64,000 nucleotides of DNA, taken from the IMG/VR virus record IMGVR_UViG_3300027996_002186, positions 310,001 to 374,000 of that record; one strand, 5' to 3'. Positions within the stretch are counted from its first letter, which is position 1; each line of letters opens with the position of its first letter. The translations under genes and the position numbers were made by a program. This document shows positions 1 through 64,000 of this stretch, in pieces. The notes beneath the pieces are model-generated. The model saw only the letters and a program-made list of their open reading frames with translations, was not told the origin of the DNA and searched no databases.

Positions 1-162
1 TGGTTTAATATCTGTCAGTTCAACTGATATTAAATCATCTGATATATCTCCACCAACCTTTGATATTACGCTTATAAGATCCGGTGAAAAATAAAGAAAA
101 GATTCATTCACTAAACTCTCTAGTAACAAGTCTTCTTTAAATTTATTATACTTACTAATCAT
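1..162 (-). CDS. Partial ORF (runs off window start); putative virion internal protein, paralog of 52390..53685
   Basis: Manual translation from CAT at 160-162: MISKYNKFKEDLLLESLVNESFLYFSPDLIS...; capsid-targeting-like leader; AATATATA motif at 168-175; not in ORF track. Confidence 0.65.
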   Translation of the reverse strand, partial: MISKYNKFKEDLLLESLVNESFLYFSPDLISVISKVGGDISDDLISVELTDIKP

Positions 163-228
163 AATTCTATATATTAACTTTGTTGATTCAAAATATTTGC
201 TTATCTTTATAAATAACAAAATATAAAT

Positions 229-714
229 ATGGAACTTATAAATTTAAAGAAACCTTTCGTTATAGTACTTATTGGACCGCCACTTTCAGGTAAAACAACT
301 TGGATAAGAAATAACTTTCCAGATACGGAAGTTATTAGCCGAGACGAAATACTTATGGAGGTTTATGGTTCCAGAAATTACTCAGAAGCTTTTAAGAATG
401 TGGACCAAAGAAATGTTGATAAAGTTCTTAAAGAAAGATTGGTTAATGCTGATAAAGAAATGAAGAATACTATTATTGATATGACTAATATGAGTTCTAA
501 AAGAAGAAGAGGAAACTTAGACTACTTCTCAGATGATTATTTCAAATTAGGAGTAATATTCCCAATTTTAAAGGATGAGGAATATGAAAGAAGAAATAAA
601 AAGAGAATTGAAGAAGAAAATAAAGACTTACCAATGCACATCGTTAAAAGGATGATATCACAATATCAAAATATTAAAGAAGATGAAGGATTTGATAAGA
701 TAATTTCTTTATAA
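229..714 (+). CDS. P-loop kinase, AAA_33 / polynucleotide-kinase-like domain
   Basis: Walker A GPPLSGKTT, SRDEI, IIDMTN motifs typical of Pnk-type kinase domains. Confidence 0.75.
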   Translation: MELINLKKPFVIVLIGPPLSGKTTWIRNNFPDTEVISRDEILMEVYGSRNYSEAFKNVDQRNVDKVLKERLVNADKEMKNTIIDMTNMSSKRRRGNLDYFSDDYFKLGVIFPILKDEEYERRNKKRIEEENKDLPMHIVKRMISQYQNIKEDEGFDKIISL

Positions 715-732
715 AGAAACTGAAAATATATT

Positions 733-762
733 ACTTTAAGGTGATTTATATTGCCTTAAAGT
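733..762 (+). terminator. Hairpin terminator after the kinase gene
   Basis: Inverted repeat ACTTTAAGG / CCTTAAAGT. Confidence 0.5.
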
Positions 763-763
763 C

Positions 764-793
764 TTGCCGTTTAAAATAATTTCCGTATATTTG
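764..793 (+). promoter_or_regulatory. Bacteroidota housekeeping-sigma promoter
   Basis: TTG (764-766), 19-nt spacer, TATATTTG (786-793), matching TTG-N19-TAnnTTTG. Confidence 0.7.
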
Positions 794-818
794 TTATACA
801 CTAAAAAACAAACACAAT

Positions 819-1175
819 ATGGGATTCATCGAAAAATGCACATTAGACCTTAATAACTTAGAAGTAGTTGATACTTATATATTTTCTGATTGGGATGAAT
901 TAATCTGTGAGCATGATGGTCACTATTCAAGTGATGATCAATATATTATATTCAAGTCTAATGGGATTGAAATGTGTGTAAACTTTGAATTAAGTGTTAC
1001 TGGTTACTATATTTATGATGAAGGTGATTATTGGACACCACCAAGTAGTGATTCTGAAATTACCGATGTTGAAATAAATATTGGTGATGTTTTAATTGAT
1101 GATTCTTATGAGTTAACATTAAATAAAGAAACTCTGAATTTACTCACAAATAAAATTAAGACTTTAATTAAGTAG
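819..1175 (+). CDS. Acidic hypothetical protein
   Basis: 118-aa ORF directly downstream of the host-type promoter. Confidence 0.6.
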   Translation: MGFIEKCTLDLNNLEVVDTYIFSDWDELICEHDGHYSSDDQYIIFKSNGIEMCVNFELSVTGYYIYDEGDYWTPPSSDSEITDVEINIGDVLIDDSYELTLNKETLNLLTNKIKTLIK

Positions 1176-1199
1176 TATATTTTTTTTTATATATACCTT

Positions 1200-1706
1200 A
1201 TGCGTATTAAAGGGGTATATGAATTTTTCGATGATGATGATCTAAAATCACAATTCGAGATCCCACATCTAAGAGGTGAAATGGGTGACGAAATTAGTAA
1301 ATGGAAAACATTTGCTGAACCTTTAGGTGATGAAACGCCAAAATCCTTTCTAAATAAAATAGCATTTAAATTTCCCGTACTTAAAAGTTTTCACCAAGAT
1401 GTGAAAACAACTGATGATAATGTTGAAATATATTGCTTTTATGATTACTCACAAGAAGTTTGTGAAAATGGTAATGAATATTATGTGCAGTTAGTTATAT
1501 CATATGATATAAAAACCAAAGAATACTTCATAAACATTGTTATAAGAAACAAAGATGATTACGAAGACCAAAGTAAATGGAAGAGGTATGATGTTGAAAC
1601 TAAAGATATTACTCAAGCTTATGGATTAATCGAATCCTTTTTAACTAGTTGTATAAAACTAAATGTTATAACTCCTGAGCAAAAATCTGCTTTACTATCA
1701 AACTAA
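1200..1706 (+). CDS. Hypothetical protein (late-promoter operon)
   Basis: ORF; TATATATA at 1188-1195; overlaps the next start codon. Confidence 0.6.
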   Translation: MRIKGVYEFFDDDDLKSQFEIPHLRGEMGDEISKWKTFAEPLGDETPKSFLNKIAFKFPVLKSFHQDVKTTDDNVEIYCFYDYSQEVCENGNEYYVQLVISYDIKTKEYFINIVIRNKDDYEDQSKWKRYDVETKDITQAYGLIESFLTSCIKLNVITPEQKSALLSN

Positions 1707-2143
1707 TGAAACATATTAAAACATTCGAAAGTAAATGGAATTTACCTCAAAATAAGAGGTTAATAGTTCAGGGATCATTTAATAAATCTAACTTTACTCC
1801 AGCAACTGATAAAGTTAATTTATCACAAATATACCAATATATTATAATTGAAACCGAGGGAGGTAATATTATAACAATTGATAAGAGTGGTGTTCTTGAT
1901 ATTTGGATGAATGATGATTCTGGTGTTACTTCTGCTATCAGAAAAGCACTCGATAATATAAGTGACGAAACTTATGATGATATATATTTTGAGGATTTCG
2001 AAGATTTTAAGTCATATGAATATATAGTGAATTTGTTAGATTACAATCCTATAAACTTCCAAGAGATTGAAAATATTTTGATAGACCACGGTTATAGTGT
2101 TGATAACATATGGGGAGCTATTGATAATTTACCACAAAAATAA
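1706..2143 (+). CDS. Hypothetical protein with capsid-targeting-like leader
   Basis: Starts MKHIKTFES. Confidence 0.6.
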   Translation: MKHIKTFESKWNLPQNKRLIVQGSFNKSNFTPATDKVNLSQIYQYIIIETEGGNIITIDKSGVLDIWMNDDSGVTSAIRKALDNISDETYDDIYFEDFEDFKSYEYIVNLLDYNPINFQEIENILIDHGYSVDNIWGAIDNLPQK

Positions 2144-2149
2144 AATTTC

Positions 2150-2656
2150 ATGAAATACATAAAACCATATATTATTTTTGAATCAAAAGAATTATCTGAA
2201 TATTTTGATATTTTCATAAAAAGTGATATCATCGATGATGATAATTACGTAAATAGTTTACGTCAAAACAATCTTTGGTTTAGAGAAATAAGTCTTCAAG
2301 ATTTCATGGGGAGTAAATATAAAAATTTCAGACAAAAGAGCGATTCAGTAAGAAGAAAGGAATTTAAAAAGTATACCGTCTCATCTACACCATATTCTCG
2401 TGCTAGACAGAAAGAAAATTGTTTATGTGTGCAAATTGGATCATCCTTTAATATAGATGATGTTGAAATTTATATCAGAAGAATGTTAGATTATGCTAAT
2501 GAAAATGGATATTCTTATGAAGTTAGAAAAGAATTACAAGCTAGTCGAAAAAGTATAGATATAACAAATCTAATTAATCGAAGACTCAAACGTAAGAACA
2601 ACAGGGTTAATACACAGAAGATTCTATCTATTCAAATTTTATTCTATAAAGAATAA
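2150..2656 (+). CDS. Hypothetical protein with capsid-targeting-like leader
   Basis: Starts MKYIKPYIIFES. Confidence 0.6.
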   Translation: MKYIKPYIIFESKELSEYFDIFIKSDIIDDDNYVNSLRQNNLWFREISLQDFMGSKYKNFRQKSDSVRRKEFKKYTVSSTPYSRARQKENCLCVQIGSSFNIDDVEIYIRRMLDYANENGYSYEVRKELQASRKSIDITNLINRRLKRKNNRVNTQKILSIQILFYKE

Positions 2657-2708
2657 ACTTTTACATAATCAAATACTATATACTATCTACTCATTAAAAA
2701 AGTAGAAA

Positions 2709-2985
2709 TTAATTACAAATTAATTTGGTAGAACGAAAGTCTATCCGTATATTTGTAAGACAATTAAAGAGAACCAGTAGTTTGCGGTTTGTTCCATAAA
2801 ACTATAATACGTCATACTTTAATTGTTTTTTGAAAATAATTATAAATAAATTAGGTAGAAGAGAAAAGTCTCCTTATATTTGTAAGAACAAACAAAGACA
2901 ATGAAGTCTTCAAAAAATAAAAAAAGAAATTATAAATAAATTAGGTAGAACGAAAAACTCTACTTATATTTGTAAGACAAACAAA
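2709..2985 (+). promoter_or_regulatory. Three tandem near-identical Bacteroidota-type promoters
   Basis: Repeat unit AAATWAATT(T/A)GGTAGAA..N..TATATTTGTAAGA; -7 boxes TATATTTG at 2748-2755, 2875-2882 and 2965-2972, each 20 nt after TTTG/TTAG. Confidence 0.75.
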
Positions 2986-2992
2986 ACAAAAT

Positions 2993-3088
2993 GGTCGGTT
3001 CGTCTAGTGGCTGGTTTTCTCTTGAGAGAATCTTAGGACGGTAACCTTTTCGGGTTACAGACAGAGTGTTCGATTCCTCTACCGACTA
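2993..3088 (+). tRNA. Atypical tRNA-Glu-derived element 1 (D-loop hairpin insertion, non-canonical anticodon arm)
   Basis: Acceptor GGTCGGT/ACCGACT; D-stem GTC/GAC with TAGTGG; ~22-nt hairpin insert 3011-3033; anticodon arm GTAACC-TTTTCG-GGTTAC; T-loop TTCGATT with a bulged stem; no encoded CCA. Confidence 0.7.
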
Positions 3089-3090
3089 CA

Positions 3091-4020
3091 AGAAGTTACT
3101 CAACGGAGTAACATATGTTCTTTGAAATGTTAAATACACAGAAACTCGACTTCGGTCTTAGAGTTCTTCGGAACAGAGTGGATGTAGGGCGGCTTATAGT
3201 CCTTAAATAAACCACGAAAGTGGGATAAAGTGGATACAATGTGTAAAATGTGTCTGCGGCTCGAACCTAGTTTGAGCTCGAGTAAGCAAGTGAGATATCA
3301 CCAATCTTGAAGTACCGAGGGTAACTCCGTAGGGAAATGGATTCGTGACTGGGCAATTTGTAGGTGTTCAGTTGAGGTCGGAAGACCAATAAGAATAACT
3401 CATAGAGATTATTACAAGAAGTGTTGACTATCCGGTTAATACCATTGTGTGTCTCAATCTGAGAGGTATCTCAAAGTCGAAAGACAATTCTTCGTACAGG
3501 TGGTGCTGTTGTAGAACATTAATCTCTCTACCAAGAGAGTAGATTGTAGCAGTCTAACAAACGTACAGTTGTGATGAAGATATCTTAAATGGTTGTGGTG
3601 GAGGCATCACACGGAGAAGTCCAGTATTCTTGAGACCAAAAATTTTGAGAGCTGAGAGGTAACCACTCCTTCGAAACAATCTACAAACACTTAAATTTAA
3701 TTTTAATTCAAAACTAAAAATAAATCGAAAGTGTTACCTAGTTACTAGTGAAAGGTGACTACTTAGTCGTGAATCGTTCACGGCCACGAAAGCTCGAAAG
3801 GCGGACGTGATTTCACTGAAAAACTTATAGGGTGTCGAAACCCGAATCAGGATGCGAATCTTGAATAAGCAGAGTAAGTGGAGAGTAATTAGTAACTCAA
3901 GAAGTGGTTAGTCTAACTAACCGTCACTGACAAGATACCGTTCACAAAAGAAACGGTGGATAAGTTGGGAATTAATAATCCAACTAAAGACTTGTCACTT
4001 AAAGATGTAATCTCAGTCTT
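3091..4020 (+). ncRNA. Large ornate structured RNA, GOLLD-like
   Basis: No ORF; GC content far above flanks; many UUCG/GNRA-capped hairpins (3148-3157, 3163-3174, 3212-3223, 3476-3485, 3848-3863); long-range pairs TGACAAG 3928-3934/CTTGTCA 3991-3997 and CTGAGA 3652-3657/TCTCAG 4011-4016; tRNA-adjacent phage context and size fit GOLLD; family assignment from recall only. Confidence 0.7.
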
Positions 4021-4028
4021 TTTTATAT

Positions 4029-4123
4029 GGTCAGTTCGTCTAGTGGTGGGGTCTCTTTTAAGATACTCCGAGGACAGTAACCTTTTCGGGTTATAAACAT
4101 TGGTTCGAATCCAATACTGACTA
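4029..4123 (+). tRNA. Atypical tRNA-Glu-derived element 2 (same architecture as element 1)
   Basis: Acceptor GGTCAGT/ACTGACT; D-loop hairpin insert GGGGTCTCTTTTAAGATACTCC (4048-4069); anticodon arm GTAACC-TTTTCG-GGTTAT; canonical T-arm ATTGG-TTCGAAT-CCAAT. Confidence 0.72.
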
Positions 4124-4201
4124 CAAAGTTTTCGTAGTGGTTAACTTCTCTTTAATTAGAGGGTCTGTTTTGAACAGTTTTGATTACCTAACATCATCTA
4201 T

Positions 4202-4239
4202 AAACCCATCAATAGATTTATTTCATTGATGGGTTTTTT
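4202..4239 (+). terminator. Intrinsic terminator closing the RNA locus
   Basis: AAACCCATCAAT / ATTGATGGGTTT followed by a T-run. Confidence 0.75.
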
Positions 4240-4286
4240 ATTTATATACAATTTGTAAACTTTTCCTTTTAAAATAAAATAATAGT

Positions 4287-4898
4287 ATGGGAAAAGAGAT
4301 GTTGAAAAATAAAGAGCTTAGGATGATGGGGTTAGTGCCTTACAACCTATCAGATATACAAAAAGGTATTCAATTTGGACACGCTGTTGTTGAGTATAGT
4401 CAAATGATTAAAAAATCCAATAAAATTACTCATATAAATAGATATGAAGATTGGGCAGATAACTGGAAAACATTTATAATATTGAATGGTGGTACATCAA
4501 ATCATTCGGTTAATAGGTATCAACCAAATGAGGAATTTATCGGGTCTATGGAAACAAATCTAGAGACTCTAAAAAAGGCCGGAATACCAGTTGGTGTTTT
4601 TTATGAACCAGATCTAAATGATATGTTATCGGGTATTGTTTTCGTAGTTCAAGAAGAAGTTTTTAATAAAAAGGATTATCCTGATTTTGAAGATTGGGTT
4701 ATTGAAAATTATGGTGGTTTATTAAAAGTAGATACTGATAATCAATCATATGCTGAATCATCTAAACAACTATCGATGATGATTAAATATTCAGAGGATG
4801 AACATGATCAAAAAATCTATAATAAATGGGTTGATTTCGTTGGTGGTAGTAGTAACGCATTTATGAAAGAATTTTTAATAAATTTTAGTTTAGCATAA
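4287..4898 (+). CDS. Peptidyl-tRNA hydrolase 2 (Pth2)-like protein
   Basis: QFGHAVVE, FIILNGG and FYEPDLNDMLSGIVF motifs as in phage Pth2-like proteins. Confidence 0.6.
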   Translation: MGKEMLKNKELRMMGLVPYNLSDIQKGIQFGHAVVEYSQMIKKSNKITHINRYEDWADNWKTFIILNGGTSNHSVNRYQPNEEFIGSMETNLETLKKAGIPVGVFYEPDLNDMLSGIVFVVQEEVFNKKDYPDFEDWVIENYGGLLKVDTDNQSYAESSKQLSMMIKYSEDEHDQKIYNKWVDFVGGSSNAFMKEFLINFSLA

Positions 4899-5320
4899 TG
4901 TCTATACCAGTATTAAAACAAAATAATAAACCACAAAGTAAATGGTTTAAAATAAAGGATGATACATTTTATTCTGAATCTATTTCCTGTCAGTTATCAA
5001 TAGGTTCTCATAGTGATATTGATATATCACTGGATTTAAATAAATATACGAATTATAGAAAATACTTTTATGATTTATTTGATAAGATGTATAATGCTAA
5101 TACTGGTCAACACGGATATAAGAAAGATTATATCTTTGATATAATAACCGCACATTGGAGAGGCATTGGATGTAGTATAAAAAGTATGGATATAAATACG
5201 AATGGTTTGCTAAACTTAGATATACGTTGTGACTATATAGATATGGAGAATATACAAGAAAGAAGAGAAAATATACTCAATGATATTTTAAATGAAACTT
5301 CTGATAAGAAAAATATATAA
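4898..5320 (+). CDS. Tail-tube-fold-like small protein with C-terminal RxxI/K tag
   Basis: KKDYIFD..HWRGIGCSIKSMD..LDIRCDY resembles tube proteins; ends RENILNDIL. Confidence 0.4.
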   Translation: MSIPVLKQNNKPQSKWFKIKDDTFYSESISCQLSIGSHSDIDISLDLNKYTNYRKYFYDLFDKMYNANTGQHGYKKDYIFDIITAHWRGIGCSIKSMDINTNGLLNLDIRCDYIDMENIQERRENILNDILNETSDKKNI

Positions 5321-5338
5321 ATTAAAATAACAAATAAT

Positions 5339-7453
5339 ATGGAAGAAAATAAAGAGAAAGAATATTTGGATAAAGTTGAAGAAGTGAAAGCTTCAATTGA
5401 TGATGGTGGTGATGAGGATAGATACATTTCTTCTAAGAAACCAGACCCGAAATCTAAAACTCCGGTATTAGATACTTATAGTCGTGATCTAACTAAGATG
5501 GCAGAAGATGGTAAGCTTGATCCAATTGTTGGAAGAGAAAAGGAAATCGAAAGAGTTTCTCAAATTCTTTCAAGAAGAAAGAAAAATAATCCGATTCTAA
5601 TCGGTGAACCAGGGGTTGGTAAATCTACTATCGCAGAGGGATTAGCACTTAGAATAGTTCAAAGAAAAGTTAGTAGAATTCTTTTTAATAAAAGAATTGT
5701 AATGCTTGATTTAGCTTCTATGGTAGCTGGTACTAAGTATAGAGGACAGTTTGAAGAAAGAATCAAAGCTCTTATGTCAGAACTTGAAAAAGATCCTGAT
5801 ATTGTTCTTTTCATTGATGAAATTCATACTATTATCGGTGCTGGTGGTGCATCAGGTTCACTTGACGCATCCAATATGTTCAAACCAGCATTAGCTCGTG
5901 GTGAAATACAAATCATTGGAGCAACTACACTTGATGAGTACAGAAAGCATATCGAAAAAGATGGGGCACTTGAAAGAAGATTTCAAAAGGTAGTTGTTGA
6001 GCCAGCAACACCAGAAGAGTCAATTCAAATTTTAAGTAACATACTTGATAGATATGAAGACCATCATAATGTTACTTATACACCAGATGCTATTAAGGCT
6101 TGTGTTGAATTAACAACAAGATATATGAATGATAGATTCTTACCAGATAAGGCTATTGATGCTCTTGATGAATCTGGGGCTAGAGTACATATCGCTAATA
6201 TAATTGTTCCAAAGGAAATAACTTCCATTGAGAAAAAGATTGTCGATATTAAAGAAATGAAGAACGATGTTATACGTTCTCAGAAATATGAAGAAGCGGC
6301 TAAACTAAGAGATGTTGAAAGACAACTTAATGAATCTTTGGATATAGCAAGACAAGCTTGGGAGGATGATTCAAAAAACAATAGACAAACTGTAACTGAT
6401 GAAAATGTTGCTGAAGTTATTTCGATGATGACTGGTGTACCTGTTAGTAAGGTAAACGAGAAAGAGAATACAAAACTTGGAAAGATGAAAGATGTAGTAT
6501 CATCTAAAGTTATTGGACAAGATGAGGCTGTTAAAAAGATTGTGAAAGCTATTCAGAGAGGTCGTGTTGGACTTAAAGACCCGAATAAACCAATTGGTTC
6601 ATTTATGTTCTTGGGACCTACTGGTGTTGGTAAAACACAATTAGCCAAAGAATTGACCAAGTATCTTTTCGACTCAGAAGAGTCTTTAATTAGAATTGAT
6701 ATGTCAGAGTATATGGAGAAATTCGCAGTGTCTAGATTGATTGGAGCACCTCCGGGATATGTTGGTCACGATGAGGGTGGACAATTAACTGAAAAAGTTA
6801 GAAGAAAACCTTATTCTGTAATCTTACTTGATGAGATTGAAAAAGCTCACCCAGAAGTATTTAACTTACTACTTCAAGTATTAGATGATGGTCAATTAAC
6901 TGATTCACTTGGAAGAAAGGTGAACTTCAAGAATACGATTATTATTATGACATCAAATACTGGTTCTCGTCAATTAAAAGATTTTGGTAATGGTGTTGGA
7001 TTTTCAACAAAAGCAAAACAATCGTCTAAAGGTGAACACTCCAATGCGGTTATTGATAAAGAGTTGAAGAAAAAATTCGCACCCGAATTCTTAAATCGTG
7101 TTGATGATATCATTATGTTTAACTCTTTAGATAGAGAAGATATTAATGAGATAATCAAGATTGAAGTTGCTAAAGTTGTTGAAAGAGTTGAGCAAATGGA
7201 ATTCACACTTGACTTTACAGACGAGTCTATCAATTATATAGCTGGTGAAGGATTTGATCCTCAATATGGGGCTAGACCTTTGAAAAGAGCAATTCAAAGA
7301 CACGTTGAAGATGTTCTAACAGAAGAAATCATTGAATCTAATCCACCTAAAGGATCTAAGTTAACACTTGATTATGATAGTGAAAATGAGAAAATGATTG
7401 TTCTTACTAAGAAGAAAAGAGCTACTCGTAAGAAAAAAGAGGGTGATGAATAA
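5339..7453 (+). CDS. clpC: ClpC-type Hsp100 AAA+ ATPase lacking the N-terminal Clp_N domain
   Basis: Two Walker A motifs (GEPGVGKS, GPTGVGKT), FIDEIH, UVR motif KYEEAAKLRD, GVGF ClpP-docking loop, GARPLKR. Confidence 0.9.
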   Translation: MEENKEKEYLDKVEEVKASIDDGGDEDRYISSKKPDPKSKTPVLDTYSRDLTKMAEDGKLDPIVGREKEIERVSQILSRRKKNNPILIGEPGVGKSTIAEGLALRIVQRKVSRILFNKRIVMLDLASMVAGTKYRGQFEERIKALMSELEKDPDIVLFIDEIHTIIGAGGASGSLDASNMFKPALARGEIQIIGATTLDEYRKHIEKDGALERRFQKVVVEPATPEESIQILSNILDRYEDHHNVTYTPDAIKACVELTTRYMNDRFLPDKAIDALDESGARVHIANIIVPKEITSIEKKIVDIKEMKNDVIRSQKYEEAAKLRDVERQLNESLDIARQAWEDDSKNNRQTVTDENVAEVISMMTGVPVSKVNEKENTKLGKMKDVVSSKVIGQDEAVKKIVKAIQRGRVGLKDPNKPIGSFMFLGPTGVGKTQLAKELTKYLFDSEESLIRIDMSEYMEKFAVSRLIGAPPGYVGHDEGGQLTEKVRRKPYSVILLDEIEKAHPEVFNLLLQVLDDGQLTDSLGRKVNFKNTIIIMTSNTGSRQLKDFGNGVGFSTKAKQSSKGEHSNAVIDKELKKKFAPEFLNRVDDIIMFNSLDREDINEIIKIEVAKVVERVEQMEFTLDFTDESINYIAGEGFDPQYGARPLKRAIQRHVEDVLTEEIIESNPPKGSKLTLDYDSENEKMIVLTKKKRATRKKKEGDE

Positions 7454-7474
7454 TTAAAAAAACATCAAAAAATT

Positions 7475-7506
7475 AAAGGGAGAAGGTTAACTTTCTCCCT
7501 TTTTTT
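7475..7506 (+). terminator. Intrinsic terminator after clpC
   Basis: AAAGGGAGAAGG / CTTTCTCCCTTT plus T-run. Confidence 0.75.
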
Positions 7507-7532
7507 GTATATAAAAAATAAATAAAAAATCA

Positions 7533-8114
7533 ATGACACTTTATGTTTTTATAACACACCAGAAAAATATTAATAATTGTTATGAAACAATATCCGAAAT
7601 GATGGATTCAGATTTCATAATTGTTCAAGGTGGATTCATTAAGAATGAATATGATGAAGAAAAAAGAATTCTAAATCTAAATTGTAATGATGGATATGCT
7701 GGACTTCCAGAAAAGGTAATGAAAACATTCCACTTTTTAATTAGTGATGATAGGTTCAATAAGTACACACACTTTTGTAAATTAGATGATGATATGAAAG
7801 TTACTAAACGGTTTGAAAATATCGAAGGTGATTATTTAGGAAATGTTCATTATGTTGATGGTAGTAGAAATTGGCACATGGGTAGATGTGGTAATTTTTG
7901 GGATAAAGTACCATATATGGGTGAGTTTACTCCTTGGTGTATGGGTGGGTTTGGTTATGTAGTTTCTAGAAATGCTTTAGAAAAAGCTTTACCTAATTTT
8001 AATTATCTAGATCACATCTACGAAGATCTTTATATTGGTATCCTACTCAAAAGTGTTGGGATAGAACCAAAGATGATAAATACAAAAGAGCATTTGGTTA
8101 GTCCAGATCATTAA
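7533..8114 (+). CDS. GT31/Galactosyl_T-like glycosyltransferase
   Basis: KLDDD (DxD), WCMGGFGYVVSR, YEDLYIGIL. Confidence 0.7.
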   Translation: MTLYVFITHQKNINNCYETISEMMDSDFIIVQGGFIKNEYDEEKRILNLNCNDGYAGLPEKVMKTFHFLISDDRFNKYTHFCKLDDDMKVTKRFENIEGDYLGNVHYVDGSRNWHMGRCGNFWDKVPYMGEFTPWCMGGFGYVVSRNALEKALPNFNYLDHIYEDLYIGILLKSVGIEPKMINTKEHLVSPDH

Positions 8115-8184
8115 TAAATTATGGAGAATAATAAAAACTATTATTTAAAATGAAAGTAGCGACAATAAAATAAAATTTAAGATA

Positions 8185-8862
8185 ATGAAAATAGGATTAT
8201 TAATAATAGCAACAAATAAATACTCGCAATTTTTACAACCACTAATTGAAAGTGCTGATAGGTTTTTTCTTAAAGACCAGGATGTAACATACTTTGTTTT
8301 TACTAATGAAGATATACAGATTAATACTAATAGGAAAGTAGTTAGAATTAATGTTGAGCATAAAGAGTGGCCCTGGATGACACTAGGTCGATATGAAATA
8401 TTCTCAAATAATTCAAACGAATTATCAAAAATGGATTATCTATATTATTGTGATGCAGATATGAGATTTGTTGATTTCGTTGGTGATGAAATTTTAAGCG
8501 AAAGAGTAGCTACACAACATTGTGGTTATTATGAAGTTAGAGGAACACCCGAAACGAATACAAATTCACTCGCATATGTTGCTCCGAATGAGGAAATGCA
8601 ATATTTAGCAGGTGGATTTAATGGTGGTACATCAGAAGAATATCTAAAAATGTCAAAAGTATTATCTGATAGAACTAATAATGATTTTGAAAAAGGTATT
8701 ATTGCTGTTTGGCACGATGAAAGTCATATGAATAGATATTTCATAGATAATAAACCAACACTTATACTAGACCCTAGTTATTGTTATCATGAGGGTAGTA
8801 ATAGACCATTTAAGCAAAGATTAGTAGCTTTATCAAAAAATCATTCAGAACTAAGAAAATAA
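8185..8862 (+). CDS. GT6 glycosyltransferase (ABO-transferase family)
   Basis: IATNKY, DADM, AGGFNGG, WHDESHMNRY. Confidence 0.9.
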   Translation: MKIGLLIIATNKYSQFLQPLIESADRFFLKDQDVTYFVFTNEDIQINTNRKVVRINVEHKEWPWMTLGRYEIFSNNSNELSKMDYLYYCDADMRFVDFVGDEILSERVATQHCGYYEVRGTPETNTNSLAYVAPNEEMQYLAGGFNGGTSEEYLKMSKVLSDRTNNDFEKGIIAVWHDESHMNRYFIDNKPTLILDPSYCYHEGSNRPFKQRLVALSKNHSELRK

Positions 8863-8877
8863 AAATAAAAATAAATT

Positions 8878-9399
8878 ATGCCTTCAAAAACAGAAAATTT
8901 TAGTAAATATCCAAACGGTATCTTTATAGAAACTGGTAGTTTCATGGGAGATGGAATACAACAAGCTCTAAACGCTGGTTTTAGTAAAATAATATCAATT
9001 GAGTTATCCGATAAATATTTCGAGATATCAAAAAATAGATTCTCTAATAATCCAAATGTTGAAATTGTAAAGGGTGATTCTTTCAAAGTATTACCCGATG
9101 TGTTAAAAGACATAGATGAGCCAGTTACATTTTGGTTAGATGGACATCATTCTTGTGGAGATACAGCTTTAGGTGACCACTGGGCACCTCTAATGCAAGA
9201 GTTGGATGTTATAAAAGAACACAAAATAAAAACACATACTATCTTAATAGATGATATGAGATGTTGGGAACTTCCAAATCCAGTACACGGTTTTTATAAA
9301 GATGATATTTTCAAAAAATTATCAGAATTAAACCCAGATTACCAATTGACATATGAAGATGGTCTTCAAGAAAATGATATTTTAGTAGCACATCCATGA
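8878..9399 (+). CDS. Class I SAM-dependent methyltransferase-like protein
   Basis: FIETGSFMGDG, SIELS, GDS, FWLDGH, ILIDDMR. Confidence 0.65.
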   Translation: MPSKTENFSKYPNGIFIETGSFMGDGIQQALNAGFSKIISIELSDKYFEISKNRFSNNPNVEIVKGDSFKVLPDVLKDIDEPVTFWLDGHHSCGDTALGDHWAPLMQELDVIKEHKIKTHTILIDDMRCWELPNPVHGFYKDDIFKKLSELNPDYQLTYEDGLQENDILVAHP

Positions 9400-10046
9400 T
9401 ATCAATCCTATTAGCAACATATAACGGTGAGAAATATCTATCTCTATCCATTGAGTCTATTTTAAACCAGACATATCAAGATTTTGAGTTATTAATTGGG
9501 TTTAATGGCACTACTGATGATTCTAAGAGTATACCTGATAAATATAATGATCCTAGAATAAGGGTTTTTGATTATGGTGATGATAAAGGAAAATCTAAAA
9601 CTCTAAATAAACTCTTAAAGGAGGCTAAATATGATTGGATTGCTTTACAAGATGATGATGATTTTTGGATTCACACAAAGTTAGAAAAACAAATAAAATT
9701 AGTTAATGATTATGATGTCATTGGTACTTTCATAAATTATATTAATGAAAATGGTGATATAACTGGTAGACCAATCTTATCAAGCTTCCCAAATGATATA
9801 AAACACATATCATTAGCTGGTATTAACCAAGTAGCCAACACAAGTGCTATTTTTAAGAAATCAGATGCTTTATTGATGAATGGTTGGAAAGATGGACTTG
9901 ATGGTATAGAGGATTATGATTTTTGGTTAAGACTTATGAGAGAGGGTAAAAGTTTTATAAATATACCCGAAGAATTAGTTCATCATAGATTACATTCGAA
10001 TAGTAATTTTAATACAAAAAGACACGATTTAAGAAAAATATTATAA
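9396..10046 (+). CDS. GT2 glycosyltransferase
   Basis: ISILLATYNGEKY, LQDDDD, EDYDFWLR. Confidence 0.9.
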   Translation: MISILLATYNGEKYLSLSIESILNQTYQDFELLIGFNGTTDDSKSIPDKYNDPRIRVFDYGDDKGKSKTLNKLLKEAKYDWIALQDDDDFWIHTKLEKQIKLVNDYDVIGTFINYINENGDITGRPILSSFPNDIKHISLAGINQVANTSAIFKKSDALLMNGWKDGLDGIEDYDFWLRLMREGKSFINIPEELVHHRLHSNSNFNTKRHDLRKIL

Positions 10047-10050
10047 ATAT

Positions 10051-10689
10051 ATGTTAATAAGCTTTAATGAAATAGTAGGTAAATATGGTAAACCCAATGG
10101 TATTATACACCTTGGTGCACACTTAGCAGAAGAGATGGTTGATTATGTTAACCAAGGAATAAAAAATGTTGTATGGGTCGAAGCAAATCCGAGTTTATAT
10201 GAAAATTTAAAAGATATAATAAAAGATACTAACCATATTGCGATATCTGAGTTATTGTCTGATGTTGATGGGGATGTTATGAAGTTCAACATAGCTAAGA
10301 ACCACTACAATGGTAATTACCAATCATCATCGGTATTGGAATTTGGAACACACGCAACTAACCACCCACATATTGTTATGGAGGGTAGTGTTAATCTAAC
10401 ATCTAAAACACTAAACACCATATTTGAAGAAAGGGAATTGGATTATTCAAATTATGATTTTGTGAATTTAGATTTACAAGGATATGAACTTCCTGTTATA
10501 AAGGGATTCGGGGATAATATTTCAAAAATGAAATATATCTATACCGAAGTAAACACCGGGGAGGTTTATATGAATTGTACTAAGTTGAGTGAGTTAGATG
10601 AATACCTTGGTGGTTATGGGTTCAAAAGAGTTGAAATTAAAATGACCGAAGCTGAATGGGGTGATGCTCTGTATATAAAAATAATATAA
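10051..10689 (+). CDS. FkbM-family methyltransferase
   Basis: IHLGAH, VEANP, NLDLQGYEL, YTEVN, WGDALY. Confidence 0.85.
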   Translation: MLISFNEIVGKYGKPNGIIHLGAHLAEEMVDYVNQGIKNVVWVEANPSLYENLKDIIKDTNHIAISELLSDVDGDVMKFNIAKNHYNGNYQSSSVLEFGTHATNHPHIVMEGSVNLTSKTLNTIFEERELDYSNYDFVNLDLQGYELPVIKGFGDNISKMKYIYTEVNTGEVYMNCTKLSELDEYLGGYGFKRVEIKMTEAEWGDALYIKII

Positions 10690-10691
10690 TT

Positions 10692-11204
10692 ATGCCTAGA
10701 ATAGAAAAATTTAAAAACAAAACATCTAATTTTATAGAAACCGGATCTTATTTAGGTGATGGTATTCAATTAGCAATCGATAGTGGATTTGATAATATAT
10801 ATTCAATAGAATTATCAGATGAATATTATAATCATTGCTCTATAAGGTTTAGTGGTAATGATAAAGTAAAATTAATAAAAGGTGATTCTTATTATGAGCT
10901 TGATAATTTAATAAACGAATCAAATGAAATATTTACTTATTGGTTAGATGGGCATTATAGTGGAGGTAATACTGGATTTGGAATTTTGGAATTCCCAATA
11001 ATGAATGAATTGGAATCTATATTGAAAAGGGGAGTTAGTGGGGAAATTATTTATATTGATGATATGAGAATTTTAAGAGATTATTCAGACTCAATTAATG
11101 AGAATAAAATTATTGAGTTAATAAATAAATATAAAATTGACTATATAATTTCATATGAGAAATCAATTCATGATGAAAAAGATATAATAGTAATTGAATA
11201 TTAA
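10692..11204 (+). CDS. Methyltransferase-like protein, paralog of 8878..9399
   Basis: FIETGSYLGDG, SIELS, YWLDGH, YIDDMR. Confidence 0.65.
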   Translation: MPRIEKFKNKTSNFIETGSYLGDGIQLAIDSGFDNIYSIELSDEYYNHCSIRFSGNDKVKLIKGDSYYELDNLINESNEIFTYWLDGHYSGGNTGFGILEFPIMNELESILKRGVSGEIIYIDDMRILRDYSDSINENKIIELINKYKIDYIISYEKSIHDEKDIIVIEY

Positions 11205-11218
11205 AAAAAAATAATTAT

Positions 11219-12070
11219 ATGAATTTTTACTTTGAAGGATATTGGCATCATAAAAATCTTAATGGTTTAAAATTGATGATCAATGAGGGTATGTGTGTTG
11301 ATTTTACTTTTAATTCTAATAAAGAATATGATTGGATAGTTAATCTTAGTGAACTTAAAGTATATGATAATCACAATGGTGGTGTTATATATGGGCCGCA
11401 AATTCTATTTCATGTAATAGACATTAATTCTGTACCAAACTTAGATGGAAGAACATATTGTAATCTTTTATCTAAATGGAATAAAAAATTATGTAATGAT
11501 ATACATAATAGTAAAATAAAATGTCTTGCTCTACCATTCGGGGTGGATGTTAATAGATTTATACCGGGTGAAAAAACAGGCAAACCAGTTATTTATTTCA
11601 AACATGTTGATATCAAAAGACTTAGTGATGTTATAGAACACCTTGGTAACGATTTTATCATTTTTGACTATCAAAAGAAATATCAGGAACAATCATTTAA
11701 TGAAGCTATCTCAAAGGCTCCTTATGCTATTTGGGTAGGTAGGCACGAAAGTCAAGGATTTGCTTTTCAAGAAACATTAAGTTGTAACACACCTATATTT
11801 GTAATTGATATAAAATCTCTACGGGATGAGGTTGTTCCTAATGTTAAGACTGTGTGGGTTGATTATCTACCTGGTCATGATTTATCTGGTACAGCCGCTT
11901 CTTATTTTGATGATACTTGTGGGTTAATATCCTATCCAGAAAATTGGAAAGAAGATTTTAAATCATTTATGGATAATTTAGATAATTACTCTCCGAGAGA
12001 GTTTATAGTAAAAAACTTATCACCAAAAGCATGTTATGACCTTTGGATAAAAACATTATCAAGTCTATGA
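11219..12070 (+). CDS. GT-B fold glycosyltransferase-like protein
   Basis: HESQGFAFQETLSCNTPIFV resembles the EX7E nucleotide-binding motif; sits in the glycan island. Confidence 0.55.
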   Translation: MNFYFEGYWHHKNLNGLKLMINEGMCVDFTFNSNKEYDWIVNLSELKVYDNHNGGVIYGPQILFHVIDINSVPNLDGRTYCNLLSKWNKKLCNDIHNSKIKCLALPFGVDVNRFIPGEKTGKPVIYFKHVDIKRLSDVIEHLGNDFIIFDYQKKYQEQSFNEAISKAPYAIWVGRHESQGFAFQETLSCNTPIFVIDIKSLRDEVVPNVKTVWVDYLPGHDLSGTAASYFDDTCGLISYPENWKEDFKSFMDNLDNYSPREFIVKNLSPKACYDLWIKTLSSL

Positions 12071-12699
12071 ATCTAGTTATAATAACATCTGTTATAAACA
12101 TATCTAAAGATCCATTAGATTATAGTAGGGTGAGATCTGTTTATACACCAGAAGAAAGGTATACACAAGTAATAAAAACAATAGAAAGTATTAATGGTAA
12201 AATAGAAAACTCTGACATTCTATTTTTAGAATCTTCTGAAATTGATATAGAAAAGGAAAATACTATAAAGGATATGGTTGATCATTATGTTAAATTAACA
12301 GATGATAAAATTAAAAAGGTGATAGATGGACAATTCAAAGCGTCTGCTGAATCAACACAAATACTAGAGGGTCTTAAAAGGATTGATATTAATAAATATC
12401 ATAATATTTATAAAATATCTGGTAGATACTCTCTTAATGATAATTTTGATTATATGAAATATGATAATGATCATAACATATTTTTTGAAACATCTGATGG
12501 GTTAAAGATAGCTACTGTTTTTTATAAGATAAATAAAAAATATATTGATACTTTCATAAGCACATTAGAATATTGCTCAAATAGTAAAAATATGTTAGAG
12601 ATGGAATTTAAGAATTCTTTTGTAGATGAGTATAAAAAAATAGAAGTTCTTGGGGTAGAAGGTAATGTTAGTGTCGATGGTAATTATATAAATTGGTAA
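12067..12699 (+). CDS. Hypothetical glycan-island protein (possible GT)
   Basis: Likely start MNLVIITSVIN at 12067; KISGRY motif; operon context. Confidence 0.45.
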   Translation: MNLVIITSVINISKDPLDYSRVRSVYTPEERYTQVIKTIESINGKIENSDILFLESSEIDIEKENTIKDMVDHYVKLTDDKIKKVIDGQFKASAESTQILEGLKRIDINKYHNIYKISGRYSLNDNFDYMKYDNDHNIFFETSDGLKIATVFYKINKKYIDTFISTLEYCSNSKNMLEMEFKNSFVDEYKKIEVLGVEGNVSVDGNYINW

Positions 12700-12700
12700 T

Positions 12701-13372
12701 ATGAATAAAATAGTAATAATAGGTGATAGTCATGCTGATTTATTCAGTGATGATGATATTAGAACCAAAAGAGGAAAGTGGGTAAATAGAGATTACGTTA
12801 ATCTGTTTGATGTTAGGTGGTTAGGACCACTTACATACTGGAGAATTTGTAGGGATAAAGAGGTAGCAATGGATTTTCATAATGGTGTATCATATAACCC
12901 AACTGGTCAAAAATCTGTTTCTACTAAAATAGAAATTGGTAGTGATGTTATGATAGTTTTTGGGGAGATTGATATCAGATGTCATATAAAAAATCATGGA
13001 GGAGATGATTATAAATCATTAATAGATGATATGTCTTCTACAATAAATGGTATAGTTGAATCATATAAGGATTCTTATAATCTACACCTATGTTCTATAA
13101 CACCACCAATGTGTGAAGATAAATGTATATCAACAAATATTAATTTACCATTTGTCGGGGATGATGAATATAGAAGCGAGGTGACACTATACTTCAATTC
13201 AAAATTAAAAGAGATATGTGTAACTAATAATATTGGGTACTTTGACACACATACACAATTTTCAGATGAAAATAACATGATAGACTTTGGTAAATCGGAT
13301 AAAATTGTACATGCCATTAAAACTAAAGAGCTAGAGGATTATATAAAAGAGTACTTTGGTATTAAAAATTAA
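12701..13372 (+). CDS. SGNH/GDSL hydrolase-like protein
   Basis: IIGDSH, FGEIDIRCH, terminal D..H. Confidence 0.6.
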   Translation: MNKIVIIGDSHADLFSDDDIRTKRGKWVNRDYVNLFDVRWLGPLTYWRICRDKEVAMDFHNGVSYNPTGQKSVSTKIEIGSDVMIVFGEIDIRCHIKNHGGDDYKSLIDDMSSTINGIVESYKDSYNLHLCSITPPMCEDKCISTNINLPFVGDDEYRSEVTLYFNSKLKEICVTNNIGYFDTHTQFSDENNMIDFGKSDKIVHAIKTKELEDYIKEYFGIKN

Positions 13373-13379
13373 ATAAGAT

Positions 13380-14330
13380 ATGAAAAATAAAAAAATATTA
13401 ATAATAGGTGGGACCGGAGCACTTGGTAAAACTTTAATAAAAAGGTATCAAGGTATAAATGATATACTTATACTGAGTCGTGATGAACACAAACATGTCT
13501 ATTTAAGTAAAGAAGAATGGGTGAGTGAAGATGTTAAATTTAGAATAGGTGATGTTAAAGATATAGATTCTTTGAGAAATACGATAGAAGACTATAAACC
13601 AGATGTTATTATTAATACAGCTGCTTTAAAGCACGTTCCTATTTGTGAGGCTAACCCATATGAATCAGTTAATGTTAATGTTATAGGACACCAAAATTTA
13701 ATACAAGCTATTAAATGGTCTTCACATACAATAGAAACATTGATATTTGTTAGTACTGATAAAGCTTGTAAACCTATTAATGTTTATGGTATGTGTAAAG
13801 CTATATCAGAGAGGCTTTATATTGAGTATGCAAATCAACAAAGTGATATAAAGGTTTGTTTGGTTAGATATGGTAATGTATTAGAATCTACTGGATCTGT
13901 CATACCATTCTTTAAGAAATTATTAGAAGAGGGTAAGACTAGTCTCCCGATTACTGATATGAGGATGACTAGATTTTTATTAACTCTAGAGAGAGCAACC
14001 GAATTGATTGATTGGGCTTATAACAATGACACACATGGTAAAATTGCCATACCTAAAGTGGAATCATTTTCTATTAAATCAATAGCAAATGCTTTAATTA
14101 AATGGAAAGGTATTGATGGTGAGTTAGATATTGTTGGTATTAGACCAGGTGAAAAGTTACATGAGGAAATGATATCGGACATTGAGTGGATGAGAACAGT
14201 TGATGCTGGTGAAAATTTCTTAATAACTGATAATTTTGTAACAAATGATACCAAATCATATAATTCACTTGATTCATTAATGGATGATGATAAGGTTTAT
14301 GAATTTTTAGAAAATAGTGAGGTAATATAA
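13380..14330 (+). CDS. UDP-GlcNAc 4,6-dehydratase (PseB/FnlA/CapD-like)
   Basis: GGTGALG, AALKHVP, STDKA, RYGNV, MTRF, GIRPGEKLHE. Confidence 0.9.
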   Translation: MKNKKILIIGGTGALGKTLIKRYQGINDILILSRDEHKHVYLSKEEWVSEDVKFRIGDVKDIDSLRNTIEDYKPDVIINTAALKHVPICEANPYESVNVNVIGHQNLIQAIKWSSHTIETLIFVSTDKACKPINVYGMCKAISERLYIEYANQQSDIKVCLVRYGNVLESTGSVIPFFKKLLEEGKTSLPITDMRMTRFLLTLERATELIDWAYNNDTHGKIAIPKVESFSIKSIANALIKWKGIDGELDIVGIRPGEKLHEEMISDIEWMRTVDAGENFLITDNFVTNDTKSYNSLDSLMDDDKVYEFLENSEVI

Positions 14331-14345
14331 AAATAATAAAATTAA

Positions 14346-15590
14346 ATGCAAGTTTATAAAAAAAGAGAATGTTGTGCTAGTTGTACTAGTAAAAATCTAA
14401 GAAACATTTTAGATTTAGGTATTGTTCCGTTAGCTGGTAATTTCCCAAAAAAAGAAGAACTTTCTGAGGTAGAAACCTATCCATTAGCTTTACAATTTTG
14501 TGAAGATTGTAAGTTGGTACAAACGGACTCTGTTATAGATCCAGATGTTTTATTCAGAGATTATAGATATCTATCATCAATTGGCCTAACTGATTATTTT
14601 AAAGGTGTTGCTGTTGAGTTGGATAATAAATATAATTTAAGTGGTAAGGATATTTTAGAATTTGGTTGTAATGATGGGGTTTTACTCAAACCATTGGTAG
14701 AATTAGGGGCTAATGCCATAGGTATAGATCCTTCTATAAATGTATCAAAAATAGCTAGAGATAAAGGATTGAATGTTATTACTGATTATTTTAATATAGA
14801 TAACTTTGGTGGTGATGAGTGGGAAGATAAATTCGATATAATTATATCCAATAATACTTTTGCTCATATTATTGATATAAATAGTGTTGTGAAATCTGTA
14901 AAGCATTGCTTAAAGGATGGTGGTAAATTTATATTCGAAGTTCATTACTTAAAAAGTTTAATAGATGAGTTACAATGGGATAATATCTATCATGAGCATA
15001 TTTATTATTACTCAGTAACATCTCTTAAAAACATGTTAGGTAAATTTGGGTTGTCTATAATAGATGTTGAAAATAGAGATATACATAGTGGATCTATAAG
15101 AGTTACCGCTGAGAAATCTGGGAAAGTATCAGAAAAAGTATCAGAGATAATAGAAAGTGAGAGAGACACAATATGTGATGTAAATTATTTAGATATTTTC
15201 CAAAAATTAGTAAACAAACACATAGAAGATTTTAAGGATGAGATTAAAAAGTCTAAAGATAAAGGTCTTAAAATATGTGGGTATGGTGCCTCTGGTAGAG
15301 CTAATATGTTCTGTAACATAACAAATATTGACGATACTATAATAGATTTTATTGTTGATGAATCACCAGAAAGATGTGGTAGGTATATTGCTAATAAAAA
15401 TATACCTATTGTTGATGTGGAAACATTGAAGAATAGTGAGGTGGATTTATTGATAATATTTGCTTGGAATTATTCTAAAATGATAATGGAGAAGACAAAG
15501 TATAAAAAATATAATTATATGGTAGCTTTTCCAAAAATACAATACATAAACGAGTATGATACTGAGAAGATAAAATTTAAATCAATATAA
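14346..15590 (+). CDS. NDP-hexose C-methyltransferase
   Basis: N-terminal Zn site CxxC..CxxC, EFGCNDG, YHEHIYY, HSGSIR, YGASGR, DESP. Confidence 0.85.
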   Translation: MQVYKKRECCASCTSKNLRNILDLGIVPLAGNFPKKEELSEVETYPLALQFCEDCKLVQTDSVIDPDVLFRDYRYLSSIGLTDYFKGVAVELDNKYNLSGKDILEFGCNDGVLLKPLVELGANAIGIDPSINVSKIARDKGLNVITDYFNIDNFGGDEWEDKFDIIISNNTFAHIIDINSVVKSVKHCLKDGGKFIFEVHYLKSLIDELQWDNIYHEHIYYYSVTSLKNMLGKFGLSIIDVENRDIHSGSIRVTAEKSGKVSEKVSEIIESERDTICDVNYLDIFQKLVNKHIEDFKDEIKKSKDKGLKICGYGASGRANMFCNITNIDDTIIDFIVDESPERCGRYIANKNIPIVDVETLKNSEVDLLIIFAWNYSKMIMEKTKYKKYNYMVAFPKIQYINEYDTEKIKFKSI

Positions 15591-16432
15591 TGGAAGATTT
15601 TGGATTTATAATACCATCATATTGTGAAGATGATATACATCTTACTCAGTTATTGAGATGTCTGAATTCTATACGTAGATTTCACCCAAATAACACAATA
15701 TTAGTAATCGATGATTATTCTAAAGTAAATTTAGATGATAAATTATCATCATTTGATAATATCAAAGTTATAAAATCCTTTGTTAAAGGAGCAGGTGATA
15801 TGGTAACATTTGATGTTTTTAGAAAAACTAAACTATTTAAGAAAGCTGTTATATTCCAAGATAGTATGACTTTGGAATCTGAGTTGGTTAATATAGAAGA
15901 TATAGAAGATATTTCGTATATATGGTACTTCACAAATCATAGATTATATTGGCACATAATACCCGAGCCAAAAAATGAATATAACATAAAGAATAATATA
16001 AATGTACATGATGATGCTGTAATGGATAGCATTAAAAACTTTATAACAAATGAAAATTTTAAAAAATATGCTTTGGATATGTATCCAAAGAAGGATGAGT
16101 GGTCTGGTTGTTTTGGATGTCTTGGTATAATAGATATAGATTTTTTAGAAATATTAAATAACGAAACAGGTATAATAGATTTTCTATCTAATATGGATGA
16201 TAATAGGAAAAGGAGAGTAGCTGAAAGTATATTTGCACTAGCTTGTAAATATGTATTAGGAGATTCTGTTTTCGAAAAAGCTTATGATGGGTTATATTGG
16301 GATGGAAAAAACGAACAAAGAAATAAAAAAATGATGAATTCAAGAGAATTGGGATTTGATTTCAACATGAGATTAGATCAAGTTTGTAAGAATGATTATT
16401 TTTCAAAAATTAGCTTTAATAGAAATTTATAA
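15590..16432 (+). CDS. GT-A-like hypothetical glycosyltransferase
   Basis: FIIPSY, VIDDYS, IFQDSM; island context. Confidence 0.5.
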   Translation: MEDFGFIIPSYCEDDIHLTQLLRCLNSIRRFHPNNTILVIDDYSKVNLDDKLSSFDNIKVIKSFVKGAGDMVTFDVFRKTKLFKKAVIFQDSMTLESELVNIEDIEDISYIWYFTNHRLYWHIIPEPKNEYNIKNNINVHDDAVMDSIKNFITNENFKKYALDMYPKKDEWSGCFGCLGIIDIDFLEILNNETGIIDFLSNMDDNRKRRVAESIFALACKYVLGDSVFEKAYDGLYWDGKNEQRNKKMMNSRELGFDFNMRLDQVCKNDYFSKISFNRNL

Positions 16433-16433
16433 T

Positions 16434-18950
16434 ATGGAGAGAAAATATAGTATAATAGGTCACACTGGTTTTGTTGGTAGTTATCTATCTAATGTGTTAG
16501 ATCCAACATTTAAGTATAATTCCAAAAACATAAAAGATATTATAGTTGATGAACATGATATAATCATATGTTGTGCTCCGAGTGCTACTAAATGGTTAGT
16601 TAATAAAAACCCAGAAGAAGATAAAAATAATATCGATAATATGATTGGTATTATTTCTGAGCTGAGGGGTAAATGTAAGAAATTTATATTAATATCAACA
16701 ATAGATGTTTATGATGATTTGGATGGGTCTGATGAAGATTCTTCTATAAGTGATGATAACCACCATTATGGAACCAATAGACATTATTTCGAAAATAAGT
16801 GTTCTGATATTTTTGGTGATGATTTAAATATAATTAGATTATGTGGTTTATATGGATATGGGTTAAAGAAAAACATAATATTTGATTTCATAAACGACAA
16901 ACTGGAAAGCATAAACATAAATTCTAAATTTCAATGGTATAATATCGAGTATCTAGGAAAGGATATACAATATTCAATTGAACAAAATATTAAAGTTTTG
17001 AACTTATTTTCAGAACCAATTAAAAACACAGAATTATTAGAACTGTTTAGTGAATTTAAGGATACCACTAATATAATTAAGGATAGTGGTGTTGGGGTTA
17101 GTTACGACTGTAAAACAAAATTTTCAAATACTGGATATTGGCTTAATAATGAAACGATACTAAATGATATTAGATCGTATTTAGATAAAATGGTAAATCC
17201 ATCCAAGATAATAGTTAGTAATATATGTTGGTCAGAAGATATTGATTATAAAATATATGATAAATATGGTATAGATTCAATTGAAGTTTCACCTAGTAAA
17301 CATTTTGGTGTTAATTATATCAACGAAGATATTGAATTTTTTGATAAATTTAAAGATGATAATATCTATTCATTTCAATCTATTTTTTTTGGAAAAAACT
17401 TTACCATAATTGATAATTATGACGAAGTATTATCACACTTAAAGAAAATAATAGACATATCCGAATACTTATCTATTAAATCAATTGTATTCGGATCACC
17501 AAAGGTAAGGATTGTAAATAATGAAAATGATTATAATACAATTTTCAAATTCTTCAAGGAAATATCTGAATATTTAAATAATAAGTGTGTTATTCTATGT
17601 CTAGAGCCAAATTCCAAAGGATACGGTTGTAATTTTTTAACCAATACGGACGAAACATCAATATTTATAAAGAAGGTAGATAGTTATAATATAAAAATGG
17701 TAATAGATACCGGTTGTATGCAAATGGAGAATGAGTATATATTATCTTCCATTGAAAAACACAAAGAAATAATAGAACACGTTCATTTTAGTGCTCCTAG
17801 ACTAACTAACCTTTTCGAATATAAGGATATTATCAATTATAAACTTATAATGAAAAAATTAGAAGAAATATCTTATGATAAAAAGATAACCATTGAGATG
17901 TTAAATAAATCAAAATTAGAAATTGATAAAAATCTTTATTTATTGTTTAGTAATATCAATATATTAATTATTGGAGCCGGTTGGTATGGTTGTCATATTT
18001 CTAAAAAATTAATAAAAAGTGGTATAATACCAACAATTGTTGATAAAAAGGGAATATTTAGTGGGTCCTCATCATTGAATCAAAATAGGTTACATTTGGG
18101 CTTTCATTATCCTAGATCTTATAACACTAGGATGTTATGTAGGGACAATTTCGATTCATTTGTTGATGAGTATGGTGAATTTTTAGATGATGTCGATAAC
18201 AATCTTTATTTAATATCAAACAAATCACTATTAGATTTTAAAACATATTTACAAATAATGGAATCATCAGGTTTGAAATTTTCAACAATAGATGTTAATG
18301 ATAATTTAAAGAATATTGAGGGTGGTATACGATGTGATGAAAAATTAATAAAACATGATAGTGTTAAATCATATTTCAAAGAGACATTATCCAGGTATGT
18401 TAGTATTAAAACTATATCTAATCCCAAAGAATTGAAAAATGAATATGATTTAATATTGGATATGACTAATAATAATTATGGGTTGATAAATAATGAAAAG
18501 AAAGTATTCTATGAGAATACTATTTCATTTGTCTATAAAAAAATAAAGGATAGTGATGAAGTAACATCATATACTATAATGGATGGTAAATTTTTAAGCA
18601 TATATCCTTATGATATTAAAAATAATCTATACACATTAACTGATGTTGAATTCACACCATTTATGGTAAGTGATTCCATAGAAGATTTGGATAAGTTTAT
18701 ACCAACTAATGAGTGGTTGGAGAAAACAAAAGCTAATTTTAATAATAAGGTTATAGAGTATCTACCAGATTTTGAAGAAAAATTTAGATATGAATATTTC
18801 TTCATATCTAAAAAAAGTAAGTTTGATTTTGGTTCTGACTCAAGAGAATTGATAAGTGATTCAAATTCAAATATAATTTCATATAGTTGTGGTAAGATAA
18901 CTGGAATTTTTGAATGTGAGAGATATTTAGAAAAAATAAAAATAATATAA
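16434..18950 (+). CDS. Tri-domain fusion: NAD-dependent epimerase + xylose-isomerase-like TIM barrel + FAD-dependent oxidoreductase
   Basis: GHTGFVG Rossmann start (likely start 16434); middle VFGSPK, LEPN, IDTG, HVHFS; C-terminal IIGAGWYG, NQNRLHLGFHYPRS. Confidence 0.7.
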   Translation: MERKYSIIGHTGFVGSYLSNVLDPTFKYNSKNIKDIIVDEHDIIICCAPSATKWLVNKNPEEDKNNIDNMIGIISELRGKCKKFILISTIDVYDDLDGSDEDSSISDDNHHYGTNRHYFENKCSDIFGDDLNIIRLCGLYGYGLKKNIIFDFINDKLESININSKFQWYNIEYLGKDIQYSIEQNIKVLNLFSEPIKNTELLELFSEFKDTTNIIKDSGVGVSYDCKTKFSNTGYWLNNETILNDIRSYLDKMVNPSKIIVSNICWSEDIDYKIYDKYGIDSIEVSPSKHFGVNYINEDIEFFDKFKDDNIYSFQSIFFGKNFTIIDNYDEVLSHLKKIIDISEYLSIKSIVFGSPKVRIVNNENDYNTIFKFFKEISEYLNNKCVILCLEPNSKGYGCNFLTNTDETSIFIKKVDSYNIKMVIDTGCMQMENEYILSSIEKHKEIIEHVHFSAPRLTNLFEYKDIINYKLIMKKLEEISYDKKITIEMLNKSKLEIDKNLYLLFSNINILIIGAGWYGCHISKKLIKSGIIPTIVDKKGIFSGSSSLNQNRLHLGFHYPRSYNTRMLCRDNFDSFVDEYGEFLDDVDNNLYLISNKSLLDFKTYLQIMESSGLKFSTIDVNDNLKNIEGGIRCDEKLIKHDSVKSYFKETLSRYVSIKTISNPKELKNEYDLILDMTNNNYGLINNEKKVFYENTISFVYKKIKDSDEVTSYTIMDGKFLSIYPYDIKNNLYTLTDVEFTPFMVSDSIEDLDKFIPTNEWLEKTKANFNNKVIEYLPDFEEKFRYEYFFISKKSKFDFGSDSRELISDSNSNIISYSCGKITGIFECERYLEKIKII

Positions 18951-19705
18951 TGGAGAAAAGAGAAATATGCTTTGCTACTTTTGCTAGAAATGAAAAAGTT
19001 AGATTACCTATATGGTTAAAACACTATTCTCAATTTTCTAGTAAAGAAGATATATATGTATTTGATCAGAATACTGATGATGGTAGTACTTCTAATATAG
19101 AATGTAATGTTATACCAGAACCAAATGAAAAAGTCTTCGATCATAGTTGGATACAAGATATGATAAATAGAAGACATAAATGGTTGTTAGAAAGGTATAA
19201 AATAGTTGTTTTTATGGAATGTGATGAATTAATAATAACAAAAAACTCTGAAAATTTAAGAGATTATCTAATTAATAAACTTAAAACCCCTAATAAATTA
19301 GCAATTGAGATATTTGATATTGTGCAAAATGAGAAAGAAGGTGAGGTTTTATATGATGATACTATTAAAATTTCAAACCAAAGAAAATATTGGAGACCTT
19401 GGACAGGAGCTCACAAATCAACAATATCATCTATTGAGAAGAATATAAATATAGGATTTCATGGGAAGGATGGGTGTGAAATTGATAATAATTTAGTTTC
19501 TATACACATACAACTATTAAATATAGACTTTTTTAGACAAAAAATAAATGATAGATTGGAAGAGAGTGATAAACATGGTAAAGGTGATGATCATGCTTGT
19601 TGGGACATACACTATAAAAGAGATATGATTGATAATCATATTAATGAAGCATATTCTTTGATGGAAGAAGTGCCGGATTGGTTTAAAAATAACAAATGGA
19701 TATAA
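18950..19705 (+). CDS. GT2-like (Glyco_tranf_2_4-type) protein
   Basis: LPIWLKHY, DQNTDDGST, FMECDE, IGFH. Confidence 0.55.
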   Translation: MEKREICFATFARNEKVRLPIWLKHYSQFSSKEDIYVFDQNTDDGSTSNIECNVIPEPNEKVFDHSWIQDMINRRHKWLLERYKIVVFMECDELIITKNSENLRDYLINKLKTPNKLAIEIFDIVQNEKEGEVLYDDTIKISNQRKYWRPWTGAHKSTISSIEKNINIGFHGKDGCEIDNNLVSIHIQLLNIDFFRQKINDRLEESDKHGKGDDHACWDIHYKRDMIDNHINEAYSLMEEVPDWFKNNKWI

Positions 19706-20523
19706 TGAGTATATTAATAATAGGATCGACTGGGATGTTAGGTAATACCCTTAAAAAATATTTAACAAAAATAAATATAGATTTTAAAACCTTAGATAGG
19801 AAAGATTTGGATTTATCCAAATGTGGATTCGATATTGTAAAGGAAAAAATAATACAATCAGGCTGTAATGTTGTTGTAAATTGCGCAGGTATTGTTAAGC
19901 AAAGGAAGAATACATCAACTGCTGATTTTATACATGTGAACTCATTAATACCACACTGGATTTCCGATATATGTGAGAAGCAGGATATGAAAATGATACA
20001 CATAACAACTGATTGTGTATTTGATGGTAAAATAGGTGATTACAAAGAAAGTGATGTACATAGTGTTTATGATGATTATGGTAGAAGTAAATCAATGGGT
20101 GAACCAAAAAACTGTACTGTAATAAGAACATCAATAATTGGTGAGGAGGAAGAAAATAAACTATCATTATTAGAGTGGGTTAAGTCAAATAAAGGTAATG
20201 AAATAGATGGGTATAAAAACCATCTATGGAATGGATTAACTTGTCTTCAATTATCTAAATTGATGAAATATATAATCGATAACGATTTATATTGGAATGG
20301 TGTCAAACATATATTCTCAAACCAAGTTAATAAATATGATTTGGTTAAAATGATTAATGAAATATACGAATTGGATATTAAAATACACCCAACTAATGGA
20401 TCAACATTGGTAAACAGAACACTTGATACAGTATATGATATTGATATATTTAATATACCTAATCTAGGTAAGCAAATAAAAGAAACAAAAGACTTCCATA
20501 ATAATATAAAAATGAGGAATTAA
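19705..20523 (+). CDS. rmlD: dTDP-4-dehydrorhamnose reductase
   Basis: GSTGMLG, NCAG, HITTDCVFDG, YGRSKSMGE, IRTSIIG. Confidence 0.85.
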   Translation: MSILIIGSTGMLGNTLKKYLTKINIDFKTLDRKDLDLSKCGFDIVKEKIIQSGCNVVVNCAGIVKQRKNTSTADFIHVNSLIPHWISDICEKQDMKMIHITTDCVFDGKIGDYKESDVHSVYDDYGRSKSMGEPKNCTVIRTSIIGEEEENKLSLLEWVKSNKGNEIDGYKNHLWNGLTCLQLSKLMKYIIDNDLYWNGVKHIFSNQVNKYDLVKMINEIYELDIKIHPTNGSTLVNRTLDTVYDIDIFNIPNLGKQIKETKDFHNNIKMRN

Positions 20524-20544
20524 AAAATATTACGATAACTTATT

Positions 20545-21657
20545 ATGAAAATAGCAATAGTAACAGGGTCAGCAGGACTCATAGGATCACAAACGTGTGA
20601 TTTTTTACACGAAAAGGGATATAAAATTGTTGGGGTTGATAATGATATGAGGTCATACTTTTTTGGAGAAGAAGCTTCAACTAATGATTCTCAAATATCT
20701 TTACAAGATAAATTAGAAAATTACGAACATCAATATGTAGATATTAGAAACTATGAAGAGATGGATAAAATATTTAAGAGACATGCTGATGATATTGAGA
20801 TGGTAATACACACAGCGGCTCAACCATCACATGATTGGGCTGTTAAAGAACCACTTACTGATTTTAGTGTGAATGCGACCGGTACGATGAATATGTTAGA
20901 GTTAACAAGACTGAATTGTCCAAAAGCAACATTTATATTTACATCAACCAATAAAGTATATGGGGATAGACCAAATCTATCTTATGATAATTCATCATCA
21001 GATTTAGAATATAATGGCATGATGATAAAGGAAGAGGAAACTAGATGGGAAGCTTATTTTGAAAGTAAAGAAACGGCTTTATCAGCTATTGATGAAAAAA
21101 TGTCAATTGACAATACAAAACACTCTGTATTTGGAGCTTCTAAAGTAGCAGCCGATGTTATGTGTCAAGAATATGGTAAATATTTCAATATGAATATAGG
21201 TATCTTTAGGGGTGGGTGTTTAACTGGTCCTAACCACGCTGGTGCTGAATTACACGGGTTCCTTTCTTATCTAGTAAAATGTGCTGTTCATAATAAACCA
21301 TATACAATATTTGGATATAAGGGTAAGCAAGTTAGGGATAATATACACTCTTGGGATTTGGTTAATATGTTTTGGCATTTTCACAAAGACCCAAAACAAG
21401 GAGAGGTTTATAATGTAGGTGGTGGTAGAAATAATTCAACTTCCATATTAGAAGCAATAGATAAAATAAATAAAATATCTGGGTATAATTGGGATAATTA
21501 TACTCTAAGTGATGAAAATAGAGTTGGTGATCATATGTGGTATATATCAGACTTATCTAAATTTAAGAATGATTACCCAGGATGGGATATAACAATAGAT
21601 TTGGACGAAACTTTGAAACAAATGGTTGAGTTTGAAAAAAATAAAATAGATAAATGA
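20545..21657 (+). CDS. NAD-dependent sugar epimerase (CDP-paratose 2-epimerase-like)
   Basis: TGSAGLIG, HTAAQPSHD, STNKVYGD, FGASK, GKQVRD, R.GD. Confidence 0.8.
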   Translation: MKIAIVTGSAGLIGSQTCDFLHEKGYKIVGVDNDMRSYFFGEEASTNDSQISLQDKLENYEHQYVDIRNYEEMDKIFKRHADDIEMVIHTAAQPSHDWAVKEPLTDFSVNATGTMNMLELTRLNCPKATFIFTSTNKVYGDRPNLSYDNSSSDLEYNGMMIKEEETRWEAYFESKETALSAIDEKMSIDNTKHSVFGASKVAADVMCQEYGKYFNMNIGIFRGGCLTGPNHAGAELHGFLSYLVKCAVHNKPYTIFGYKGKQVRDNIHSWDLVNMFWHFHKDPKQGEVYNVGGGRNNSTSILEAIDKINKISGYNWDNYTLSDENRVGDHMWYISDLSKFKNDYPGWDITIDLDETLKQMVEFEKNKIDK

Positions 21658-22493
21658 TAGTAGTTAAGCTTATGGGTGGAATGGGTAATCAGATGTTCCA
21701 ATACGCACTAGGACGGAGTTTATCAATTAAATATAACACACAATTAAAGATAGATTTATCCTTTCTTAAAAATAAGAATATGGGTACTAACTTCACTTAT
21801 AGAGATTATGATTTGAATATTTTCAATATGAGTGAGGATTTTGAAATTGGTTCGGTTAATCTACTAGGTGTTAATGAGCCAAATTTTTCATATTCACAAC
21901 CACTAATAGATATGATTAAGTCTAAAATGGATGAGGATGTAAATAACTCTTTTTTGTTAAATGGTTATTGGCAAACCCCAAAATATTTTCAAGATATAGA
22001 AGATCAAATAAGAACCGATTTTACATTTAGAGATAAGGTTGAAGAAGCAGATGAAAGCATTAAGGAAATGTTAAATCAGATAAAATCAACAAACTCGGTT
22101 TTATTGAATGTGCGTAGGACTGATTATCTAAACACAGATTACCATGGGGTTATGGGTGATGAATATTTAAAAAAAGGTGTTGAGTTAATTGAATCGAAAA
22201 TAGAAAACCCTCATTATTTTTTATTCTCAGATGATGTTGAGTGGTGTAAAGATAATATAAAATTTGATAATATGACTATTGTTGATCATTCTTATAAGGG
22301 TGATAGATTTAGTTATTATTTACAACTGATGAAGAATTGTAAACATTTTATCATACCAAATAGCTCATTTGCTTGGTGGGCAGCTTGGTTAAATGAGGAT
22401 AGTGATAAAATAGTAATAGCACCTGAGAAATGGTTTACTGATAGTAATATAAATACAAGCGATTTGATACCAGATAACTGGATAAGAATATAA
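21654..22493 (+). CDS. GT11 alpha-1,2-fucosyltransferase family
   Basis: GGMGNQMFQYA, GYWQ, NVRRTDY, FSDD, IPNSSFAWWAAWL. Confidence 0.9.
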   Translation: MIVVKLMGGMGNQMFQYALGRSLSIKYNTQLKIDLSFLKNKNMGTNFTYRDYDLNIFNMSEDFEIGSVNLLGVNEPNFSYSQPLIDMIKSKMDEDVNNSFLLNGYWQTPKYFQDIEDQIRTDFTFRDKVEEADESIKEMLNQIKSTNSVLLNVRRTDYLNTDYHGVMGDEYLKKGVELIESKIENPHYFLFSDDVEWCKDNIKFDNMTIVDHSYKGDRFSYYLQLMKNCKHFIIPNSSFAWWAAWLNEDSDKIVIAPEKWFTDSNINTSDLIPDNWIRI

Positions 22494-22502
22494 TAAAAAA
22501 GA

Positions 22503-23348
22503 ATGGATTTAGGAGTAATAGGACAAGGATTTGTCGGAGGGGCTGTTAATGAGGGTATGAAAAACTTCTTTAATATGGTCACATTTGATTTAAATGGTAA
22601 TTGTACAGAACCATCATTATTCTCTTTGATAGAGAAGGTTGATGAGACATTTTTGTGTTTACCAACACCGATGAGAAAAACAGGTGAATGTGATTTATCG
22701 ATTGTTAGAAATTGTTTAAATGATGTATCAAGTATTGTAAAGTCATTGGGTAAAAAAGATTTCATTGTGGTAATAAAATCAACGATACCACCAGGAACAA
22801 CTGAGATGTTAAATAATGAATATGATAATATCAACATTGTTTTTAACCCAGAGTTTCTAACAGAAGCTAATGCTATTGAAGATTATAAAACCCAAAATAG
22901 AATTATAATTGGTGGTGATAGACCATATTCATCAAGAATAAAACAGGTTTTTGAAAAAGCTTTCCCGAAAGTTCCGATAATTAAAACATCATCAACAATT
23001 GCGGAAATGATTAAGTATGTTACTAATACATTTTTATCAACTAAAGTATCTTTTGCTAATGAGATGTATCAGATATGTGAAGGATTAGATATTGATTTTG
23101 ATAAAGTTATAGAATATACTAAATATGATGATAGATTGGGTAATACACATTGGTCTGTACCAGGACCAGATGGTGATTTTGGATATGGTGGACATTGTTT
23201 CCCAAAAGATATATCAGCACTTAAATATGTTTCTGATGAGATGGGTGTAAACACAACTATGTTATCAGCAACCATAGAAAAGAACAAAGAAGTTCGTAGT
23301 GATAAAGATTGGGAAAAACAAAAAGGAAGAGCAGTATCAGATGAGTAA
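22503..23348 (+). CDS. ugd: UDP-glucose/GDP-mannose dehydrogenase family (short form)
   Basis: GQGFVG, CLPTP, IKSTIPPG, FNPEFL, KVSFANE, GYGGHCFPKD. Confidence 0.8.
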   Translation: MDLGVIGQGFVGGAVNEGMKNFFNMVTFDLNGNCTEPSLFSLIEKVDETFLCLPTPMRKTGECDLSIVRNCLNDVSSIVKSLGKKDFIVVIKSTIPPGTTEMLNNEYDNINIVFNPEFLTEANAIEDYKTQNRIIIGGDRPYSSRIKQVFEKAFPKVPIIKTSSTIAEMIKYVTNTFLSTKVSFANEMYQICEGLDIDFDKVIEYTKYDDRLGNTHWSVPGPDGDFGYGGHCFPKDISALKYVSDEMGVNTTMLSATIEKNKEVRSDKDWEKQKGRAVSDE

Positions 23349-24198
23349 AGTATTAGTAACCGGTGGTTTAGGATTTGTAGGATCTAATTTGGTTGATAAG
23401 TTAGTTGAACAAGGTAATGAAGTAGATGTTATAGATAATTTATCATCTATATCATCATCAAAAGAATATTGTAATCCATTAGCTAATTATTACTATGAAG
23501 ATATTAACAATATAGATATTCTGAATAAACAATATGATAAGATATTTCACTTAGCGGCAGAAGCTAGAATACAACCTTCTTTCGAAGAACCAGTTAAATG
23601 GTTTGAATCAAATGCTTTAGGTACAATTAAAGTTATGGAGTTCGCTAGAAAAAATAATTGTGGGATAGTTGTTTACTCAACCACATCATCAAAAAATCAT
23701 GGTTCTGATTATATAAGTCCTTATACATATTCAAAAGTAGTTGGAGAAGGAGTACTCAAAACTTATTCAGAGTGTTATGATATAAATTGTGCGATGGCTA
23801 CTTTTTATAATGTTTATGGTTATAGGGAACCAGAAATGGGTGAATGGGCTACAGTTGTTGCTAAATTTTTAAGACAATATAAAGATAGCGAATTAATAAC
23901 GGTTGTTGGTGATGGTCAACAGAGTAGGGATTTTACACACGTTGATGATATATGTGATGGGTTGATATCAATTAGTGATGGTGAGTGGAAGGCTGATAAC
24001 TTTGATTTGGGTCGTGGAGAACCAATTAAAATACTTGATTTAGCTATGATGGTTTATGAGGGAGAGGAAGATAATATAAATCATATTCCTTTAAGAAAAA
24101 ATGAAGGACAACATACAGAATCTAATTGGAAAGAAACTTATGAAAAATTAGGATGGAGAGCTAAAAATAATTTAGCAAATTATATAAAAGAAAAATAA
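23341..24198 (+). CDS. NAD-dependent epimerase/dehydratase
   Basis: TGGLGFVG (likely start 23341), HLAA, YxxxK, NVYG, RDFTHV. Confidence 0.85.
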   Translation: MSKVLVTGGLGFVGSNLVDKLVEQGNEVDVIDNLSSISSSKEYCNPLANYYYEDINNIDILNKQYDKIFHLAAEARIQPSFEEPVKWFESNALGTIKVMEFARKNNCGIVVYSTTSSKNHGSDYISPYTYSKVVGEGVLKTYSECYDINCAMATFYNVYGYREPEMGEWATVVAKFLRQYKDSELITVVGDGQQSRDFTHVDDICDGLISISDGEWKADNFDLGRGEPIKILDLAMMVYEGEEDNINHIPLRKNEGQHTESNWKETYEKLGWRAKNNLANYIKEK

Positions 24199-24200
24199 TT

Positions 24201-24770
24201 ATGGCACACAAAGAACAAGATGATTACATCAATAGAATAAAGAATAAATTTCCGAATTTTTTCAAAAATAAAAAAGTATTAGGTATAGGAACATTTAATG
24301 TTTGTGGTACAGAAAATGAATACTTCAATGATTGTGATTACCAGGGGTTAGACCTTGGTCCGGGAGAGGGAGTTGATATAATTTGCCCGGCACAAGATTA
24401 TGACGCACCAGATGGAACATTTGATGTTATTATTTCTTGTGAATGTTGGGAACATAATCCTTATTACAAGGAAAGCATACAAAATGCAACTAGAATGTTA
24501 AAAAGTGGTGGGTTTTTTATATTCACTTGTGCTACTACCGGAAGACCAGTACATGGTGTTAAATATTTAGAAGAAGAATGTAAACTACAATATGATGATT
24601 GGAAAACAATGCCAAATGTGTCTAGGGATAATTGGGATAATGATTATTATAAAAATTTAACCGAAGGTGATATAAGAGAATGTGTTAATATAGATGATAC
24701 ATTTTCTTCTTATGAATTTGAAGTGGAAGAAAATCACTGTGATTTATTCTTCTGGGGTATAAAAAAATAA
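24201..24770 (+). CDS. Class I SAM methyltransferase (type 11-like)
   Basis: GLDLGPG.GVD, FDVIISCECWEH, MLKSGG. Confidence 0.7.
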   Translation: MAHKEQDDYINRIKNKFPNFFKNKKVLGIGTFNVCGTENEYFNDCDYQGLDLGPGEGVDIICPAQDYDAPDGTFDVIISCECWEHNPYYKESIQNATRMLKSGGFFIFTCATTGRPVHGVKYLEEECKLQYDDWKTMPNVSRDNWDNDYYKNLTEGDIRECVNIDDTFSSYEFEVEENHCDLFFWGIKK

Positions 24771-24777
24771 TAAGAAG

Positions 24778-25572
24778 ATGATAGTTAAAGAAGATGATAT
24801 AGTATTTGTTACTAATTCACTTTATACAAAGTGGATGGATTACCAATCAAAAATAATTAAAAGGCTTTTTCCAAATAGCGATCATATAATTGTTGATGGA
24901 TCAACACCAGAATTCAAGGCAAATTGGCCAAATTCTTGGTTTTATCATTTAGATGAAATAAAAAAATCAGATAAAAAATACTATATTCATATTGATGAAG
25001 ATTTCTTTTTAACTTCTAAAGAAGAGTTATTAAAAGCTGTCCAAAAAATGGAAGATGAAAATATAGACTTATTGGGGTGTCCGGATGGATATCAACACTT
25101 CAGAGGAGCAAATCCAGTTGCTATAAACACATTTTTTATGATTGGTAGAGTAGAAGATGTTAAGAGGTTGGATGTTGATTTAAAGTCAGCTAAATATTCT
25201 ATTGTTGTTTCTGAGGGCAATATCTATCATTGGTCTAATAACTTTGGGATAAAATTCGAAGAAATATTTAAAGATGATTTCAATTATAGGTGGGAAGATC
25301 AAGGTGGATCCAATTTCAAATATGACCATGAACCGTATTATACTTTCCTTTGGTCAATGAAAGAAATGGGTTGTAAGTTTGATTATTTATATCCATTTTT
25401 TGATGATAGATTTAAATCAACCAATCCTAGATTAGAAAAAGATTCAGATGATATTGGTATACATATGTGGTATACAAGAAATTGTGATAGTAATATGGAT
25501 GTCTGGGGATTACCAAATGTAGAGAGGTATAATTTGGTTGAAAAATATATTAATGAATTATATGAAATCTAA
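24778..25572 (+). CDS. Hypothetical GT-like protein ending the glycan island
   Basis: YIHIDEDFF (DxD-like); context. Confidence 0.45.
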   Translation: MIVKEDDIVFVTNSLYTKWMDYQSKIIKRLFPNSDHIIVDGSTPEFKANWPNSWFYHLDEIKKSDKKYYIHIDEDFFLTSKEELLKAVQKMEDENIDLLGCPDGYQHFRGANPVAINTFFMIGRVEDVKRLDVDLKSAKYSIVVSEGNIYHWSNNFGIKFEEIFKDDFNYRWEDQGGSNFKYDHEPYYTFLWSMKEMGCKFDYLYPFFDDRFKSTNPRLEKDSDDIGIHMWYTRNCDSNMDVWGLPNVERYNLVEKYINELYEI

Positions 25573-25759
25573 AATTAATAGTACTGAGATACAAGATATA
25601 GGTTCTGCTTATGGTATGGATGTAGAAGATGAATTAACTTCGATGTTATCGGAAGAGATAGCTAAATCAATTGATAGAGAAATATTTAAAAGTATGGGTA
25701 TAGAACTAGATAGATTTAAACGAAGAAAAACATCAATTAATAAGATATTTTCCTCTTAA
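25562..25759 (+). CDS. Mini-protein consisting of a major-capsid (gp23-like) helix fragment plus C-terminal tag
   Basis: QDIGSAYGMDVEDELTSMLSEEIAKSIDREI matches T4 gp23 QDLRAVHGMDADAELSGILATEIMLEINREV (recalled); ends RKTSINKIF. Confidence 0.65.
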   Translation: MKSKINSTEIQDIGSAYGMDVEDELTSMLSEEIAKSIDREIFKSMGIELDRFKRRKTSINKIFSS

Positions 25760-25786
25760 ATATTAGATATATAGATATAAATTCCG

Positions 25787-25794
25787 TATATTTG
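25787..25794 (+). promoter_or_regulatory. Bacteroidota -7 box upstream of the HD gene
   Basis: TATATTTG ends 5 nt upstream of the ATG at 25799. Confidence 0.55.
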
Positions 25795-25798
25795 TTAT

Positions 25799-26410
25799 AT
25801 GAACAACAACAAAAACATATCACCATTCACAGACTTCGTTTCTTTAGTCAAAAGAGCTAGAATCTTTGCTACTGAAGCTCATAAAGGAGTTTACCGTAAA
25901 GGTAAAGATGAGAATGGAGAAAAGTTAGAGTATATCACTCATCCTATTGCTGTTGGGAAAATTATACACACTCATAAGAAATCTCATAGGATTGCTGTCT
26001 TAGTAGCAGTAGCCATGTTGCATGATACGGTAGAAGACTGTGAGTGGGTTACTATCGAAGTTATCCGACAAGAGTTTGGTGACTTAATCGCTTCTTTAGT
26101 TGAAGAATTAACTTCTGACCCTAAAGGTCTTGAGCAATTTGGTAAAGAGCAATACTTAATTAACAAAATGACTTTTATGTCAACTTGGGGATTATGTATC
26201 AAATTAGCTGACAGAATTCATAACTTATCTGATGTTCAATCTAAGATTGATAGTGGTAAGAACTCTGATATCAAATGGGCTATCAAATACTCTACACAAA
26301 CTAAAAACATCGTAGCGGCTTTAGAGTCTAAAAGAACGTTAACAAATACTCACAAGGTTTTAGTTGAAGTTATTAAAGAGAAAATCGCACCGGCTTTAGA
26401 ACTAGTCTAA
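25799..26410 (+). CDS. HD-domain (p)ppGpp hydrolase, small alarmone hydrolase (SpoT/Mesh1-like)
   Basis: AH..RK, YITHP, LHDTVED, IKLADRIHNL. Confidence 0.8.
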   Translation: MNNNKNISPFTDFVSLVKRARIFATEAHKGVYRKGKDENGEKLEYITHPIAVGKIIHTHKKSHRIAVLVAVAMLHDTVEDCEWVTIEVIRQEFGDLIASLVEELTSDPKGLEQFGKEQYLINKMTFMSTWGLCIKLADRIHNLSDVQSKIDSGKNSDIKWAIKYSTQTKNIVAALESKRTLTNTHKVLVEVIKEKIAPALELV

Positions 26411-26415
26411 TCAAC

Positions 26416-27015
26416 TTAAATCTTTTGTACAATAGTTGGTAATGTACCAAGTTCAAGAAGTTTACTTTTATTAAGTAAGAACTCAATATCATAAAAGTTA
26501 TAGTTAAAGGTCATTGTAAACTCTTTAGCACTAACTTTTTGTTGTGAGTAATTGAAATCATTATCTGATAAAGACTTTAATACAATCTCATAGAATTTTA
26601 TAACATAAATAGCATCTCTGTGTATATCAAGAGCTGTTATAGTAAATGGGTTTAACCAAGAATTCTCAGTATCTAAATAATGCTTGCTAATAATATCAAA
26701 CATTAACCAATAATTCAAATCAGAATCAACTGATCTAAAAGTTACTTGTAATTCACTTGTAGTTATTATATCTTGTATATTTTTAGCAGGTTTGAAACTT
26801 CTTTCCTTACCTCTCATAGTAATTTGTTTTGGCATATCAAAAGATATACCAGGAAAGTTAACACTCTTCATAGTAGAATTAATATAATCAATAACATTAT
26901 CATACTGTATCCAATTCTTTTCTAGAATTGGTTGGTAAGTTTCAATTATCTCAGCAGGCAAAACATCACCTGGTAGATTGAATATAAACTGACTGGACTG
27001 ACTACTTAATCTCAT
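26416..27015 (-). CDS. Tail-tube-fold structural protein (T4 gp3/gp19/gp54-like)
   Basis: SVNFPGI..ELQVTF..D..LNYW..FTMTFNY pattern; late-promoter operon. Confidence 0.45.
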   Translation of the reverse strand: MRLSSQSSQFIFNLPGDVLPAEIIETYQPILEKNWIQYDNVIDYINSTMKSVNFPGISFDMPKQITMRGKERSFKPAKNIQDIITTSELQVTFRSVDSDLNYWLMFDIISKHYLDTENSWLNPFTITALDIHRDAIYVIKFYEIVLKSLSDNDFNYSQQKVSAKEFTMTFNYNFYDIEFLLNKSKLLELGTLPTIVQKI

Positions 27016-28950
27016 TTAATTTGTTTCATCTGTTTTATTTTCACCAGTTGGTTCCTGAGACACACCTGTTGGAATTGGAGCCGGAGGGACAGGAACTCCT
27101 TGTTTTTTAGTAACGGTCGCTGTTTCTTGTGCTAAACTTGTATCTGGTATAATAGAAGGGTTTGAATTTTGTTTATCCGATGCATCATTAAGATCATTAA
27201 CATTACCCTTATCATCATAAATCTTAAATAATCCGGTGTAAATAACAGATGTTGTTGATTTATTCGAGCCGATTATATAAAACACATTAATTCCTGATGT
27301 GTATATTCTTTTTATCTCAGCAAATTTATTTTGAGTAATTTTGAATGATACTTGACCAATATCTAGGTTAATATCACCACTCTCTACAAATAAAGGAAAT
27401 GCTATTTGATTTTTATCATTTCTAATAGTTAATTTAATTTCATTAAATCCAGTTAAATTAAAATATTCTGGCTGTTCATTTGTACCAGTAGCTATTGAAA
27501 ATTTAACAATATTATCATATGGATAAAGTAATATTTGAATTTTACCTAACCCAAAGAAATTCGTACTATCAAAAGTTGCATTTTCGGATTTACCAATAAT
27601 ATTAAATCTATCTATAAGAACTGGGAAAGGAATATTAACAGTTTCAACAATTACATTACCATTTCCGTTTCGACCATTTCCGGCTCCACCACCATTCCCA
27701 CTTAATAATCCACCAGCAGTAGCAGGACCTGGTGTTTGTGGTGTGTTTATTTTATTATCAACTGTTATAACACCCATTGAATTAGCAACACCCACTAATG
27801 ATGGGTCAATAGCATTCTTTATGTTATATATTTTTGGTTTATACGCATTCTTTAGATTGATTTTCATCAATTTTAATGAATATTTGGAAACTTCATCTTG
27901 TAACATACCATAACTAGCTCTTCTTATTATATAAGATTCATCAACAGCATCAATCAACCTCATCTCAACATCAATGATAGCTGTTGTTGTTGAATATTTA
28001 ATTATAGGTCTATACTCTATTGTCTCATTAAAAGAATCTGTTATAGTAACTGTTATAGTTTTACCTCTTATATTTTGCTCATACATCGTGATATTATATT
28101 GTACATAATATCTATGACCTTGTGAAACGGAGTCGTCTAGAAACTTCTTAAACCCACCTAGTGTGTCATTATAAGTTCCATATATCTCAAAGAAATCACC
28201 ATTTTCAGAATTTTCGATAACTAATCCCATTTTTTCAAATTCAGGAGATTGAGTTATAGTAGTAGTTATTTTAGGATCAGTTAAATAGGTAGTGACTCCA
28301 TTTATAGTTTGTATATTATTAACAAAGTGAAAATCAATGAATATCGGACTGGTTAAACTTAAACCAGAACCATTTGTCAAATTAGCATTTATACTATTTA
28401 CTTTTGGTCTATTATCTTCCAATTGAGTAGAAATTTCACTAAGAGCTGGTATCTCAATTTTAATATTCTTACCCCATAACTTCTCTTGAAAAAGAAGTGG
28501 TGGTGATGTAAAATTCATTAGATATTGCTGACTAACATCAGTCATATCAAAATAAAAGTTAGATAAATCGTAAGTTTTTTGATTTAATGAATCATAAGAA
28601 TAAACTTTTATGTAAAATCCTAAATATTCACCGAATGTCCAGTTTATTGGTAAATGAAATTTAAGAATATCATGTCTTATGGGAGGCCCAGCAGAATAAT
28701 TTTTTGTTTGTAAAAAATTATAATAGTCAGGGTTGACCTTGCCATATCTACCAGATACAGCATCAATTCTAAATAGTTGGTTTCCTTGTGTATTTCCTGT
28801 ACCACTTGTTTCAGTGGCCATGTATGATTGTATCTTCTCCTTTGAGTTTATAAGTATATCATATGCTTCACCTATTAAGTTACCATCATTATATACATAC
28901 TCTAAAAGAATATTTTTATCAAGCTTTACGAACTTCGATATCTTAGACAT
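27016..28950 (-). CDS. Large beta-rich putative virion structural protein
   Basis: 644-aa ORF with G/P-rich linkers; TATATATA at 28973-28980; no recognised motif. Confidence 0.5.
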   Translation of the reverse strand: MSKISKFVKLDKNILLEYVYNDGNLIGEAYDILINSKEKIQSYMATETSGTGNTQGNQLFRIDAVSGRYGKVNPDYYNFLQTKNYSAGPPIRHDILKFHLPINWTFGEYLGFYIKVYSYDSLNQKTYDLSNFYFDMTDVSQQYLMNFTSPPLLFQEKLWGKNIKIEIPALSEISTQLEDNRPKVNSINANLTNGSGLSLTSPIFIDFHFVNNIQTINGVTTYLTDPKITTTITQSPEFEKMGLVIENSENGDFFEIYGTYNDTLGGFKKFLDDSVSQGHRYYVQYNITMYEQNIRGKTITVTITDSFNETIEYRPIIKYSTTTAIIDVEMRLIDAVDESYIIRRASYGMLQDEVSKYSLKLMKINLKNAYKPKIYNIKNAIDPSLVGVANSMGVITVDNKINTPQTPGPATAGGLLSGNGGGAGNGRNGNGNVIVETVNIPFPVLIDRFNIIGKSENATFDSTNFFGLGKIQILLYPYDNIVKFSIATGTNEQPEYFNLTGFNEIKLTIRNDKNQIAFPLFVESGDINLDIGQVSFKITQNKFAEIKRIYTSGINVFYIIGSNKSTTSVIYTGLFKIYDDKGNVNDLNDASDKQNSNPSIIPDTSLAQETATVTKKQGVPVPPAPIPTGVSQEPTGENKTDETN

Positions 28951-28986
28951 TTAGTAATAAAAGATTTTGATTTATATATAAAAAAC

Positions 28987-29012
28987 AAAAACCTTTCTAT
29001 TATGAAAGGTTT
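28987..29012 (-). terminator. Intrinsic terminator
   Basis: AAAACCTTTC / GAAAGGTTTT. Confidence 0.6.
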
Positions 29013-29413
29013 TCTTTTATTAGTCTTTGTTTAACCGATTCTGCTATTTCATCATCTGTTAAATTATAATGTTTTTGTTTTATTAGTCTATAAAGTTCTT
29101 GTTCTTCTAATGCTAGTTTTTCGATTTCTTTATTCAAAGGATCAACTAGATTTTCTAATCTTTGACCCTCAATATCAACGTCTTCTAAAATTTTAAGCAT
29201 TTTACTTAAAGCTTTTTCTCCTGAAAATCCAGATTTTTTAGTATTTCGAGATTCCTCCGCTTCCTTTTGGATATCACCAACTTTAACCATAGTCTCCTCT
29301 AACCTTTCAACAACACTCTCCGCAGCTTTTCTATAAAAGTCCATATTATTAGACATTTTTAAATATGTTCTTCTTATATGAATTGCGCTTTGTAAAAAAT
29401 TCTCATCTATCAT
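29000..29413 (-). CDS. Coiled-coil hypothetical protein
   Basis: 137-aa helical ORF. Confidence 0.55.
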   Translation of the reverse strand: MIDENFLQSAIHIRRTYLKMSNNMDFYRKAAESVVERLEETMVKVGDIQKEAEESRNTKKSGFSGEKALSKMLKILEDVDIEGQRLENLVDPLNKEIEKLALEEQELYRLIKQKHYNLTDDEIAESVKQRLIKENLS

Positions 29414-30426
29414 TACATTTTTATTATTTTTCCAAGTTCTTCTATTCTTTTAGAACCTGCTTCTTTAACACTCTTAGCTTTCTCACCTATTAATGCCTTT
29501 TTAACCATATCTACTGTTTTTAATTCTGAAATAACTTTTGCTCTTTGTGAAGCATTTAGTTTTTTCAGGTTATTCATTTTATCATTAGAGGTGGTAGTTT
29601 TATCAACAATCTTTTCTTCTGTTTTAACATTTTCCGAAACAACAATTGGTTTAGGGGCTCCATAAACTAACAGTTTTATTTTTTCTGTAATAATATCTTT
29701 TATTATATTAGGATTTTGTAAAATCTTATCAGTAAATTCTTCTGCTAAAAAATCTATTAAACTAATTTCATATGAATCTTCCATCATTTCAATAAAATCC
29801 AATCTAGGAATTTTATCAGAAATTTCAACATTTATATCAAACTTAACATTTCTTTTAACTCCCTTAAACATTGTTATAATAGGGTCAACTGGTTTTTGAA
29901 CGTTAATTGGTTTTTGAACCTCTTCTCTACTTACCTCAACTCTTTGAATATTATCAACCTCCATTGTTGTTTTTGGTTGAAGTGGTGATTGTGGTAAATC
30001 TTCATCCTCTAATATTTTAGAGAAAGCTTCATTTTGTTTAGATACTGCATTTGTATCATCTACAACCGCACCATATTTCTTAGCCAATTCGGCTCTTTCA
30101 TCCTCTTCTGTTGTCATAATAACAGCACTTTCATTGGTTAATGGTTGTAATCCACCACCATCTACATTTATAGAAACTGTTCCTTCTTCATCTATCATGT
30201 TATTTACAGGAATGTTTTTTATTTTATCCGCTAGCGAATTATAAGAACCTTGGCTATTGAAAAATGAACCTGGGTCTATTTGTTCTGTGTATTTATTAGT
30301 ATCCATAAGTATATTAACATCTATTTTTTGTTTGTTTTCTAGAATAACAATATTCTCAAAAGAGTCGATTACTTTTACTTCTTCTCCTGTTAAATTATTT
30401 TTGAAAACTTTTTTTGCTAAACTCAT
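29413..30426 (-). CDS. Hypothetical protein
   Basis: 337-aa ORF. Confidence 0.6.
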   Translation of the reverse strand: MSLAKKVFKNNLTGEEVKVIDSFENIVILENKQKIDVNILMDTNKYTEQIDPGSFFNSQGSYNSLADKIKNIPVNNMIDEEGTVSINVDGGGLQPLTNESAVIMTTEEDERAELAKKYGAVVDDTNAVSKQNEAFSKILEDEDLPQSPLQPKTTMEVDNIQRVEVSREEVQKPINVQKPVDPIITMFKGVKRNVKFDINVEISDKIPRLDFIEMMEDSYEISLIDFLAEEFTDKILQNPNIIKDIITEKIKLLVYGAPKPIVVSENVKTEEKIVDKTTTSNDKMNNLKKLNASQRAKVISELKTVDMVKKALIGEKAKSVKEAGSKRIEELGKIIKM

Positions 30427-30486
30427 AATTTATTTATTATATTTTTATCCTTCCTTTTATATTAAAAAAGAAAAAATAGTTGTATA

Positions 30487-30521
30487 AAAAAACCTCATAT
30501 TAAATATAATATGAGGTTTTT
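30487..30521. terminator. Bidirectional terminator downstream of SSB
   Basis: AAAAAACCTCATATT / AATATGAGGTTTTT. Confidence 0.7.
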
Positions 30522-30537
30522 ATTAATCATTTGTTGA

Positions 30538-31491
30538 TTATAAATCAGCAAAGAAGTCATCTTCTGATTCTGTTGTAGAACTAACCTCAGATACCTTAGT
30601 TGCTTCATCCATAGAGAAATCATCAGATGATGCTTCACTAGTCTTGTTAAAAGACCCAGAAGACTTACCAGTTAAGAAATTAGAAATTTCTGTAATCTTA
30701 GCTTGTTGCTCATCTGTTAAAGGTTTAGGAGCGAAATCTTCAAGATTGTGATCTCTATCCATTAAAAACTCTTTAATTTTCCCTTGAACTTTAGCATCAA
30801 TCTTACCACCTTCGTTAAGAGGAGCATTTTTGAATTCACCCTTCTCTTTGAAGTAAATAGGTAATGATGTGTTTTCTGGTTTGAACATACTCATCTTGTA
30901 ATCAGGATAAGTTTCGTCACCAGTTTGGATTTCTTTTACTACAAGAACGAAATCTTTTCCAGCTGATAAATCAAATACATTACATTGTACTCCAGAGATT
31001 TCTCCGTTTCTCTCAGCCGAGATTTTATCTTTGATAGTTTTACCATACTGCCAAATCATTATCTTACCAACTAATTCTGGTTGTTGTTCATCTTCAAGAA
31101 CAAGAACATAAGAGTAATACTTCTTAGAATAGTTTAACATTCTTGATTTCTCCATTAAGATTGCGTTCTTTGAATTTTGCATCGTGTAATACAAATCTGT
31201 TAAAGGACACTTTTCTCCAAAATTCTTTGGTGAGTCAAACCAACCACCCAATTCTCTTGGATTTTGGATTTTCACATAGTGAGCGATTTTTTCAATCGCT
31301 GATTGACCTACTTTACCATCTTCTGTTAAGTTAGGAAGAAATCTTACTACGGATCTCCATCCTTTCTTTTTATCTTTCGCCTTTGAAAGATCAACACGGT
31401 AAATTCCGTCATTGTTTGTCTTTTTTACTTCATTCAAGAAGTCCATTTTGCTGTCTAACCCTCCGTTAAACAAATCATCTAAATCTGCCAT
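30538..31491 (-). CDS. T4 gp32-like single-stranded DNA-binding protein
   Basis: VRFLP, CPL, YYSYVLV..D...P...GKI..W.YGK.I.DKI, FDL..GKDF, acidic tail DDFFADL. Confidence 0.85.
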   Translation of the reverse strand: MADLDDLFNGGLDSKMDFLNEVKKTNNDGIYRVDLSKAKDKKKGWRSVVRFLPNLTEDGKVGQSAIEKIAHYVKIQNPRELGGWFDSPKNFGEKCPLTDLYYTMQNSKNAILMEKSRMLNYSKKYYSYVLVLEDEQQPELVGKIMIWQYGKTIKDKISAERNGEISGVQCNVFDLSAGKDFVLVVKEIQTGDETYPDYKMSMFKPENTSLPIYFKEKGEFKNAPLNEGGKIDAKVQGKIKEFLMDRDHNLEDFAPKPLTDEQQAKITEISNFLTGKSSGSFNKTSEASSDDFSMDEATKVSEVSSTTESEDDFFADL

Positions 31492-31605
31492 AATTGCTTT
31501 TTATTTTGTTATTATTCGAACCTTTTTTAGTCCGATAAATGTTATATCGATTAGTGTTGATAAAGTTTAGTAAAAAATTAGGTTATTTGAAATTATTTTC
31601 GTACC

Positions 31606-32763
31606 TTATGAAAATTTGCTAATTAGTACTGAATTCAAGGCTGAGTCTCGTTGTGTTCTTACTCCCTCGGCCAATATCGATTTTGATAACATCTCATATT
31701 CTATATCACTAACCTTACAAAGTTTTAATTCTGCGTGATATAATGTAATAATATCCCCGTTATCTTCATCCACGTAGTCTTCCATCCTCAAACCACCAAT
31801 TGGTCTAAACTCAGTAGTTTCATATATTCGTTCTAAACATTCATATAATGTTTCGAGACCTGTTTTTTCAAGTGTTATATTTATAAATTTAATTGGATAA
31901 GCTTTTATATTACCATTTAATATATTCTCATAAAATAAATCCCAAAAATTAGATGTTTTATCTTCTATGGAGTCATATTTACGAGAGAAAGTGGTTTGAT
32001 TTGTGGTGGGTTTCAAATCACTTAAAAAAAGGTATTCTACGCTACTATTTCTGAGTTTAAGTTTATTAGATTCCTCTACTGTCATAATATATTCTTTCCA
32101 ATATTCATCAGCCAATCCAGGTATTGGTTTATTTAACCAATCATCTTCAAAAGACATATCATATAACATCTGTGATCTTCTTTCTCTTGTTAAATCTGCT
32201 GATGGGAAGAAAGCATACCCACCTTGATCTACACCAAAGTTGTGGTGGTATAATTCATCAGTTATATCATAGAAAATTTCTTCAATATCGACATCCAATG
32301 GGAATTCATCTTTAGTTACAACCTTTGATTCATTTATACTCTCAGATACTTTATTTAACTTGAAATAAAGTTTTATGAAATTAGTCTCGTCTAAATTCAT
32401 CAAGTGTTTAGGTAATAAATCAATCCCCATTCCAAAATCCTTATATGTTTGTCTAATGTTATGTTTATCATCATAATTAAATGCTATAAGAGTATAATTT
32501 TTAGGATTCATATATTCTATTAATCTCATAAAAGCATCTTCATATTTCTTTACCTTAAATACTTTATTGATTTGATCCAAAAAAGTAAGCACAGGGTCAA
32601 ATTCTTCACCAATAGTTATTATAACATTACCATCTACTCTAGCATCAACCGAAACTGGTATACTATCATCTGATAATTCGGATAATATATCATTAACATC
32701 AGATATGGTATCATAATCCATATAGATTGATTCAAATAATTTATATTTCTTTAAGTATTTCAA
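31606..32763 (-). CDS. Putative virion internal protein, two repeated modules
   Basis: MKYLKKYKLFES leader; DIL.EL.DD module; internal ESINES linker. Confidence 0.6.
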   Translation of the reverse strand: MKYLKKYKLFESIYMDYDTISDVNDILSELSDDSIPVSVDARVDGNVIITIGEEFDPVLTFLDQINKVFKVKKYEDAFMRLIEYMNPKNYTLIAFNYDDKHNIRQTYKDFGMGIDLLPKHLMNLDETNFIKLYFKLNKVSESINESKVVTKDEFPLDVDIEEIFYDITDELYHHNFGVDQGGYAFFPSADLTRERRSQMLYDMSFEDDWLNKPIPGLADEYWKEYIMTVEESNKLKLRNSSVEYLFLSDLKPTTNQTTFSRKYDSIEDKTSNFWDLFYENILNGNIKAYPIKFINITLEKTGLETLYECLERIYETTEFRPIGGLRMEDYVDEDNGDIITLYHAELKLCKVSDIEYEMLSKSILAEGVRTQRDSALNSVLISKFS

Positions 32764-34046
32764 AATTTTAATAATATTTTTAATGTATAATCTTCTATAT
32801 CCCTATCATCATCGAATTGTCTATCTCCTCTACTCTTCCCGAAAATAACCTCACCGTGGTCCATTGTTGGTAATATTGTTGGTAAAACTTCATCTAACCC
32901 AGATTCTAATTTCCTTAAATTCATCGGTACTGATTTATACGGGTACATACCAACAATACCCTGATCAGTATTACCTATATCAATATAAACACAAGGAACA
33001 TACATAGTTAATATGTTTGCTGGGCTATAATTACGCAATTTTTGTAAATCATATTTATTTTTAACTATGATATCACTATTTCTAACAACCTCATAGTTCA
33101 TAATATCAAAGTTAACACATTGGAATTTTTTATCAGTTACATATTCCTCAGCTTCATCTTGTCTGATATAAACATCATTTTTATACCCACCTATTTTAAA
33201 TGTCGGTAACATAATTGATCTAATTATATCTCTCATTATCATATAAAACCTACTATCATCTTCTGTATCATAAACAGGCATTGTTCCATTATATTTATTC
33301 TTAATTGGTTCATCTTTTTTATAATAATCACCATAAGTTATAGCAGTTGTGACCCATTTACCCTTTTCAGTTGGTATTTCATCCCATATATCATATAGTC
33401 TATCATTAACATAATCTATATCAACTTTCTTCATAGAATTCCAAGTTTTAGTCAAATAATCTTCGATTATACCATACCATTTATCACCAATAAAATGGTT
33501 TGTCCATTTTTTAATATCAGACTCACTTAATTTATTATTCTTCATATTCTGATAATATAAATCATTATAAAAATCAAAAATGCTATATCTTTCTTCGTTG
33601 GATTCATTTAAACTCTCATCCATTGAATTTAATAAATCACCATAATCATCCTCTGAATAAATAAGTAATGATATACCTGGATAACTAAACTCTTCACCAC
33701 CATAAACATCGATGAATCTATCTAATGACATCCAATCTTGTTCCTTTGTAACTTCTACATCAACACCATATCCTTCATCAGCTCTCCAAACATAATCTTC
33801 TATTCTTTTAACAGCATCCTTTATATCATCCCATCTCCAAATCTCATCATTCTTTCTATAAATACCAACACATACCGATCTTATTGAGTCTGAAAACATA
33901 GGTGGTGTGTAATTAGTCTCATCTATAACTACACCAAATCCATCATCAGATAATTCTAATACAATATCCTCTAATTCTCTTTTTAGATTGGAGAATCTAG
34001 TAGAGTCTTCTGATTCAAATAGTTTATATTTCTTTAAGTATTTCAC
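32760..34046 (-). CDS. Putative virion internal protein
   Basis: MKYLKKYKLFES leader; DIVLELSDDG module; internal ESLNES linker. Confidence 0.6.
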   Translation of the reverse strand: MKYLKKYKLFESEDSTRFSNLKRELEDIVLELSDDGFGVVIDETNYTPPMFSDSIRSVCVGIYRKNDEIWRWDDIKDAVKRIEDYVWRADEGYGVDVEVTKEQDWMSLDRFIDVYGGEEFSYPGISLLIYSEDDYGDLLNSMDESLNESNEERYSIFDFYNDLYYQNMKNNKLSESDIKKWTNHFIGDKWYGIIEDYLTKTWNSMKKVDIDYVNDRLYDIWDEIPTEKGKWVTTAITYGDYYKKDEPIKNKYNGTMPVYDTEDDSRFYMIMRDIIRSIMLPTFKIGGYKNDVYIRQDEAEEYVTDKKFQCVNFDIMNYEVVRNSDIIVKNKYDLQKLRNYSPANILTMYVPCVYIDIGNTDQGIVGMYPYKSVPMNLRKLESGLDEVLPTILPTMDHGEVIFGKSRGDRQFDDDRDIEDYTLKILLKF

Positions 34047-35353
34047 TTTCTAATTACTTTAATTCTTTCTGTTTGATACTTCATTATATCAACATCTTGA
34101 TGCTCTGTTAATAAATCAACAATACCTTGATACATTTGTATTGTTATTTTACAATCTGTAATAGCATCGTGATAACCACTCATATTAATACCAAGTACTG
34201 GTCCTATTTTAGACATAGATGATGATATTAATCCATTATCTCTTGGTGAAGTACCAATAAAATCTATTTTCTCTTGAAAAGATGGGTCAGTCTCAGCTAA
34301 CTTCTGTAACAATGGTAAAAAGTATAATTGTATCAACATCTTAGTATCAAATACTTCATTCACAATCTTATTACCATATCTACCACTCAACATAGCCATA
34401 TCAAATGCCGCGTTTTGTGCAATTAATAAACAAGGTTCGTATTCACCTATGAATTTAAAGAAATCATTAACAACAGTTTCTTCGTCTTTGTACTTATATC
34501 CGCCACTACCATAATGGTTGAATCCTAAAACCCATTTAGTTCTATCTTCTGGTTCGTTATATTTAGACTTAGTATCATTTGTTAGTTTTATTTTCTCATC
34601 AAATTGTCCTAACTCCTTGAATTCGTTATTATCAAAATCACATTCAGTTACTAAACAAGATACTTGTGTTAATTGTTCTTTCTTTGGACCATTTAATCCT
34701 GTTGTTTCCACATCAACAAAAATCCAAGGCATATCAGTTTTAGAATCTAACCAAGAAAGTATTTCGGGTATTGATTTATACCACATCTTATTTTCATTTA
34801 TTGATTCTGAAACGTTATTAACTTCAAATTTGAATTCCTTACCATCAGCATGTGAATAAGTAACTTTATCAATGTTCTTAACATTATATTTATAATCGGG
34901 TTTTAGATATTTCTTACCCATACCTTTTTTAACATAAGCAATTGTTATATGTGGTTTATATTCTGGGTATTCATTTGAATTTGGTAATTCGGATAATTCA
35001 TCAAAAAGATTTTGTAATGATCCCTGTGGGTTAATATTGAATTTAACAACATCAAATTTATCATTCTCAAATATATCAACACCATCAACTTCTATATTTA
35101 TATCACCTTCAAAGGTATCGAATATAGACTTAACTTCCTCATTTGATACTTCCTTATGTAAACCATATAAAAGTGTAAGGTGTGGTCTCTTTTGTACACC
35201 ATACGTTGAATCACCGTCACTTTCATAGATGTCTTCTGGGTCTATCCAAGATGTTATTTCTTCCCAATTATTAACTGGTACGTCAACCATAACACAACCA
35301 TATTCATAGCCGTTTATTGATTCTTTAATAAATTCTTTATATTTCTTTAACAT
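34043..35353 (-). CDS. 2H phosphoesterase + DEDDh 3'-5' exonuclease fusion
   Basis: PHLTLLY and PHITIAY (two HxT motifs); FVDVETTG, AQNAAFD, HDAITD; MLKKYKEFIKES leader; ESINE linker between the domains. Confidence 0.8.
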   Translation of the reverse strand: MLKKYKEFIKESINGYEYGCVMVDVPVNNWEEITSWIDPEDIYESDGDSTYGVQKRPHLTLLYGLHKEVSNEEVKSIFDTFEGDINIEVDGVDIFENDKFDVVKFNINPQGSLQNLFDELSELPNSNEYPEYKPHITIAYVKKGMGKKYLKPDYKYNVKNIDKVTYSHADGKEFKFEVNNVSESINENKMWYKSIPEILSWLDSKTDMPWIFVDVETTGLNGPKKEQLTQVSCLVTECDFDNNEFKELGQFDEKIKLTNDTKSKYNEPEDRTKWVLGFNHYGSGGYKYKDEETVVNDFFKFIGEYEPCLLIAQNAAFDMAMLSGRYGNKIVNEVFDTKMLIQLYFLPLLQKLAETDPSFQEKIDFIGTSPRDNGLISSSMSKIGPVLGINMSGYHDAITDCKITIQMYQGIVDLLTEHQDVDIMKYQTERIKVIRK

Positions 35354-35432
35354 ATCATGTATATATTTTATTTCTATGATGGAAAAACAGAAAATATTCC
35401 TTATATTCGTAATAACTTAAAGATATAAAATT

Positions 35433-35606
35433 ATGGAACAAAGATATTCAATGAAGGAAGTAATGAAGCAAAAATTCGGTGAAACTGAAAAAAACATCAA
35501 AACTAACCAAGCTACTAAAAGGGCTTCTAAAAAAGCTTCTAAATCAAAAGGTGGTAAATACACAGTGAAAGTTGTGGATGGTGTTAAGTATATGATACTT
35601 AAATAA
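35433..35606 (+). CDS. Small basic hypothetical protein (57 aa; not in track)
   Basis: MEQRYSMKEV..KYMILK*; stop overlaps the next ATG; TATATTCG box at 35402-35409. Confidence 0.55.
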   Translation: MEQRYSMKEVMKQKFGETEKNIKTNQATKRASKKASKSKGGKYTVKVVDGVKYMILK

Positions 35607-35908
35607 TGTTTAGTACTAAAGATATAAACCAAAATTATATTCTTGTTTACTTAAATTACAGGAAGCTTCCAAATATGGATCATAAAGAAGATTCGATGTC
35701 TTCTGGTTCAGACGTTCTTACATTAGATGATTTTAATATGGTTGAGGGTAGAATGTATAATGACGAACAGACTGTTAATATACAACCAATTACTGGTAAA
35801 TTCATACCCTTTACATTAACCGAAACCTATTATAAGGATGTTGTTTTACATATAGCATTATTTGAAAGAGATAGGAAAATAGATAATATAATAAAAAAAG
35901 AGACTTAA
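35606..35908 (+). CDS. Hypothetical protein with C-terminal tag
   Basis: Ends RDRKIDNII. Confidence 0.55.
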   Translation: MFSTKDINQNYILVYLNYRKLPNMDHKEDSMSSGSDVLTLDDFNMVEGRMYNDEQTVNIQPITGKFIPFTLTETYYKDVVLHIALFERDRKIDNIIKKET

Positions 35909-35921
35909 AGGTCTCTTTTTT
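35894..35921. terminator. Bidirectional terminator between convergent genes
   Basis: AAAAAAGAGAC / GTCTCTTTTTT. Confidence 0.7.
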
Positions 35922-35923
35922 AT

Positions 35924-36193
35924 TTAGTTTAAGTTGTAGTTAAATATTGGTGTTTCATCTTCATAATCATCATCCTCAGCGTCTGTATCGAAATCAAATC
36001 CCATACTTACTAAGTAACTCATAACTTCATCAGTTAATTTCATGTTAGCATTTCTTTCTTCCATATAGTTGTCAAACATACCAACAGTAAATTGACCCCT
36101 TTCTTCTCTAAGTTTTATTAACTTAGGTAATAGGTCTTTAGCAATGTCTTCTGCTAAGTTTGAATGTGATTCAAATGTTTTTAAATGCTTCAT
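35924..36193 (-). CDS. Small protein with capsid-targeting-like leader
   Basis: MKHLKTFES. Confidence 0.6.
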   Translation of the reverse strand: MKHLKTFESHSNLAEDIAKDLLPKLIKLREERGQFTVGMFDNYMEERNANMKLTDEVMSYLVSMGFDFDTDAEDDDYEDETPIFNYNLN

Positions 36194-36620
36194 TGTCTAA
36201 CTCTGTTTTAATTTTCTCAAATGGTTTGTGGTATTGAGAGTCAATTACTTCAAAGAAGTTTTTCCAACCATCTCCCCTATAATTAAACAACAAGGTACTT
36301 TCTTTGTCTTTACTATTAAATATGTATCTTAACCTTGAACCTACTTTTTTCCGGGTGTAGAAATTAAGCAATGGAATTTCAGCCATTAATTGGTTTGAAC
36401 CCATACCCTTAATGAACTCAACTTCAATCGGTCCAGTAATATATTCTTCTTCTCTAGGTGGTGAATCTGGATGAAAAATCGTTGCTCCGTATCTTCGGTT
36501 TAGGTCATCGATATTAATTTTATAATCGAAATTAAGATTCTTCGTCAATATATTTGTTTCTACCTTTTCACCACCATAAGATGATTCGTTAAATTTTTCA
36601 AATTTATTTAAATATTTCAT
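36171..36620 (-). CDS. Protein with capsid-targeting-like leader
   Basis: MKYLNKFEKFNES. Confidence 0.6.
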   Translation of the reverse strand: MKYLNKFEKFNESSYGGEKVETNILTKNLNFDYKINIDDLNRRYGATIFHPDSPPREEEYITGPIEVEFIKGMGSNQLMAEIPLLNFYTRKKVGSRLRYIFNSKDKESTLLFNYRGDGWKNFFEVIDSQYHKPFEKIKTELDNEAFKNI

Positions 36621-36907
36621 TGTTTAATCTTTGTAACTTTTTTACCACCGAATGGTCCACTTAAATGTTTTAAGTTCCAAGATGGTATGAATTTCTTATT
36701 AGCTTTTTCATAATCTTCATAAGATTCAATGCCTGTATCAATAGGATTATGAATATATTGTATATTAGCACCTTCTTTATTCATATCAGAGATTCTATCA
36801 CCGATATCAGTACCTTTAGTTAACTTTCTTAACCTTTTAAGTTGGTCAACAGTGTGTTGCCTTGGTAGTGATTCGTTTATCTCACTAAATCTTTTTAAGT
36901 ATTTCAT
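36617..36907 (-). CDS. Protein with capsid-targeting-like leader
   Basis: MKYLKRFSEINES. Confidence 0.6.
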   Translation of the reverse strand: MKYLKRFSEINESLPRQHTVDQLKRLRKLTKGTDIGDRISDMNKEGANIQYIHNPIDTGIESYEDYEKANKKFIPSWNLKHLSGPFGGKKVTKIKQ

Positions 36908-37353
36908 AATTTGTTTATTTCATCTATTTTTACTTGTAGTGTATCTATTTTTGATTTTAGACCACTTGTTATATCTTCTTTAGATATTTTAGTGACAATC
37001 CAATCACCATAATAATCACCACCATCATAAACTCTATCATCTTTTGGATCCATAATTATTTTGAAAAACTCTCCTTCAAAAAACAAAAAATTTCCTAAAT
37101 CTGATTTATACATTTTTTGAATTCTGTAACCATCATCATTAATTATAAAGACCTTACCTTCTTCTTTAGCTCTTTTCATACAATATTCAGCTAAACTTTC
37201 TAAGTTAATTCCTGGTGTTCTTGGATTTGACCAAACCTTTTTAGATATTTCTTTATATTCATCTTCTCTTGAAGGAACATTACCATATTCAGATGCTTCA
37301 CCATTATCAATATAATCTTTAACATTTTCGTTAAATTTCTTTAAATGTTTCAT
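36904..37353 (-). CDS. Protein with capsid-targeting-like leader
   Basis: MKHLKKFNEN; AATATATA at 37374-37381. Confidence 0.6.
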   Translation of the reverse strand: MKHLKKFNENVKDYIDNGEASEYGNVPSREDEYKEISKKVWSNPRTPGINLESLAEYCMKRAKEEGKVFIINDDGYRIQKMYKSDLGNFLFFEGEFFKIIMDPKDDRVYDGGDYYGDWIVTKISKEDITSGLKSKIDTLQVKIDEINKL

Positions 37354-37447
37354 AATAAAATTATTTTATGTTTTATATATTAAATTTTAGCAACAAAAAA
37401 ACCCACCTCATAAGAAGTGGGTTAATTAACCTTGTCGAGTAATTTAA

Positions 37448-38413
37448 TTAAAAATCATCAGAAAGGTTATCATAATCAATGTTAGTATTAGATGCTTTTT
37501 GATATTCAGATACTCTTTTCTCAAAGAAGTTACTTTTATTCTGTAAAGATAACATATCCATAAAGTCAAATGGGTTCTCAGCGTGATACACTTTAGAACA
37601 TCCTAATTCAATTAACCAATAATCAGCAACGTACTCGATGTATTGTTGCATTAATACCTCATTCATTCCGATAAGAGCAACTGGTAAAGAATCTGTTACA
37701 AACTCTTTTTCGATTTCAACGGCTTCACAAATGATTTCTTTAATACGTTCTTCACTTACTTTGTTTTGAATGTATTTGTTGTGTAATAAACAAGCAAATA
37801 AACAATGAAGTCCTTCATCTCTTGATATCAACTCATTTGAGAATGTTAATCCAGGCATTAACCCTCTTTTCTTTAACCAGAAGATAGAACAGAATGAACC
37901 AGAGAAGAATATACCTTCAACTGCCGCAAATGCTATAAGTCTTTCAGCAAAAGATTCAGAATCAATCCACTTCAAGGCCCATTGAGCTTTCTTTTGAACA
38001 GAATCAATTGTATCAATAGCATTGAATAAATGGTCCTTTTCTTTATTATCCTTTATATAAGTATCAATTAATAATGAGTATGTTTCTGAGTGAATATTCT
38101 CGATTGTTAATTGGAAACCATAAAAGAATTTAGCTTCTGGATATTGAACTTCTTTAACAAAATTCTCAGCCAGATTTTCATTAACGATACCATCAGATGC
38201 CGCAAAAAATGCTAATACGTTCTTTATATAATGTCTTTCATCATCATTAAGTTTTTCTTCCCAATCAGTCATGTCTTGTGACAAGTCAATTTCTTCTGAT
38301 GTCCAGAATGAATGTTCTGCTGTTTTGTACATTTCCCAAATGTCGTGATATTTTAGTGGGAATACCACAAACCTACCAGGGTTCTCTGTTAATATGTGTT
38401 CTTGTTCTACCAT
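37448..38413 (-). CDS. nrdB: Class Ia ribonucleotide reductase beta subunit
   Basis: [43 protein letters not shown]. Confidence 0.95.
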
Positions 38414-38516
38414 TTAAATAATTTATTTATGTGTATTATATATTAATTATATCTAATTGTTTAGACTTTATTGGGGTTTTTATCTATATTTGTAGGAGAA
38501 TAATTAAAAAAGTTTT

Positions 38517-39092
38517 ATGGGAAATGAAAAGAAAGATAAGAGAGCGAGATGGTCTCAATACCCCAATAGGTTAAATGATGCCTTAATTAGTAATGTTCAT
38601 GCAAATCAATTAGATAATCTAAAATTTAACGTTTCTTCACTAAGATCTGATTTATTCAATGATAAATTAAAAAGAAAGCTATTATCATTATCAATATCAA
38701 ATGGATCAAAAGATTGTGCTTTATTCTTAATAGAACAAGGATCTATTTGTAATCCCTATCTCATACCATCAGAGTGTAGATATGATAAGATAGATGTTGT
38801 ATGTGATATCTTGGAAGAGTTGATGAACGAATACCCACAAAGTTTCACACCAGTAGATTTTGGAACAAATATAAACTTCATGGGTAAGAAAGTGTTAATT
38901 AAGAGGATACTAGACCCTTCTAAGGTAGTTGATAATCCCGGAAGAGTTGATTATTTAATGAAAAATACACATTTTTTTGATACTAAAGATATAAAGGAAG
39001 TAATAAACGAAGAATTTAAAAGTAATCCTGAAAAATGGAGTTCTCTTATATCATTATTAAGAGATATTAAATTAAAAGAATTAGGAATATGA
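38517..39092 (+). CDS. Hypothetical protein with C-terminal tag
   Basis: TATATTTG at 38485-38492; ends RDIKLKELGI. Confidence 0.6.
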   Translation: MGNEKKDKRARWSQYPNRLNDALISNVHANQLDNLKFNVSSLRSDLFNDKLKRKLLSLSISNGSKDCALFLIEQGSICNPYLIPSECRYDKIDVVCDILEELMNEYPQSFTPVDFGTNINFMGKKVLIKRILDPSKVVDNPGRVDYLMKNTHFFDTKDIKEVINEEFKSNPEKWSSLISLLRDIKLKELGI

Positions 39093-39475
39093 AATTAATC
39101 TATAAAGATGATAAGTACCCTTGTGTACTAAAAAGTGAAATGAGGAAAGATATGTGGTATTCAATGGAACCTGTTAAATTAACAGTTACTATACCATTAA
39201 CAGAATATTTCGAAATGAGAAAAGATATAACTGATAGCCAGAATAATTTTCATTTCAGGCTATTGGTTGATAAGAATGATAAATTAAAGAATTTTAATGA
39301 TAAATTCGAAAGTGGGTTGTGGGTTGTTGATACTCAATTTGAGAGATCAACAATATCATCTAGTTTTGGTAAAGGTGTTGTTAAAGTAACATTCAAATTA
39401 CATATATCAGAAAGAGAGCTTAGTGATAAAAGTGAATTAAGAGATTTTATAATGTACGACTTATTTAAAAAGTGA
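39089..39475 (+). CDS. Hypothetical protein with variant C-terminal tag
   Basis: Ends RDFIMYDLF. Confidence 0.55.
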   Translation: MKLIYKDDKYPCVLKSEMRKDMWYSMEPVKLTVTIPLTEYFEMRKDITDSQNNFHFRLLVDKNDKLKNFNDKFESGLWVVDTQFERSTISSSFGKGVVKVTFKLHISERELSDKSELRDFIMYDLFKK

Positions 39476-39560
39476 AAAGACTGAGTAGCGAATTCAGTCT
39501 TTTCTATTAGCGTAACTAATACCGGTCCTAAAGATTGGGGCTATTGCCCTCCGGTTCGTG
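39474..39560 (-). ncRNA. Candidate small structured RNA ending in an intrinsic terminator
   Basis: GC-rich island; ACCGG/CCGGT stem enclosing GGGC-AATA-GCCC; ATTAG-TTACG-CTAAT hairpin; 11-bp terminator GAAAAGACTGA/TCAGTCTTTTC; TATATATA at 39564-39571. Confidence 0.45.
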
Positions 39561-39641
39561 TAATATATATAAACTTTTAAATCTTTAGTCTAAACTTTTA
39601 TAGTAATTAATACTAATATTATAGTAAATTAAACGAAAAAT

Positions 39642-39950
39642 ATGATAAAGCACGAAATAAGAGTAGAATTGACAAACAAAGATGATTTAATGAAAATCAT
39701 TGATAAATCTTACTTCAAAGAAGGTTTTGGTGGTAAGATAACAGATTCTAAAAAAAACTTCATAAAAATTGAGGATGATGTGAATGTGGCTATCTTTAGT
39801 GGATTACACAACGCCACTGTTAAAGTAATGAATGAGGAATTAATAGATGGATCTATGAGATTTCTAATTGAGGATGATGATAAAGGAATAAGACTTTATC
39901 CAATATCAATATACTGTATCAAAGTAGAGGATAAATATTCTTTCTATTGA
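39642..39950 (+). CDS. Hypothetical protein
   Basis: 102-aa ORF. Confidence 0.55.
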   Translation: MIKHEIRVELTNKDDLMKIIDKSYFKEGFGGKITDSKKNFIKIEDDVNVAIFSGLHNATVKVMNEELIDGSMRFLIEDDDKGIRLYPISIYCIKVEDKYSFY

Positions 39951-39951
39951 T

Positions 39952-40068
39952 ATGAAAAAAATATACGAATATTTCTTCAAAGTTAATAATGGTGGCACTA
40001 TACCATTATCTTATATAATACTATTTATTGCTGCTTTAATGACTGCTCTAATAGTTTTCAAAAACTAA
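39952..40068 (+). CDS. Small single-TM membrane peptide (38 aa; not in track)
   Basis: MKKIYEYFFKVNNGGTIPLSYIILFIAALMTALIVFKN*; fills the gap between neighbours. Confidence 0.45.
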   Translation: MKKIYEYFFKVNNGGTIPLSYIILFIAALMTALIVFKN

Positions 40069-40077
40069 AACCACAAA

Positions 40078-41130
40078 ATGGATATTAAATTAGATTGGAA
40101 TGATGTTTCAATAGTGCCTTCTGAATTGAGTTCAATCTCTTCAAGATCAGAGATAAACCCATTAAAAGATGGTAAACTACCATTGTTTACAGCACCAATG
40201 GATACAGTTATTGATGATACAAACATACAACACTTTGTTGGTAATACTAATATTTGTTTACCTCGTCATGTAAAATACAATGTGTTAACTAAAGTATATA
40301 ATTCTAGTTGGATGAATGATGGTTGTGATTCTTTTTTCTTTTCTTATGGATTGGATGAAATAATTGAACTATTTGAAAATGGTTCTAAATTACCACCAAG
40401 AGTTTTGATTGATGTGGCTAACGGTCATATGCAAAAGCTTTATGATATATCTAAGAGAATCAAAGAAAAATTCGGAAATGATATTGAGTTAATGGTTGGT
40501 AATATTGCTAATCCAAATACTTATAGAAAGTACTGTGAAATTGGTGTTGATTATATTAGAGTTGGTATTGGTGGTGGGTCTGCTTGTACTACATCAGCTA
40601 ATGTTTCTATACATTTTCCAATGGCATCTTTAATAGATGAGTGTGCTAAGATAAAATCAGAATTTGATAACCCAACCAAAATAATTGCGGATGGTGGATT
40701 CAGAAACTTTTCAGATATAATTAAAGCTTTGGCAATAGGTGCTGACTACGTTATGTTAGGTGGTATTCTAAATAAATCACTTGAAAGTTGTGGCACTACT
40801 TTTATGAAAGATAAAGATGGTCAATATGAAGAAGTTGATTTTGATACGGCTAATACAGCATTGAAGACGGGTGCGTCTGTTTATAAATATTATAGAGGTA
40901 TGTCAACTAAAGAAGTCCAAAAATCTTGGAATAGAGCTGAATTGAAAACTGGTGAAGGTATAACTAAATATAACTTGGTTGAATATACAATAGATGGTTG
41001 GTGTGAGAATTTCACTGATTACTTAAAGTCAGCTATGTCATATACTGGGTATCGAAGTTTATATGGGTTTGTTGGTGGACCAGAGTTTGTTCAAATAAGT
41101 CCAATGGCATTTAATAGATTCAATAAGTAA
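40078..41130 (+). CDS. guaC: GMP reductase / IMPDH family (no CBS domain)
   Basis: APMDTV, IDVANGH, GNIA, RVGIGGGSACTT, IIADGG, YRGMST. Confidence 0.75.
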   Translation: MDIKLDWNDVSIVPSELSSISSRSEINPLKDGKLPLFTAPMDTVIDDTNIQHFVGNTNICLPRHVKYNVLTKVYNSSWMNDGCDSFFFSYGLDEIIELFENGSKLPPRVLIDVANGHMQKLYDISKRIKEKFGNDIELMVGNIANPNTYRKYCEIGVDYIRVGIGGGSACTTSANVSIHFPMASLIDECAKIKSEFDNPTKIIADGGFRNFSDIIKALAIGADYVMLGGILNKSLESCGTTFMKDKDGQYEEVDFDTANTALKTGASVYKYYRGMSTKEVQKSWNRAELKTGEGITKYNLVEYTIDGWCENFTDYLKSAMSYTGYRSLYGFVGGPEFVQISPMAFNRFNK

Positions 41131-41131
41131 T

Positions 41132-41548
41132 CTACGGTTTTATTATGATATCTTTCATTAGTTTACCCCATTTGAATTGTATCATACCATAACATAATAT
41201 TTTACCATCATATTCATAATCAGGTTCTTTAGCTAAATCATATCTTATATCTGAGTATTTATCTTGTATTCTATTAATACAAGTTTCGATTTCTTTATAT
41301 ATTTCTAAATTTTTTTCGGTGTTTTTTATAAAGTCTGATACTTTACCATGTGCCGTACCGATACTAAATCCAGTTAATTTTTTATTTAATTTGTGTAAAG
41401 TGTTTAGGTCAAAATTAACATAACACTCTTTACCACCACTATATTCAAAATCAGATCCATCATCTATAAAATCAGCAAAAACTAATTTTATATAATCTGA
41501 TACTTCATCATTATCAACAGATTCGTTATATTTATTTAGATGTTTCAT
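41132..41548 (-). CDS. Protein with capsid-targeting-like leader (start reassigned)
   Basis: MKHLNKYNES at 41548; AATATATA at 41553-41560. Confidence 0.6.
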   Translation of the reverse strand: MKHLNKYNESVDNDEVSDYIKLVFADFIDDGSDFEYSGGKECYVNFDLNTLHKLNKKLTGFSIGTAHGKVSDFIKNTEKNLEIYKEIETCINRIQDKYSDIRYDLAKEPDYEYDGKILCYGMIQFKWGKLMKDIIIKP

Positions 41549-41601
41549 AAAGTATATATTAAATCTATTTTTTATATTTCCATATATTAAATTATGGTAA
41601 C

Positions 41602-42381
41602 CTATTTCTTCACCATGTAAAACCACGAACTATTACTCTGCCCTTTGACTTCTTCTTCGACTTCTTTAACTTCTGCTTGTCCTTGTGATATCAAATCAGT
41701 TGCTTGTATCTTAATACCACCGGGGAGCGTGAAATCGTATCTACCAACCATATTACCCAATTGTTGTTTAGCATATCCAACAATATACTTAAAGAATAAA
41801 TCATCTTTATATAAATTTTCTTTGGGTATATCAGCATAAGCTTCCATAATAACATGATATTCAACCGCTGTTAGTATATTAAGTCTATGATTTAATTGGT
41901 TAAAGTGGTATTTAAGTGTATATTTATTTAATTGGTTCATCATATCAGACATCGAATCTAATATAGTCTTATAAACACCTAATTCACCTATTGTGGTAAC
42001 GTAAGATGATAGATATGGTTGATTGGTAACACCTAAATTAACTGATAGGTTCGGAGTGTTTATACCTAATTGAAATAAAGAATCACCTCTAACCTCATAT
42101 AAATAAACAACTGATTGTATCTCACAAGGAACTTGTACAAAGTTATATTTTGTAAATTCTTCTGATGTAAATGCTTCTCTGTTTATAAAGAAATACATTT
42201 TTTGAACAGCGTATTGATAATTACGATAAAACCAAGGAAGTGCTCTTACTTCGATTATTTGTCTAATCGCCGCATCTGGTAATGTTTTCGGAAGTGAACA
42301 TGCAACATTCAATTCAAATTGAACCATATCAATAAGTTCATCTATTGTGTAACCTCCTTGGTAAGGAATATAATCAGCCAT
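41602..42381 (-). CDS. T4 gp13-like neck (head-tail adaptor) protein
   Basis: KY..GYAKQQLG..VGRY..TLPGGIKI...DLISQGQAE pattern. Confidence 0.7.
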   Translation of the reverse strand: MADYIPYQGGYTIDELIDMVQFELNVACSLPKTLPDAAIRQIIEVRALPWFYRNYQYAVQKMYFFINREAFTSEEFTKYNFVQVPCEIQSVVYLYEVRGDSLFQLGINTPNLSVNLGVTNQPYLSSYVTTIGELGVYKTILDSMSDMMNQLNKYTLKYHFNQLNHRLNILTAVEYHVIMEAYADIPKENLYKDDLFFKYIVGYAKQQLGNMVGRYDFTLPGGIKIQATDLISQGQAEVKEVEEEVKGQSNSSWFYMVKK

Positions 42382-42447
42382 AAATATATTTATATTTCTT
42401 TATATATTAATTTGGTGATTTCAGTTATTTTTCATAGTTTTGATATT

Positions 42448-42627
42448 ATGAAAAAGTCCAAAATAATAAAAATCGGGAAAATTACTAGAGACCAACTTCT
42501 TAAATCTGAAAGAAAGATTTCTAGGGAAATTGAATTAGAAAGTTCAACTGGCTGGACTTGTATGCACAAAACTCATAAATCTAAGAAAACTTATACAAGA
42601 AACCCTAAGTATAAAACGGATTATTAA
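42448..42627 (+). CDS. Small basic hypothetical protein (start reassigned)
   Basis: MKKSKII..HKSKKTYTRNPKYK; promoter TTTG(42411-42414)-N20-TAGTTTTG(42435-42442). Confidence 0.55.
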   Translation: MKKSKIIKIGKITRDQLLKSERKISREIELESSTGWTCMHKTHKSKKTYTRNPKYKTDY

Positions 42628-42703
42628 TCAATACCCAATTCGGTTAACTTATTATCACGTTTAATGCAATAGATTCTAATTCCTTAATATCTTTAAATTT
42701 CAT
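42624..42703 (-). pseudogene. Frameshifted mini-ORF with C-terminal tag
   Basis: MKFKDIKELESIAL in one frame and KRDNKLTELGID* in the -1 frame; one base missing in TTAAA. Confidence 0.35.
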
Positions 42704-42712
42704 TCGGTATTC

Positions 42713-42898
42713 TTATCCATTAAATACTTTATTAATTTTATTTTTCCTATTACTTTGTTTAATATCGGTCCAAATATCTGAACGAAAAGTTAATGATTTC
42801 CACTCACCACTTTGAAAAATATAGTTATTTGATTCAATCGTGTTATAATAAATATCTCCTTCTATTGGATTCTCTGGTACTGTTGATAATACCAACAT
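42713..42898 (-). CDS. Mini-protein with fibre-like repeat and C-terminal tag
   Basis: PENPIEGDIYYNT..YIFQSGEW; ends RKNKINKVF. Confidence 0.5.
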   Translation of the reverse strand: MLVLSTVPENPIEGDIYYNTIESNNYIFQSGEWKSLTFRSDIWTDIKQSNRKNKINKVFNG

Positions 42899-43989
42899 TA
42901 AGCTTCAAAATTCTTAGATCTCTTTAGTTTTTCAAGTATATACTTTTCATCCATTGAAATCTTCGTTGGTATTCTAATATTAACAACTACGAATAAATCA
43001 CCCAATCCTAAATTAACATCAGGTATACCTTTTCCAGAAACTCTTATAGTTCTTCCGTGAGGTGTTCCTTCATCGATAGTAATTGGTAATTCACCGTGTG
43101 GTGTTTTAACTTTAAGATGTGCTCCTAAGATAGCATCTATAACGGATACTTCTTTCTCAACAATTAAATTATTACTATCTCTTTTGAAATAGAATTCTCT
43201 GAGTTCATCTATCATAATATGTAAATCCCCAGGAACACCATCTCTTACATGATTACCATAACTTCTCATATTAAGTTGCATACCGGCAGAAACACCAGCC
43301 GGGATATCTACCTCAACAACTTCATCTTTAACACTTGTACCACTTCCGTGACAAACACCACATTTATTACTGATTTGTTTACCACCGCCTTGACAATCTG
43401 GACAAGTTGCTTGTTGTCTAACTTGTCCGAATGGTGTCTGTTGTAAAACCACTCTACTTCCTCTACCACCACAAGGAATACAATCTTTAACACCAGATCC
43501 TCCTTTACCAGAACAACTATTACAAGAATCCTGTCTCTTATATTTTATCTTCTTAGTAGTACCATTTAAGACATCCTCAATCGACAATGTAACTTTTATT
43601 CTTAAATCAGATCCTCTATTTTTCCTTCTTTGTTTTGGTCCGCCGAATTGTCCGCCGCTTCCGAAAATATCACCAAATTGACTAAAAATATCTTCCATAT
43701 TAAATCCATGACCATATTGACCACCGTCACCTCCTCCACCATTGGAGAATGGATTACCTTGTCCAAATGGACTACCACCTGGTCCATATCTATCATAACT
43801 TTCTCTCTTTTCTTTAGATGAGAGTGTATCATATGCTTCTGCTGCTTCTTTGAATTTAGATTCAGACTCAGCATTTCCTGGGTTTTTATCTGGGTGATGT
43901 TTCATCGCCATTTTGCGATAAGCTCTCTTAATCTGATCCTCAGATGCCGTCTTATCTACTCCTAGTGTGTTGTAATAATCTTTTGCCAT
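42898..43989 (-). CDS. dnaJ: DnaJ co-chaperone
   Basis: J-domain HPD, G/F-rich region, four CxxCxGxG zinc repeats. Confidence 0.95.
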
Positions 43990-43992
43990 AAC

Positions 43993-44355
43993 TTATGCTA
44001 ATATCTTTGTTAGTTTAATATCTCTATATATTTGTTTGGTGCTATCCGTTAGTCTTATTTCTGTGTATTTACTATATTGTATAATAAATTGATCAACTCC
44101 GTTCTCTTTACTTATCCTATAATTCATAACAGGCATTTCCTCAATTATTTCCGCAAATACTGTTTCTATTTGAGATATTTTCAATTCTCCACTCACAACA
44201 TCAGTTAATCTATTACAAAAATAATCCATTAGTGGTGTTGCTGTTTCCACAACTTTTTTTAGAAATTTTTCACTATTATATCCACGGTTGACGCCAATTG
44301 GAATTCTACTTATCCCTAATCCTGGATTGGATATAACATACCAATCTACTATCAT
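43993..44355 (-). CDS. Hypothetical protein with C-terminal tag
   Basis: Ends RDIKLTKIL. Confidence 0.55.
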   Translation of the reverse strand: MIVDWYVISNPGLGISRIPIGVNRGYNSEKFLKKVVETATPLMDYFCNRLTDVVSGELKISQIETVFAEIIEEMPVMNYRISKENGVDQFIIQYSKYTEIRLTDSTKQIYRDIKLTKILA

Positions 44356-44909
44356 TTTGTTAAAAAATTTAATTTCTTTTCTCTTCTAATTCTTATTATT
44401 TCACCTTCTATATCATACGATTCTAAAACGTTATTAACTAATTTAGCAACGTAGTTATCAACTATTAATGATATGTTTTCAGCGGTTCTATCAAGATATT
44501 TCAATTTATCTAATATTCCCTTTGATGATATCAACATTTCAACTAAATACTCATTGAATTCATCAATATCAAACATAATTTGAAATAATTCTAATCTCTT
44601 ACCATCGTCATGTTCACCTTGGAATATAGGAGGAGGCTTCAAAAATATTTTATGTAAAACTTTAGCAACTGCTGGTAAAACTAAATCAAGTGTATCATCT
44701 TCTCCTTCATAGAAACTACCCTCTAAATCTTCTCTATCGAAAATACTAGTATCATCAATAACTTGGTTTAGTATCTTAATAAATTCAGGTTTTAGTTTTT
44801 CATCAACTCTATTTGATAACTCACCAACTATATACTGTCTGTACTTTATATTAGACTTGATATCAAATAATGTAACTTTAACTTTATCCTTTCTTGTTTG
44901 GTTTGACAT
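44352..44909 (-). CDS. Hypothetical protein with C-terminal tag
   Basis: Ends RREKKLNFL. Confidence 0.55.
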   Translation of the reverse strand: MSNQTRKDKVKVTLFDIKSNIKYRQYIVGELSNRVDEKLKPEFIKILNQVIDDTSIFDREDLEGSFYEGEDDTLDLVLPAVAKVLHKIFLKPPPIFQGEHDDGKRLELFQIMFDIDEFNEYLVEMLISSKGILDKLKYLDRTAENISLIVDNYVAKLVNNVLESYDIEGEIIRIRREKKLNFLTK

Positions 44910-45412
44910 TATTTACCCAATATTATTTTAGGATATCTAAATGGTTTACCATTTAGTGTATATCCCTTACTAATTACATCAATTATTTTAGATTCACCAA
45001 TATCAACAACACTTATAGGTTCGTGTAATTCACTATCATAAGTCTCTGTTTGTATCGATTCTATACCTTGTGATTTCAAGAAACTATTAACCTTAGAAGA
45101 TATTAGAGATACTCCTTCTTTGGCTTCTTCGTTAGTTATAGATTTCAACGCAAGTGATATATCACTATCCATATCAAGTATAGAACTAAGCATTTTAACC
45201 TTAGTATTATTTACTAATTCTTCCTTTTCCTTATAAGTTCTCTTTTTATAATTATCAAATTCAGCAGCTAATCTAAGATTAGCGTTGTTTTTATATTCTT
45301 CTAATAGCTCATTTAATGATACTTCACCAGCATCATCATGTATAATCTTAAATGATTCTTTATCTTCCGCTAATAGTTTCTTATCTCTCAAAAATTCTAT
45401 TGTTTCTTCCAT
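44909..45412 (-). CDS. grpE: GrpE nucleotide exchange factor (start reassigned to MEETI)
   Basis: LRLAAEFDNYKKRT, YD.ELHE.I, KGY.LNGK..RYPK. Confidence 0.9.
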   Translation of the reverse strand: MEETIEFLRDKKLLAEDKESFKIIHDDAGEVSLNELLEEYKNNANLRLAAEFDNYKKRTYKEKEELVNNTKVKMLSSILDMDSDISLALKSITNEEAKEGVSLISSKVNSFLKSQGIESIQTETYDSELHEPISVVDIGESKIIDVISKGYTLNGKPFRYPKIILGK

Positions 45413-45413
45413 C

Positions 45414-45899
45414 TTAATAATTAAATTTAAGCATTTTTCTAATATGATTGGAGTTATATAATTCATAAGTGATGTTCTTATCAACAATCTTATGTATCTC
45501 TAATTTCGCTAATTTTGTTTTAAATACCTCGATATAATCAACTAAATCCTTTAAAGAATTTGTCCAATTAATAGATGGTTCCCAATAATCAGGAAATTTA
45601 TCTAAGAACTTATCAACAGTATTATCAAATGCTTTTCTACTTGTTAGTAGTAAGGTACCCTCTTTCTTTGTTTTGTTTGCTAAAAACTCAGCTACATGAG
45701 TATTGAATTTGTGTATAAGGTTATCGGTTTCGATAACTTTTAATAATCCAATAATTAAAGCATCTCTTTCTGTTATTTCCATTTCTTCGTTACTCTCAAG
45801 TAATTTTTGTCCTTCTTTGTCTGATCCAAGTATGTAATATACATACGAGTCCCACACACACCTACGAATTAGGTCCTCTGCGCATAAAGTAATTTTCAT
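45414..45899 (-). CDS. Hypothetical protein
   Basis: 161-aa ORF upstream of grpE. Confidence 0.55.
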   Translation of the reverse strand: MKITLCAEDLIRRCVWDSYVYYILGSDKEGQKLLESNEEMEITERDALIIGLLKVIETDNLIHKFNTHVAEFLANKTKKEGTLLLTSRKAFDNTVDKFLDKFPDYWEPSINWTNSLKDLVDYIEVFKTKLAKLEIHKIVDKNITYELYNSNHIRKMLKFNY

Positions 45900-46085
45900 A
45901 TTTAATATCTAATTTATTATTATACACAAAATAAAAACAAAGTTTATGCAAAAACAACTAACACTAAAGTAGATCACATCTAAAATTTCGACCTTGTTAA
46001 AGGTATAAATAAATTTTTCTCAAATATTCAAATAAATTTTTTTATTTTAATTATATTATATATATTTGCAAATAAATAAATTAAA

Positions 46086-46301
46086 ATGGAATTAGAAGAA
46101 AAATTAGAATTAAACAAACTTATAAGAAAGTATGATGGTGAAAACTCATTTATACTTTCTTTACAGAAATCATTAAAAACATCTAAGTATTTGGATAAAG
46201 TTATGGTAGGGAAAAAGACTCTTAAAGTATTAAGTGATAAACAATATCAAGCGGCTAAAACAACATTTGTGATAATCTTTAACCCAGATATTGATATTTA
46301 A
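46086..46301 (+). CDS. Small hypothetical protein
   Basis: TATATTTG at 46061-46068 upstream. Confidence 0.5.
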   Translation: MELEEKLELNKLIRKYDGENSFILSLQKSLKTSKYLDKVMVGKKTLKVLSDKQYQAAKTTFVIIFNPDIDI

Positions 46302-46303
46302 AG

Positions 46304-46495
46304 ATGATAGGTATTAAAATGTTGGTGGATGTGAAAACACTATTTGGGGTTGTGTTAAAGAATAACACTTACCGTATTGGTAAATTTACATTTGGTGTCG
46401 TTAATAAACTCAACAAGAATGGATCATTTACAACAAAACATGGTAGTAAATCAATTACATTCTCACCAAATCAATTTAAACAAATAATAATATAG
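46304..46495 (+). CDS. Small hypothetical protein
   Basis: 63-aa ORF in tandem. Confidence 0.4.
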   Translation: MIGIKMLVDVKTLFGVVLKNNTYRIGKFTFGVVNKLNKNGSFTTKHGSKSITFSPNQFKQIII

Positions 46496-46562
46496 TAATT
46501 ATTGTTTATTTTGTAATAAATTCCTTATATTTGTTTATTATTAAACCACTAAAGAAAAAGAT

Positions 46563-46976
46563 ATGATTACAGACAGCAAAATTGACAAAGTACAGAATAG
46601 AATCAAAGCAGCAATAGCTAAAATTGAGAAAGAAGAAAATGTGAAAATATCTTTCGGTAATATTAGATATAATAGTGCATACTATACCTCACAACTAAAA
46701 GTATCAACCACAGAAAAGAGTAACAAAGTTACTAATGTATATGAGGGTATCTGTAAGAGATTAGGATTTACTCAGAACATAATTGGTATGAAATTCATGT
46801 CTGGTAAAATTTTAATGGAAATTGTTGATATAAAAACCAGAAATAGAAAATATCCTATCTTAACTACTGGTAGTAATGGTAAAAGCTATAAACACACAGT
46901 TGGTCAAGTTAAAACATTAATCGGCGGTGATAAAATCATCAATAGAAATGCTAATTTAGATAAAATACTAAGTTAG
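46563..46976 (+). CDS. Hypothetical protein with C-terminal tag
   Basis: TATATTTG at 46526-46533; ends RNANLDKIL. Confidence 0.6.
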   Translation: MITDSKIDKVQNRIKAAIAKIEKEENVKISFGNIRYNSAYYTSQLKVSTTEKSNKVTNVYEGICKRLGFTQNIIGMKFMSGKILMEIVDIKTRNRKYPILTTGSNGKSYKHTVGQVKTLIGGDKIINRNANLDKILS

Positions 46977-47062
46977 AATTATAAATATTTATGATATGCT
47001 AGACCGTATTCAATTATATATAATGACAGCAAAAACAGTGAAAAAATAAAAGATATAGTAAT

Positions 47063-47599
47063 ATGAATATAGTAATAATGGGACCACCCGGTGCGGGTAA
47101 AGGAACTATCTGTGAAAAACTAACTAAAGATTATAATTATAAATTGATTTCTGCTGGAGATTTACTCAGAGAAGAGAAATCGTCTGGTAGTGAATTAGGT
47201 AATGAAATTGCCTCTATCATAGACAAAGGCAATTTAGTCCCTGATGGGATGATAACCACTATAATATTAAGTGAGTTGGATGATAATGAAGATGATTCAT
47301 TTTTAGTTGATGGTTACCCAAGAACAATAAGACAAGGAAATAGCCTAGATAATATGATGGATGTTTCAAAGGTTATTTGGTTAAATGTTAGTGAAGAAAC
47401 AACTATTAAAAGAAATTTAAATAGAGGTAAAACTTCAAATAGACCAGATGATGCAAATGAAGAAGTTATAAAAGAAAGAATAAAAAATTACAATGAAACA
47501 TCCGCACCCTTAAAAGATTTCTATAAGGAGAGGATAATTGAAATTGATGGAGAAGGAACACCTGATGAAGTTTATGAATTAATTAAAAATAAGATTTAA
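47063..47599 (+). CDS. adk: Adenylate kinase (short LID)
   Basis: GPPGAGKG, GDLLR, LVPD, DGYPR, RPDD. Confidence 0.92.
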   Translation: MNIVIMGPPGAGKGTICEKLTKDYNYKLISAGDLLREEKSSGSELGNEIASIIDKGNLVPDGMITTIILSELDDNEDDSFLVDGYPRTIRQGNSLDNMMDVSKVIWLNVSEETTIKRNLNRGKTSNRPDDANEEVIKERIKNYNETSAPLKDFYKERIIEIDGEGTPDEVYELIKNKI

Positions 47600-47606
47600 A
47601 TAATAT

Positions 47607-48086
47607 ATGAGTTTTTTGGAAATGACTGTTCCAAGTCCGGGTGAATCTATTAGTGAAGTTGAAATTTCCACTTGGTTAGTATCAGATGGTGATTATGTTA
47701 AGAAAGACCAATCAATCGCAGAAGTAGATTCAGACAAAGCAACTTTAGAATTACCAGCAGAAGAATCTGGTATTATTAAGATAAAGGTTGAAGAAGGTCA
47801 GTCGGTAAGAATTGGGGAGGTGGTTTGTTTGATAGACTTATCAACATCCGAAAAAAATAAAACAGTCGTAAAGAAGAAAGAAGAAGGTAGATTAGAAGTC
47901 GGAAGACAATTAAATATAGAATATAAAATAGGAGATATTGTTAGATGGTGTTGGTCAGAACAACACAGAAGCACTTACTTCATTATCAGTATAGATAATA
48001 AGGGAGTTATGTTGAAACAGAATTTTGGAATGGGACAAACGCTAACAGGTAAAATACACATATCAGAAATTGAATTGGACTATTAA
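47607..48086 (+). CDS. Lipoyl-domain (SucB/E2-like) fused to an unrelated beta domain
   Basis: VPSPGESISEVEI..W...GD.V.KDQ.IAEVDSDKATLELPAE with lipoyl-Lys DKA; no E2 catalytic domain. Confidence 0.8.
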   Translation: MSFLEMTVPSPGESISEVEISTWLVSDGDYVKKDQSIAEVDSDKATLELPAEESGIIKIKVEEGQSVRIGEVVCLIDLSTSEKNKTVVKKKEEGRLEVGRQLNIEYKIGDIVRWCWSEQHRSTYFIISIDNKGVMLKQNFGMGQTLTGKIHISEIELDY

Positions 48087-48128
48087 AAGAACAAACCAGA
48101 TTATATCTGGTTTTTTTATATATAAAAA

Positions 48129-49394
48129 ATGAAGAAATTGTCAAAATATTTAGAATTTATAAATGAAAGCTCAGATTACAAGGGTTATTCAATTCCTTCT
48201 TATAAGGAAGCTGTTGAGTTATGCTCAAAAAATGCTGCTTTTTATGAATCTAAAATGATTGTTGATGGATTTAATGTATCTGTATTCAATTACAGACTAA
48301 CAAGTTATAAGGATTTTGCTAACCCTCTTGATCACAAACCAGAATTAAAAGGTTATGAAATGAGGGGGTTAACATTCATTTTTAATGAAGATGGTACATT
48401 ATTCAATAGATATGTGTTGCTTGAAAAATTCTTTAATATAAATCAAGTTCCGGAATCAATGTATTCCATTGTTAAGGATTATAAAATAAAATATGTTAAT
48501 AATAAAGAAGATGGTTCAATAGCGACATTCGTGAAATTACCAAATGGTAAAATTGTTGGTAAATCTAAAATGGGGTTTGATAATGACCAATCAAATGGTA
48601 TTAATAGAATATATCAAAATGATACTGAAATAAAGACATTAGTTAACTGGTGTTTAGATAATGATATAATACCTATATTTGAATATGTCGCTCCTCATAA
48701 TAGAATTGTATTGAGATATACACAAGAGGAATTGATACTTTTAAGATTAAGAGATAATAAAACCGGTAAACATATCGATATACAAGACCACTTAGATAAG
48801 ATTGGTTCGACTAAGATTGCTCCATTCGAAGATGATCACCAAGGTAACTTGGATAAGTTAATTGAATTGGTTGCTAATCAAGTTGATAAAGAGGGATGTG
48901 TTGTACAAGCTGAGGATAGTGAAGGTAGAGATTTCTTCTTCAAATTAAAGACTCCTTGGTATTGTGAGCGTCATGGTTTATTAACTAATGATATTTACAG
49001 AGAACACATTATAATAGGATATATCTTAGATGATAAGATTGATGATATTCTTAGTCAAATACCAGAGGATGAAGTTGAAGCACATACAAGAATAAATAAG
49101 ATTATTGTAATAGTTAAGAGAGCTATAGATGATAAGATGGAAGATATCAAGAAGTCATATCAGGTATTTCTTGATATGGGGGAAGACAGAAAAGAGTATG
49201 CTCTTACACATATGAAGGCAGAACCTAACTTCTGTTATGTTATGAATTTAGCAAACGGTAAAGATCTTTATGATATAGCTAAAGAGCACGTAAGAGATAA
49301 GACTAAGAGGTTGATGATATCAAGAGATTGGTTACAGAAAATAGACCCAACACTTTTCTTCCAAGACCCGGAAGAAGATGAAGAGAATAATTAA
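48129..49394 (+). CDS. rnl1: T4 Rnl1-family RNA ligase
   Basis: LEKFFN, KEDGS (motif I), EY..P.NRIV, EGCV, FKLKTPWY; leader MKKLSKYLEFINES. Confidence 0.85.
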   Translation: MKKLSKYLEFINESSDYKGYSIPSYKEAVELCSKNAAFYESKMIVDGFNVSVFNYRLTSYKDFANPLDHKPELKGYEMRGLTFIFNEDGTLFNRYVLLEKFFNINQVPESMYSIVKDYKIKYVNNKEDGSIATFVKLPNGKIVGKSKMGFDNDQSNGINRIYQNDTEIKTLVNWCLDNDIIPIFEYVAPHNRIVLRYTQEELILLRLRDNKTGKHIDIQDHLDKIGSTKIAPFEDDHQGNLDKLIELVANQVDKEGCVVQAEDSEGRDFFFKLKTPWYCERHGLLTNDIYREHIIIGYILDDKIDDILSQIPEDEVEAHTRINKIIVIVKRAIDDKMEDIKKSYQVFLDMGEDRKEYALTHMKAEPNFCYVMNLANGKDLYDIAKEHVRDKTKRLMISRDWLQKIDPTLFFQDPEEDEENN

Positions 49395-49432
49395 AGAGAG
49401 TTTTTAACTCTCTTTTTTTATATATACTATTA

Positions 49433-50116
49433 ATGGAATATCTACAAACATATAAACTATTTGAAAGTGATTCTTCAATGCCGGAATTATCCGAACAAGA
49501 ATTAAAAGATGATGAACTTTATAGTTATATAGGTGATATATGTCAAGAATTAAAAGATGATGGGTTAGAAGTTAGAATAAAAATAAGTGATTGTTCTAAA
49601 GTAGGTAATATGTTATGTGATGATGTGGTTTCTATCTGGACAAACGTTCCATCATCAATTGATATATCTAATAGGATTAATGATATTATTGAATATAGCG
49701 AGATAAAGGAAACCTATGATAGATTGATTGAGTATTTTGCATCAAAGGGGTATGATAATTATGAATTGAAAAGATTTAATTTTGAAGATGGTTCTATTTA
49801 TTTGGATTTTGATGGTGATGAGAATAAAAAATCAGAATCATTTAAGATAGAATTTTACAAATCAGTTAATCATATAATAGAATCTAAAACGACATCTAAA
49901 TTAAAATTTAACAAACAATCTAGAAAGAAAGGTGCTAAGACTGATGTTTATAACGTAGTTAAGAATGGTACTACAATAGGTCAAGTTAAATGGTATAGTA
50001 GATTACGTGGTTATGGTTTCTTGCCACCTACTGGCGATGAAGCAGAAGTAAAGGAATTTGTTAAAGAAGTTTCTAGACTACGTAGAGAAGAAATGAAAAA
50101 GAACAAAAAGAAGTAA
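49433..50116 (+). CDS. Putative virion internal protein
   Basis: MEYLQTYKLFES leader; DICQELKDDG module; TATATATA at 49419-49426. Confidence 0.55.
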   Translation: MEYLQTYKLFESDSSMPELSEQELKDDELYSYIGDICQELKDDGLEVRIKISDCSKVGNMLCDDVVSIWTNVPSSIDISNRINDIIEYSEIKETYDRLIEYFASKGYDNYELKRFNFEDGSIYLDFDGDENKKSESFKIEFYKSVNHIIESKTTSKLKFNKQSRKKGAKTDVYNVVKNGTTIGQVKWYSRLRGYGFLPPTGDEAEVKEFVKEVSRLRREEMKKNKKK

Positions 50117-50337
50117 TGGATAAGGTTGAAAAGAAAAAATATCTAAAACGATTAGAAGCTAAAAGGAAGAGCAGACGTAGAAGAATTAAGAAATTTTTAG
50201 ATTTTAGAAAGTCTGAACCAAAAACATCTAAGTTTAATTCAATAGCTAGCTCACCACTACCTGGTCCTATGTCTGTGGGTCGAAGTTTGGGTAGTGGACC
50301 AGGATCCGTAGATATTATTTCACAAACATCAAATTAA
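50116..50337 (+). CDS. Small basic hypothetical protein
   Basis: 73-aa K/R-rich ORF. Confidence 0.45.
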   Translation: MDKVEKKKYLKRLEAKRKSRRRRIKKFLDFRKSEPKTSKFNSIASSPLPGPMSVGRSLGSGPGSVDIISQTSN

Positions 50338-50392
50338 TACTAAACTTTTTATTCAATATTTATATAATTTAAGTATCATTAAAAAATGGTAG

Positions 50393-50432
50393 TGACATTT
50401 TGTCATACTATTTATTTTGGTACAATAATTGA
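50393..50432 (+). promoter_or_regulatory. Palindromic operator plus sigma54-like promoter upstream of dnaK
   Basis: TGACA-N3-TGTCA (50393-50405); TGGTAC-N5-TTGA (50418-50432) versus consensus TGGCAC-N5-TTGC. Confidence 0.4.
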
Positions 50433-50460
50433 AATTAATAATAAAAAATAAATAAATTAT

Positions 50461-52341
50461 ATGAGTAAAGAAACTACAATAATTGGTATTGACTTAGGAA
50501 CAACAAATAGTTGTTTAGCAGTTGTTCAAGGTGGAGAACCTATTGTTATTACTAATTCAGAAGGTAAGAGAACTACCCCATCAGTTGTTGGATTCACAGA
50601 CAATGATAGAAAGATTGGTGATCCAGCCAAAAGACAAGCGGTTACTAATCCTGAGAAAACTGTTTATTCAATTAAACGTTTCATAGGTAAAGACTTTTCT
50701 GTTTGTAAAAGTGAAGTATCAAAGGTACCTTACAAGTTAGTAAAAACGGGGTCAAATGTCCCAGGTGTTAAAATAGATGATAGAGTCTATACACCACAAG
50801 AAATTTCAGCAATGATTCTACAAAAAATGAAGAAAACGGCTGAAGAGTTTTTAGGTCACGAGGTGGAAAGAGCAGTTATTACTGTTCCAGCTTATTTTGG
50901 TGATGCTGAAAGAACAGCAACTATCGAAGCAGGAGAAATTGCTGGTTTGAAAGTTGAAAGAATTATAAACGAACCAACTGCTGCAGCTTTAGCTTACGGG
51001 TTAGACAAAAAGAATACAGATTCTAAGATTCTTGTATTTGATTGTGGTGGTGGTACACATGATGTTTCAGTTTTAGAAATTGGTGATGGTGTTTTTGAAG
51101 TTAAATCTACGGATGGTGATACTCATTTAGGTGGTGATGATTTCGATAATGCGATTATTGACTGGATGGTAAAAGAATTCAAATCAGAATATGGTATGGA
51201 TTTAACAAAAGATCCAATGGCTCTTCAAAGGTTGAAGGAAGCTGGTGAAAAAGCAAAAATCGAGTTATCAACATCAACACAAACTGAAATAAATCTACCT
51301 TACATCACAGCTAAAGATGGTACACCGTTACACTTTGTTAAGAAGTTATCAAACTCTAAGTTTGAACAAATGACTTCTAAGTTAGTGGATAGAACTATCG
51401 CTTGTGCGAAAAGTGCTCTCAAAAGCGCAGGGTTGAAACCAGCAGACATTGACGAGGTTATACTTGTTGGTGGTTCTACTAGAATCCCAGCTATTCAAAA
51501 AGCTGTTGAAGATTATATTGGTAAAACACCTAATAAATCAGTAAACCCAGATGAAGTTGTTGCTCTTGGAGCGGCTATTCAAGGAGCTGTTTTAGGAGGA
51601 GGAATTACAGATGTTTTACTTCTTGATGTAACACCCCTTTCACTAGGTATTGAAACAATGGGGTCAGTAATGACTAGATTGATTGATGCTAATACAACGA
51701 TTCCTACTCGTAAGGCGGAAACGTTTTCAACGGCATCTGATAATCAACCATCTGTTGAGATTCATGTTTTACAAGGTGAAAGACCAATGGCAAAAGATAA
51801 TCGTGACTTAGGTAGATTCCATTTAGATGGTATAATGCCCGCTCCAAGAGGTATTCCTCAAGTTGAAGTTACATTAGATATCGATGCTAATGGAATCCTT
51901 TCTGTTTCTGCTAAAGATAAGGCTACTGGTAAAGAGAATAAAATTCGAATTGAAGGTGGTTCTCAATTATCTAAAGAAGAAATTGAAAGAATGAAGTCTG
52001 AAGCTGAGGCTAACGCTGAAACAGATAAAATCGAAAGAGATAAAGTTGATAAACTTAATGAAGTAGATAACTTAATGTTTCAGACAAATAAGCAGATGAA
52101 GGAATTCTCTGAACAATTAACGGAGGAGGATGTTAATTCTCTAAAGTCTGATCTTGAAGAGGTTCAAAAAGCTCATTCTGAACAAGACATTGAAAAGATG
52201 GATGAAACATCCAAGAAATTGAGTGAAACTTGGTCAGTAATCAGTACTAGGCTATACCAAGAAACAAATGAGGCCGAATCGACAGAAGAGGTCGTAGATG
52301 AAGGTGAAGTGGAAGACACTCCATTTGAAGAGGTAGATTAA
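50461..52341 (+). CDS. dnaK: DnaK (Hsp70)
   Basis: [32 protein letters not shown]-like linker DVLLLDV, GIETMG. Confidence 0.97.
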
Positions 52342-52344
52342 AAC

Positions 52345-52378
52345 AAAAAACCCAGTCAATTTTGACTGGGTTTTTTTT
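52345..52378. terminator. Bidirectional terminator
   Basis: AAAAAACCCAGTCAA / TTGACTGGGTTTTTT. Confidence 0.8.
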
Positions 52379-52389
52379 ATTACTTATGT

Positions 52390-53685
52390 TTAATCATGAC
52401 ATTGTAAATCACCATCATCATCCATATAACAACCATCGGTATCTCTGAATGTTCTATTTATATATAAATCACCATCTCTATCATTAGTTAACGACCCCAA
52501 CCAATGATCGAAGCTTAAATAACACATAGTATCCATATAAGGATATCTAGTCCATTTACCACCACTGCCGGTTAACTTAACAACCAAGACAGCAGATTTA
52601 CTAGTTGAACCATTTGTGATTTTTTCACTTGGATCCATGGTTTGTGATTTCTTATACCACCAGTTATTCTTCTCAGCATATTGTTTGAATAATTCAACAT
52701 CACTATCATTCGTTGTGTATATTCTATCCATAAATGTACCTTCTGTTCCGTCAATAGTAGCTTTCCATAATAACGCTCTACCCTTTATTTGATCTGACTT
52801 AAACACACCATTACCTTTAATTTCACCATCATCACCATATAAAATAACCATTTGAATTTCTTTTGTGTTGTTACAATACATATCAAAAAATTCACTAGGT
52901 GATTCAGCCATACAAGAACTATTCAAAACACCTCCACCATCAACATATCTATCTTCATTGCTATTATCATACCAATATGCTATATCTTCACCTTTAACAA
53001 TATCGAATTGTTTTAATACGTCCTGTGCGAAATCAAATGTGGCTTTATATGTATTTGTAAATTCTTCTATGTCTTTATCAAGAAATTCTAACCCAGATGC
53101 TTTTAACACAGCTCTAACTAATCTACCAACTTTAATTTTATTTCTTGATGTAGACCATATTTTAGAATTTTCTGATGAATCTGTTTCTTCCAATGATTCT
53201 TTATTAAGAACTGTTTTTCTAGGTGAGTCGGTATCATCTTCTTCAAATATAACATATATCTTACCAGATGACTCACTAATAGTTTCTCCTAAAATAATAC
53301 CAATAGTTTGGTCTACGGGTGCCCAAGGTTCTCCTGATGGCTTTTCATAACCAAGAGCTTCGAAAAGTTTATTATTACCATTGGAGTGTGTTAAATACCT
53401 TTGTGAATCTATAACTTCCCATAATTGTGGTTTATCCTTTAATATTTCTTGTGCTTTTCTATCTGGTGTGAATGAAACAGCATCCTTAGCATCAGTAATA
53501 TCAATATAGTTGTGTGAAATTTTCACATCTTTAGAATAAAGATTCAATAATTCGGATGCTATCTTATTTGATTTCATCTTATTCAATAAGTTAATAAACT
53601 TTTTAGAAAAAACCATTTTAGATTCTAGTAATAGCTCATAAGCTACTTTTTCTGTTATATAATCATTATATTTTAATAAACTCAT
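52390..53685 (-). CDS. Conserved jumbo-phage hypothetical protein (start reassigned), putative virion protein
   Basis: MSLLKYNDYITEK leader; SSCM, GRALLW, FMDRIY, YPYMDT motifs; AATATATA at 53712-53719. Confidence 0.6.
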   Translation of the reverse strand: MSLLKYNDYITEKVAYELLLESKMVFSKKFINLLNKMKSNKIASELLNLYSKDVKISHNYIDITDAKDAVSFTPDRKAQEILKDKPQLWEVIDSQRYLTHSNGNNKLFEALGYEKPSGEPWAPVDQTIGIILGETISESSGKIYVIFEEDDTDSPRKTVLNKESLEETDSSENSKIWSTSRNKIKVGRLVRAVLKASGLEFLDKDIEEFTNTYKATFDFAQDVLKQFDIVKGEDIAYWYDNSNEDRYVDGGGVLNSSCMAESPSEFFDMYCNNTKEIQMVILYGDDGEIKGNGVFKSDQIKGRALLWKATIDGTEGTFMDRIYTTNDSDVELFKQYAEKNNWWYKKSQTMDPSEKITNGSTSKSAVLVVKLTGSGGKWTRYPYMDTMCYLSFDHWLGSLTNDRDGDLYINRTFRDTDGCYMDDDGDLQCHD

Positions 53686-53802
53686 CAAATTAGTTATTGT
53701 TTTATTATTGTTATATATTAAAATATAAAAATTCAAAACACTAAATTTTAACCAAATTGAAATTTTAATATATAACCAGTGAAGAAAATTTTATACAGAG
53801 TT

Positions 53803-54036
53803 ATGAAAAATAAAATAATTAACTTAATAAAGTTGTTAGGATTTGGTGTTAATGAACTTTTAATGGATATAAATCTACCAATGGCTGATTTTAATTCAGT
53901 TGAGTGGGATGCCGAAACAAATAAAGTTTTCTTACATATATTCAAGGATGATTTAGATATCATTATTGATTTTGATGATGTTGATGAAGAAAGTCAATTA
54001 AAATTATATCAACTATTATCAATTATTTACAACTAA
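53803..54036 (+). CDS. Small hypothetical protein
   Basis: ORF; AATATATA at 53767-53774. Confidence 0.45.
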   Translation: MKNKIINLIKLLGFGVNELLMDINLPMADFNSVEWDAETNKVFLHIFKDDLDIIIDFDDVDEESQLKLYQLLSIIYN

Positions 54037-54100
54037 TTGATAAGTGATAATTATCACTACTCAATTTCATCACTTACACCACCATAAACAACATATAATA

Positions 54101-55060
54101 TTATAATGATATTAGCATTTCTACTAATTCTTTTTGCGGAAAGCAATCATACTTATCTTTACGAACATTTGTGTGTGTCCATAACCCGAATTGGTTTGCA
54201 TTATACGCATCTTCATTAAATTCAAATGCTTCTGCAGGTGGCATTCCATATCTCAATAATTTAGGCAATCCATGTACCAAGTCCATTTTAGGATATATGT
54301 CTTTTAGATGTAGTAATAACAATCTAAGACTTTCTATTTGTTTAGTTGTGTATGCGTGCCAATATTGATGGCCTCTGAATTCGTAACCTAGATCACAAAC
54401 AAATTCTGGCATAACCTCGGTATTAACATATGTGTAGAATTTACCGTTTTTCTTAGTAAGATATCCGAAGTTACATAACTCAACTCCACCAGAAAACTTT
54501 GAAATGTTAAAACCACCGACCTTTCCTAGATGCCACCCTAGATAATTATCAGGAAAACATTCCACCGTAACTCCATCATATTTAGCTTCATTTCCTTTTA
54601 CATTAGAACCCCCGATTACGTACTGTGTAGCAACTCTACCTCTAGAATCTTTATTCCAACTATTAACTGTGTTATATGGATTATCCCAACCAGCGGTGTG
54701 GTGTATGAAAAAACCAAGTGGTTCAATCTTACCATAATCTCTTACATATTCATCTGAATCCAAATATACCTTATCAATAACTAGACCATCCTTTGTTGTG
54801 TATTTACCATGATACGCTAGCTTATCATCTTTATCGTTAGATGGTTCTTCATTTTTAGTTGTTGATGATTGATCAGTATCAATACCAGCAGCTTCCCATG
54901 TTTTCCTTCCAACTATACCATCAGCAACTAATCCGTTGTCTTTTTGAAATTGTATAGTTAACCTTTCCGTTCCAGAACCGAATATACCATCTGGTGTCGT
55001 TTTTAAAACTTGTTGCCATTCAACTACTTCAGATCCTCTGTCTCCTTTTCTAATTGTCAT
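54101..55060 (-). CDS. Peptidoglycan-binding + Amidase_2 endolysin
   Basis: PG-binding repeats DGIFG/DGIVG; HHTAG, VELCN, THTNVR, KYDCFP. Confidence 0.85.
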   Translation of the reverse strand: MTIRKGDRGSEVVEWQQVLKTTPDGIFGSGTERLTIQFQKDNGLVADGIVGRKTWEAAGIDTDQSSTTKNEEPSNDKDDKLAYHGKYTTKDGLVIDKVYLDSDEYVRDYGKIEPLGFFIHHTAGWDNPYNTVNSWNKDSRGRVATQYVIGGSNVKGNEAKYDGVTVECFPDNYLGWHLGKVGGFNISKFSGGVELCNFGYLTKKNGKFYTYVNTEVMPEFVCDLGYEFRGHQYWHAYTTKQIESLRLLLLHLKDIYPKMDLVHGLPKLLRYGMPPAEAFEFNEDAYNANQFGLWTHTNVRKDKYDCFPQKELVEMLISL

Positions 55061-55093
55061 AATATTTTTTATTTTTTAATAATTTTATATACT

Positions 55094-56125
55094 TCATAAA
55101 GTGTTTAACATTTCTATCATCTCCTTCTGTGGGAATATATCAAATTTACCTGTTCTTACTTGTGTATTGTTTCTAAGACCACCATGACTAAACCACTTAA
55201 CATCATACTCAAACCATTGTTCGTCATAAATACCAGTCTCAATTTGTATATCCCATCTTTTTTTCAAATATAAAATAAGTTTTCTAGTACTTTCTATTTG
55301 AGCATCTGTATATCTTTCATAATGTGTATATCCTCTGAAAGGTTTATCTAACTCAACAACATCCTCATCATTAATAGGTTGATTAACATAATTATAATAT
55401 CTACCATCTTTACCTAATGTCAATGGTCCATAATTACATATCTCAATACCAATAGATTTTGAGTTTAATGCTTTACTTTTTGTGTGTGATATATCTAAAT
55501 GATAAGCCCAGTGTCTATCATCAAATGATCTTAATACTTTACCATCCCATAATATATCATTTTTAGATGAAGAACTTCTACCTATTACAAATTGTGTTCC
55601 AACTCTTAATGGTTTCGGATTACCCTTTTTATCTAAAATAGCATTACCCTTTTTATCTTTTTGGAAATCTCTTTCCCAACCACCGATAGTCCAATCTGGT
55701 CTAGACCCACCAGCAGTGTGGTGTAACCAAATTGTATCTTTTACTGTTTCTGTTTTATAATATTCATCATCTTCTAAAAAACAATCATATATTGTTAATG
55801 AATCCTCGCCGATATAAGATATTTTAAATGGTATATTTTCATTTCTAGGAGTTGGAGTGATAACAACATCAGTCTCAATACCCTTTGACTCTTTTTCTTT
55901 TTTATTTTCTAAATGGTTAGTTATTTGACTCCAAGTTTGTGGACCAATAACACCATCAGCTTTTATACCAACAGACCTTTGATAATTAGTAACTGATACT
56001 AATGTATTTTGAGTGAAGTTCCCATCAATTATATTTTTGTGATATCCATATTCTTTTAATCTAGTTTGTACCCAACGGACATCATCACCGGACATTTTCA
56101 GCATTAAAATTCTCTTTAGTTTCAT
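55094..56125 (-). CDS. Second PG-binding + Amidase_2 paralog (Zn-ligand His replaced)
   Basis: DGNFT/DGVIG; HHTAG, IEICN; GLRNNTQVR where the paralog has GLWTHTNVR. Confidence 0.8.
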   Translation of the reverse strand: MKLKRILMLKMSGDDVRWVQTRLKEYGYHKNIIDGNFTQNTLVSVTNYQRSVGIKADGVIGPQTWSQITNHLENKKEKESKGIETDVVITPTPRNENIPFKISYIGEDSLTIYDCFLEDDEYYKTETVKDTIWLHHTAGGSRPDWTIGGWERDFQKDKKGNAILDKKGNPKPLRVGTQFVIGRSSSSKNDILWDGKVLRSFDDRHWAYHLDISHTKSKALNSKSIGIEICNYGPLTLGKDGRYYNYVNQPINDEDVVELDKPFRGYTHYERYTDAQIESTRKLILYLKKRWDIQIETGIYDEQWFEYDVKWFSHGGLRNNTQVRTGKFDIFPQKEMIEMLNTL

Positions 56126-56640
56126 AAACTATTATTATTTTTATATCTTTCTTTTTGCTTATTATCTAAATATGCTTTCAAATCAGCATAAGTAACATTT
56201 CCTGGGTTTTGAAGTATATTTTCAGCAATACCATCTGCCTTAACTTCAAGCTTCTTAAGCTCTTCATTCTTAACCCTTTCCTCATACTGATCTTCAACAT
56301 TCTTTAGAATGTGTCCTAGATAAAAATCTATATTATTTTTGATTACCATAATTTTATCGAAAGTATATAAAAATTCCTCGAAGGTATCACCATAATAAAC
56401 AGCGAAGGTATCATCTTTTATAAAATGATCAGCATAGAATTTTATATCACCAACATTTCCTTGGCCATATATCGTAGCTTTGTATTGATTAAAATAGAAA
56501 TAAGTGAATTTATCGTTTGGGTTAAAAGTTCTTTTACCATTTTTCTCAACAGTAGCAACTAATCCAAGATTTATCCTAAAATAACTTGATCTTTTAAATT
56601 CTGTTATAGTTTGATATGATGAAACAACGTGTAAAGCCAT
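56122..56640 (-). CDS. Hypothetical protein
   Basis: 172-aa ORF heading the amidase operon; AATAAATA at 56645-56652. Confidence 0.55.
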   Translation of the reverse strand: MALHVVSSYQTITEFKRSSYFRINLGLVATVEKNGKRTFNPNDKFTYFYFNQYKATIYGQGNVGDIKFYADHFIKDDTFAVYYGDTFEEFLYTFDKIMVIKNNIDFYLGHILKNVEDQYEERVKNEELKKLEVKADGIAENILQNPGNVTYADLKAYLDNKQKERYKNNNSL

Positions 56641-56732
56641 AGGTTATTTATTAAAAAAAATGTGCTTCCTAATGTATATGATTAAAAATAATGATAATTA
56701 TCAACGATTGTAGAATTTTATGTGTGAAAATA

Positions 56733-57302
56733 TTACTCAGTCTCGATTGCAAACTCATCACTATCATCACCAAATTTATCATCAAGTTCTATCTTTAAAT
56801 CGATTAAGAACTCCTCATCTATATCTTTGATATCAATATTTTTACTAATTTGACCAATTATTTCAGTAAGTTTATCTAAGCTATATTTCTTAAATTTAAT
56901 ATAACATTTTTCTATATCATCACTATCGAAATTTTTCTCTGGATCTTTAGGTATAGCTTCTTTAATATCTATCATTAATATAAGAGTATATGTATTTTCA
57001 TCATCCATAAATTTAATTGTTAATGAGTCATACATTTTAGAATATTTTGATACTTCTGAACTTAGTAAAGAAACACCCAAATCTTCAAAGGTCATTTTAT
57101 TACTATCCTTCATTGATATTTTTTTAATCTTTGTTGGATCTTCTTCTGCTTCTTCTTCTGGGTTATCTATATCACCATCTTGAAAAACAAACATTTTATC
57201 TATCTTTAATTTGATTTGTGATAATGCCGTTGCTATATAACTCTCAGGAGTTTCAGCAAATAACTCTTCTTTTATAAAATCTAAATATTTTCTAACTATC
57301 AT
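56733..57302 (-). CDS. Acidic protein with capsid-targeting-like leader (start reassigned)
   Basis: MIVRKYLDFIKEE at 57302; AATATATA at 57307-57314. Confidence 0.6.
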   Translation of the reverse strand: MIVRKYLDFIKEELFAETPESYIATALSQIKLKIDKMFVFQDGDIDNPEEEAEEDPTKIKKISMKDSNKMTFEDLGVSLLSSEVSKYSKMYDSLTIKFMDDENTYTLILMIDIKEAIPKDPEKNFDSDDIEKCYIKFKKYSLDKLTEIIGQISKNIDIKDIDEEFLIDLKIELDDKFGDDSDEFAIETE

Positions 57303-57373
57303 ATCATATATATTAAAATAATATAACCTTTTTATCATTTGTTATATTAATATTTAATCACTATATTTATAAA

Positions 57374-58297
57374 ATGAGTAATATAGGATATTGTTGCATA
57401 CCATTAGGTTGTAATTTAAATAAAAAAGCAAAAGAACACATTAAAGTTAACCGAGGAATGATTCGTAGAACATTTCTTTCAAAAGGCATATCTTATGTTT
57501 CTGAATTAGTAATTGAGAATCTCAAAGATACTTTAAAGGTATTGGATTATAATCTGAGCCAAGATATTTATATCTACCGATTATCATCGGATTCATTTCC
57601 TTGGATGTCTGAGTATGAATTTGAAGATTTACCAAATTTTAACAAAATACAATCTTTGTTATTAGATATCGGTGATAAAGTTAAGTCTAATAGTATAAGA
57701 GTTTCATATCATCCAGGTCCTTTTAATGTATTAGCTTCTGAGAATGAGGCAGTTGTTTTAAAAACTATCAAAGAGTTAAATAAACATGCTGAGATAATGG
57801 ATTTGATGGGTTTAGAACAAAACACATTTTACCCAATTAATATACACATCAACACAACAAAACCAACTAGAGAAGAAGCTGCTCAAAGATTCGTAGATAG
57901 ATTTAGTGAGTTAACTGAATCTTGTAAAAAAAGATTAACTATTGAGAATGATGATTCACCAAATCAATACTCAGTTAAGATGTTACATGATTGGTTACAT
58001 AAGAAAATAGGTATACCAGTTGTTTTTGACCAACATCACTTTTTATATGGACCTCAAGACCAAAGTATGGAAGACGCTATAAAACTAGCATACTCAACTT
58101 GGAATACGAGAGTAATGACTCACATGAGTTCATCAAAAACATTAGAAGATAAAACAGGTAGAAAAACAGCTCACTCAGATTATATTTATGAAGAGATAAA
58201 AACTTATGGATTAGATTTTGATACAGAGATTGAAGCTAAGGCTAAAGACCTCGCAGTTATAAAATACAGGAAACAATTTCAGGTTCTAAAAGGATGA
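57374..58297 (+). CDS. uvdE: UV-damage endonuclease (UvdE/UvsE)
   Basis: IGYCC, YRLSS, SYHPG, IENDD, VFDQHH, HSDY, EIEAKAKD. Confidence 0.9.
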   Translation: MSNIGYCCIPLGCNLNKKAKEHIKVNRGMIRRTFLSKGISYVSELVIENLKDTLKVLDYNLSQDIYIYRLSSDSFPWMSEYEFEDLPNFNKIQSLLLDIGDKVKSNSIRVSYHPGPFNVLASENEAVVLKTIKELNKHAEIMDLMGLEQNTFYPINIHINTTKPTREEAAQRFVDRFSELTESCKKRLTIENDDSPNQYSVKMLHDWLHKKIGIPVVFDQHHFLYGPQDQSMEDAIKLAYSTWNTRVMTHMSSSKTLEDKTGRKTAHSDYIYEEIKTYGLDFDTEIEAKAKDLAVIKYRKQFQVLKG

Positions 58298-58299
58298 TG

Positions 58300-58533
58300 T
58301 TAAATACCTAATGATTTTATTTTCATATGTCTTTTAACTTTTAAGTAATCATCCTTATCCATTGATAATGTTATTTTCTTGTCTCTGTAATAAGTTACAC
58401 CTTTACAAACCCAATCAATTTTCACATAATCAATAAAAACACTACTTGTGTATTCAGTTGCTTTTAATATTTTTATCTTATCAAAAAAGCTTATATCGAT
58501 CTCATATATTTCCCCATATATTCTAACTGTCAT
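58300..58533 (-). CDS. Small protein with C-terminal tag
   Basis: Ends RHMKIKSLGI. Confidence 0.55.
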   Translation of the reverse strand: MTVRIYGEIYEIDISFFDKIKILKATEYTSSVFIDYVKIDWVCKGVTYYRDKKITLSMDKDDYLKVKRHMKIKSLGI

Positions 58534-59011
58534 CTCCTAATATTGAACTTAGTTTATTATCCCTAACTTCATATTTCTCAGTTATATCAGCATATCGAAT
58601 AACATAAAAACTACTCATTTTAGATAAATCGGCGAATTTTGAAATGGTGTAGATTGCGAATTTTTTCCACTTACCCTCTTCAAAGAACTTATGCAAATCT
58701 GATTCGGTTTTGAATGTATAGGCACGTGTCTCATATGTTCTTGTTATGATTTTATTACCTTCCAATTTCATTATGTTAAAAACGGGTGATTTACAAACAT
58801 ATGATATCTTATCCCAATACTTATCAAGTAAATCATCTAACCATAAAGAAGTATTGAATGTTGCTAAATTCACATTAACATTAGAACTATCATTACAAAC
58901 CTCACAATTTTCAACTAAATATTTAAGAGCTTCTAAATTATACTCAGATATTGGATATACTGATAATTCTCTTTTTGGATTCACACTTTTAATAAAATCA
59001 CCAAACATCAT
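58523..59011 (-). CDS. Hypothetical protein with C-terminal tag
   Basis: Ends RDNKLSSILG. Confidence 0.55.
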   Translation of the reverse strand: MMFGDFIKSVNPKRELSVYPISEYNLEALKYLVENCEVCNDSSNVNVNLATFNTSLWLDDLLDKYWDKISYVCKSPVFNIMKLEGNKIITRTYETRAYTFKTESDLHKFFEEGKWKKFAIYTISKFADLSKMSSFYVIRYADITEKYEVRDNKLSSILGDDS

Positions 59012-59420
59012 ATTTTTTTATTTCTATTCCAGCTTCCTTTAGGAAATCCAAACCGGATGTATCTTTATATTCTATAACATAAACCAATCTTTTTATACCA
59101 GATTGTAAAATCAATTTAGAACAATCTTTACAAGGTGAATGTGTTTGATATAAAGTAGCACCATCACATGAATGTCCATGTCTAGCACATTTCAGAATGG
59201 CGTTTGCTTCTCCGTGTATAACACTCCAACTTGTAGTACCATCATCTATTTCACAAGCGTTATCGAACCCTGTGGGTGTACCATTATAACCATCTGATAT
59301 AATCATACCATTCTTTACAATAAGAGCACCTACTTGTTTACGTGTACAATGAGAGAGATTGGACCACTCTTTAGCCATCTCTAAATATGTTTTATCATAT
59401 CTTTCTTGCTTAGTATCCAT
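58998..59420 (-). CDS. dCMP deaminase
   Basis: HCTRKQVGA, GYNG, HGEAN, PCKDC. Confidence 0.92.
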   Translation of the reverse strand: MDTKQERYDKTYLEMAKEWSNLSHCTRKQVGALIVKNGMIISDGYNGTPTGFDNACEIDDGTTSWSVIHGEANAILKCARHGHSCDGATLYQTHSPCKDCSKLILQSGIKRLVYVIEYKDTSGLDFLKEAGIEIKKYDVW

Positions 59421-59571
59421 TACTTCGATTTTTATTAAATATTCTTTTAATTTTCTCTTTTCTAACTTCTCTGGATAAGTTTAATATATTCTTAATAGCC
59501 CAATCAGTACTGATATATTGATTACCAGTTATCATAAGCTCTTTCATTAATTCCCACTTAAAGTTATTCAT
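59410..59571 (-). CDS. Mini-protein with C-terminal tag (start reassigned to MNNFKW)
   Basis: Ends RKEKIKRIF..; FKWELMKELMITGNQY weakly resembles a portal helix. Confidence 0.5.
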   Translation of the reverse strand: MNNFKWELMKELMITGNQYISTDWAIKNILNLSREVRKEKIKRIFNKNRSNGY

Positions 59572-59737
59572 TGAATATATTTTTAATTTTATACATCCTC
59601 TCAGATCTTTTATCAAGCCCATTAATCATGTCACTAACAACCTGACTAGTAACTATGTAATTACCAACTCCTCTTCTCGAATATTTGTTTATTTTAGAAG
59701 CAGTTTTTAATATTTTATCAAATAAATTTTTAGACAA
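59564..59737 (-). CDS. Mini-protein: major-capsid (gp23-like) fragment + C-terminal tag (TTG start; not in track)
   Basis: Manual translation LSKNLFDKILKTASKINKYSRRGVGNYIVTSQVVSDMINGLDKRSERMYKIKNIFNE*; matches T4 gp23 LLFQIDKEAVEIARQTGRGEGNFIIASRNVVNVL (recalled). Confidence 0.65.
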   Translation of the reverse strand: MSKNLFDKILKTASKINKYSRRGVGNYIVTSQVVSDMINGLDKRSERMYKIKNIFNE

Positions 59738-59743
59738 TGATAT

Positions 59744-60283
59744 TTATTTCTTTTTGTCTATTTGCATTATATTAAGATCCATAGGTGTTTTTCTACCAAA
59801 AATAGCAACGGATACTGTAATCCTATCACCATTAATAGCTTCAATGGTACCAATCATTGTATCAAATGGGCCATCTGTTATTGAGACATCCTCACCAACA
59901 ATAAACATATCACTAATATCCATTTCTTTTTGTTCTTCTTGTTGACCTATCATTCTTTTTATCTCTTTTTCTTTCATAGGATTTATACTACCATCTCTTT
60001 CTGTTAAAAATCCGGTTGCTCCGTCACAACCACTTAGAAAGTATTTCAACTCACCAATAGAATTGGCTTCAACAAAAATATAACCAGGAAACATTATTTT
60101 ATCTCTGACAACTTTTTTACCATTTTTAAGATTCACAACAGTTTCCATTGGCACAAGTACTTGACTAACAGCCTTTTGTAATTCCGGTTCTTTTTGTATT
60201 CTCTCACAAACTTTTCTTTCTTTATTACCCTGTGTTCTGATAATATACCAATTCATTGTTTTTTCTTTTGTTCTAGTTCTCAT
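59744..60283 (-). CDS. nusG: Transcription elongation factor NusG
   Basis: NGN domain WYIIRT..E.KV, FPGYIFVE; KOW GE.V.I.DGPF, IFGRKTP. Confidence 0.9.
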   Translation of the reverse strand: MRTRTKEKTMNWYIIRTQGNKERKVCERIQKEPELQKAVSQVLVPMETVVNLKNGKKVVRDKIMFPGYIFVEANSIGELKYFLSGCDGATGFLTERDGSINPMKEKEIKRMIGQQEEQKEMDISDMFIVGEDVSITDGPFDTMIGTIEAINGDRITVSVAIFGRKTPMDLNIMQIDKKK

Positions 60284-60600
60284 AATATTTGTATTAATTT
60301 ATTTATCTTAAAGTCTCTTAATTTCTCTTTAGCTTCACTATTTTTTGATAACCATTTCTGGAATTCTTCATTACTTGTAACTTCTTCTATTTTAGAAACC
60401 TTATTAAGTTCAATATATTTTATTAAAATTGAATCTTTTTTATTCTCATCTGATTTTTGATATATTTCAAAATCTACACTATCAAACTCAACCATACAAA
60501 AATAAAACTTATCACCCTTTAAATAATTAAAGAAAACTAGGTTATCAAACCTTCCCATTTCCTCTTCCTTAAATAATATTATTTTATCCGATCTTATCAA
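60280..60600 (-). CDS. Hypothetical protein with C-terminal tag
   Basis: Ends RDFKINKLI. Confidence 0.55.
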   Translation of the reverse strand: MIRSDKIILFKEEEMGRFDNLVFFNYLKGDKFYFCMVEFDSVDFEIYQKSDENKKDSILIKYIELNKVSKIEEVTSNEEFQKWLSKNSEAKEKLRDFKINKLIQIL

Positions 60601-60976
60601 GAGCTTTATAATATTTTAATTCCTCTTTAATAAAATCAAAATGGTTTTCAATTAAATAGTGTAGGTCTAAATCCTTAATCTTTAATTTCATTAAAAGTAG
60701 TTTGAAGTCTTTGTTTGGTATAACTGGCTTCTCTTTTTTACTTTTAGACCAAAACCAATTAGGGTATGATTTATTTAACATAAAATAATACCATAAGTCC
60801 ATAGAGGATACTTTATCTATACTTTTTGAGTTAAGAAGTTGTGATTTATCTGGAAACTTTTTAGAAAAATACCGATTGAATATAAAGAAGTTTTTATCCT
60901 TTTCATCATCCGTAATATTAACCCAATCACTTTTATTTCTAAACATTGCGTTAGCAACATCAACTAATTCTGCCAT
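60584..60976 (-). CDS. Possible T4 gp62-like clamp-loader small subunit
   Basis: FIFNRYFS..QLLN..W.K pattern; replication-gene neighbourhood. Confidence 0.4.
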   Translation of the reverse strand: MAELVDVANAMFRNKSDWVNITDDEKDKNFFIFNRYFSKKFPDKSQLLNSKSIDKVSSMDLWYYFMLNKSYPNWFWSKSKKEKPVIPNKDFKLLLMKLKIKDLDLHYLIENHFDFIKEELKYYKALDKIG

Positions 60977-60977
60977 A

Positions 60978-61175
60978 TTACTTGTATATTATTACAACCT
61001 CTTTGTTTGTTTTCAATTTAGTATCATTTATACATTTAATAGCTAAATCAAAAGTATCAAATACACCATAACCAGCATCACTACCATTCATCGGTTTTTC
61101 ATAATCATACCAACATTTTTCAGTAACCCAATATTTATCTTGTTTATCCTTTAATAATTCTAAAAATAGTTTCAT
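60978..61175 (-). CDS. Small hypothetical protein
   Basis: 65-aa ORF in operon. Confidence 0.45.
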   Translation of the reverse strand: MKLFLELLKDKQDKYWVTEKCWYDYEKPMNGSDAGYGVFDTFDLAIKCINDTKLKTNKEVVIIYK

Positions 61176-61561
61176 AATATTTTATTTAATGAGTGTTCTC
61201 TCCACTTCTGTTTATCTAATTCTCTAATAAAATCAACACCAAATAAATCTACTAATTCTTCTGTTGTTGGTTCCCTTTTGAATTTGTTTTTCTCTGTTAT
61301 AATAAATCCATTTTCCAATTCATATTCAATCTCTCCGCTTATTGGATTATACAAGGTCCTTTTAATTTCACTCTTTTTAGATTTTTTTAATTTTGTTAAA
61401 AGATGATTTATCTTTTCTGGTAAATCATCTTTATCAGGATTACTAACACAATAATCTTCACAAAAAAAACTAATTATCTCTGCTAAATTTTTGTTGACAA
61501 TTCCTAAACCCTGCGTTATAGGAATCCATTTGTCAAGTATTTCACTTTTTGTATTTATCAT
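61172..61561 (-). CDS. Protein with MCP-N-terminus-like segment and C-terminal tag
   Basis: ILDKWIPITQGLGI resembles the L.EKW.P.L start of gp23-type capsid proteins; ends REHSLNKIL. Confidence 0.5.
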   Translation of the reverse strand: MINTKSEILDKWIPITQGLGIVNKNLAEIISFFCEDYCVSNPDKDDLPEKINHLLTKLKKSKKSEIKRTLYNPISGEIEYELENGFIITEKNKFKREPTTEELVDLFGVDFIRELDKQKWREHSLNKIL

Positions 61562-62522
61562 TATATGTAATAATCATTTTATTAACAACTTCCGTTGGAA
61601 GATTAGATATTCTCAAATCTATAAGTGTAAAATTAGATTCAATATTTTCAACTATCTCATCTATTTTAGTCTTACTTAATTTCTTTTTCTCACAGATTAA
61701 ATCTGCTATATTTTCATTCATATCAGGGTCAGTAAAACTCATCTCACCAAACTCAAGTAAATAGTCATCATAAATAGTCTGTGCTCCTTTATATCCAATA
61801 CCTCTCTTCTTACCATTTTTAATAACAGACCAAACAGATCCAATGTTATCCGACTTATCACCAGATATAATCTTAACCATTAAAGATTTCATATAATTTA
61901 TCTCAACAACTTCATACTTCTTAATAAAGCCATTTATAAATCTTAAAAATTCAGTATTATCATTTATATCAAATATATTATCATTTGGTATTTTCTGCAC
62001 TTTGTTAATAAAGTTTTGATAGTTCTCTGGTAAGAATAACTTTTCTTTATTATACATTTCATTAGTCATCATATTAACCCAAAGTGGATCAAAACTATGC
62101 TTAACCATTTGTTTAATATCATAATCATTCGATACTATTATAGTAGATCTTCCTTCTTCATTAGCCTTCTCAACTAAATAAGCTATCCAGTCATCACCCT
62201 CTATATGTGGTGCTTCTAATATTTTGAAAGTACCCTCCATTGATTCTTTGAATTCACCATAAGCCTCATAAACAAACTTCCAATCAATATCAGTATTTTT
62301 CTTTCGGGTGCCTTTATACTCGTCTATGTATTTCTTTCTCCAAGATTTTTCTTTGGAATCAGAAACTAGGTAAACGTTAGCAAACGGATACCATTTCTTA
62401 TATTTTAACATAGCATTTTCTAATGCTTTATGTAATGCTCCGTAAAGTAAATTATTTTTGTGTAAAGTGAAAACTAAACGACTAAGAATATAATTTCCAT
62501 CGATGATTAAGTCACATCTCAT
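61542..62522 (-). CDS. rnh: T4-like RNase H / 5'-3' exonuclease (PIN fold)
   Basis: IIDGN, SWRK..EYKGTR, EGDD.IA, SND.D..Q, GDKSDNI. Confidence 0.88.
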   Translation of the reverse strand: MRCDLIIDGNYILSRLVFTLHKNNLLYGALHKALENAMLKYKKWYPFANVYLVSDSKEKSWRKKYIDEYKGTRKKNTDIDWKFVYEAYGEFKESMEGTFKILEAPHIEGDDWIAYLVEKANEEGRSTIIVSNDYDIKQMVKHSFDPLWVNMMTNEMYNKEKLFLPENYQNFINKVQKIPNDNIFDINDNTEFLRFINGFIKKYEVVEINYMKSLMVKIISGDKSDNIGSVWSVIKNGKKRGIGYKGAQTIYDDYLLEFGEMSFTDPDMNENIADLICEKKKLSKTKIDEIVENIESNFTLIDLRISNLPTEVVNKMIITYNDKYKK

Positions 62523-62566
62523 AGCGTAAAAGTATTATTTAATATATATATGAAAAAAGGTCAATT

Positions 62567-64000
62567 ATGTTGTTAACTATTGAGATAAAAGTAAAAATGA
62601 ACAGAGGTAATCTTGGATATTATAATAAAAAAATGAATAGGAAGTTTAAAATTGATGATGAGGTATTAATACCAATAGATAAAATACCAAAGAGTTCGTA
62701 TTTTGATGTTGGTGTAATGTGTGATATTTGCTCAATGGAGAAAGAAACAACATATAGAAATTATAATGATTGTTTGAAATATGGATTTTATTCTTGTCAA
62801 AAATGCAAACACATCAAAAGGAGAATGACTAATAAGATTAAATATGATGATGAAAATTTCACAAACATAAAGAAGCGAAAAGAAACTATGATATCCAAAC
62901 ATGGTTGTTATTTTAACAATAATGAAAAATCCAAAAAAACCGTTAAGGATAAATATGGTGTTTGTAACATTTCACAATTAGATTCAATTAAATGTAAAAA
63001 GAAAGAAACAACATTATTGAATTGGGGAGTTGATAATCCAACTTATATAAAGGATAATAAGTTTATCTATACACAAGATGGTTATATCGAATATAACAAA
63101 GTAGATAAATATCACAAAATTAAATGTGGAGTTGGTCATGAGTTTAATATAACTACAAATTTATTTTATAGTAGATATTATAGAGGATCAACAATATGCA
63201 CTACATGTAATCATATAAACAAACTAACATCCGAGGGTGAGAATGAAGTATATGATCTAATAAATGATAATTATGATGGGAGAATAATTCAATCATATAG
63301 GGATGTTTTGGAGATAGATATTTATCTACCGGATTTGAATATAGGATTTGAATTCAATGGATTATATTGGCACTCAGAAGAACATAAAAATAAAAATTAT
63401 CACCTACACAAAACCGAACATTTCAAGGAAAGGGGTATCAGGATTATACACATATGGGAAGATGATTGGTTGAAAAGGAGAGAAATAATGAAATCAATTA
63501 TTTTAAATAAAGTAAAAAAATCTAATAGAATATTTGCACGAAAATGTAAAGCATGTGAAATTAATAATATAACAGAAGTTAAAGATTTTTTGAATACCAA
63601 CCATATTCAAGGGTTTAATAATAATATCAAAAAATCAATTGGTTTATATTATAATGGTGAATTGGTATCAATAATGTCATTTAATGATATCGAAGGAAGA
63701 AAAAGAATGAAAAATGGGTTTAATATAACTAGATTTTGTAATAAGTTAAACACATCAGTCATAGGAGGAGCTTCAAAAATAATAAGCTTATTTAAATCCA
63801 AGTACAGATATGACTATATGATAAGTTATGCTGATTATTCACTATCAGATGGTGGTCTTTATAAATCAATTGGATTTGAATTGGTTAATAAAAGCTACCC
63901 GGATTATACTTATATAGTTGGTGGAGTTAGAAAACATAAATCAAATTATAAGAAAGATAAATTAGGTATAAAGGGTAAATCAATCACGGAATCAGAGTTC
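62567..64000 (+). mobile_element. Hef-like free-standing homing endonuclease gene, truncated by window end (not in track)
   Basis: Reading frame from ATG 62567 runs off the window end: CxxC pairs, KYGV.N.SQ, EIDIYLPDLNIGFEFNGLYWHSE, IWEDDW, FL..NHIQG, RFCNK...VIGGASK, SYAD..LY. Confidence 0.8.

Follow-up and report, generated by a model that had tools for sequence, protein, structure and literature searches.

A putatively capsid-tagged fusion of a 2H phosphoesterase and a DEDDh exonuclease in a marine giant phage

A marine giant phage encodes a genuine fusion of a 2H phosphoesterase domain and a DEDDh exonuclease domain, whose N-terminal leader and inter-domain linker look like the capsid-targeting and head-protease cleavage signals of phage T4. 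The protein may thus be packed into the virion and cut in two, but its chemistry looks more like RNA-end repair than destruction of CBASS signals. The gene lies in a window of 64,000 nucleotides (positions 310,001 to 374,000 of the IMG/VR virus record IMGVR_UViG_3300027996_002186), which belongs to a marine relative of the 634-kb "Mahaphage" LR745206, the closest complete relative (83% protein identity for this gene). A sequence-only reading had described a leader, two HxT motifs, a cleavable-looking ESINE linker and a complete DEDDh motif set, and had proposed a virion-delivered enzyme that would destroy defence signals in two steps at the moment of injection, by analogy with the T4 anti-CBASS protein Acb1. 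Each of the features it described is present in the sequence and conserved across hundreds of metagenomic homologues. Its interpretation is partly supported: the leader and the linker fit, though still by inference, a T4-type targeting and prohead-protease logic, whereas the Acb1-like two-step function received no specific support.

The coordinates match a single open reading frame exactly, and the positions of the leader, the linker and the catalytic motifs were checked by translation (Table 1). A Pfam search found 2_5_RNA_ligase2 (PF13563, residues 30-143, E 7.8e-8) and RNase_T (PF00929, residues 211-407, E 3.8e-6, 28 bits for a cut-off of 24), both above their cut-offs. In an alignment of 36 orthologues (52-91% identity), all the catalytic residues of both domains are invariant. 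In the leader, Y5 (94%), F8 (100%), E11 (100%) and S12 (88%) are conserved, and in the linker region N186 (91%), E187 (100%), N188 (97%), K189 (100%) and M190 (100%), whereas residues 176-182, just before them, are only about 40% conserved. The AlphaFold2 model (pLDDT 83.9) gives two folded domains, the only long segments with a pLDDT below 50 being residues 1-15 and 181-188, i.e., the leader and the linker.

Table 1. Positions in the window of the fusion gene, its elements and the neighbouring or functionally related genes (↓, cleavage site, proposed for this phage and its relative).
Positions	Strand	Feature	Details
34043..35353	-	Whole ORF: leader, 2H phosphoesterase, linker, DEDDh exonuclease	436 aa
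35321..35353	-	Leader MLKKYKEFIKE, T4-CTS-like	Residues 1-11; proposed cleavage after E11
34814..35308	-	2H phosphoesterase domain	Residues 16-180; domain model pLDDT 91
35174..35182	-	First HxT motif	H58-L-T60
34943..34951	-	Second HxT motif	H135-I-T137
34790..34813	-	Disordered linker VSESINEN	Residues 181-188; proposed protease site I-N-E187↓N188
34046..34789	-	DEDDh (DnaQ/RNase T-like) 3'-5' exonuclease domain	Residues 189-436
34706..34714	-	Exo I motif	D214-V-E216
34400..34402	-	Exo II aspartate	D318
34154..34171	-	Exo III motif	H395-DAIT-D400
35359..35368	-	Promoter-like AAATATATAC	One mismatch from the recurrent TAATATATA[CG] motif; ends 5 nt before the ATG
32760..34046	-	Downstream gene; start overlaps the stop of the fusion gene	428 aa; leader MKYLKKYKLFES, 'DIVLELSDDGF' domain, internal ESLNES at 33600-33617, ORFan C-terminal part
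31606..32763	-	Next gene	385 aa; identical leader, same domain family, internal ESINES at 32326-32343
35924..37353	-	Four small leader-tagged ORFs upstream	149, 96, 149 and 89 aa; no known family
48129..49394	+	T4 RnlA-family RNA ligase with a leader-like N-terminal extension (MKKLSKYLEFINES)	PF09511 2.7e-21; TIGR02308 3.3e-38, alignment begins at residue 25; leader HMM only 5.7 bits
229..714	+	Pnkp-like polynucleotide kinase domain, no leader	PF13671 3.4e-19; TIGR04075 N-terminal kinase region 6.8e-11
30538..31491	-	gp32-type ssDNA-binding protein; conserved synteny anchor downstream of the exonuclease gene	PF08804 1.2e-16; same order in relatives L033/L034

The fusion is not an assembly artefact, since 641 homologues were found in public data and identical DNA across the junction is present in independent marine metagenome runs. 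The motifs are also more than chance: the hexamer ES[LIV]NE[SN] occurs 3 times in 98,388 residues against 0.1 expected, all three copies lying in this gene and the next two genes, and [LIVF]NE[SN] occurs 15 times within the first 20 residues of ORFs against 1.3 expected. The fusion was not found in the literature that we could search.

The leader shares Y, F, I and E with the T4 capsid-targeting sequence (CTS) MKTYQEFIAE (verified from T4 DNA and from PMC8442874), with the same spacing and an offset of one residue, at the four positions shown experimentally to govern targeting (4 and 7) and processing (8 and 10) (PMC9026906). Both the aromatic residues (Y5, F8) and the I-x-E processing site at the end of the leader (I9-K10-E11↓S12) are thus in place, and they are conserved in a segment predicted to be disordered. 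The leader is specific to N-termini, with 64 of 426 ORFs here scoring at least 8 bits against a leader HMM, compared with 5 of 1602 internal-Met windows, and a similar leader heads 138 of 984 ORFs in LR745206. It sits on at least 50 unrelated sequence families, and is absent from the portal, capsid protein, tube, baseplate, neck and UvsW homologues as well as from the Maribacter phage homologue of the 2H domain. The HMM built only from this genome ranks T4 IPI, IPIII and IPII as the top 3 of 29 T4 proteins, and 4th, 14th and 15th of 1,560 T4 Met windows, although it also gives 8-12 bits to a few non-CTS T4 windows. [quoted passage not shown] In contrast with T4, roughly 140 genes per genome are tagged instead of a handful, the tagged proteins are acidic (median pI 4.8) rather than basic, recognisable enzymes (2H, DEDDh, Rnl1, CCA-adding enzyme, cyclase, Nudix) are among them, and a second, internal site would split a two-enzyme precursor.

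The protease logic rests on LR745206, which encodes a T4 gp21-like prohead protease domain with the His (GEFDHPD) and Ser (VSSRAAG) motifs, fused to a scaffold with about 12 YSEYIAE↓N repeats and several xLNE↓S sites. A gp23-like capsid protein (88.7 bits) lies 2 kb downstream and its propeptide reads ...EFHSINE↓NAYANAS, ending in the same pentapeptide (SINE↓N) as the linker; a T4-type portal is also found in the lineage. The protease, the scaffold and the capsid protein were found only in this relative, the 313-kb contig itself, which is evidently partial, lacking them. HSINEN is conserved in a capsid-protein-N-terminus paralogue of this contig. Stand-alone homologues of the exonuclease start with MKILRYEQ(L/I)NE-NKMWYK, so the linker is the retained second, processing half of the exonuclease module's own leader. 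Internal [LIVF]NE[SN] sites are not enriched in the other leader-bearing proteins of LR745206 (6 observed against 4.0 expected), and the internal cut is therefore a special case and not a general architecture.

An alternative is that the protein is an ordinary cytoplasmic enzyme that is never packaged, the leader being a peptide tag for a phage chaperone, protease or compartment, or an N-terminal coding feature favouring translation of short-leader mRNAs in a Shine-Dalgarno-poor Bacteroidota host, and the ESINE linker only a fossil of a gene fusion. In agreement with this view, the tagging of 14-15% of all ORFs is hard to fit in one capsid and would be far beyond anything known for T4 or phiKZ-like heads, the tagged proteins are acidic, the leader uses AT-rich codons, internal sites are not enriched in the other tagged proteins, and T4 does not package its own RNA-repair enzymes. 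Many tagged genes also have the promoter-like motif only 13-15 nt upstream of the ATG, implying very short 5' UTRs; this motif precedes the capsid protein and protease genes of LR745206 but also RNR and DnaJ genes, so it does not indicate timing. The phage encodes Hsp70-like and DnaJ-like proteins, recognised by eye only, that could recognise a tag. However, the leader codons vary synonymously as in the rest of the genome, with five different Ser codons at the E-S position, suggesting that selection acts on the peptide and not on a nucleotide-level signal. Specific residues (Y, F and E-S) are conserved rather than a mere AT-rich composition, they match the mapped T4 CTS, the same I/L-x-E↓N/S motif occurs at the end of the capsid propeptide and in the scaffold repeats, and only the processing half of the leader is retained and conserved in the linker. 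We therefore consider the cytoplasmic hypothesis unlikely, although it is the strongest of the alternatives, whereas targeting, packaging and cleavage, inferred from sequence alone in this uncultured phage, are plausible and somewhat more likely than not.

The 2H domain has the bilobed alpha/beta fold, its model giving VIA Z scores of 10-13.9 to 20 solved 2H enzymes, with the next unrelated fold at Z 4. Profile and fold searches place it nearer ThpR/LigT, YjcG and Usb1 (Z 13.9) than Acb1. TIGR02258 (ThpR/LigT RNA 2',3'-cyclic phosphodiesterases; PDB 4qak/5ldm, 1vgj, 2d4g; Z 12-13) is the best NCBIfam hit, but far below the equivalog cut-off (27.4 against 65.7 bits), so the domain resembles this family without membership being shown. 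Pyrococcus LigT is the best PDB profile hit (2e-5, against 0.018 for Acb1), and the top Swiss-Prot fold hits are RNA 2',3'-cyclic phosphodiesterases, without any Acb1 in the top 30. In BFVD, Acb1 entries rank 31st or lower with a TM of about 0.5, against 0.75-0.8 for LigT-like phage proteins.

The hypothesis of a packaged Acb1-like anti-CBASS or anti-cOA device, in which the 2H domain would open cyclic oligonucleotide signals and an Orn/REXO2-like DEDDh domain would finish the linear products, is consistent with some of our data. The Pfam Acb1 model (PF23474) hits at 25.9 bits, just below its cut-off of 27, and reaches 29.3-29.6 bits in three orthologues (P0030, P0080 and P0046). Acb1 (T4 gene 57B; PDB 7t26/7t27) gives the highest sequence identity (20%) among solved 2H structures, with Z 11.6. 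Viral 2H signal-degrading phosphodiesterases recur, Acb1, penguinpox cGAMP PDE, MHV ns2 and rotavirus VP3 all matching at Z 10-12. The exonuclease matches REXO2 bound to pGG (Z 14.3) and the CBASS-associated Cap18 (Z 14.2), leader-tagged nucleotide cyclase and Nudix enzymes suggest a nucleotide-signal theme, and this role was proposed by Iyer et al. for head-delivered 2H domains (PMC5512222). Nevertheless, Acb1 is never the best match, PF13563 beats PF23474 in every sequence, and hhalign against T4 Acb1 covers only 31 columns around the second HxT motif. Moreover, 2H enzymes leave 2',3'-cyclic or 3'/2'-monophosphate ends, which DEDDh exonucleases, needing a 3'-OH, do not readily take, so that a direct hand-over between the two domains is chemically awkward; if the linker is cut, the two domains need not cooperate at all. 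Acb1 is also a stand-alone protein of about 150 aa, without a leader or an exonuclease. We consider this hypothesis unlikely, and our results caution against reading every phage 2H enzyme as Acb1.

The genome context favours RNA-end healing, since an Rnl1 ligase, a Pnkp-like kinase and a leader-tagged CCA-adding enzyme are encoded. A 2H phosphodiesterase, a ligase and a polynucleotide kinase are the three activities of the fungal/plant tRNA ligase Trl1 pathway, which includes a 2H CPD module, and jumbo-phage 2H enzymes have been read as specialists for 2',3'-cyclic phosphates and RNA repair. However, no Tpt1 that could remove a 2'-phosphate was found. Taken together, we tentatively propose that the gene encodes a precursor of two active nucleases, a ThpR/LigT-like 2H 2',3'-cyclic phosphodiesterase and a DnaQ/RNase T-like 3'-5' exonuclease, which arose by in-frame fusion of two modules that each had its own leader. 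In this view, the leader would dock the precursor to the scaffolding core of the prohead, and the gp21-type protease would cut after E11 (F-I-K-E↓S) and after E187 (S-I-N-E↓N), removing the leader and separating the two enzymes, which would stay in the head and enter the cell with the DNA. Once inside, the 2H enzyme would open the 2',3'-cyclic phosphates left by host tRNA/RNA-cleaving defence nucleases and the exonuclease would trim 3' ends, together with the ligase, the kinase and the CCA-adding enzyme. Our analyses establish the domain identities, the intact catalytic residues, the conserved disordered leader and linker, the leader family, and the T4-like protease, scaffold and capsid protein of the closest complete relative, whereas packaging, cleavage, injection, catalytic activity and substrate are inferred; given active enzymes, an RNA-end substrate is about as likely as not.

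A broader possibility, which we hold to be less likely than not, is that in the largest known phages (the Mahaphage clade, Bacteroidota hosts) about one gene in seven carries a T4-type capsid-targeting leader, the capsid being loaded with more than 100 different protease-matured proteins that enter the cell with the DNA. These would include a ready-made RNA-repair and nucleotide-signal toolkit (2H phosphodiesterase, DEDDh exonuclease, Rnl1 ligase, CCA-adding enzyme, Nudix hydrolases and a nucleotide cyclase), and fusions keeping only the cleavage half of a leader would allow two cargo enzymes to ride in on one targeting signal and be separated inside the head. If the leader really is a capsid-targeting signal, giant phages would use part of their extra coding capacity to deliver pre-made enzymes rather than waiting for early gene expression, extending the T4 internal-protein idea from a few small inhibitors to whole enzymatic pathways. 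It would also give a simple rule for predicting virion-delivered effectors in uncultured T4-like megaphages (a leader of the form MK[YH]LKxFxxFxES or MxxKKYxxFIKES, followed by I/L-x-E↓S/N), and natural two-cargo precursors that could be used in T4 protein-delivery engineering.

Head delivery of 2H domains has been predicted before, in the polyvalent phage proteins where they are fused to MuF or portal modules, with proteolytic release of domains proposed (Iyer et al. 2017, PMC5512222), and our fold search also found 2H domains inside 880-1100-aa actinophage 'capsid morphogenesis/structural' proteins. Here, only the 2H and exonuclease domains were found, without MuF, portal or own peptidase domain, and delivery would use a T4-type leader and the head maturation protease. 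In the giant phages SPN3US and phiKZ, many ejection and inner-body proteins are cut after Glu by the prohead protease, at A/S-x-E, and N-terminal propeptides of about 125 residues have shared N-termini among paralogues (PMC5694885), which is comparable to the leader plus 'DILLELxDxGY' domain that replaces the 2H module in relatives. Those phages belong to a different lineage with a different cleavage motif, and their proteins were identified by virion mass spectrometry, whereas ours are inferred from sequence.

The exonuclease domain has the RNase H-like fold and matches DinG-exo, Pol III epsilon, RNase T, ExoI, REXO2 and Cap18 at VIA Z 14-16 (Foldseek RNase T E 4e-7), with no single closest subfamily, and its fold does not tell RNA from DNA substrates. 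A DNA-directed role in replication, recombination or degradation of host DNA, like T4 DexA or a DnaQ-type proofreader, with the 2H domain as an accessory acquired by fusion, could explain why the exonuclease gene lies upstream of gp32 in every relative examined, whatever its N-terminal module. The PHROG hits ('DNA polymerase exonuclease subunit' and 'DNA polymerase') and the VIA matches to the DinG exonuclease on ssDNA, Pol III epsilon, ExoI, TREX1 and T4 DexA (Z 11.2) are in agreement with this role. We consider it very unlikely, because leader-tagged ORFans and not replication genes lie between the exonuclease gene and gp32, a stand-alone homologue lies in an unrelated context, the recurrent partner in hundreds of sequences is an RNA/nucleotide-directed 2H domain, and RNase T and REXO2 match equally well. 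The domain is about 250 aa long with insertions, and its invariant NENKMWYK N-terminal segment is unique to this family.

The coordinates proposed in the sequence-only reading correspond exactly to one ORF of 436 aa, and the features which that reading described, a leader, two HxT motifs, an ESINE linker and a complete DEDDh set, are all present. A Pfam search gives a 2H phosphoesterase match (PF13563, residues 30-143, E 7.8e-8) and a DEDD-type exonuclease match (PF00929, residues 211-407, E 3.8e-6), both above their cut-offs, whereas the Acb1 model (PF23474) scores 25.9 bits, below its cut-off of 27. Translation of the individual motifs confirms the leader MLKKYKEFIKE, HLT and HIT, the linker VSESINEN, DVE, D318 and HDAITD, and every catalytic residue is invariant in an alignment of 36 orthologues of 52-91% identity. 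In the AlphaFold2 model (pLDDT 83.9) two folded domains are predicted and the only long low-confidence segments, residues 1-15 and 181-188, are the leader and the linker. The fusion is real and common, since 641 homologues were found in public data, most with the same architecture of about 437 aa, and identical DNA across the junction is present in independent seawater metagenomes. The phage is present at usable depth in several seawater data sets. Metatranscriptome runs hold only a few short contigs lying on this stretch, from two libraries for the near-identical fragments, two or three of them being near-identical and the rest 90-95% alike, which is compatible with transcription, although DNA carry-over cannot be excluded and timing cannot be read.

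The window is part of a virus contig of 312,709 bp with about 28% GC, and its nearest GenBank relatives are LR745206 (634,780 bp), LR756502 (642,428 bp) and LR756504 (636,363 bp). The largest curated genomes of Al-Shayeb et al. 2020 belong to the Mahaphage clade, with predicted Bacteroidetes hosts (PMC7162821). LR745206 encodes distant T4-type morphogenesis genes, namely portal gp20 (E 5e-23), gp4, gp25, gp19, gp3 and gp5, together with a gp23-like major capsid protein (PF07068, 88.7 bits) and, 2 kb upstream of it, a gp21-like prohead protease domain (PF03420, 20 bits; BLASTP against T4 gp21, E 3e-4) in which the GE(L/F)(N/D)HP and VSSR motifs are aligned. In the contig itself, PF03420 gave no hit, PF07068 gave only fragments, a phmmer search with T4 gp19-24 against the ORFs found nothing significant, and a PHROGs search of ten large candidate structural ORFs found only a baseplate wedge protein. 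Since capsid protein, portal and prohead protease are lacking, we conclude that the contig is a partial genome, probably only about half of one, despite the CheckV estimate of 91% completeness. Small ORFs (67-163 aa) of the contig each copy a different piece of the T4-type major capsid protein: they match residues 328-368 of the LR745206 protein (E 5e-8), residues 8-43 (E 1e-3), residues 8-112 including HSINEN (E 4e-16), and positions 302-354 of the Gp23 profile. LR745206 keeps similar mini-ORFs beside its full capsid protein gene, and both decoys for capsid-sensing defences and assembly regulators are possible roles. The coordinates of these and other features are collected in the table.

Table. 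Location of the features discussed in the text (window positions unless another sequence is named).
Feature	Sequence	Position	Strand
2H phosphoesterase-DEDDh exonuclease ORF	window	34043-35353	-
Promoter-like motif preceding this ORF	window	35359-35368	-
Downstream neighbour, internal ESLNES	window	32760-34046	-
Next downstream neighbour, internal ESINES	window	31606-32763	-
Examples of leader-headed ORFs	window	1706-2143, 2150-2656, 31606-34046, 35924-37353, 48129-50116
Examples of ORFs with the DILLELxDxGY domain	window	31606-32763, 32760-34046, 49433-50116, 2150-2656
Small capsid-protein-like ORF	window	25538-25759	+
Small capsid-protein-like ORF	window	61172-61561	-
Small capsid-protein-like ORF	contig, outside the window	257468-257959	-
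Small capsid-protein-like ORF	contig, outside the window	293142-293345	+
Leader-tagged class III nucleotide cyclase domain protein	contig, outside the window	80451-81140	-
Leader-tagged CCA-adding/poly(A) polymerase-family enzyme	contig, outside the window	92357-93559	-
gp21-like prohead protease fused to scaffold-like region (ORFs L026 and L027)	LR745206	198546-200726 (L026)
Gene 61.1	T4, NC_000866	18966-19130
Hsp70/DnaK-like ORF	window	50461-52341	+
DnaJ-like ORF	window	42898-43989	-
Sugar-nucleotide and glycosyltransferase-looking genes	window	about 7500-25600	+
HD_4 domain protein	window	25799-26410	+
199-aa ORF, counterpart of a gp3-like ORF of LR745206	window	26416-27015	-
Adjacent 644-aa ORF	window	27016-28950	-

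The same kind of N-terminus heads many ORFs of the contig, in the forms MK[YH]LKxFxxFxES and M(I/L)xKKYxxFIKES. An HMM built from these leaders scores at least 8 bits on 64 of 426 ORF N-termini (about 15%), against 5 of 1602 internal-Met windows, three of which are probably mis-called starts, and in the complete relative LR745206 138 of 984 ORFs carry the leader, spread over the whole genome. Once the leader is removed, the bearers fall into mostly unrelated sequence families (68 proteins, largest cluster 7), and they are mostly ORFans. Synonymous codons vary as in the rest of the genome, with five different Ser codons used at the E-S position, and selection therefore acts on the peptide and not on the DNA. 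Of about 30 larger bearers, only four have a Pfam family: the present 2H-exonuclease, an Rnl1 RNA ligase, whose leader scores only 5.7 bits with the HMM, a CCA-adding/poly(A) polymerase-family enzyme (PF01743, 1.7e-30) and a class III adenylate/guanylate cyclase (PF00211, 5e-19). Two of three NudE-like Nudix proteins of LR745206 also carry the leader, whereas its portal, capsid protein, tube, baseplate, neck and UvsW homologues do not. In the contig, gp32 and the baseplate wedge protein start without it, as do the topoisomerase, RNR, DnaK-like and glycosyltransferase-like ORFs, which were recognised by eye only, and the Maribacter phage homologue of the 2H domain lacks it.

This leader resembles the T4 capsid-targeting sequence (CTS). 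As translated from T4 DNA, T4 IPIII starts MKTYQEFIAE|A, a CTS also quoted in PMC8442874, and T4 IPI starts MKTFKEFTSTTTPVSTITE|A, and mutational work summarised in PMC9026906 places targeting at residues 4 and 7 and processing at residues 8 and 10. Asp at position 10 blocks cutting in T4. The present protein reads M-L-K-K-Y-K-E-F-I-K-E|S and, with a one-residue offset, its Y, F, I and E coincide with T4 residues 4, 7, 8 and 10. In the orthologue alignment, Y5 is 94%, F8 100%, E11 100% and S12 88% conserved, inside a segment predicted to be disordered. As a cross-check, the HMM built only from the N-termini of this phage ranks T4 IPI, IPIII and IPII as the top three of 29 T4 proteins, and 4th, 14th and 15th of 1,560 Met-initiated windows over 166 kb of T4. 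A few unrelated windows also reach 8-12 bits, showing that the model is not perfectly specific. The highest-scoring of all T4 windows (12.3 bits) is the 54-aa protein gp61.1, which starts MKTFKEFIKED, a CTS-like N-terminus.

The sequences of the relative are in agreement with a T4-type protease logic in this lineage. In LR745206 the gp21-like domain is fused to a long scaffold-like region holding about 12 tandem repeats of ...YSEYIAE-N(L)DKNI..., which are near-copies of the T4 CTS core YQEFIAE and are followed by an acidic tract, and also several (V/K)LNE-S and KVNE-S sites. The capsid protein begins MSHIRIDKQKAMKKWSPVLENMGV..., which is homologous to the T4 gp23 N-terminus, and its propeptide region reads ...EYAEFHSINE-NAYANAS, just before the first conserved segment of the mature protein, where T4 gp23 is cut at L-T-E65|A. 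HSINEN is kept exactly in the 163-aa paralogue of the capsid protein N-terminus found in the contig. I-N-E|N fits the T4 rule of I/L-x-E, and the same pentapeptide SINEN is the core of the linker studied here. T4 gp24 has a short N-terminal propeptide (PMC5694885). This propeptide, MAKINELLRE-S, also shows an E-S junction.

Stand-alone homologues of the exonuclease (258-263 aa) begin MKILRYEQ(L/I)NE-NKMWYKTIP..., whereas the fusion reads ...VSESINE-NKMWYKSIP, and one orthologue (P0051) still carries an in-frame fossil, ...YMRILRFNEINENKMWYK. The linker is therefore the second, processing half of the exonuclease module's own leader, the first, targeting half having been lost. N186 to M190 are 91-100% conserved while the seven residues before them are about 40% conserved, and the segment is predicted to be disordered, both points fitting a linear motif under selection. 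At the same locus, upstream of gp32, relatives carry a 380-aa version in which the 2H domain is replaced by a domain of about 110 aa with the signature DILLELxDxGY, again followed by EEINE-NKMWYK. A search seeded from a cluster showed that this domain has at least 17 paralogues in the contig, almost always directly after a leader and either alone or followed by a variable C-terminal part. It has no match in Pfam or PHROGs, and it forms the N-terminal part of the two genes downstream of the fusion, which have their own internal ESLNES and ESINES and for which no family was found in Pfam, PHROGs or the Atlas. The hexamer ES[LIV]NE[SN] occurs three times in the whole predicted proteome against 0.1 expected, and only in these three consecutive genes. 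A general architecture of leader, carrier domain, cleavage site and cargo was considered and rejected as a rule, since internal [LIVF]NE[SN] sites are not enriched in the other leader-bearing proteins of LR745206, and internal sites are therefore products of particular fusions, not a general design.

Concerning the 2H domain, its model (pLDDT 91) matches 20 solved 2H enzymes at Z 10-14, with Usb1 at 13.9, Deinococcus CPDase 13.8, YjcG 13.3, archaeal LigT 13.3, E. coli ThpR 12.2, penguinpox cGAMP PDE 12.0 and Acb1 11.6. A profile of the family against PDB sequences finds Pyrococcus LigT-like proteins at 2e-5 and Acb1 at 0.018, and hhalign against T4 Acb1 aligns only 31 columns around the second HxT motif. 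The best NCBIfam hit is TIGR02258, RNA 2',3'-cyclic phosphodiesterase, well below its cut-off, and the top Swiss-Prot fold hits are ThpR, YjcG and USB1. In BFVD the nearest structures are LigT-like proteins of flavobacterial and other phages (TM 0.75-0.8), Acb1 entries ranking 31st or lower with TM about 0.5, and several 880-1100-aa actinophage 'capsid morphogenesis/structural' proteins contain the same domain. Some orthologues do pass the Acb1 Pfam cut-off (29.3-29.6 bits), though always below PF13563. No paper was found on the BCSR5 phage phosphodiesterase structures 9q2g/9q2y. The exonuclease matches DinG-exo, Pol III epsilon, RNase T, ExoI, TREX1-like, 3'hExo, REXO2 and Cap18 at Z 14-16 and is a generic DEDDh enzyme, whose fold does not decide between RNA, DNA and dinucleotide substrates.

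The genome also encodes a T4 RnlA-family ligase (TIGR02308, 3.3e-38) with a 22-residue leader-like N-terminal extension, a Pnkp-like polynucleotide kinase domain (AAA_33; TIGR04075 kinase region, 6.8e-11) and the leader-tagged CCA-adding-type nucleotidyltransferase. Ligase, kinase and 2H cyclic phosphodiesterase are the three activities of the Trl1-type healing-and-sealing pathway. Iyer et al. read jumbo-phage 2H enzymes as specialists for the 2',3'-cyclic phosphates left by tRNA cleavage, with a possible second role against nucleotide signals (PMC7824862). We therefore rank RNA/tRNA 3'-end healing and trimming first, and signal destruction second. Tpt1 (PF01885) is absent from the contig and from LR745206, which is not decisive because hosts often supply it, and no tRNA genes were found in the window. 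The interpretation of the sequence-only reading, a virion-delivered enzyme destroying defence signals in two steps, is only partly supported, and the two-step scheme has a chemical problem: 2H enzymes leave cyclic or monophosphate ends, while DEDDh exonucleases need a 3'-OH. Moreover, if the linker is cut, the two enzymes need not cooperate.

Whereas the fusion, its intact catalytic residues and the leader family are established by the sequence data, packaging, cleavage and injection are all inferred, as are the activities and substrates of the two domains, and the protease, scaffold and capsid protein evidence comes from a relative and not from this contig. Tagging about 14% of the proteome is unprecedented, and the cargo is acidic (median pI 4.8), unlike T4 internal proteins, so that a tag for some other system remains a serious rival explanation. 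T4 CTS-directed packaging and injected anti-defence proteins are textbook cases, head-delivered 2H domains were predicted in MuF- or portal-fused polyvalent proteins (PMC5512222), and giant-phage ejection proteins with cleaved propeptides are documented (PMC5694885). In contrast, we found no paper linking huge phages with capsid-targeting sequences and none describing this 2H-DEDDh fusion. The leader family that the gene exposes is more surprising than the gene itself.

A promoter-like motif, TAATATATA[CG], lies either 13-15 nt or 28-32 nt upstream of the start codons of many genes, the short distances implying very short 5' UTRs. It precedes the gene studied here as well as the capsid protein and protease genes of LR745206, but its use as a marker of late genes was rejected because it also precedes the RNR, DnaJ, ClpB-like and UvsX-like genes, and it says nothing about timing. 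The window also encodes an Hsp70/DnaK-like protein and a DnaJ-like protein, both recognised by eye from their hallmark N-termini, a long run of sugar-nucleotide and glycosyltransferase-looking genes, and an HD_4 (RelA/SpoT-type hydrolase) domain protein (Pfam 6.9e-13). Finally, the 199-aa ORF is the counterpart of an LR745206 ORF that resembles T4 gp3, the tail sheath terminator (phmmer 5.9e-4), and the adjacent 644-aa ORF, which has no family hit, may therefore be a tail sheath or tube-associated protein; tail genes thus lie directly downstream of gp32.

Follow-up and report, generated by a model that had tools for sequence, protein, structure and literature searches.

The locus holds an ORF of 421 aa, starting MKKLSKYLEFINES, that encodes a complete Rnl1-family RNA ligase. 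It lies in the analysed window, a stretch of 64,000 nucleotides from an uncultured phage with a genome of at least 492 kb, related to the 634-642 kb Mahaphages. Ahead of the ligase fold the protein has a 13-residue leader, MKKLSKYLEFINE, followed by Ser14 and a linker predicted to be disordered, and a TATATATA box is found 4 nt upstream of the ATG, directly following a terminator hairpin (Table 1). The first-pass annotation had described an Rnl1 core preceded by a capsid-targeting-like leader and such a box, and this observation is confirmed.

The ligase gene and its cassette

The family assignment rests on a match to Pfam RNA_lig_T4_1 (PF09511) at 2.7e-21 (76.9 bits against a cut-off of 28.3), to PHROG 562 at 1.7e-55, and to the solved structures of T4 Rnl1 (gp63, RnlA; PDB 2C5U, 5TT6) at about 5e-24, with which the protein shares about 28-31% identity. 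T4 residue 8 aligns with residue 27 of the present protein, so that about 19 N-terminal residues are extra. All nucleotidyltransferase motif residues are invariant in the 41 homologues that were aligned, with K126 in KEDG aligning with the T4 motif I lysine. The match to the Rnl1-specific C-terminal domain, PF20819, is weak and below its cut-off (2.6e-4, 21.7 bits against 27), whereas AF2 gives a confident all-helical domain in this region. The protein is the only RNA ligase in the 492 kb.

Table 1. Features at and around the ligase gene (coordinates are those of the window)
Position	Strand	Feature	Observations
48093..48113	+	Intrinsic terminator hairpin of the upstream gene	9-pair stem, its T-run running straight into the box; four terminator-like sites in 47600-49600, against 0.5 expected
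48117..48124	+	TATATATA box, promoter-like element of the kind found before the head and tail genes	Geometry implies a leaderless or nearly leaderless mRNA
48129..49394	+	Rnl1-family RNA ligase ORF	Complete
48129..48167	+	Leader M1-E13, predicted capsid-targeting propeptide with predicted cleavage after Glu13, before Ser14	AF2 predicts a helix at 2-12, pLDDT below 50, detached from the core
48168..48185	+	Hypervariable linker, S14 to about G19	Column entropy 2.1-2.75 bits, variable length; predicted disordered, pLDDT below 50 for residues 1-20
48186..48962	+	Rnl1 adenylyltransferase domain	Motif I K126 (48504-48506), motif III E185, motif IV E255 (E255-G256), motif V K272 and K274
49002..49343	+	Predicted all-helical C-terminal domain, putative counterpart of the T4 Rnl1 C-domain	AF2 helices at 292-405, pLDDT mostly 83-95 over residues 321-410
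49344..49394	+	Conserved acidic C-terminal tail (…LFFQDPEE…N) and stop codon	L409, F410, F411 and P414 conserved; specific to this clade; absent from T4 Rnl1 and from the leaderless LR756504 ligase, which ends differently
49393..49415	+	Terminator of the ligase gene	Followed by a second TATATATA box (49419-49426)
49433..50116	+	Next cassette, 227-aa protein	Leader MEYLQTYKLFE, then S; weak cold-shock-like C-terminus
34043..35353	-	2H phosphoesterase (LigT/Acb1-like) combined with a DEDD 3'-5' exonuclease	Second enzyme with the long-form leader, here MLKKYKEFIKE, then S
35924..37353	-	Cluster of four small ORFs (89, 149, 96 and 149 aa)	Each starts with the leader; arrangement resembles a T4 internal-protein locus
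41132..41548	-	138-aa ORF	Leader MKHLNKYNE, then S
1706..2656	+	Two adjacent leader ORFs (145 and 168 aa)	

The box, referred to below as the TATATA box, precedes 23/24 of the leader genes that have their own upstream gap, against 141/335 other genes (p = 9e-8), while the host-type TAnnTTTG box precedes none of them (0/24 against 38/335). It also precedes the portal, protease-scaffold, MCP, sheath, TerL and gp4 genes, and a gp55-like late sigma factor is encoded. It has to be noted, however, that the same box is found before non-structural genes such as RNR-beta and DnaJ, so that it does not prove late-only expression. T4 gp63 additionally has a late role in tail-fibre attachment, which could by itself explain late expression, and T4-family RnlA is annotated as "RNA ligase and tail fiber attachment catalyst". 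A reading in which the N-terminal extension and expression with the virion genes serve this second activity, rather than RNA repair by an injected enzyme, is nevertheless considered very unlikely, as T4 gp63 performs it without any leader, the same leader sits on about 47 unrelated proteins, and all catalytic ligase residues are conserved.

The short distance between the box and the ATG also raises the question of whether the start is wrongly annotated, or whether the N-terminal conservation reflects an RNA-level or translation-initiation signal in an A/T-rich genome without Shine-Dalgarno sites, the more so as box-to-ATG distances peak at 0-9 nt genome-wide. This appears to be only a remote possibility, since the next Met is residue 43, inside the fold, the conserved residues use alternative codons, including both AGY and TCN for Ser, and the motif consists of spaced hydrophobic and acidic residues rather than of a nucleotide pattern. 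The leader does not resemble a Sec or lipoprotein signal peptide either: it is amphipathic and acidic, without a hydrophobic stretch, and true signal-like N-termini found elsewhere in relatives look different.

Conservation and distribution of the leader

The T4 capsid targeting sequence (CTS), as read from the T4 genome, is MKTYQEFIAE, followed by A. In T4, residues 4 and 7 target the protein, residues 8 and 10 direct processing, and Asp at position 10 blocks cleavage (PMC9026906). The ligase leader carries Y-x-E-F-I-x-E, in which Y7, F10, I11 and E13 match Y4, F7, I8 and E10 of the T4 CTS at the same spacing, and it also has L4 and Y7 at the T4 targeting positions. The comparison of leader presence across Rnl1 homologues, which had been proposed beforehand as a check, showed that the leader is conserved in 118 ligase homologues and absent from T4-type and more distant Rnl1. 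Within the 118, Y is found in 118/118, F in 117/118, the next position is I/L/V, and E is found in 118/118 and is never Asp, while S or N follows in 114/118 and the linker varies freely. Synonymous codons vary at the conserved positions, so selection acts on the peptide. The leaderless distant Rnl1 genes (here labelled L050-L052) have host-type boxes. A word search gave 1,554 Rnl1 relatives in total.

The leader is far more frequent than expected by chance. In the 492-kb genome 48 of 649 ORFs start with it, against 6.0 +/- 2.4 (maximum 13) when the N-termini are shuffled, and in the 313-kb record it starts 6.6% of ORFs but follows only 0.7% of internal Met residues. One protein matching a broader pattern ([YF]..[FY][ILV].E[SN]), at position 169176 of the combined genome, was set aside as a false positive because its N-terminus was read, without a family scan, as that of a thymidylate synthase, ThyA. 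The carriers have different domains and include the 2H phosphoesterase-exonuclease, a lysozyme and a methyltransferase, although Pfam scans of 20 or so of the other leader proteins gave no domain for most of them. The portal, MCP, sheath, TerL and the gp3- and gp4-like proteins do not carry a leader. The LR745206 ortholog of the 2H phosphoesterase-exonuclease keeps the leader, and in LR756502 the two domains are separate genes, each with its own leader. No common C-terminal tag was found on the leader proteins. They are acidic on average (-4.9 net charge per 100 aa), and the ligase itself, at 421 aa, has a net charge of -16. The small, basic, DNA-associated character of the T4 internal proteins (IPI-III class) is thus not shared, and as cargo the ligase resembles Alt rather than an internal protein.

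This distribution could also suggest that the leader is merely a passenger of cassette shuffling, a mobile 5' module of terminator, TATATA box and leader that spreads by recombination between genes and has no role for the ligase itself. The ligase and the next gene are both such cassettes, and in LR756502 the gene upstream of Rnl1 starts with nearly the same leader as the ligase, which suggests local copying. We regard this reading as very unlikely, however, given the near-complete conservation of Y, F and E over 118 ligase clusters at 66-99% identity, with synonymous codon turnover and a freely varying linker, and given that the leader persists where the promoter differs, as in the gene labelled L038.

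The head module of the same phage

A search for the gp21 protease family in the window's own record found nothing, but that record proved to be a fragment, which makes the CheckV estimate of 91% completeness misleading. The head module lies on an overlapping contig of the same phage, with 99.9-100% nucleotide identity, and comprises a T4-type portal (PF07230 at 2e-56), a Gp23-like capsid protein (2.7e-26) and a gp21-like prohead protease fused to a scaffold in a protein of 713 aa, with the protease domain at residues 1 to about 170. The protease matches the PHROG 207 head maturation protease at 1.6e-30 and its protease domain shows 29% identity to T4 gp21 over a 112-residue alignment, with gp21 His85 and Ser140 aligned; the Pfam S77 match alone is below its cut-off (18.8 bits against 27), and a sequence search of the domain against solved structures gave only chance-level hits.

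The scaffold part holds 10 or more 14-residue repeats carrying the motif of the leader, of which 8 match the strict octamer Y.E[FY][ILV].E[SN]. That octamer occurs 12 times in 152,147 residues, 8 times in the scaffold repeats, 4 times at protein N-termini and nowhere else. The predicted capsid propeptide ends …EYAEFHSINE, followed by NAY, and an 84-aa paralogue joins a leader to the NAY… segment exactly at that junction. A complex prediction in which the leader (ligase residues 1-32) was folded with the scaffold repeat region (residues 250-460) returned a score of 0.00 without controls, which is evidence neither for nor against binding.

Proposed packaging and injection of the ligase

The interpretation that we favour, with moderate confidence, is that the ligase is made as a precursor with a T4-type CTS. 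The analysis itself establishes that the ligase core is intact, that the leader is a portable 13-residue N-terminal module with the motif Y-x-E-F-I-x-E followed by Ser or Asn, and that the same phage has a T4-type portal, a gp23-type capsid protein and a gp21-type prohead protease fused to a scaffold whose repeats carry this motif. What follows is inferred from sequence alone for this uncultured phage, including late production, cleavage, packaging, ejection and RNA sealing on 5'-P/3'-OH ends. In this model, the leader, which looks like one scaffold repeat, docks the ligase onto the scaffold core during head assembly, following which the prohead protease would cut after Glu13, as it is predicted to cut the scaffold repeats ([LI]-A-E before N) and the capsid propeptide (I-N-E before N), a specificity inferred from T4. 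This would leave mature ligase starting at Ser14, with the N-terminus SSDYK…, inside the DNA-filled head, to be ejected with the genome together with the 2H phosphoesterase-exonuclease, the lysozyme, the methyltransferase and dozens of small proteins, and to be available at once in the new cell to seal broken RNA, most plausibly tRNA cut by host defence nucleases. It has to be noted that many short-form leaders (…T-F-E before S) lack the I/L at P3 that T4 gp21 prefers.

An alternative is that the leader is a functional N-terminal tag, but not one for head packaging, and that it localizes proteins to an assembly site, recruits a chaperone, or marks proteins for timed cleavage or inactivation by the prohead protease without encapsidation. 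Its conservation and portability show function but do not say which function, the tagged proteins are acidic, unlike the T4 internal proteins, and about 7% of ORFs would be a very large cargo list. We consider this alternative unlikely, as the leader matches the experimentally defined determinants of the T4 CTS and the scaffold repeat unit, a leader joins an MCP-like segment exactly at the predicted MCP propeptide junction, and the phage has a T4-type head module.

The first-pass annotation had further stated that T4 Rnl1 has no such leader and is not a head-packaged enzyme, and had proposed that injecting the ligase with the genome would allow tRNA repair before phage translation starts. This interpretation is only partly supported. 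The resemblance to a capsid-targeting leader is real and better founded than could be known from the sequence alone, T4 Rnl1 does lack the leader, and T4 Rnl1 is not known to be packaged in the head. The rationale of tRNA repair before translation is, however, incomplete: Rnl1 needs 5'-P and 3'-OH ends, and the phage's polynucleotide-kinase-like and HAD-phosphatase-like proteins, needed to heal HEPN-type tRNA breaks, have no leader, so that an injected ligase alone could seal only nicks that already have ligatable ends. A yeast/plant-type repair pathway is not supported either, as no Tpt1/KptA (PF01885) was found in either contig.

[quoted passage not shown] In the present phage the residue after the predicted cut is Ser or Asn rather than Ala, a short form (MK[HY]LKxFE before S) and a long form exist, about 48 carriers are present rather than a handful, these are acidic on average and include sizeable enzymes, and the scaffold itself is built of repeats of the motif and fused to the protease. 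T4 Alt, an ADP-ribosyltransferase, is likewise an enzyme rather than a small DNA-binding protein; it is loaded into the head through a propeptide removed by the prohead protease and acts in the next host before phage gene expression, but it modifies host RNA polymerase, whereas the target and timing of the ligase are inferred. T4 Rnl1 shares the family, the motifs, a helical C-terminal domain (predicted here) and the presumed role in repairing cleaved tRNA, but works with Pnkp, which is made after infection. Ejection proteins of giant phages (SPN3US and phiKZ propeptide-bearing head proteins; N4 virion RNA polymerase; polyvalent proteins, PMC5512222) similarly involve many head-internal proteins, some of them enzymes, delivered with the DNA, and in SPN3US and phiKZ N-terminal propeptides are removed by a related prohead protease; most of the described SPN3US propeptides are longer than 100 residues, with the 20-residue gp45 propeptide the exception (PMC5694885), the cleavage motifs differ, and no RNA ligase is reported among these proteins in the papers that could be searched.

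The CTS of T4 is the textbook way in which a phage loads proteins into its head, but it is known for only a few small proteins and Alt, whereas here the same code appears in the largest known phages, on dozens of proteins and on recognizable enzymes. If confirmed, this would provide a simple sequence rule (M-K-x-hydrophobic-x-x-aromatic … [I/L]-x-E followed by S/N) for predicting virion cargo in uncultured huge phages from sequence alone, as well as a new family of packaging tags for T4-like delivery vehicles, and it would suggest that a CTS works by imitating a scaffold repeat. RNA repair, and probably degradation of host signalling molecules, could then start at the moment of injection, before any phage gene is read. 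A broader reading, which remains tentative and which we hold slightly less likely than not, is that in the Mahaphage-related huge phages a T4-type targeting peptide mimicking one scaffold repeat loads a large, fast-evolving set of proteins, about 7% of the ORFs, into the capsid, so that the phage would enter each cell with a ready-made repair and counter-defence proteome, the ligase being the first RNA-repair enzyme known to travel in a virion.

The ligase gene and the phage that carries it

The ORF reported in the first-pass annotation as an RNA ligase 1 with a capsid-targeting-like leader is real, so that this observation holds: it encodes a protein of 421 aa which starts with MKKLSKYLEFINES. 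The protein matches the Pfam family RNA_lig_T4_1 at 2.7e-21, above the curated cut-off, as well as PHROG 562, “RNA ligase and tail fiber protein attachment catalyst”, at 1.7e-55 and the solved structures of T4 Rnl1 at about 5e-24, whereas the C-domain of T4 Rnl1 is matched only weakly (21.7 bits against a cut-off of 27). K126 in N-K-E-D-G aligns with the motif I lysine of the T4 enzyme, and E185, E255-G256, K272 and K274 (motifs III, IV and V) are invariant in 41 aligned homologues. Residue 8 of the T4 protein aligns with residue 27 here, so that about 19 residues at the N-terminus have no counterpart in T4. At the other end of the protein, a conserved acidic tail (L-F-F-Q-D-P-E-E…) is found on the leader-bearing ligases but not on the leaderless homologue of LR756504, and could represent a second clade-specific element, since T4 Alt is processed at both ends.

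The gene is a self-contained unit, in which a terminator hairpin runs into the box TATATATA, the ATG follows 4 nt later, and a second terminator and a second box precede the next gene. Its surroundings include a lipoyl/biotinyl-attachment domain (PF00364, 6.8e-20) fused to an unknown C-terminal half, which lies next to an adenylate kinase, with DnaK and, as judged by its N-terminus only, DnaJ nearby. Further away, a long run of same-strand ORFs has N-termini that look like Rossmann-type sugar-nucleotide enzymes and glycosyl- or methyltransferases, and may be a glycan synthesis cluster, although this was judged by eye only.

The window is part of a 312.7-kb IMG/VR record (G000) with 29% GC, the closest public relatives of which are LR745206 (634 kb; ligase 84% identical), LR756502 (642 kb; 69%) and LR756504 (636 kb; 38%). 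These are genomes of Al-Shayeb et al. 2020, who placed them in the Mahaphage clade and predicted that they replicate in Bacteroidetes (PMC7162821). A second IMG/VR contig of 483 kb (G001) overlaps the record at 99.9-100% nucleotide identity, and together the two give at least 492,099 bp of one phage. The record, although rated 91% complete by CheckV, is therefore a fragment, and lacks its head genes only for that reason. A search with ARAGORN found only four tRNA genes (Cys, Met, Gln, Glu) in the combined 492 kb, and none in the window.

Coordinates of the features described in the text (window positions unless G000, the window's own record, or G001, the overlapping contig, is named)
Feature	Position	Strand
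Polynucleotide-kinase-like protein	229-714	
Run of ORFs, possible glycan synthesis cluster	~8185-25572	
Small ORF copying a piece of the gp23-like capsid protein	25553-25759	+
Small ORF copying a piece of the gp23-like capsid protein	~59618-59809	-
Small ORFs copying pieces of the gp23-like capsid protein	G000 257723-257944 and 293136-293294	
Small ORF copying a piece of the gp23-like capsid protein	G001 41158-41412	
2H phosphoesterase (LigT/Acb1-like) and DEDD exonuclease fusion	34043-35353	-
Cluster of small leader ORFs	35924-37353	
DnaJ (N-terminus only)	42898-43989	
Adenylate kinase	47063-47599	
Lipoyl/biotinyl-attachment domain protein	47607-48086	+
Terminator hairpin before the ligase gene	48093-48113	
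Box before the ligase gene	48117-48124	
Interval from TATATA box to ATG, ligase gene	48117-48131	
Rnl1-family RNA ligase	48129-49394	+
Acidic C-terminal tail of the ligase	49344-49391	
Second terminator	49393-49415	
Interval from TATATA box to ATG, next gene	49419-49435	
DnaK	50461-52341	
TAnnTTTG boxes (GTATATTTGTTA-like)	upstream of 819, 25799 and 46563	
T4-lysozyme-family domain protein	G001 3483-4313	
Prohead protease-scaffold fusion	G001 135766-137907 (the same interval as L058:11767-13908)	

A T4-like head module and the leader motif

The overlapping contig carries a T4-type portal (PF07230, 2e-56), a gp23-type major capsid protein (PF07068, 2.7e-26) and, between them, a 713-aa protein whose first 340 or so residues match PHROG 207, “head maturation protease”, at 1.6e-30. 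It has to be noted that the Pfam S77 match of this protein is weak (18.8 bits, below the cut-off); however, a BLASTP comparison with T4 gp21 gives 29% identity over a 112-residue alignment, in which gp21 His85 (G-E-L-N-H-P) and Ser140 (V-S-S-R-G) are aligned to G-E-F-D-H-P and V-S-S-R-A. Homologues of T4 terminase, sheath, gp3 and gp4 and of the gp55 late sigma factor are also present.

Behind the protease domain lie 10 or more tandem 14-residue repeats of the type N-I-A-Y-S-E-Y-I-A-E-N-L-D-K, followed by a long acidic region, an arrangement that is also found in LR745206 and LR756504. Each repeat contains [L/I]-A-E followed by N or S, which fits the [L/I]-x-E rule of T4 gp21, as illustrated by the sites read from T4 DNA, namely I-A-E|A in IPII/III, L-T-E|A in gp23 and L-R-E|S in gp24. 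With each repeat ending in a predicted protease site, the protein would cut itself into 14-mers. The N-terminus of the protease has L-I-V-E|N and L-I-R-E|S at the place where T4 gp21 has its L-I-E-9 site (PMC9026906), and the N-terminal region of the capsid protein aligns with the T4 gp23 propeptide and ends …E-Y-A-E-F-H-S-I-N-E|N-A-Y. Several small ORFs copy separate pieces of the gp23-like capsid protein, i.e. the propeptide plus N-arm, a middle motif, or the C-terminal strand, and some of these have Lys-rich tails and one has a leader. Small ORFs with similar Gp23-piece matches also occur in LR745206 and LR756502, and they could be capsid-associated decoys or internal proteins.

As read from the T4 genome, IPII and IPIII start with MKTYQEFIAE|A and IPI with MKTFKEF…. 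In T4 the first 10 residues suffice for encapsidation, with residues 4 and 7 carrying the targeting and residues 8 and 10 the processing, and Asp at position 10 blocks cleavage (PMC9026906). The ligase leader has hydrophobic residues at positions 4 and 7 (L, Y) and, in addition, Y7-L-E-F10-I11-N-E13|S14, which is the T4 heptad Y-x-E-F-I-x-E with 5 of 7 residues identical. In 118 ligase homologues of 66-99% identity, from contigs of up to 642 kb, Y is present in 118/118 and F in 117/118, the next residue is I/L/V, E is present in 118/118 and is never D, and the residue after E is S or N in 114/118, whereas the 4-12 residues that follow vary in sequence and length. At the conserved positions the DNA uses TAT and TAC, TTT and TTC, GAA and GAG, and both AGY and TCN for Ser, and the constraint is therefore on the peptide. 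AlphaFold2 predicts a short helix (residues 2-12) and a linker ahead of the ligase fold, with pLDDT below 50 for residues 1-20.

Genome-wide distribution and promoter context of the leader

In the combined 492 kb, 48 of 649 ORFs start with the leader, against 6.0 +/- 2.4 (maximum 13) in shuffles, and in the 313-kb record it starts 6.6% of ORFs but follows only 0.7% of internal Met residues. The leader count rests on a regular expression, which misses variants such as MKLTKYLEFVQS and in its broader form admitted one false positive, read as ThyA. The strict octamer Y.E[FY][ILV].E[SN] occurs 8 times in the scaffold, 4 times at N-termini and nowhere else in 152,147 residues. Carriers with recognizable domains are the ligase, a 2H phosphoesterase (LigT/Acb1-like) fused to a DEDD exonuclease, a SAM methyltransferase, and a T4-lysozyme-family protein, the domain of which sits behind a long leader-like N-terminal region and which could be an ejected cell-wall hydrolase rather than, or as well as, an endolysin. 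A further carrier is an NFACT-R protein next to the capsid gene, whose MIKKY… N-terminus was not caught by the counting pattern, so that it is not among the 48. Most carriers are small ORFs without matches, often in clusters.

The portal, capsid protein, protease, sheath, terminase and gp3- and gp4-like proteins have no leader, and it is therefore not a general feature of virion or late proteins. Three further observations tie the leader to a tag and to a cleavage junction. In LR756502 the 2H and exonuclease domains are separate genes, each of which has its own leader; an 84-aa paralogue of the N-arm of the capsid protein carries a leader joined exactly at the predicted I-N-E|N-A-Y junction of the capsid protein; and LR756504 has the same scaffold repeats but few leaders (about 3 in 108 ORFs), with none on its ligase.

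Among genes with at least 30 nt of their own upstream sequence, 23/24 leader genes have a TATATA-type box, against 141/335 of the others (p = 9e-8). None of the 24 has a second type of box, TAnnTTTG, against 38/335 of the others; this box resembles the Bacteroidota -7 promoter element, which fits the Bacteroidetes host predicted for Mahaphages. The TATATA box also precedes the sheath, terminase, gp4, portal, protease-scaffold and capsid genes. Three leaderless distant Rnl1 genes (L050-L052) have TAnnTTTG boxes instead, although one leader-bearing ligase (L038) also has only that type. As the TATATA box precedes RNR-beta and DnaJ as well, it cannot be called strictly late. The distances from this box to the ATG are bimodal, with peaks at 0-9 nt (108 genes) and at 15-30 nt (about 110), which suggests that many genes, the ligase included, give leaderless or nearly leaderless mRNAs.

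Proposed route of the ligase into the head and the new host

What the sequences establish is an intact Rnl1, a conserved detachable leader with the determinants of the T4 CTS, a T4-type head module, and a scaffold made of leader-like repeats. Everything concerning cleavage, packaging and injection, as well as the sealing activity of the enzyme, is inferred from sequence, and a structure prediction of the complex gave no answer. In the inferred model, the leader docks the precursor on the scaffold core and the protease cuts after Glu13, following which the mature ligase stays in the head and is ejected with the DNA, as T4 does with its internal proteins, with Alt and with CTS fusions (PMC9026906, PMC3012670, PMC5694885).

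The inferred mechanism is that of the T4 CTS, and what is new is the cargo, which is an RNA-repair enzyme, the scale of about 7% of ORFs, the S/N residue after the predicted cut, the acidic character of the cargo, and the identity between the leader and the scaffold repeat. The papers searched on the CTS, giant-phage head proteolysis, polyvalent proteins and jumbo-phage RNA repair mention no packaged RNA ligase and no such leader in huge phages, although the literature searched was incomplete and this is not proof of novelty.

The proposal of the first-pass annotation that injection of the ligase with the genome would allow tRNA repair before phage translation starts is only partly supported and needs qualification. 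Rnl1 seals 5'-P/3'-OH ends, whereas the polynucleotide-kinase-like protein and the HAD phosphatase-like protein have no leader and no Tpt1 was found. An injected ligase alone could therefore seal only nicks left by nucleases that produce ligatable ends, or it would have to wait for the healing enzymes. The leader-tagged 2H enzyme, a candidate for injection, might open cyclic phosphates and act in RNA end healing, but it could equally be an Acb1-like degrader of signaling nucleotides, of the cyclic or 2'-5' kind (PMC5512222). The ligase is the only RNA ligase in the 492 kb and, if the box is late-only, the carried-in enzyme would be the only ligase present early in infection.
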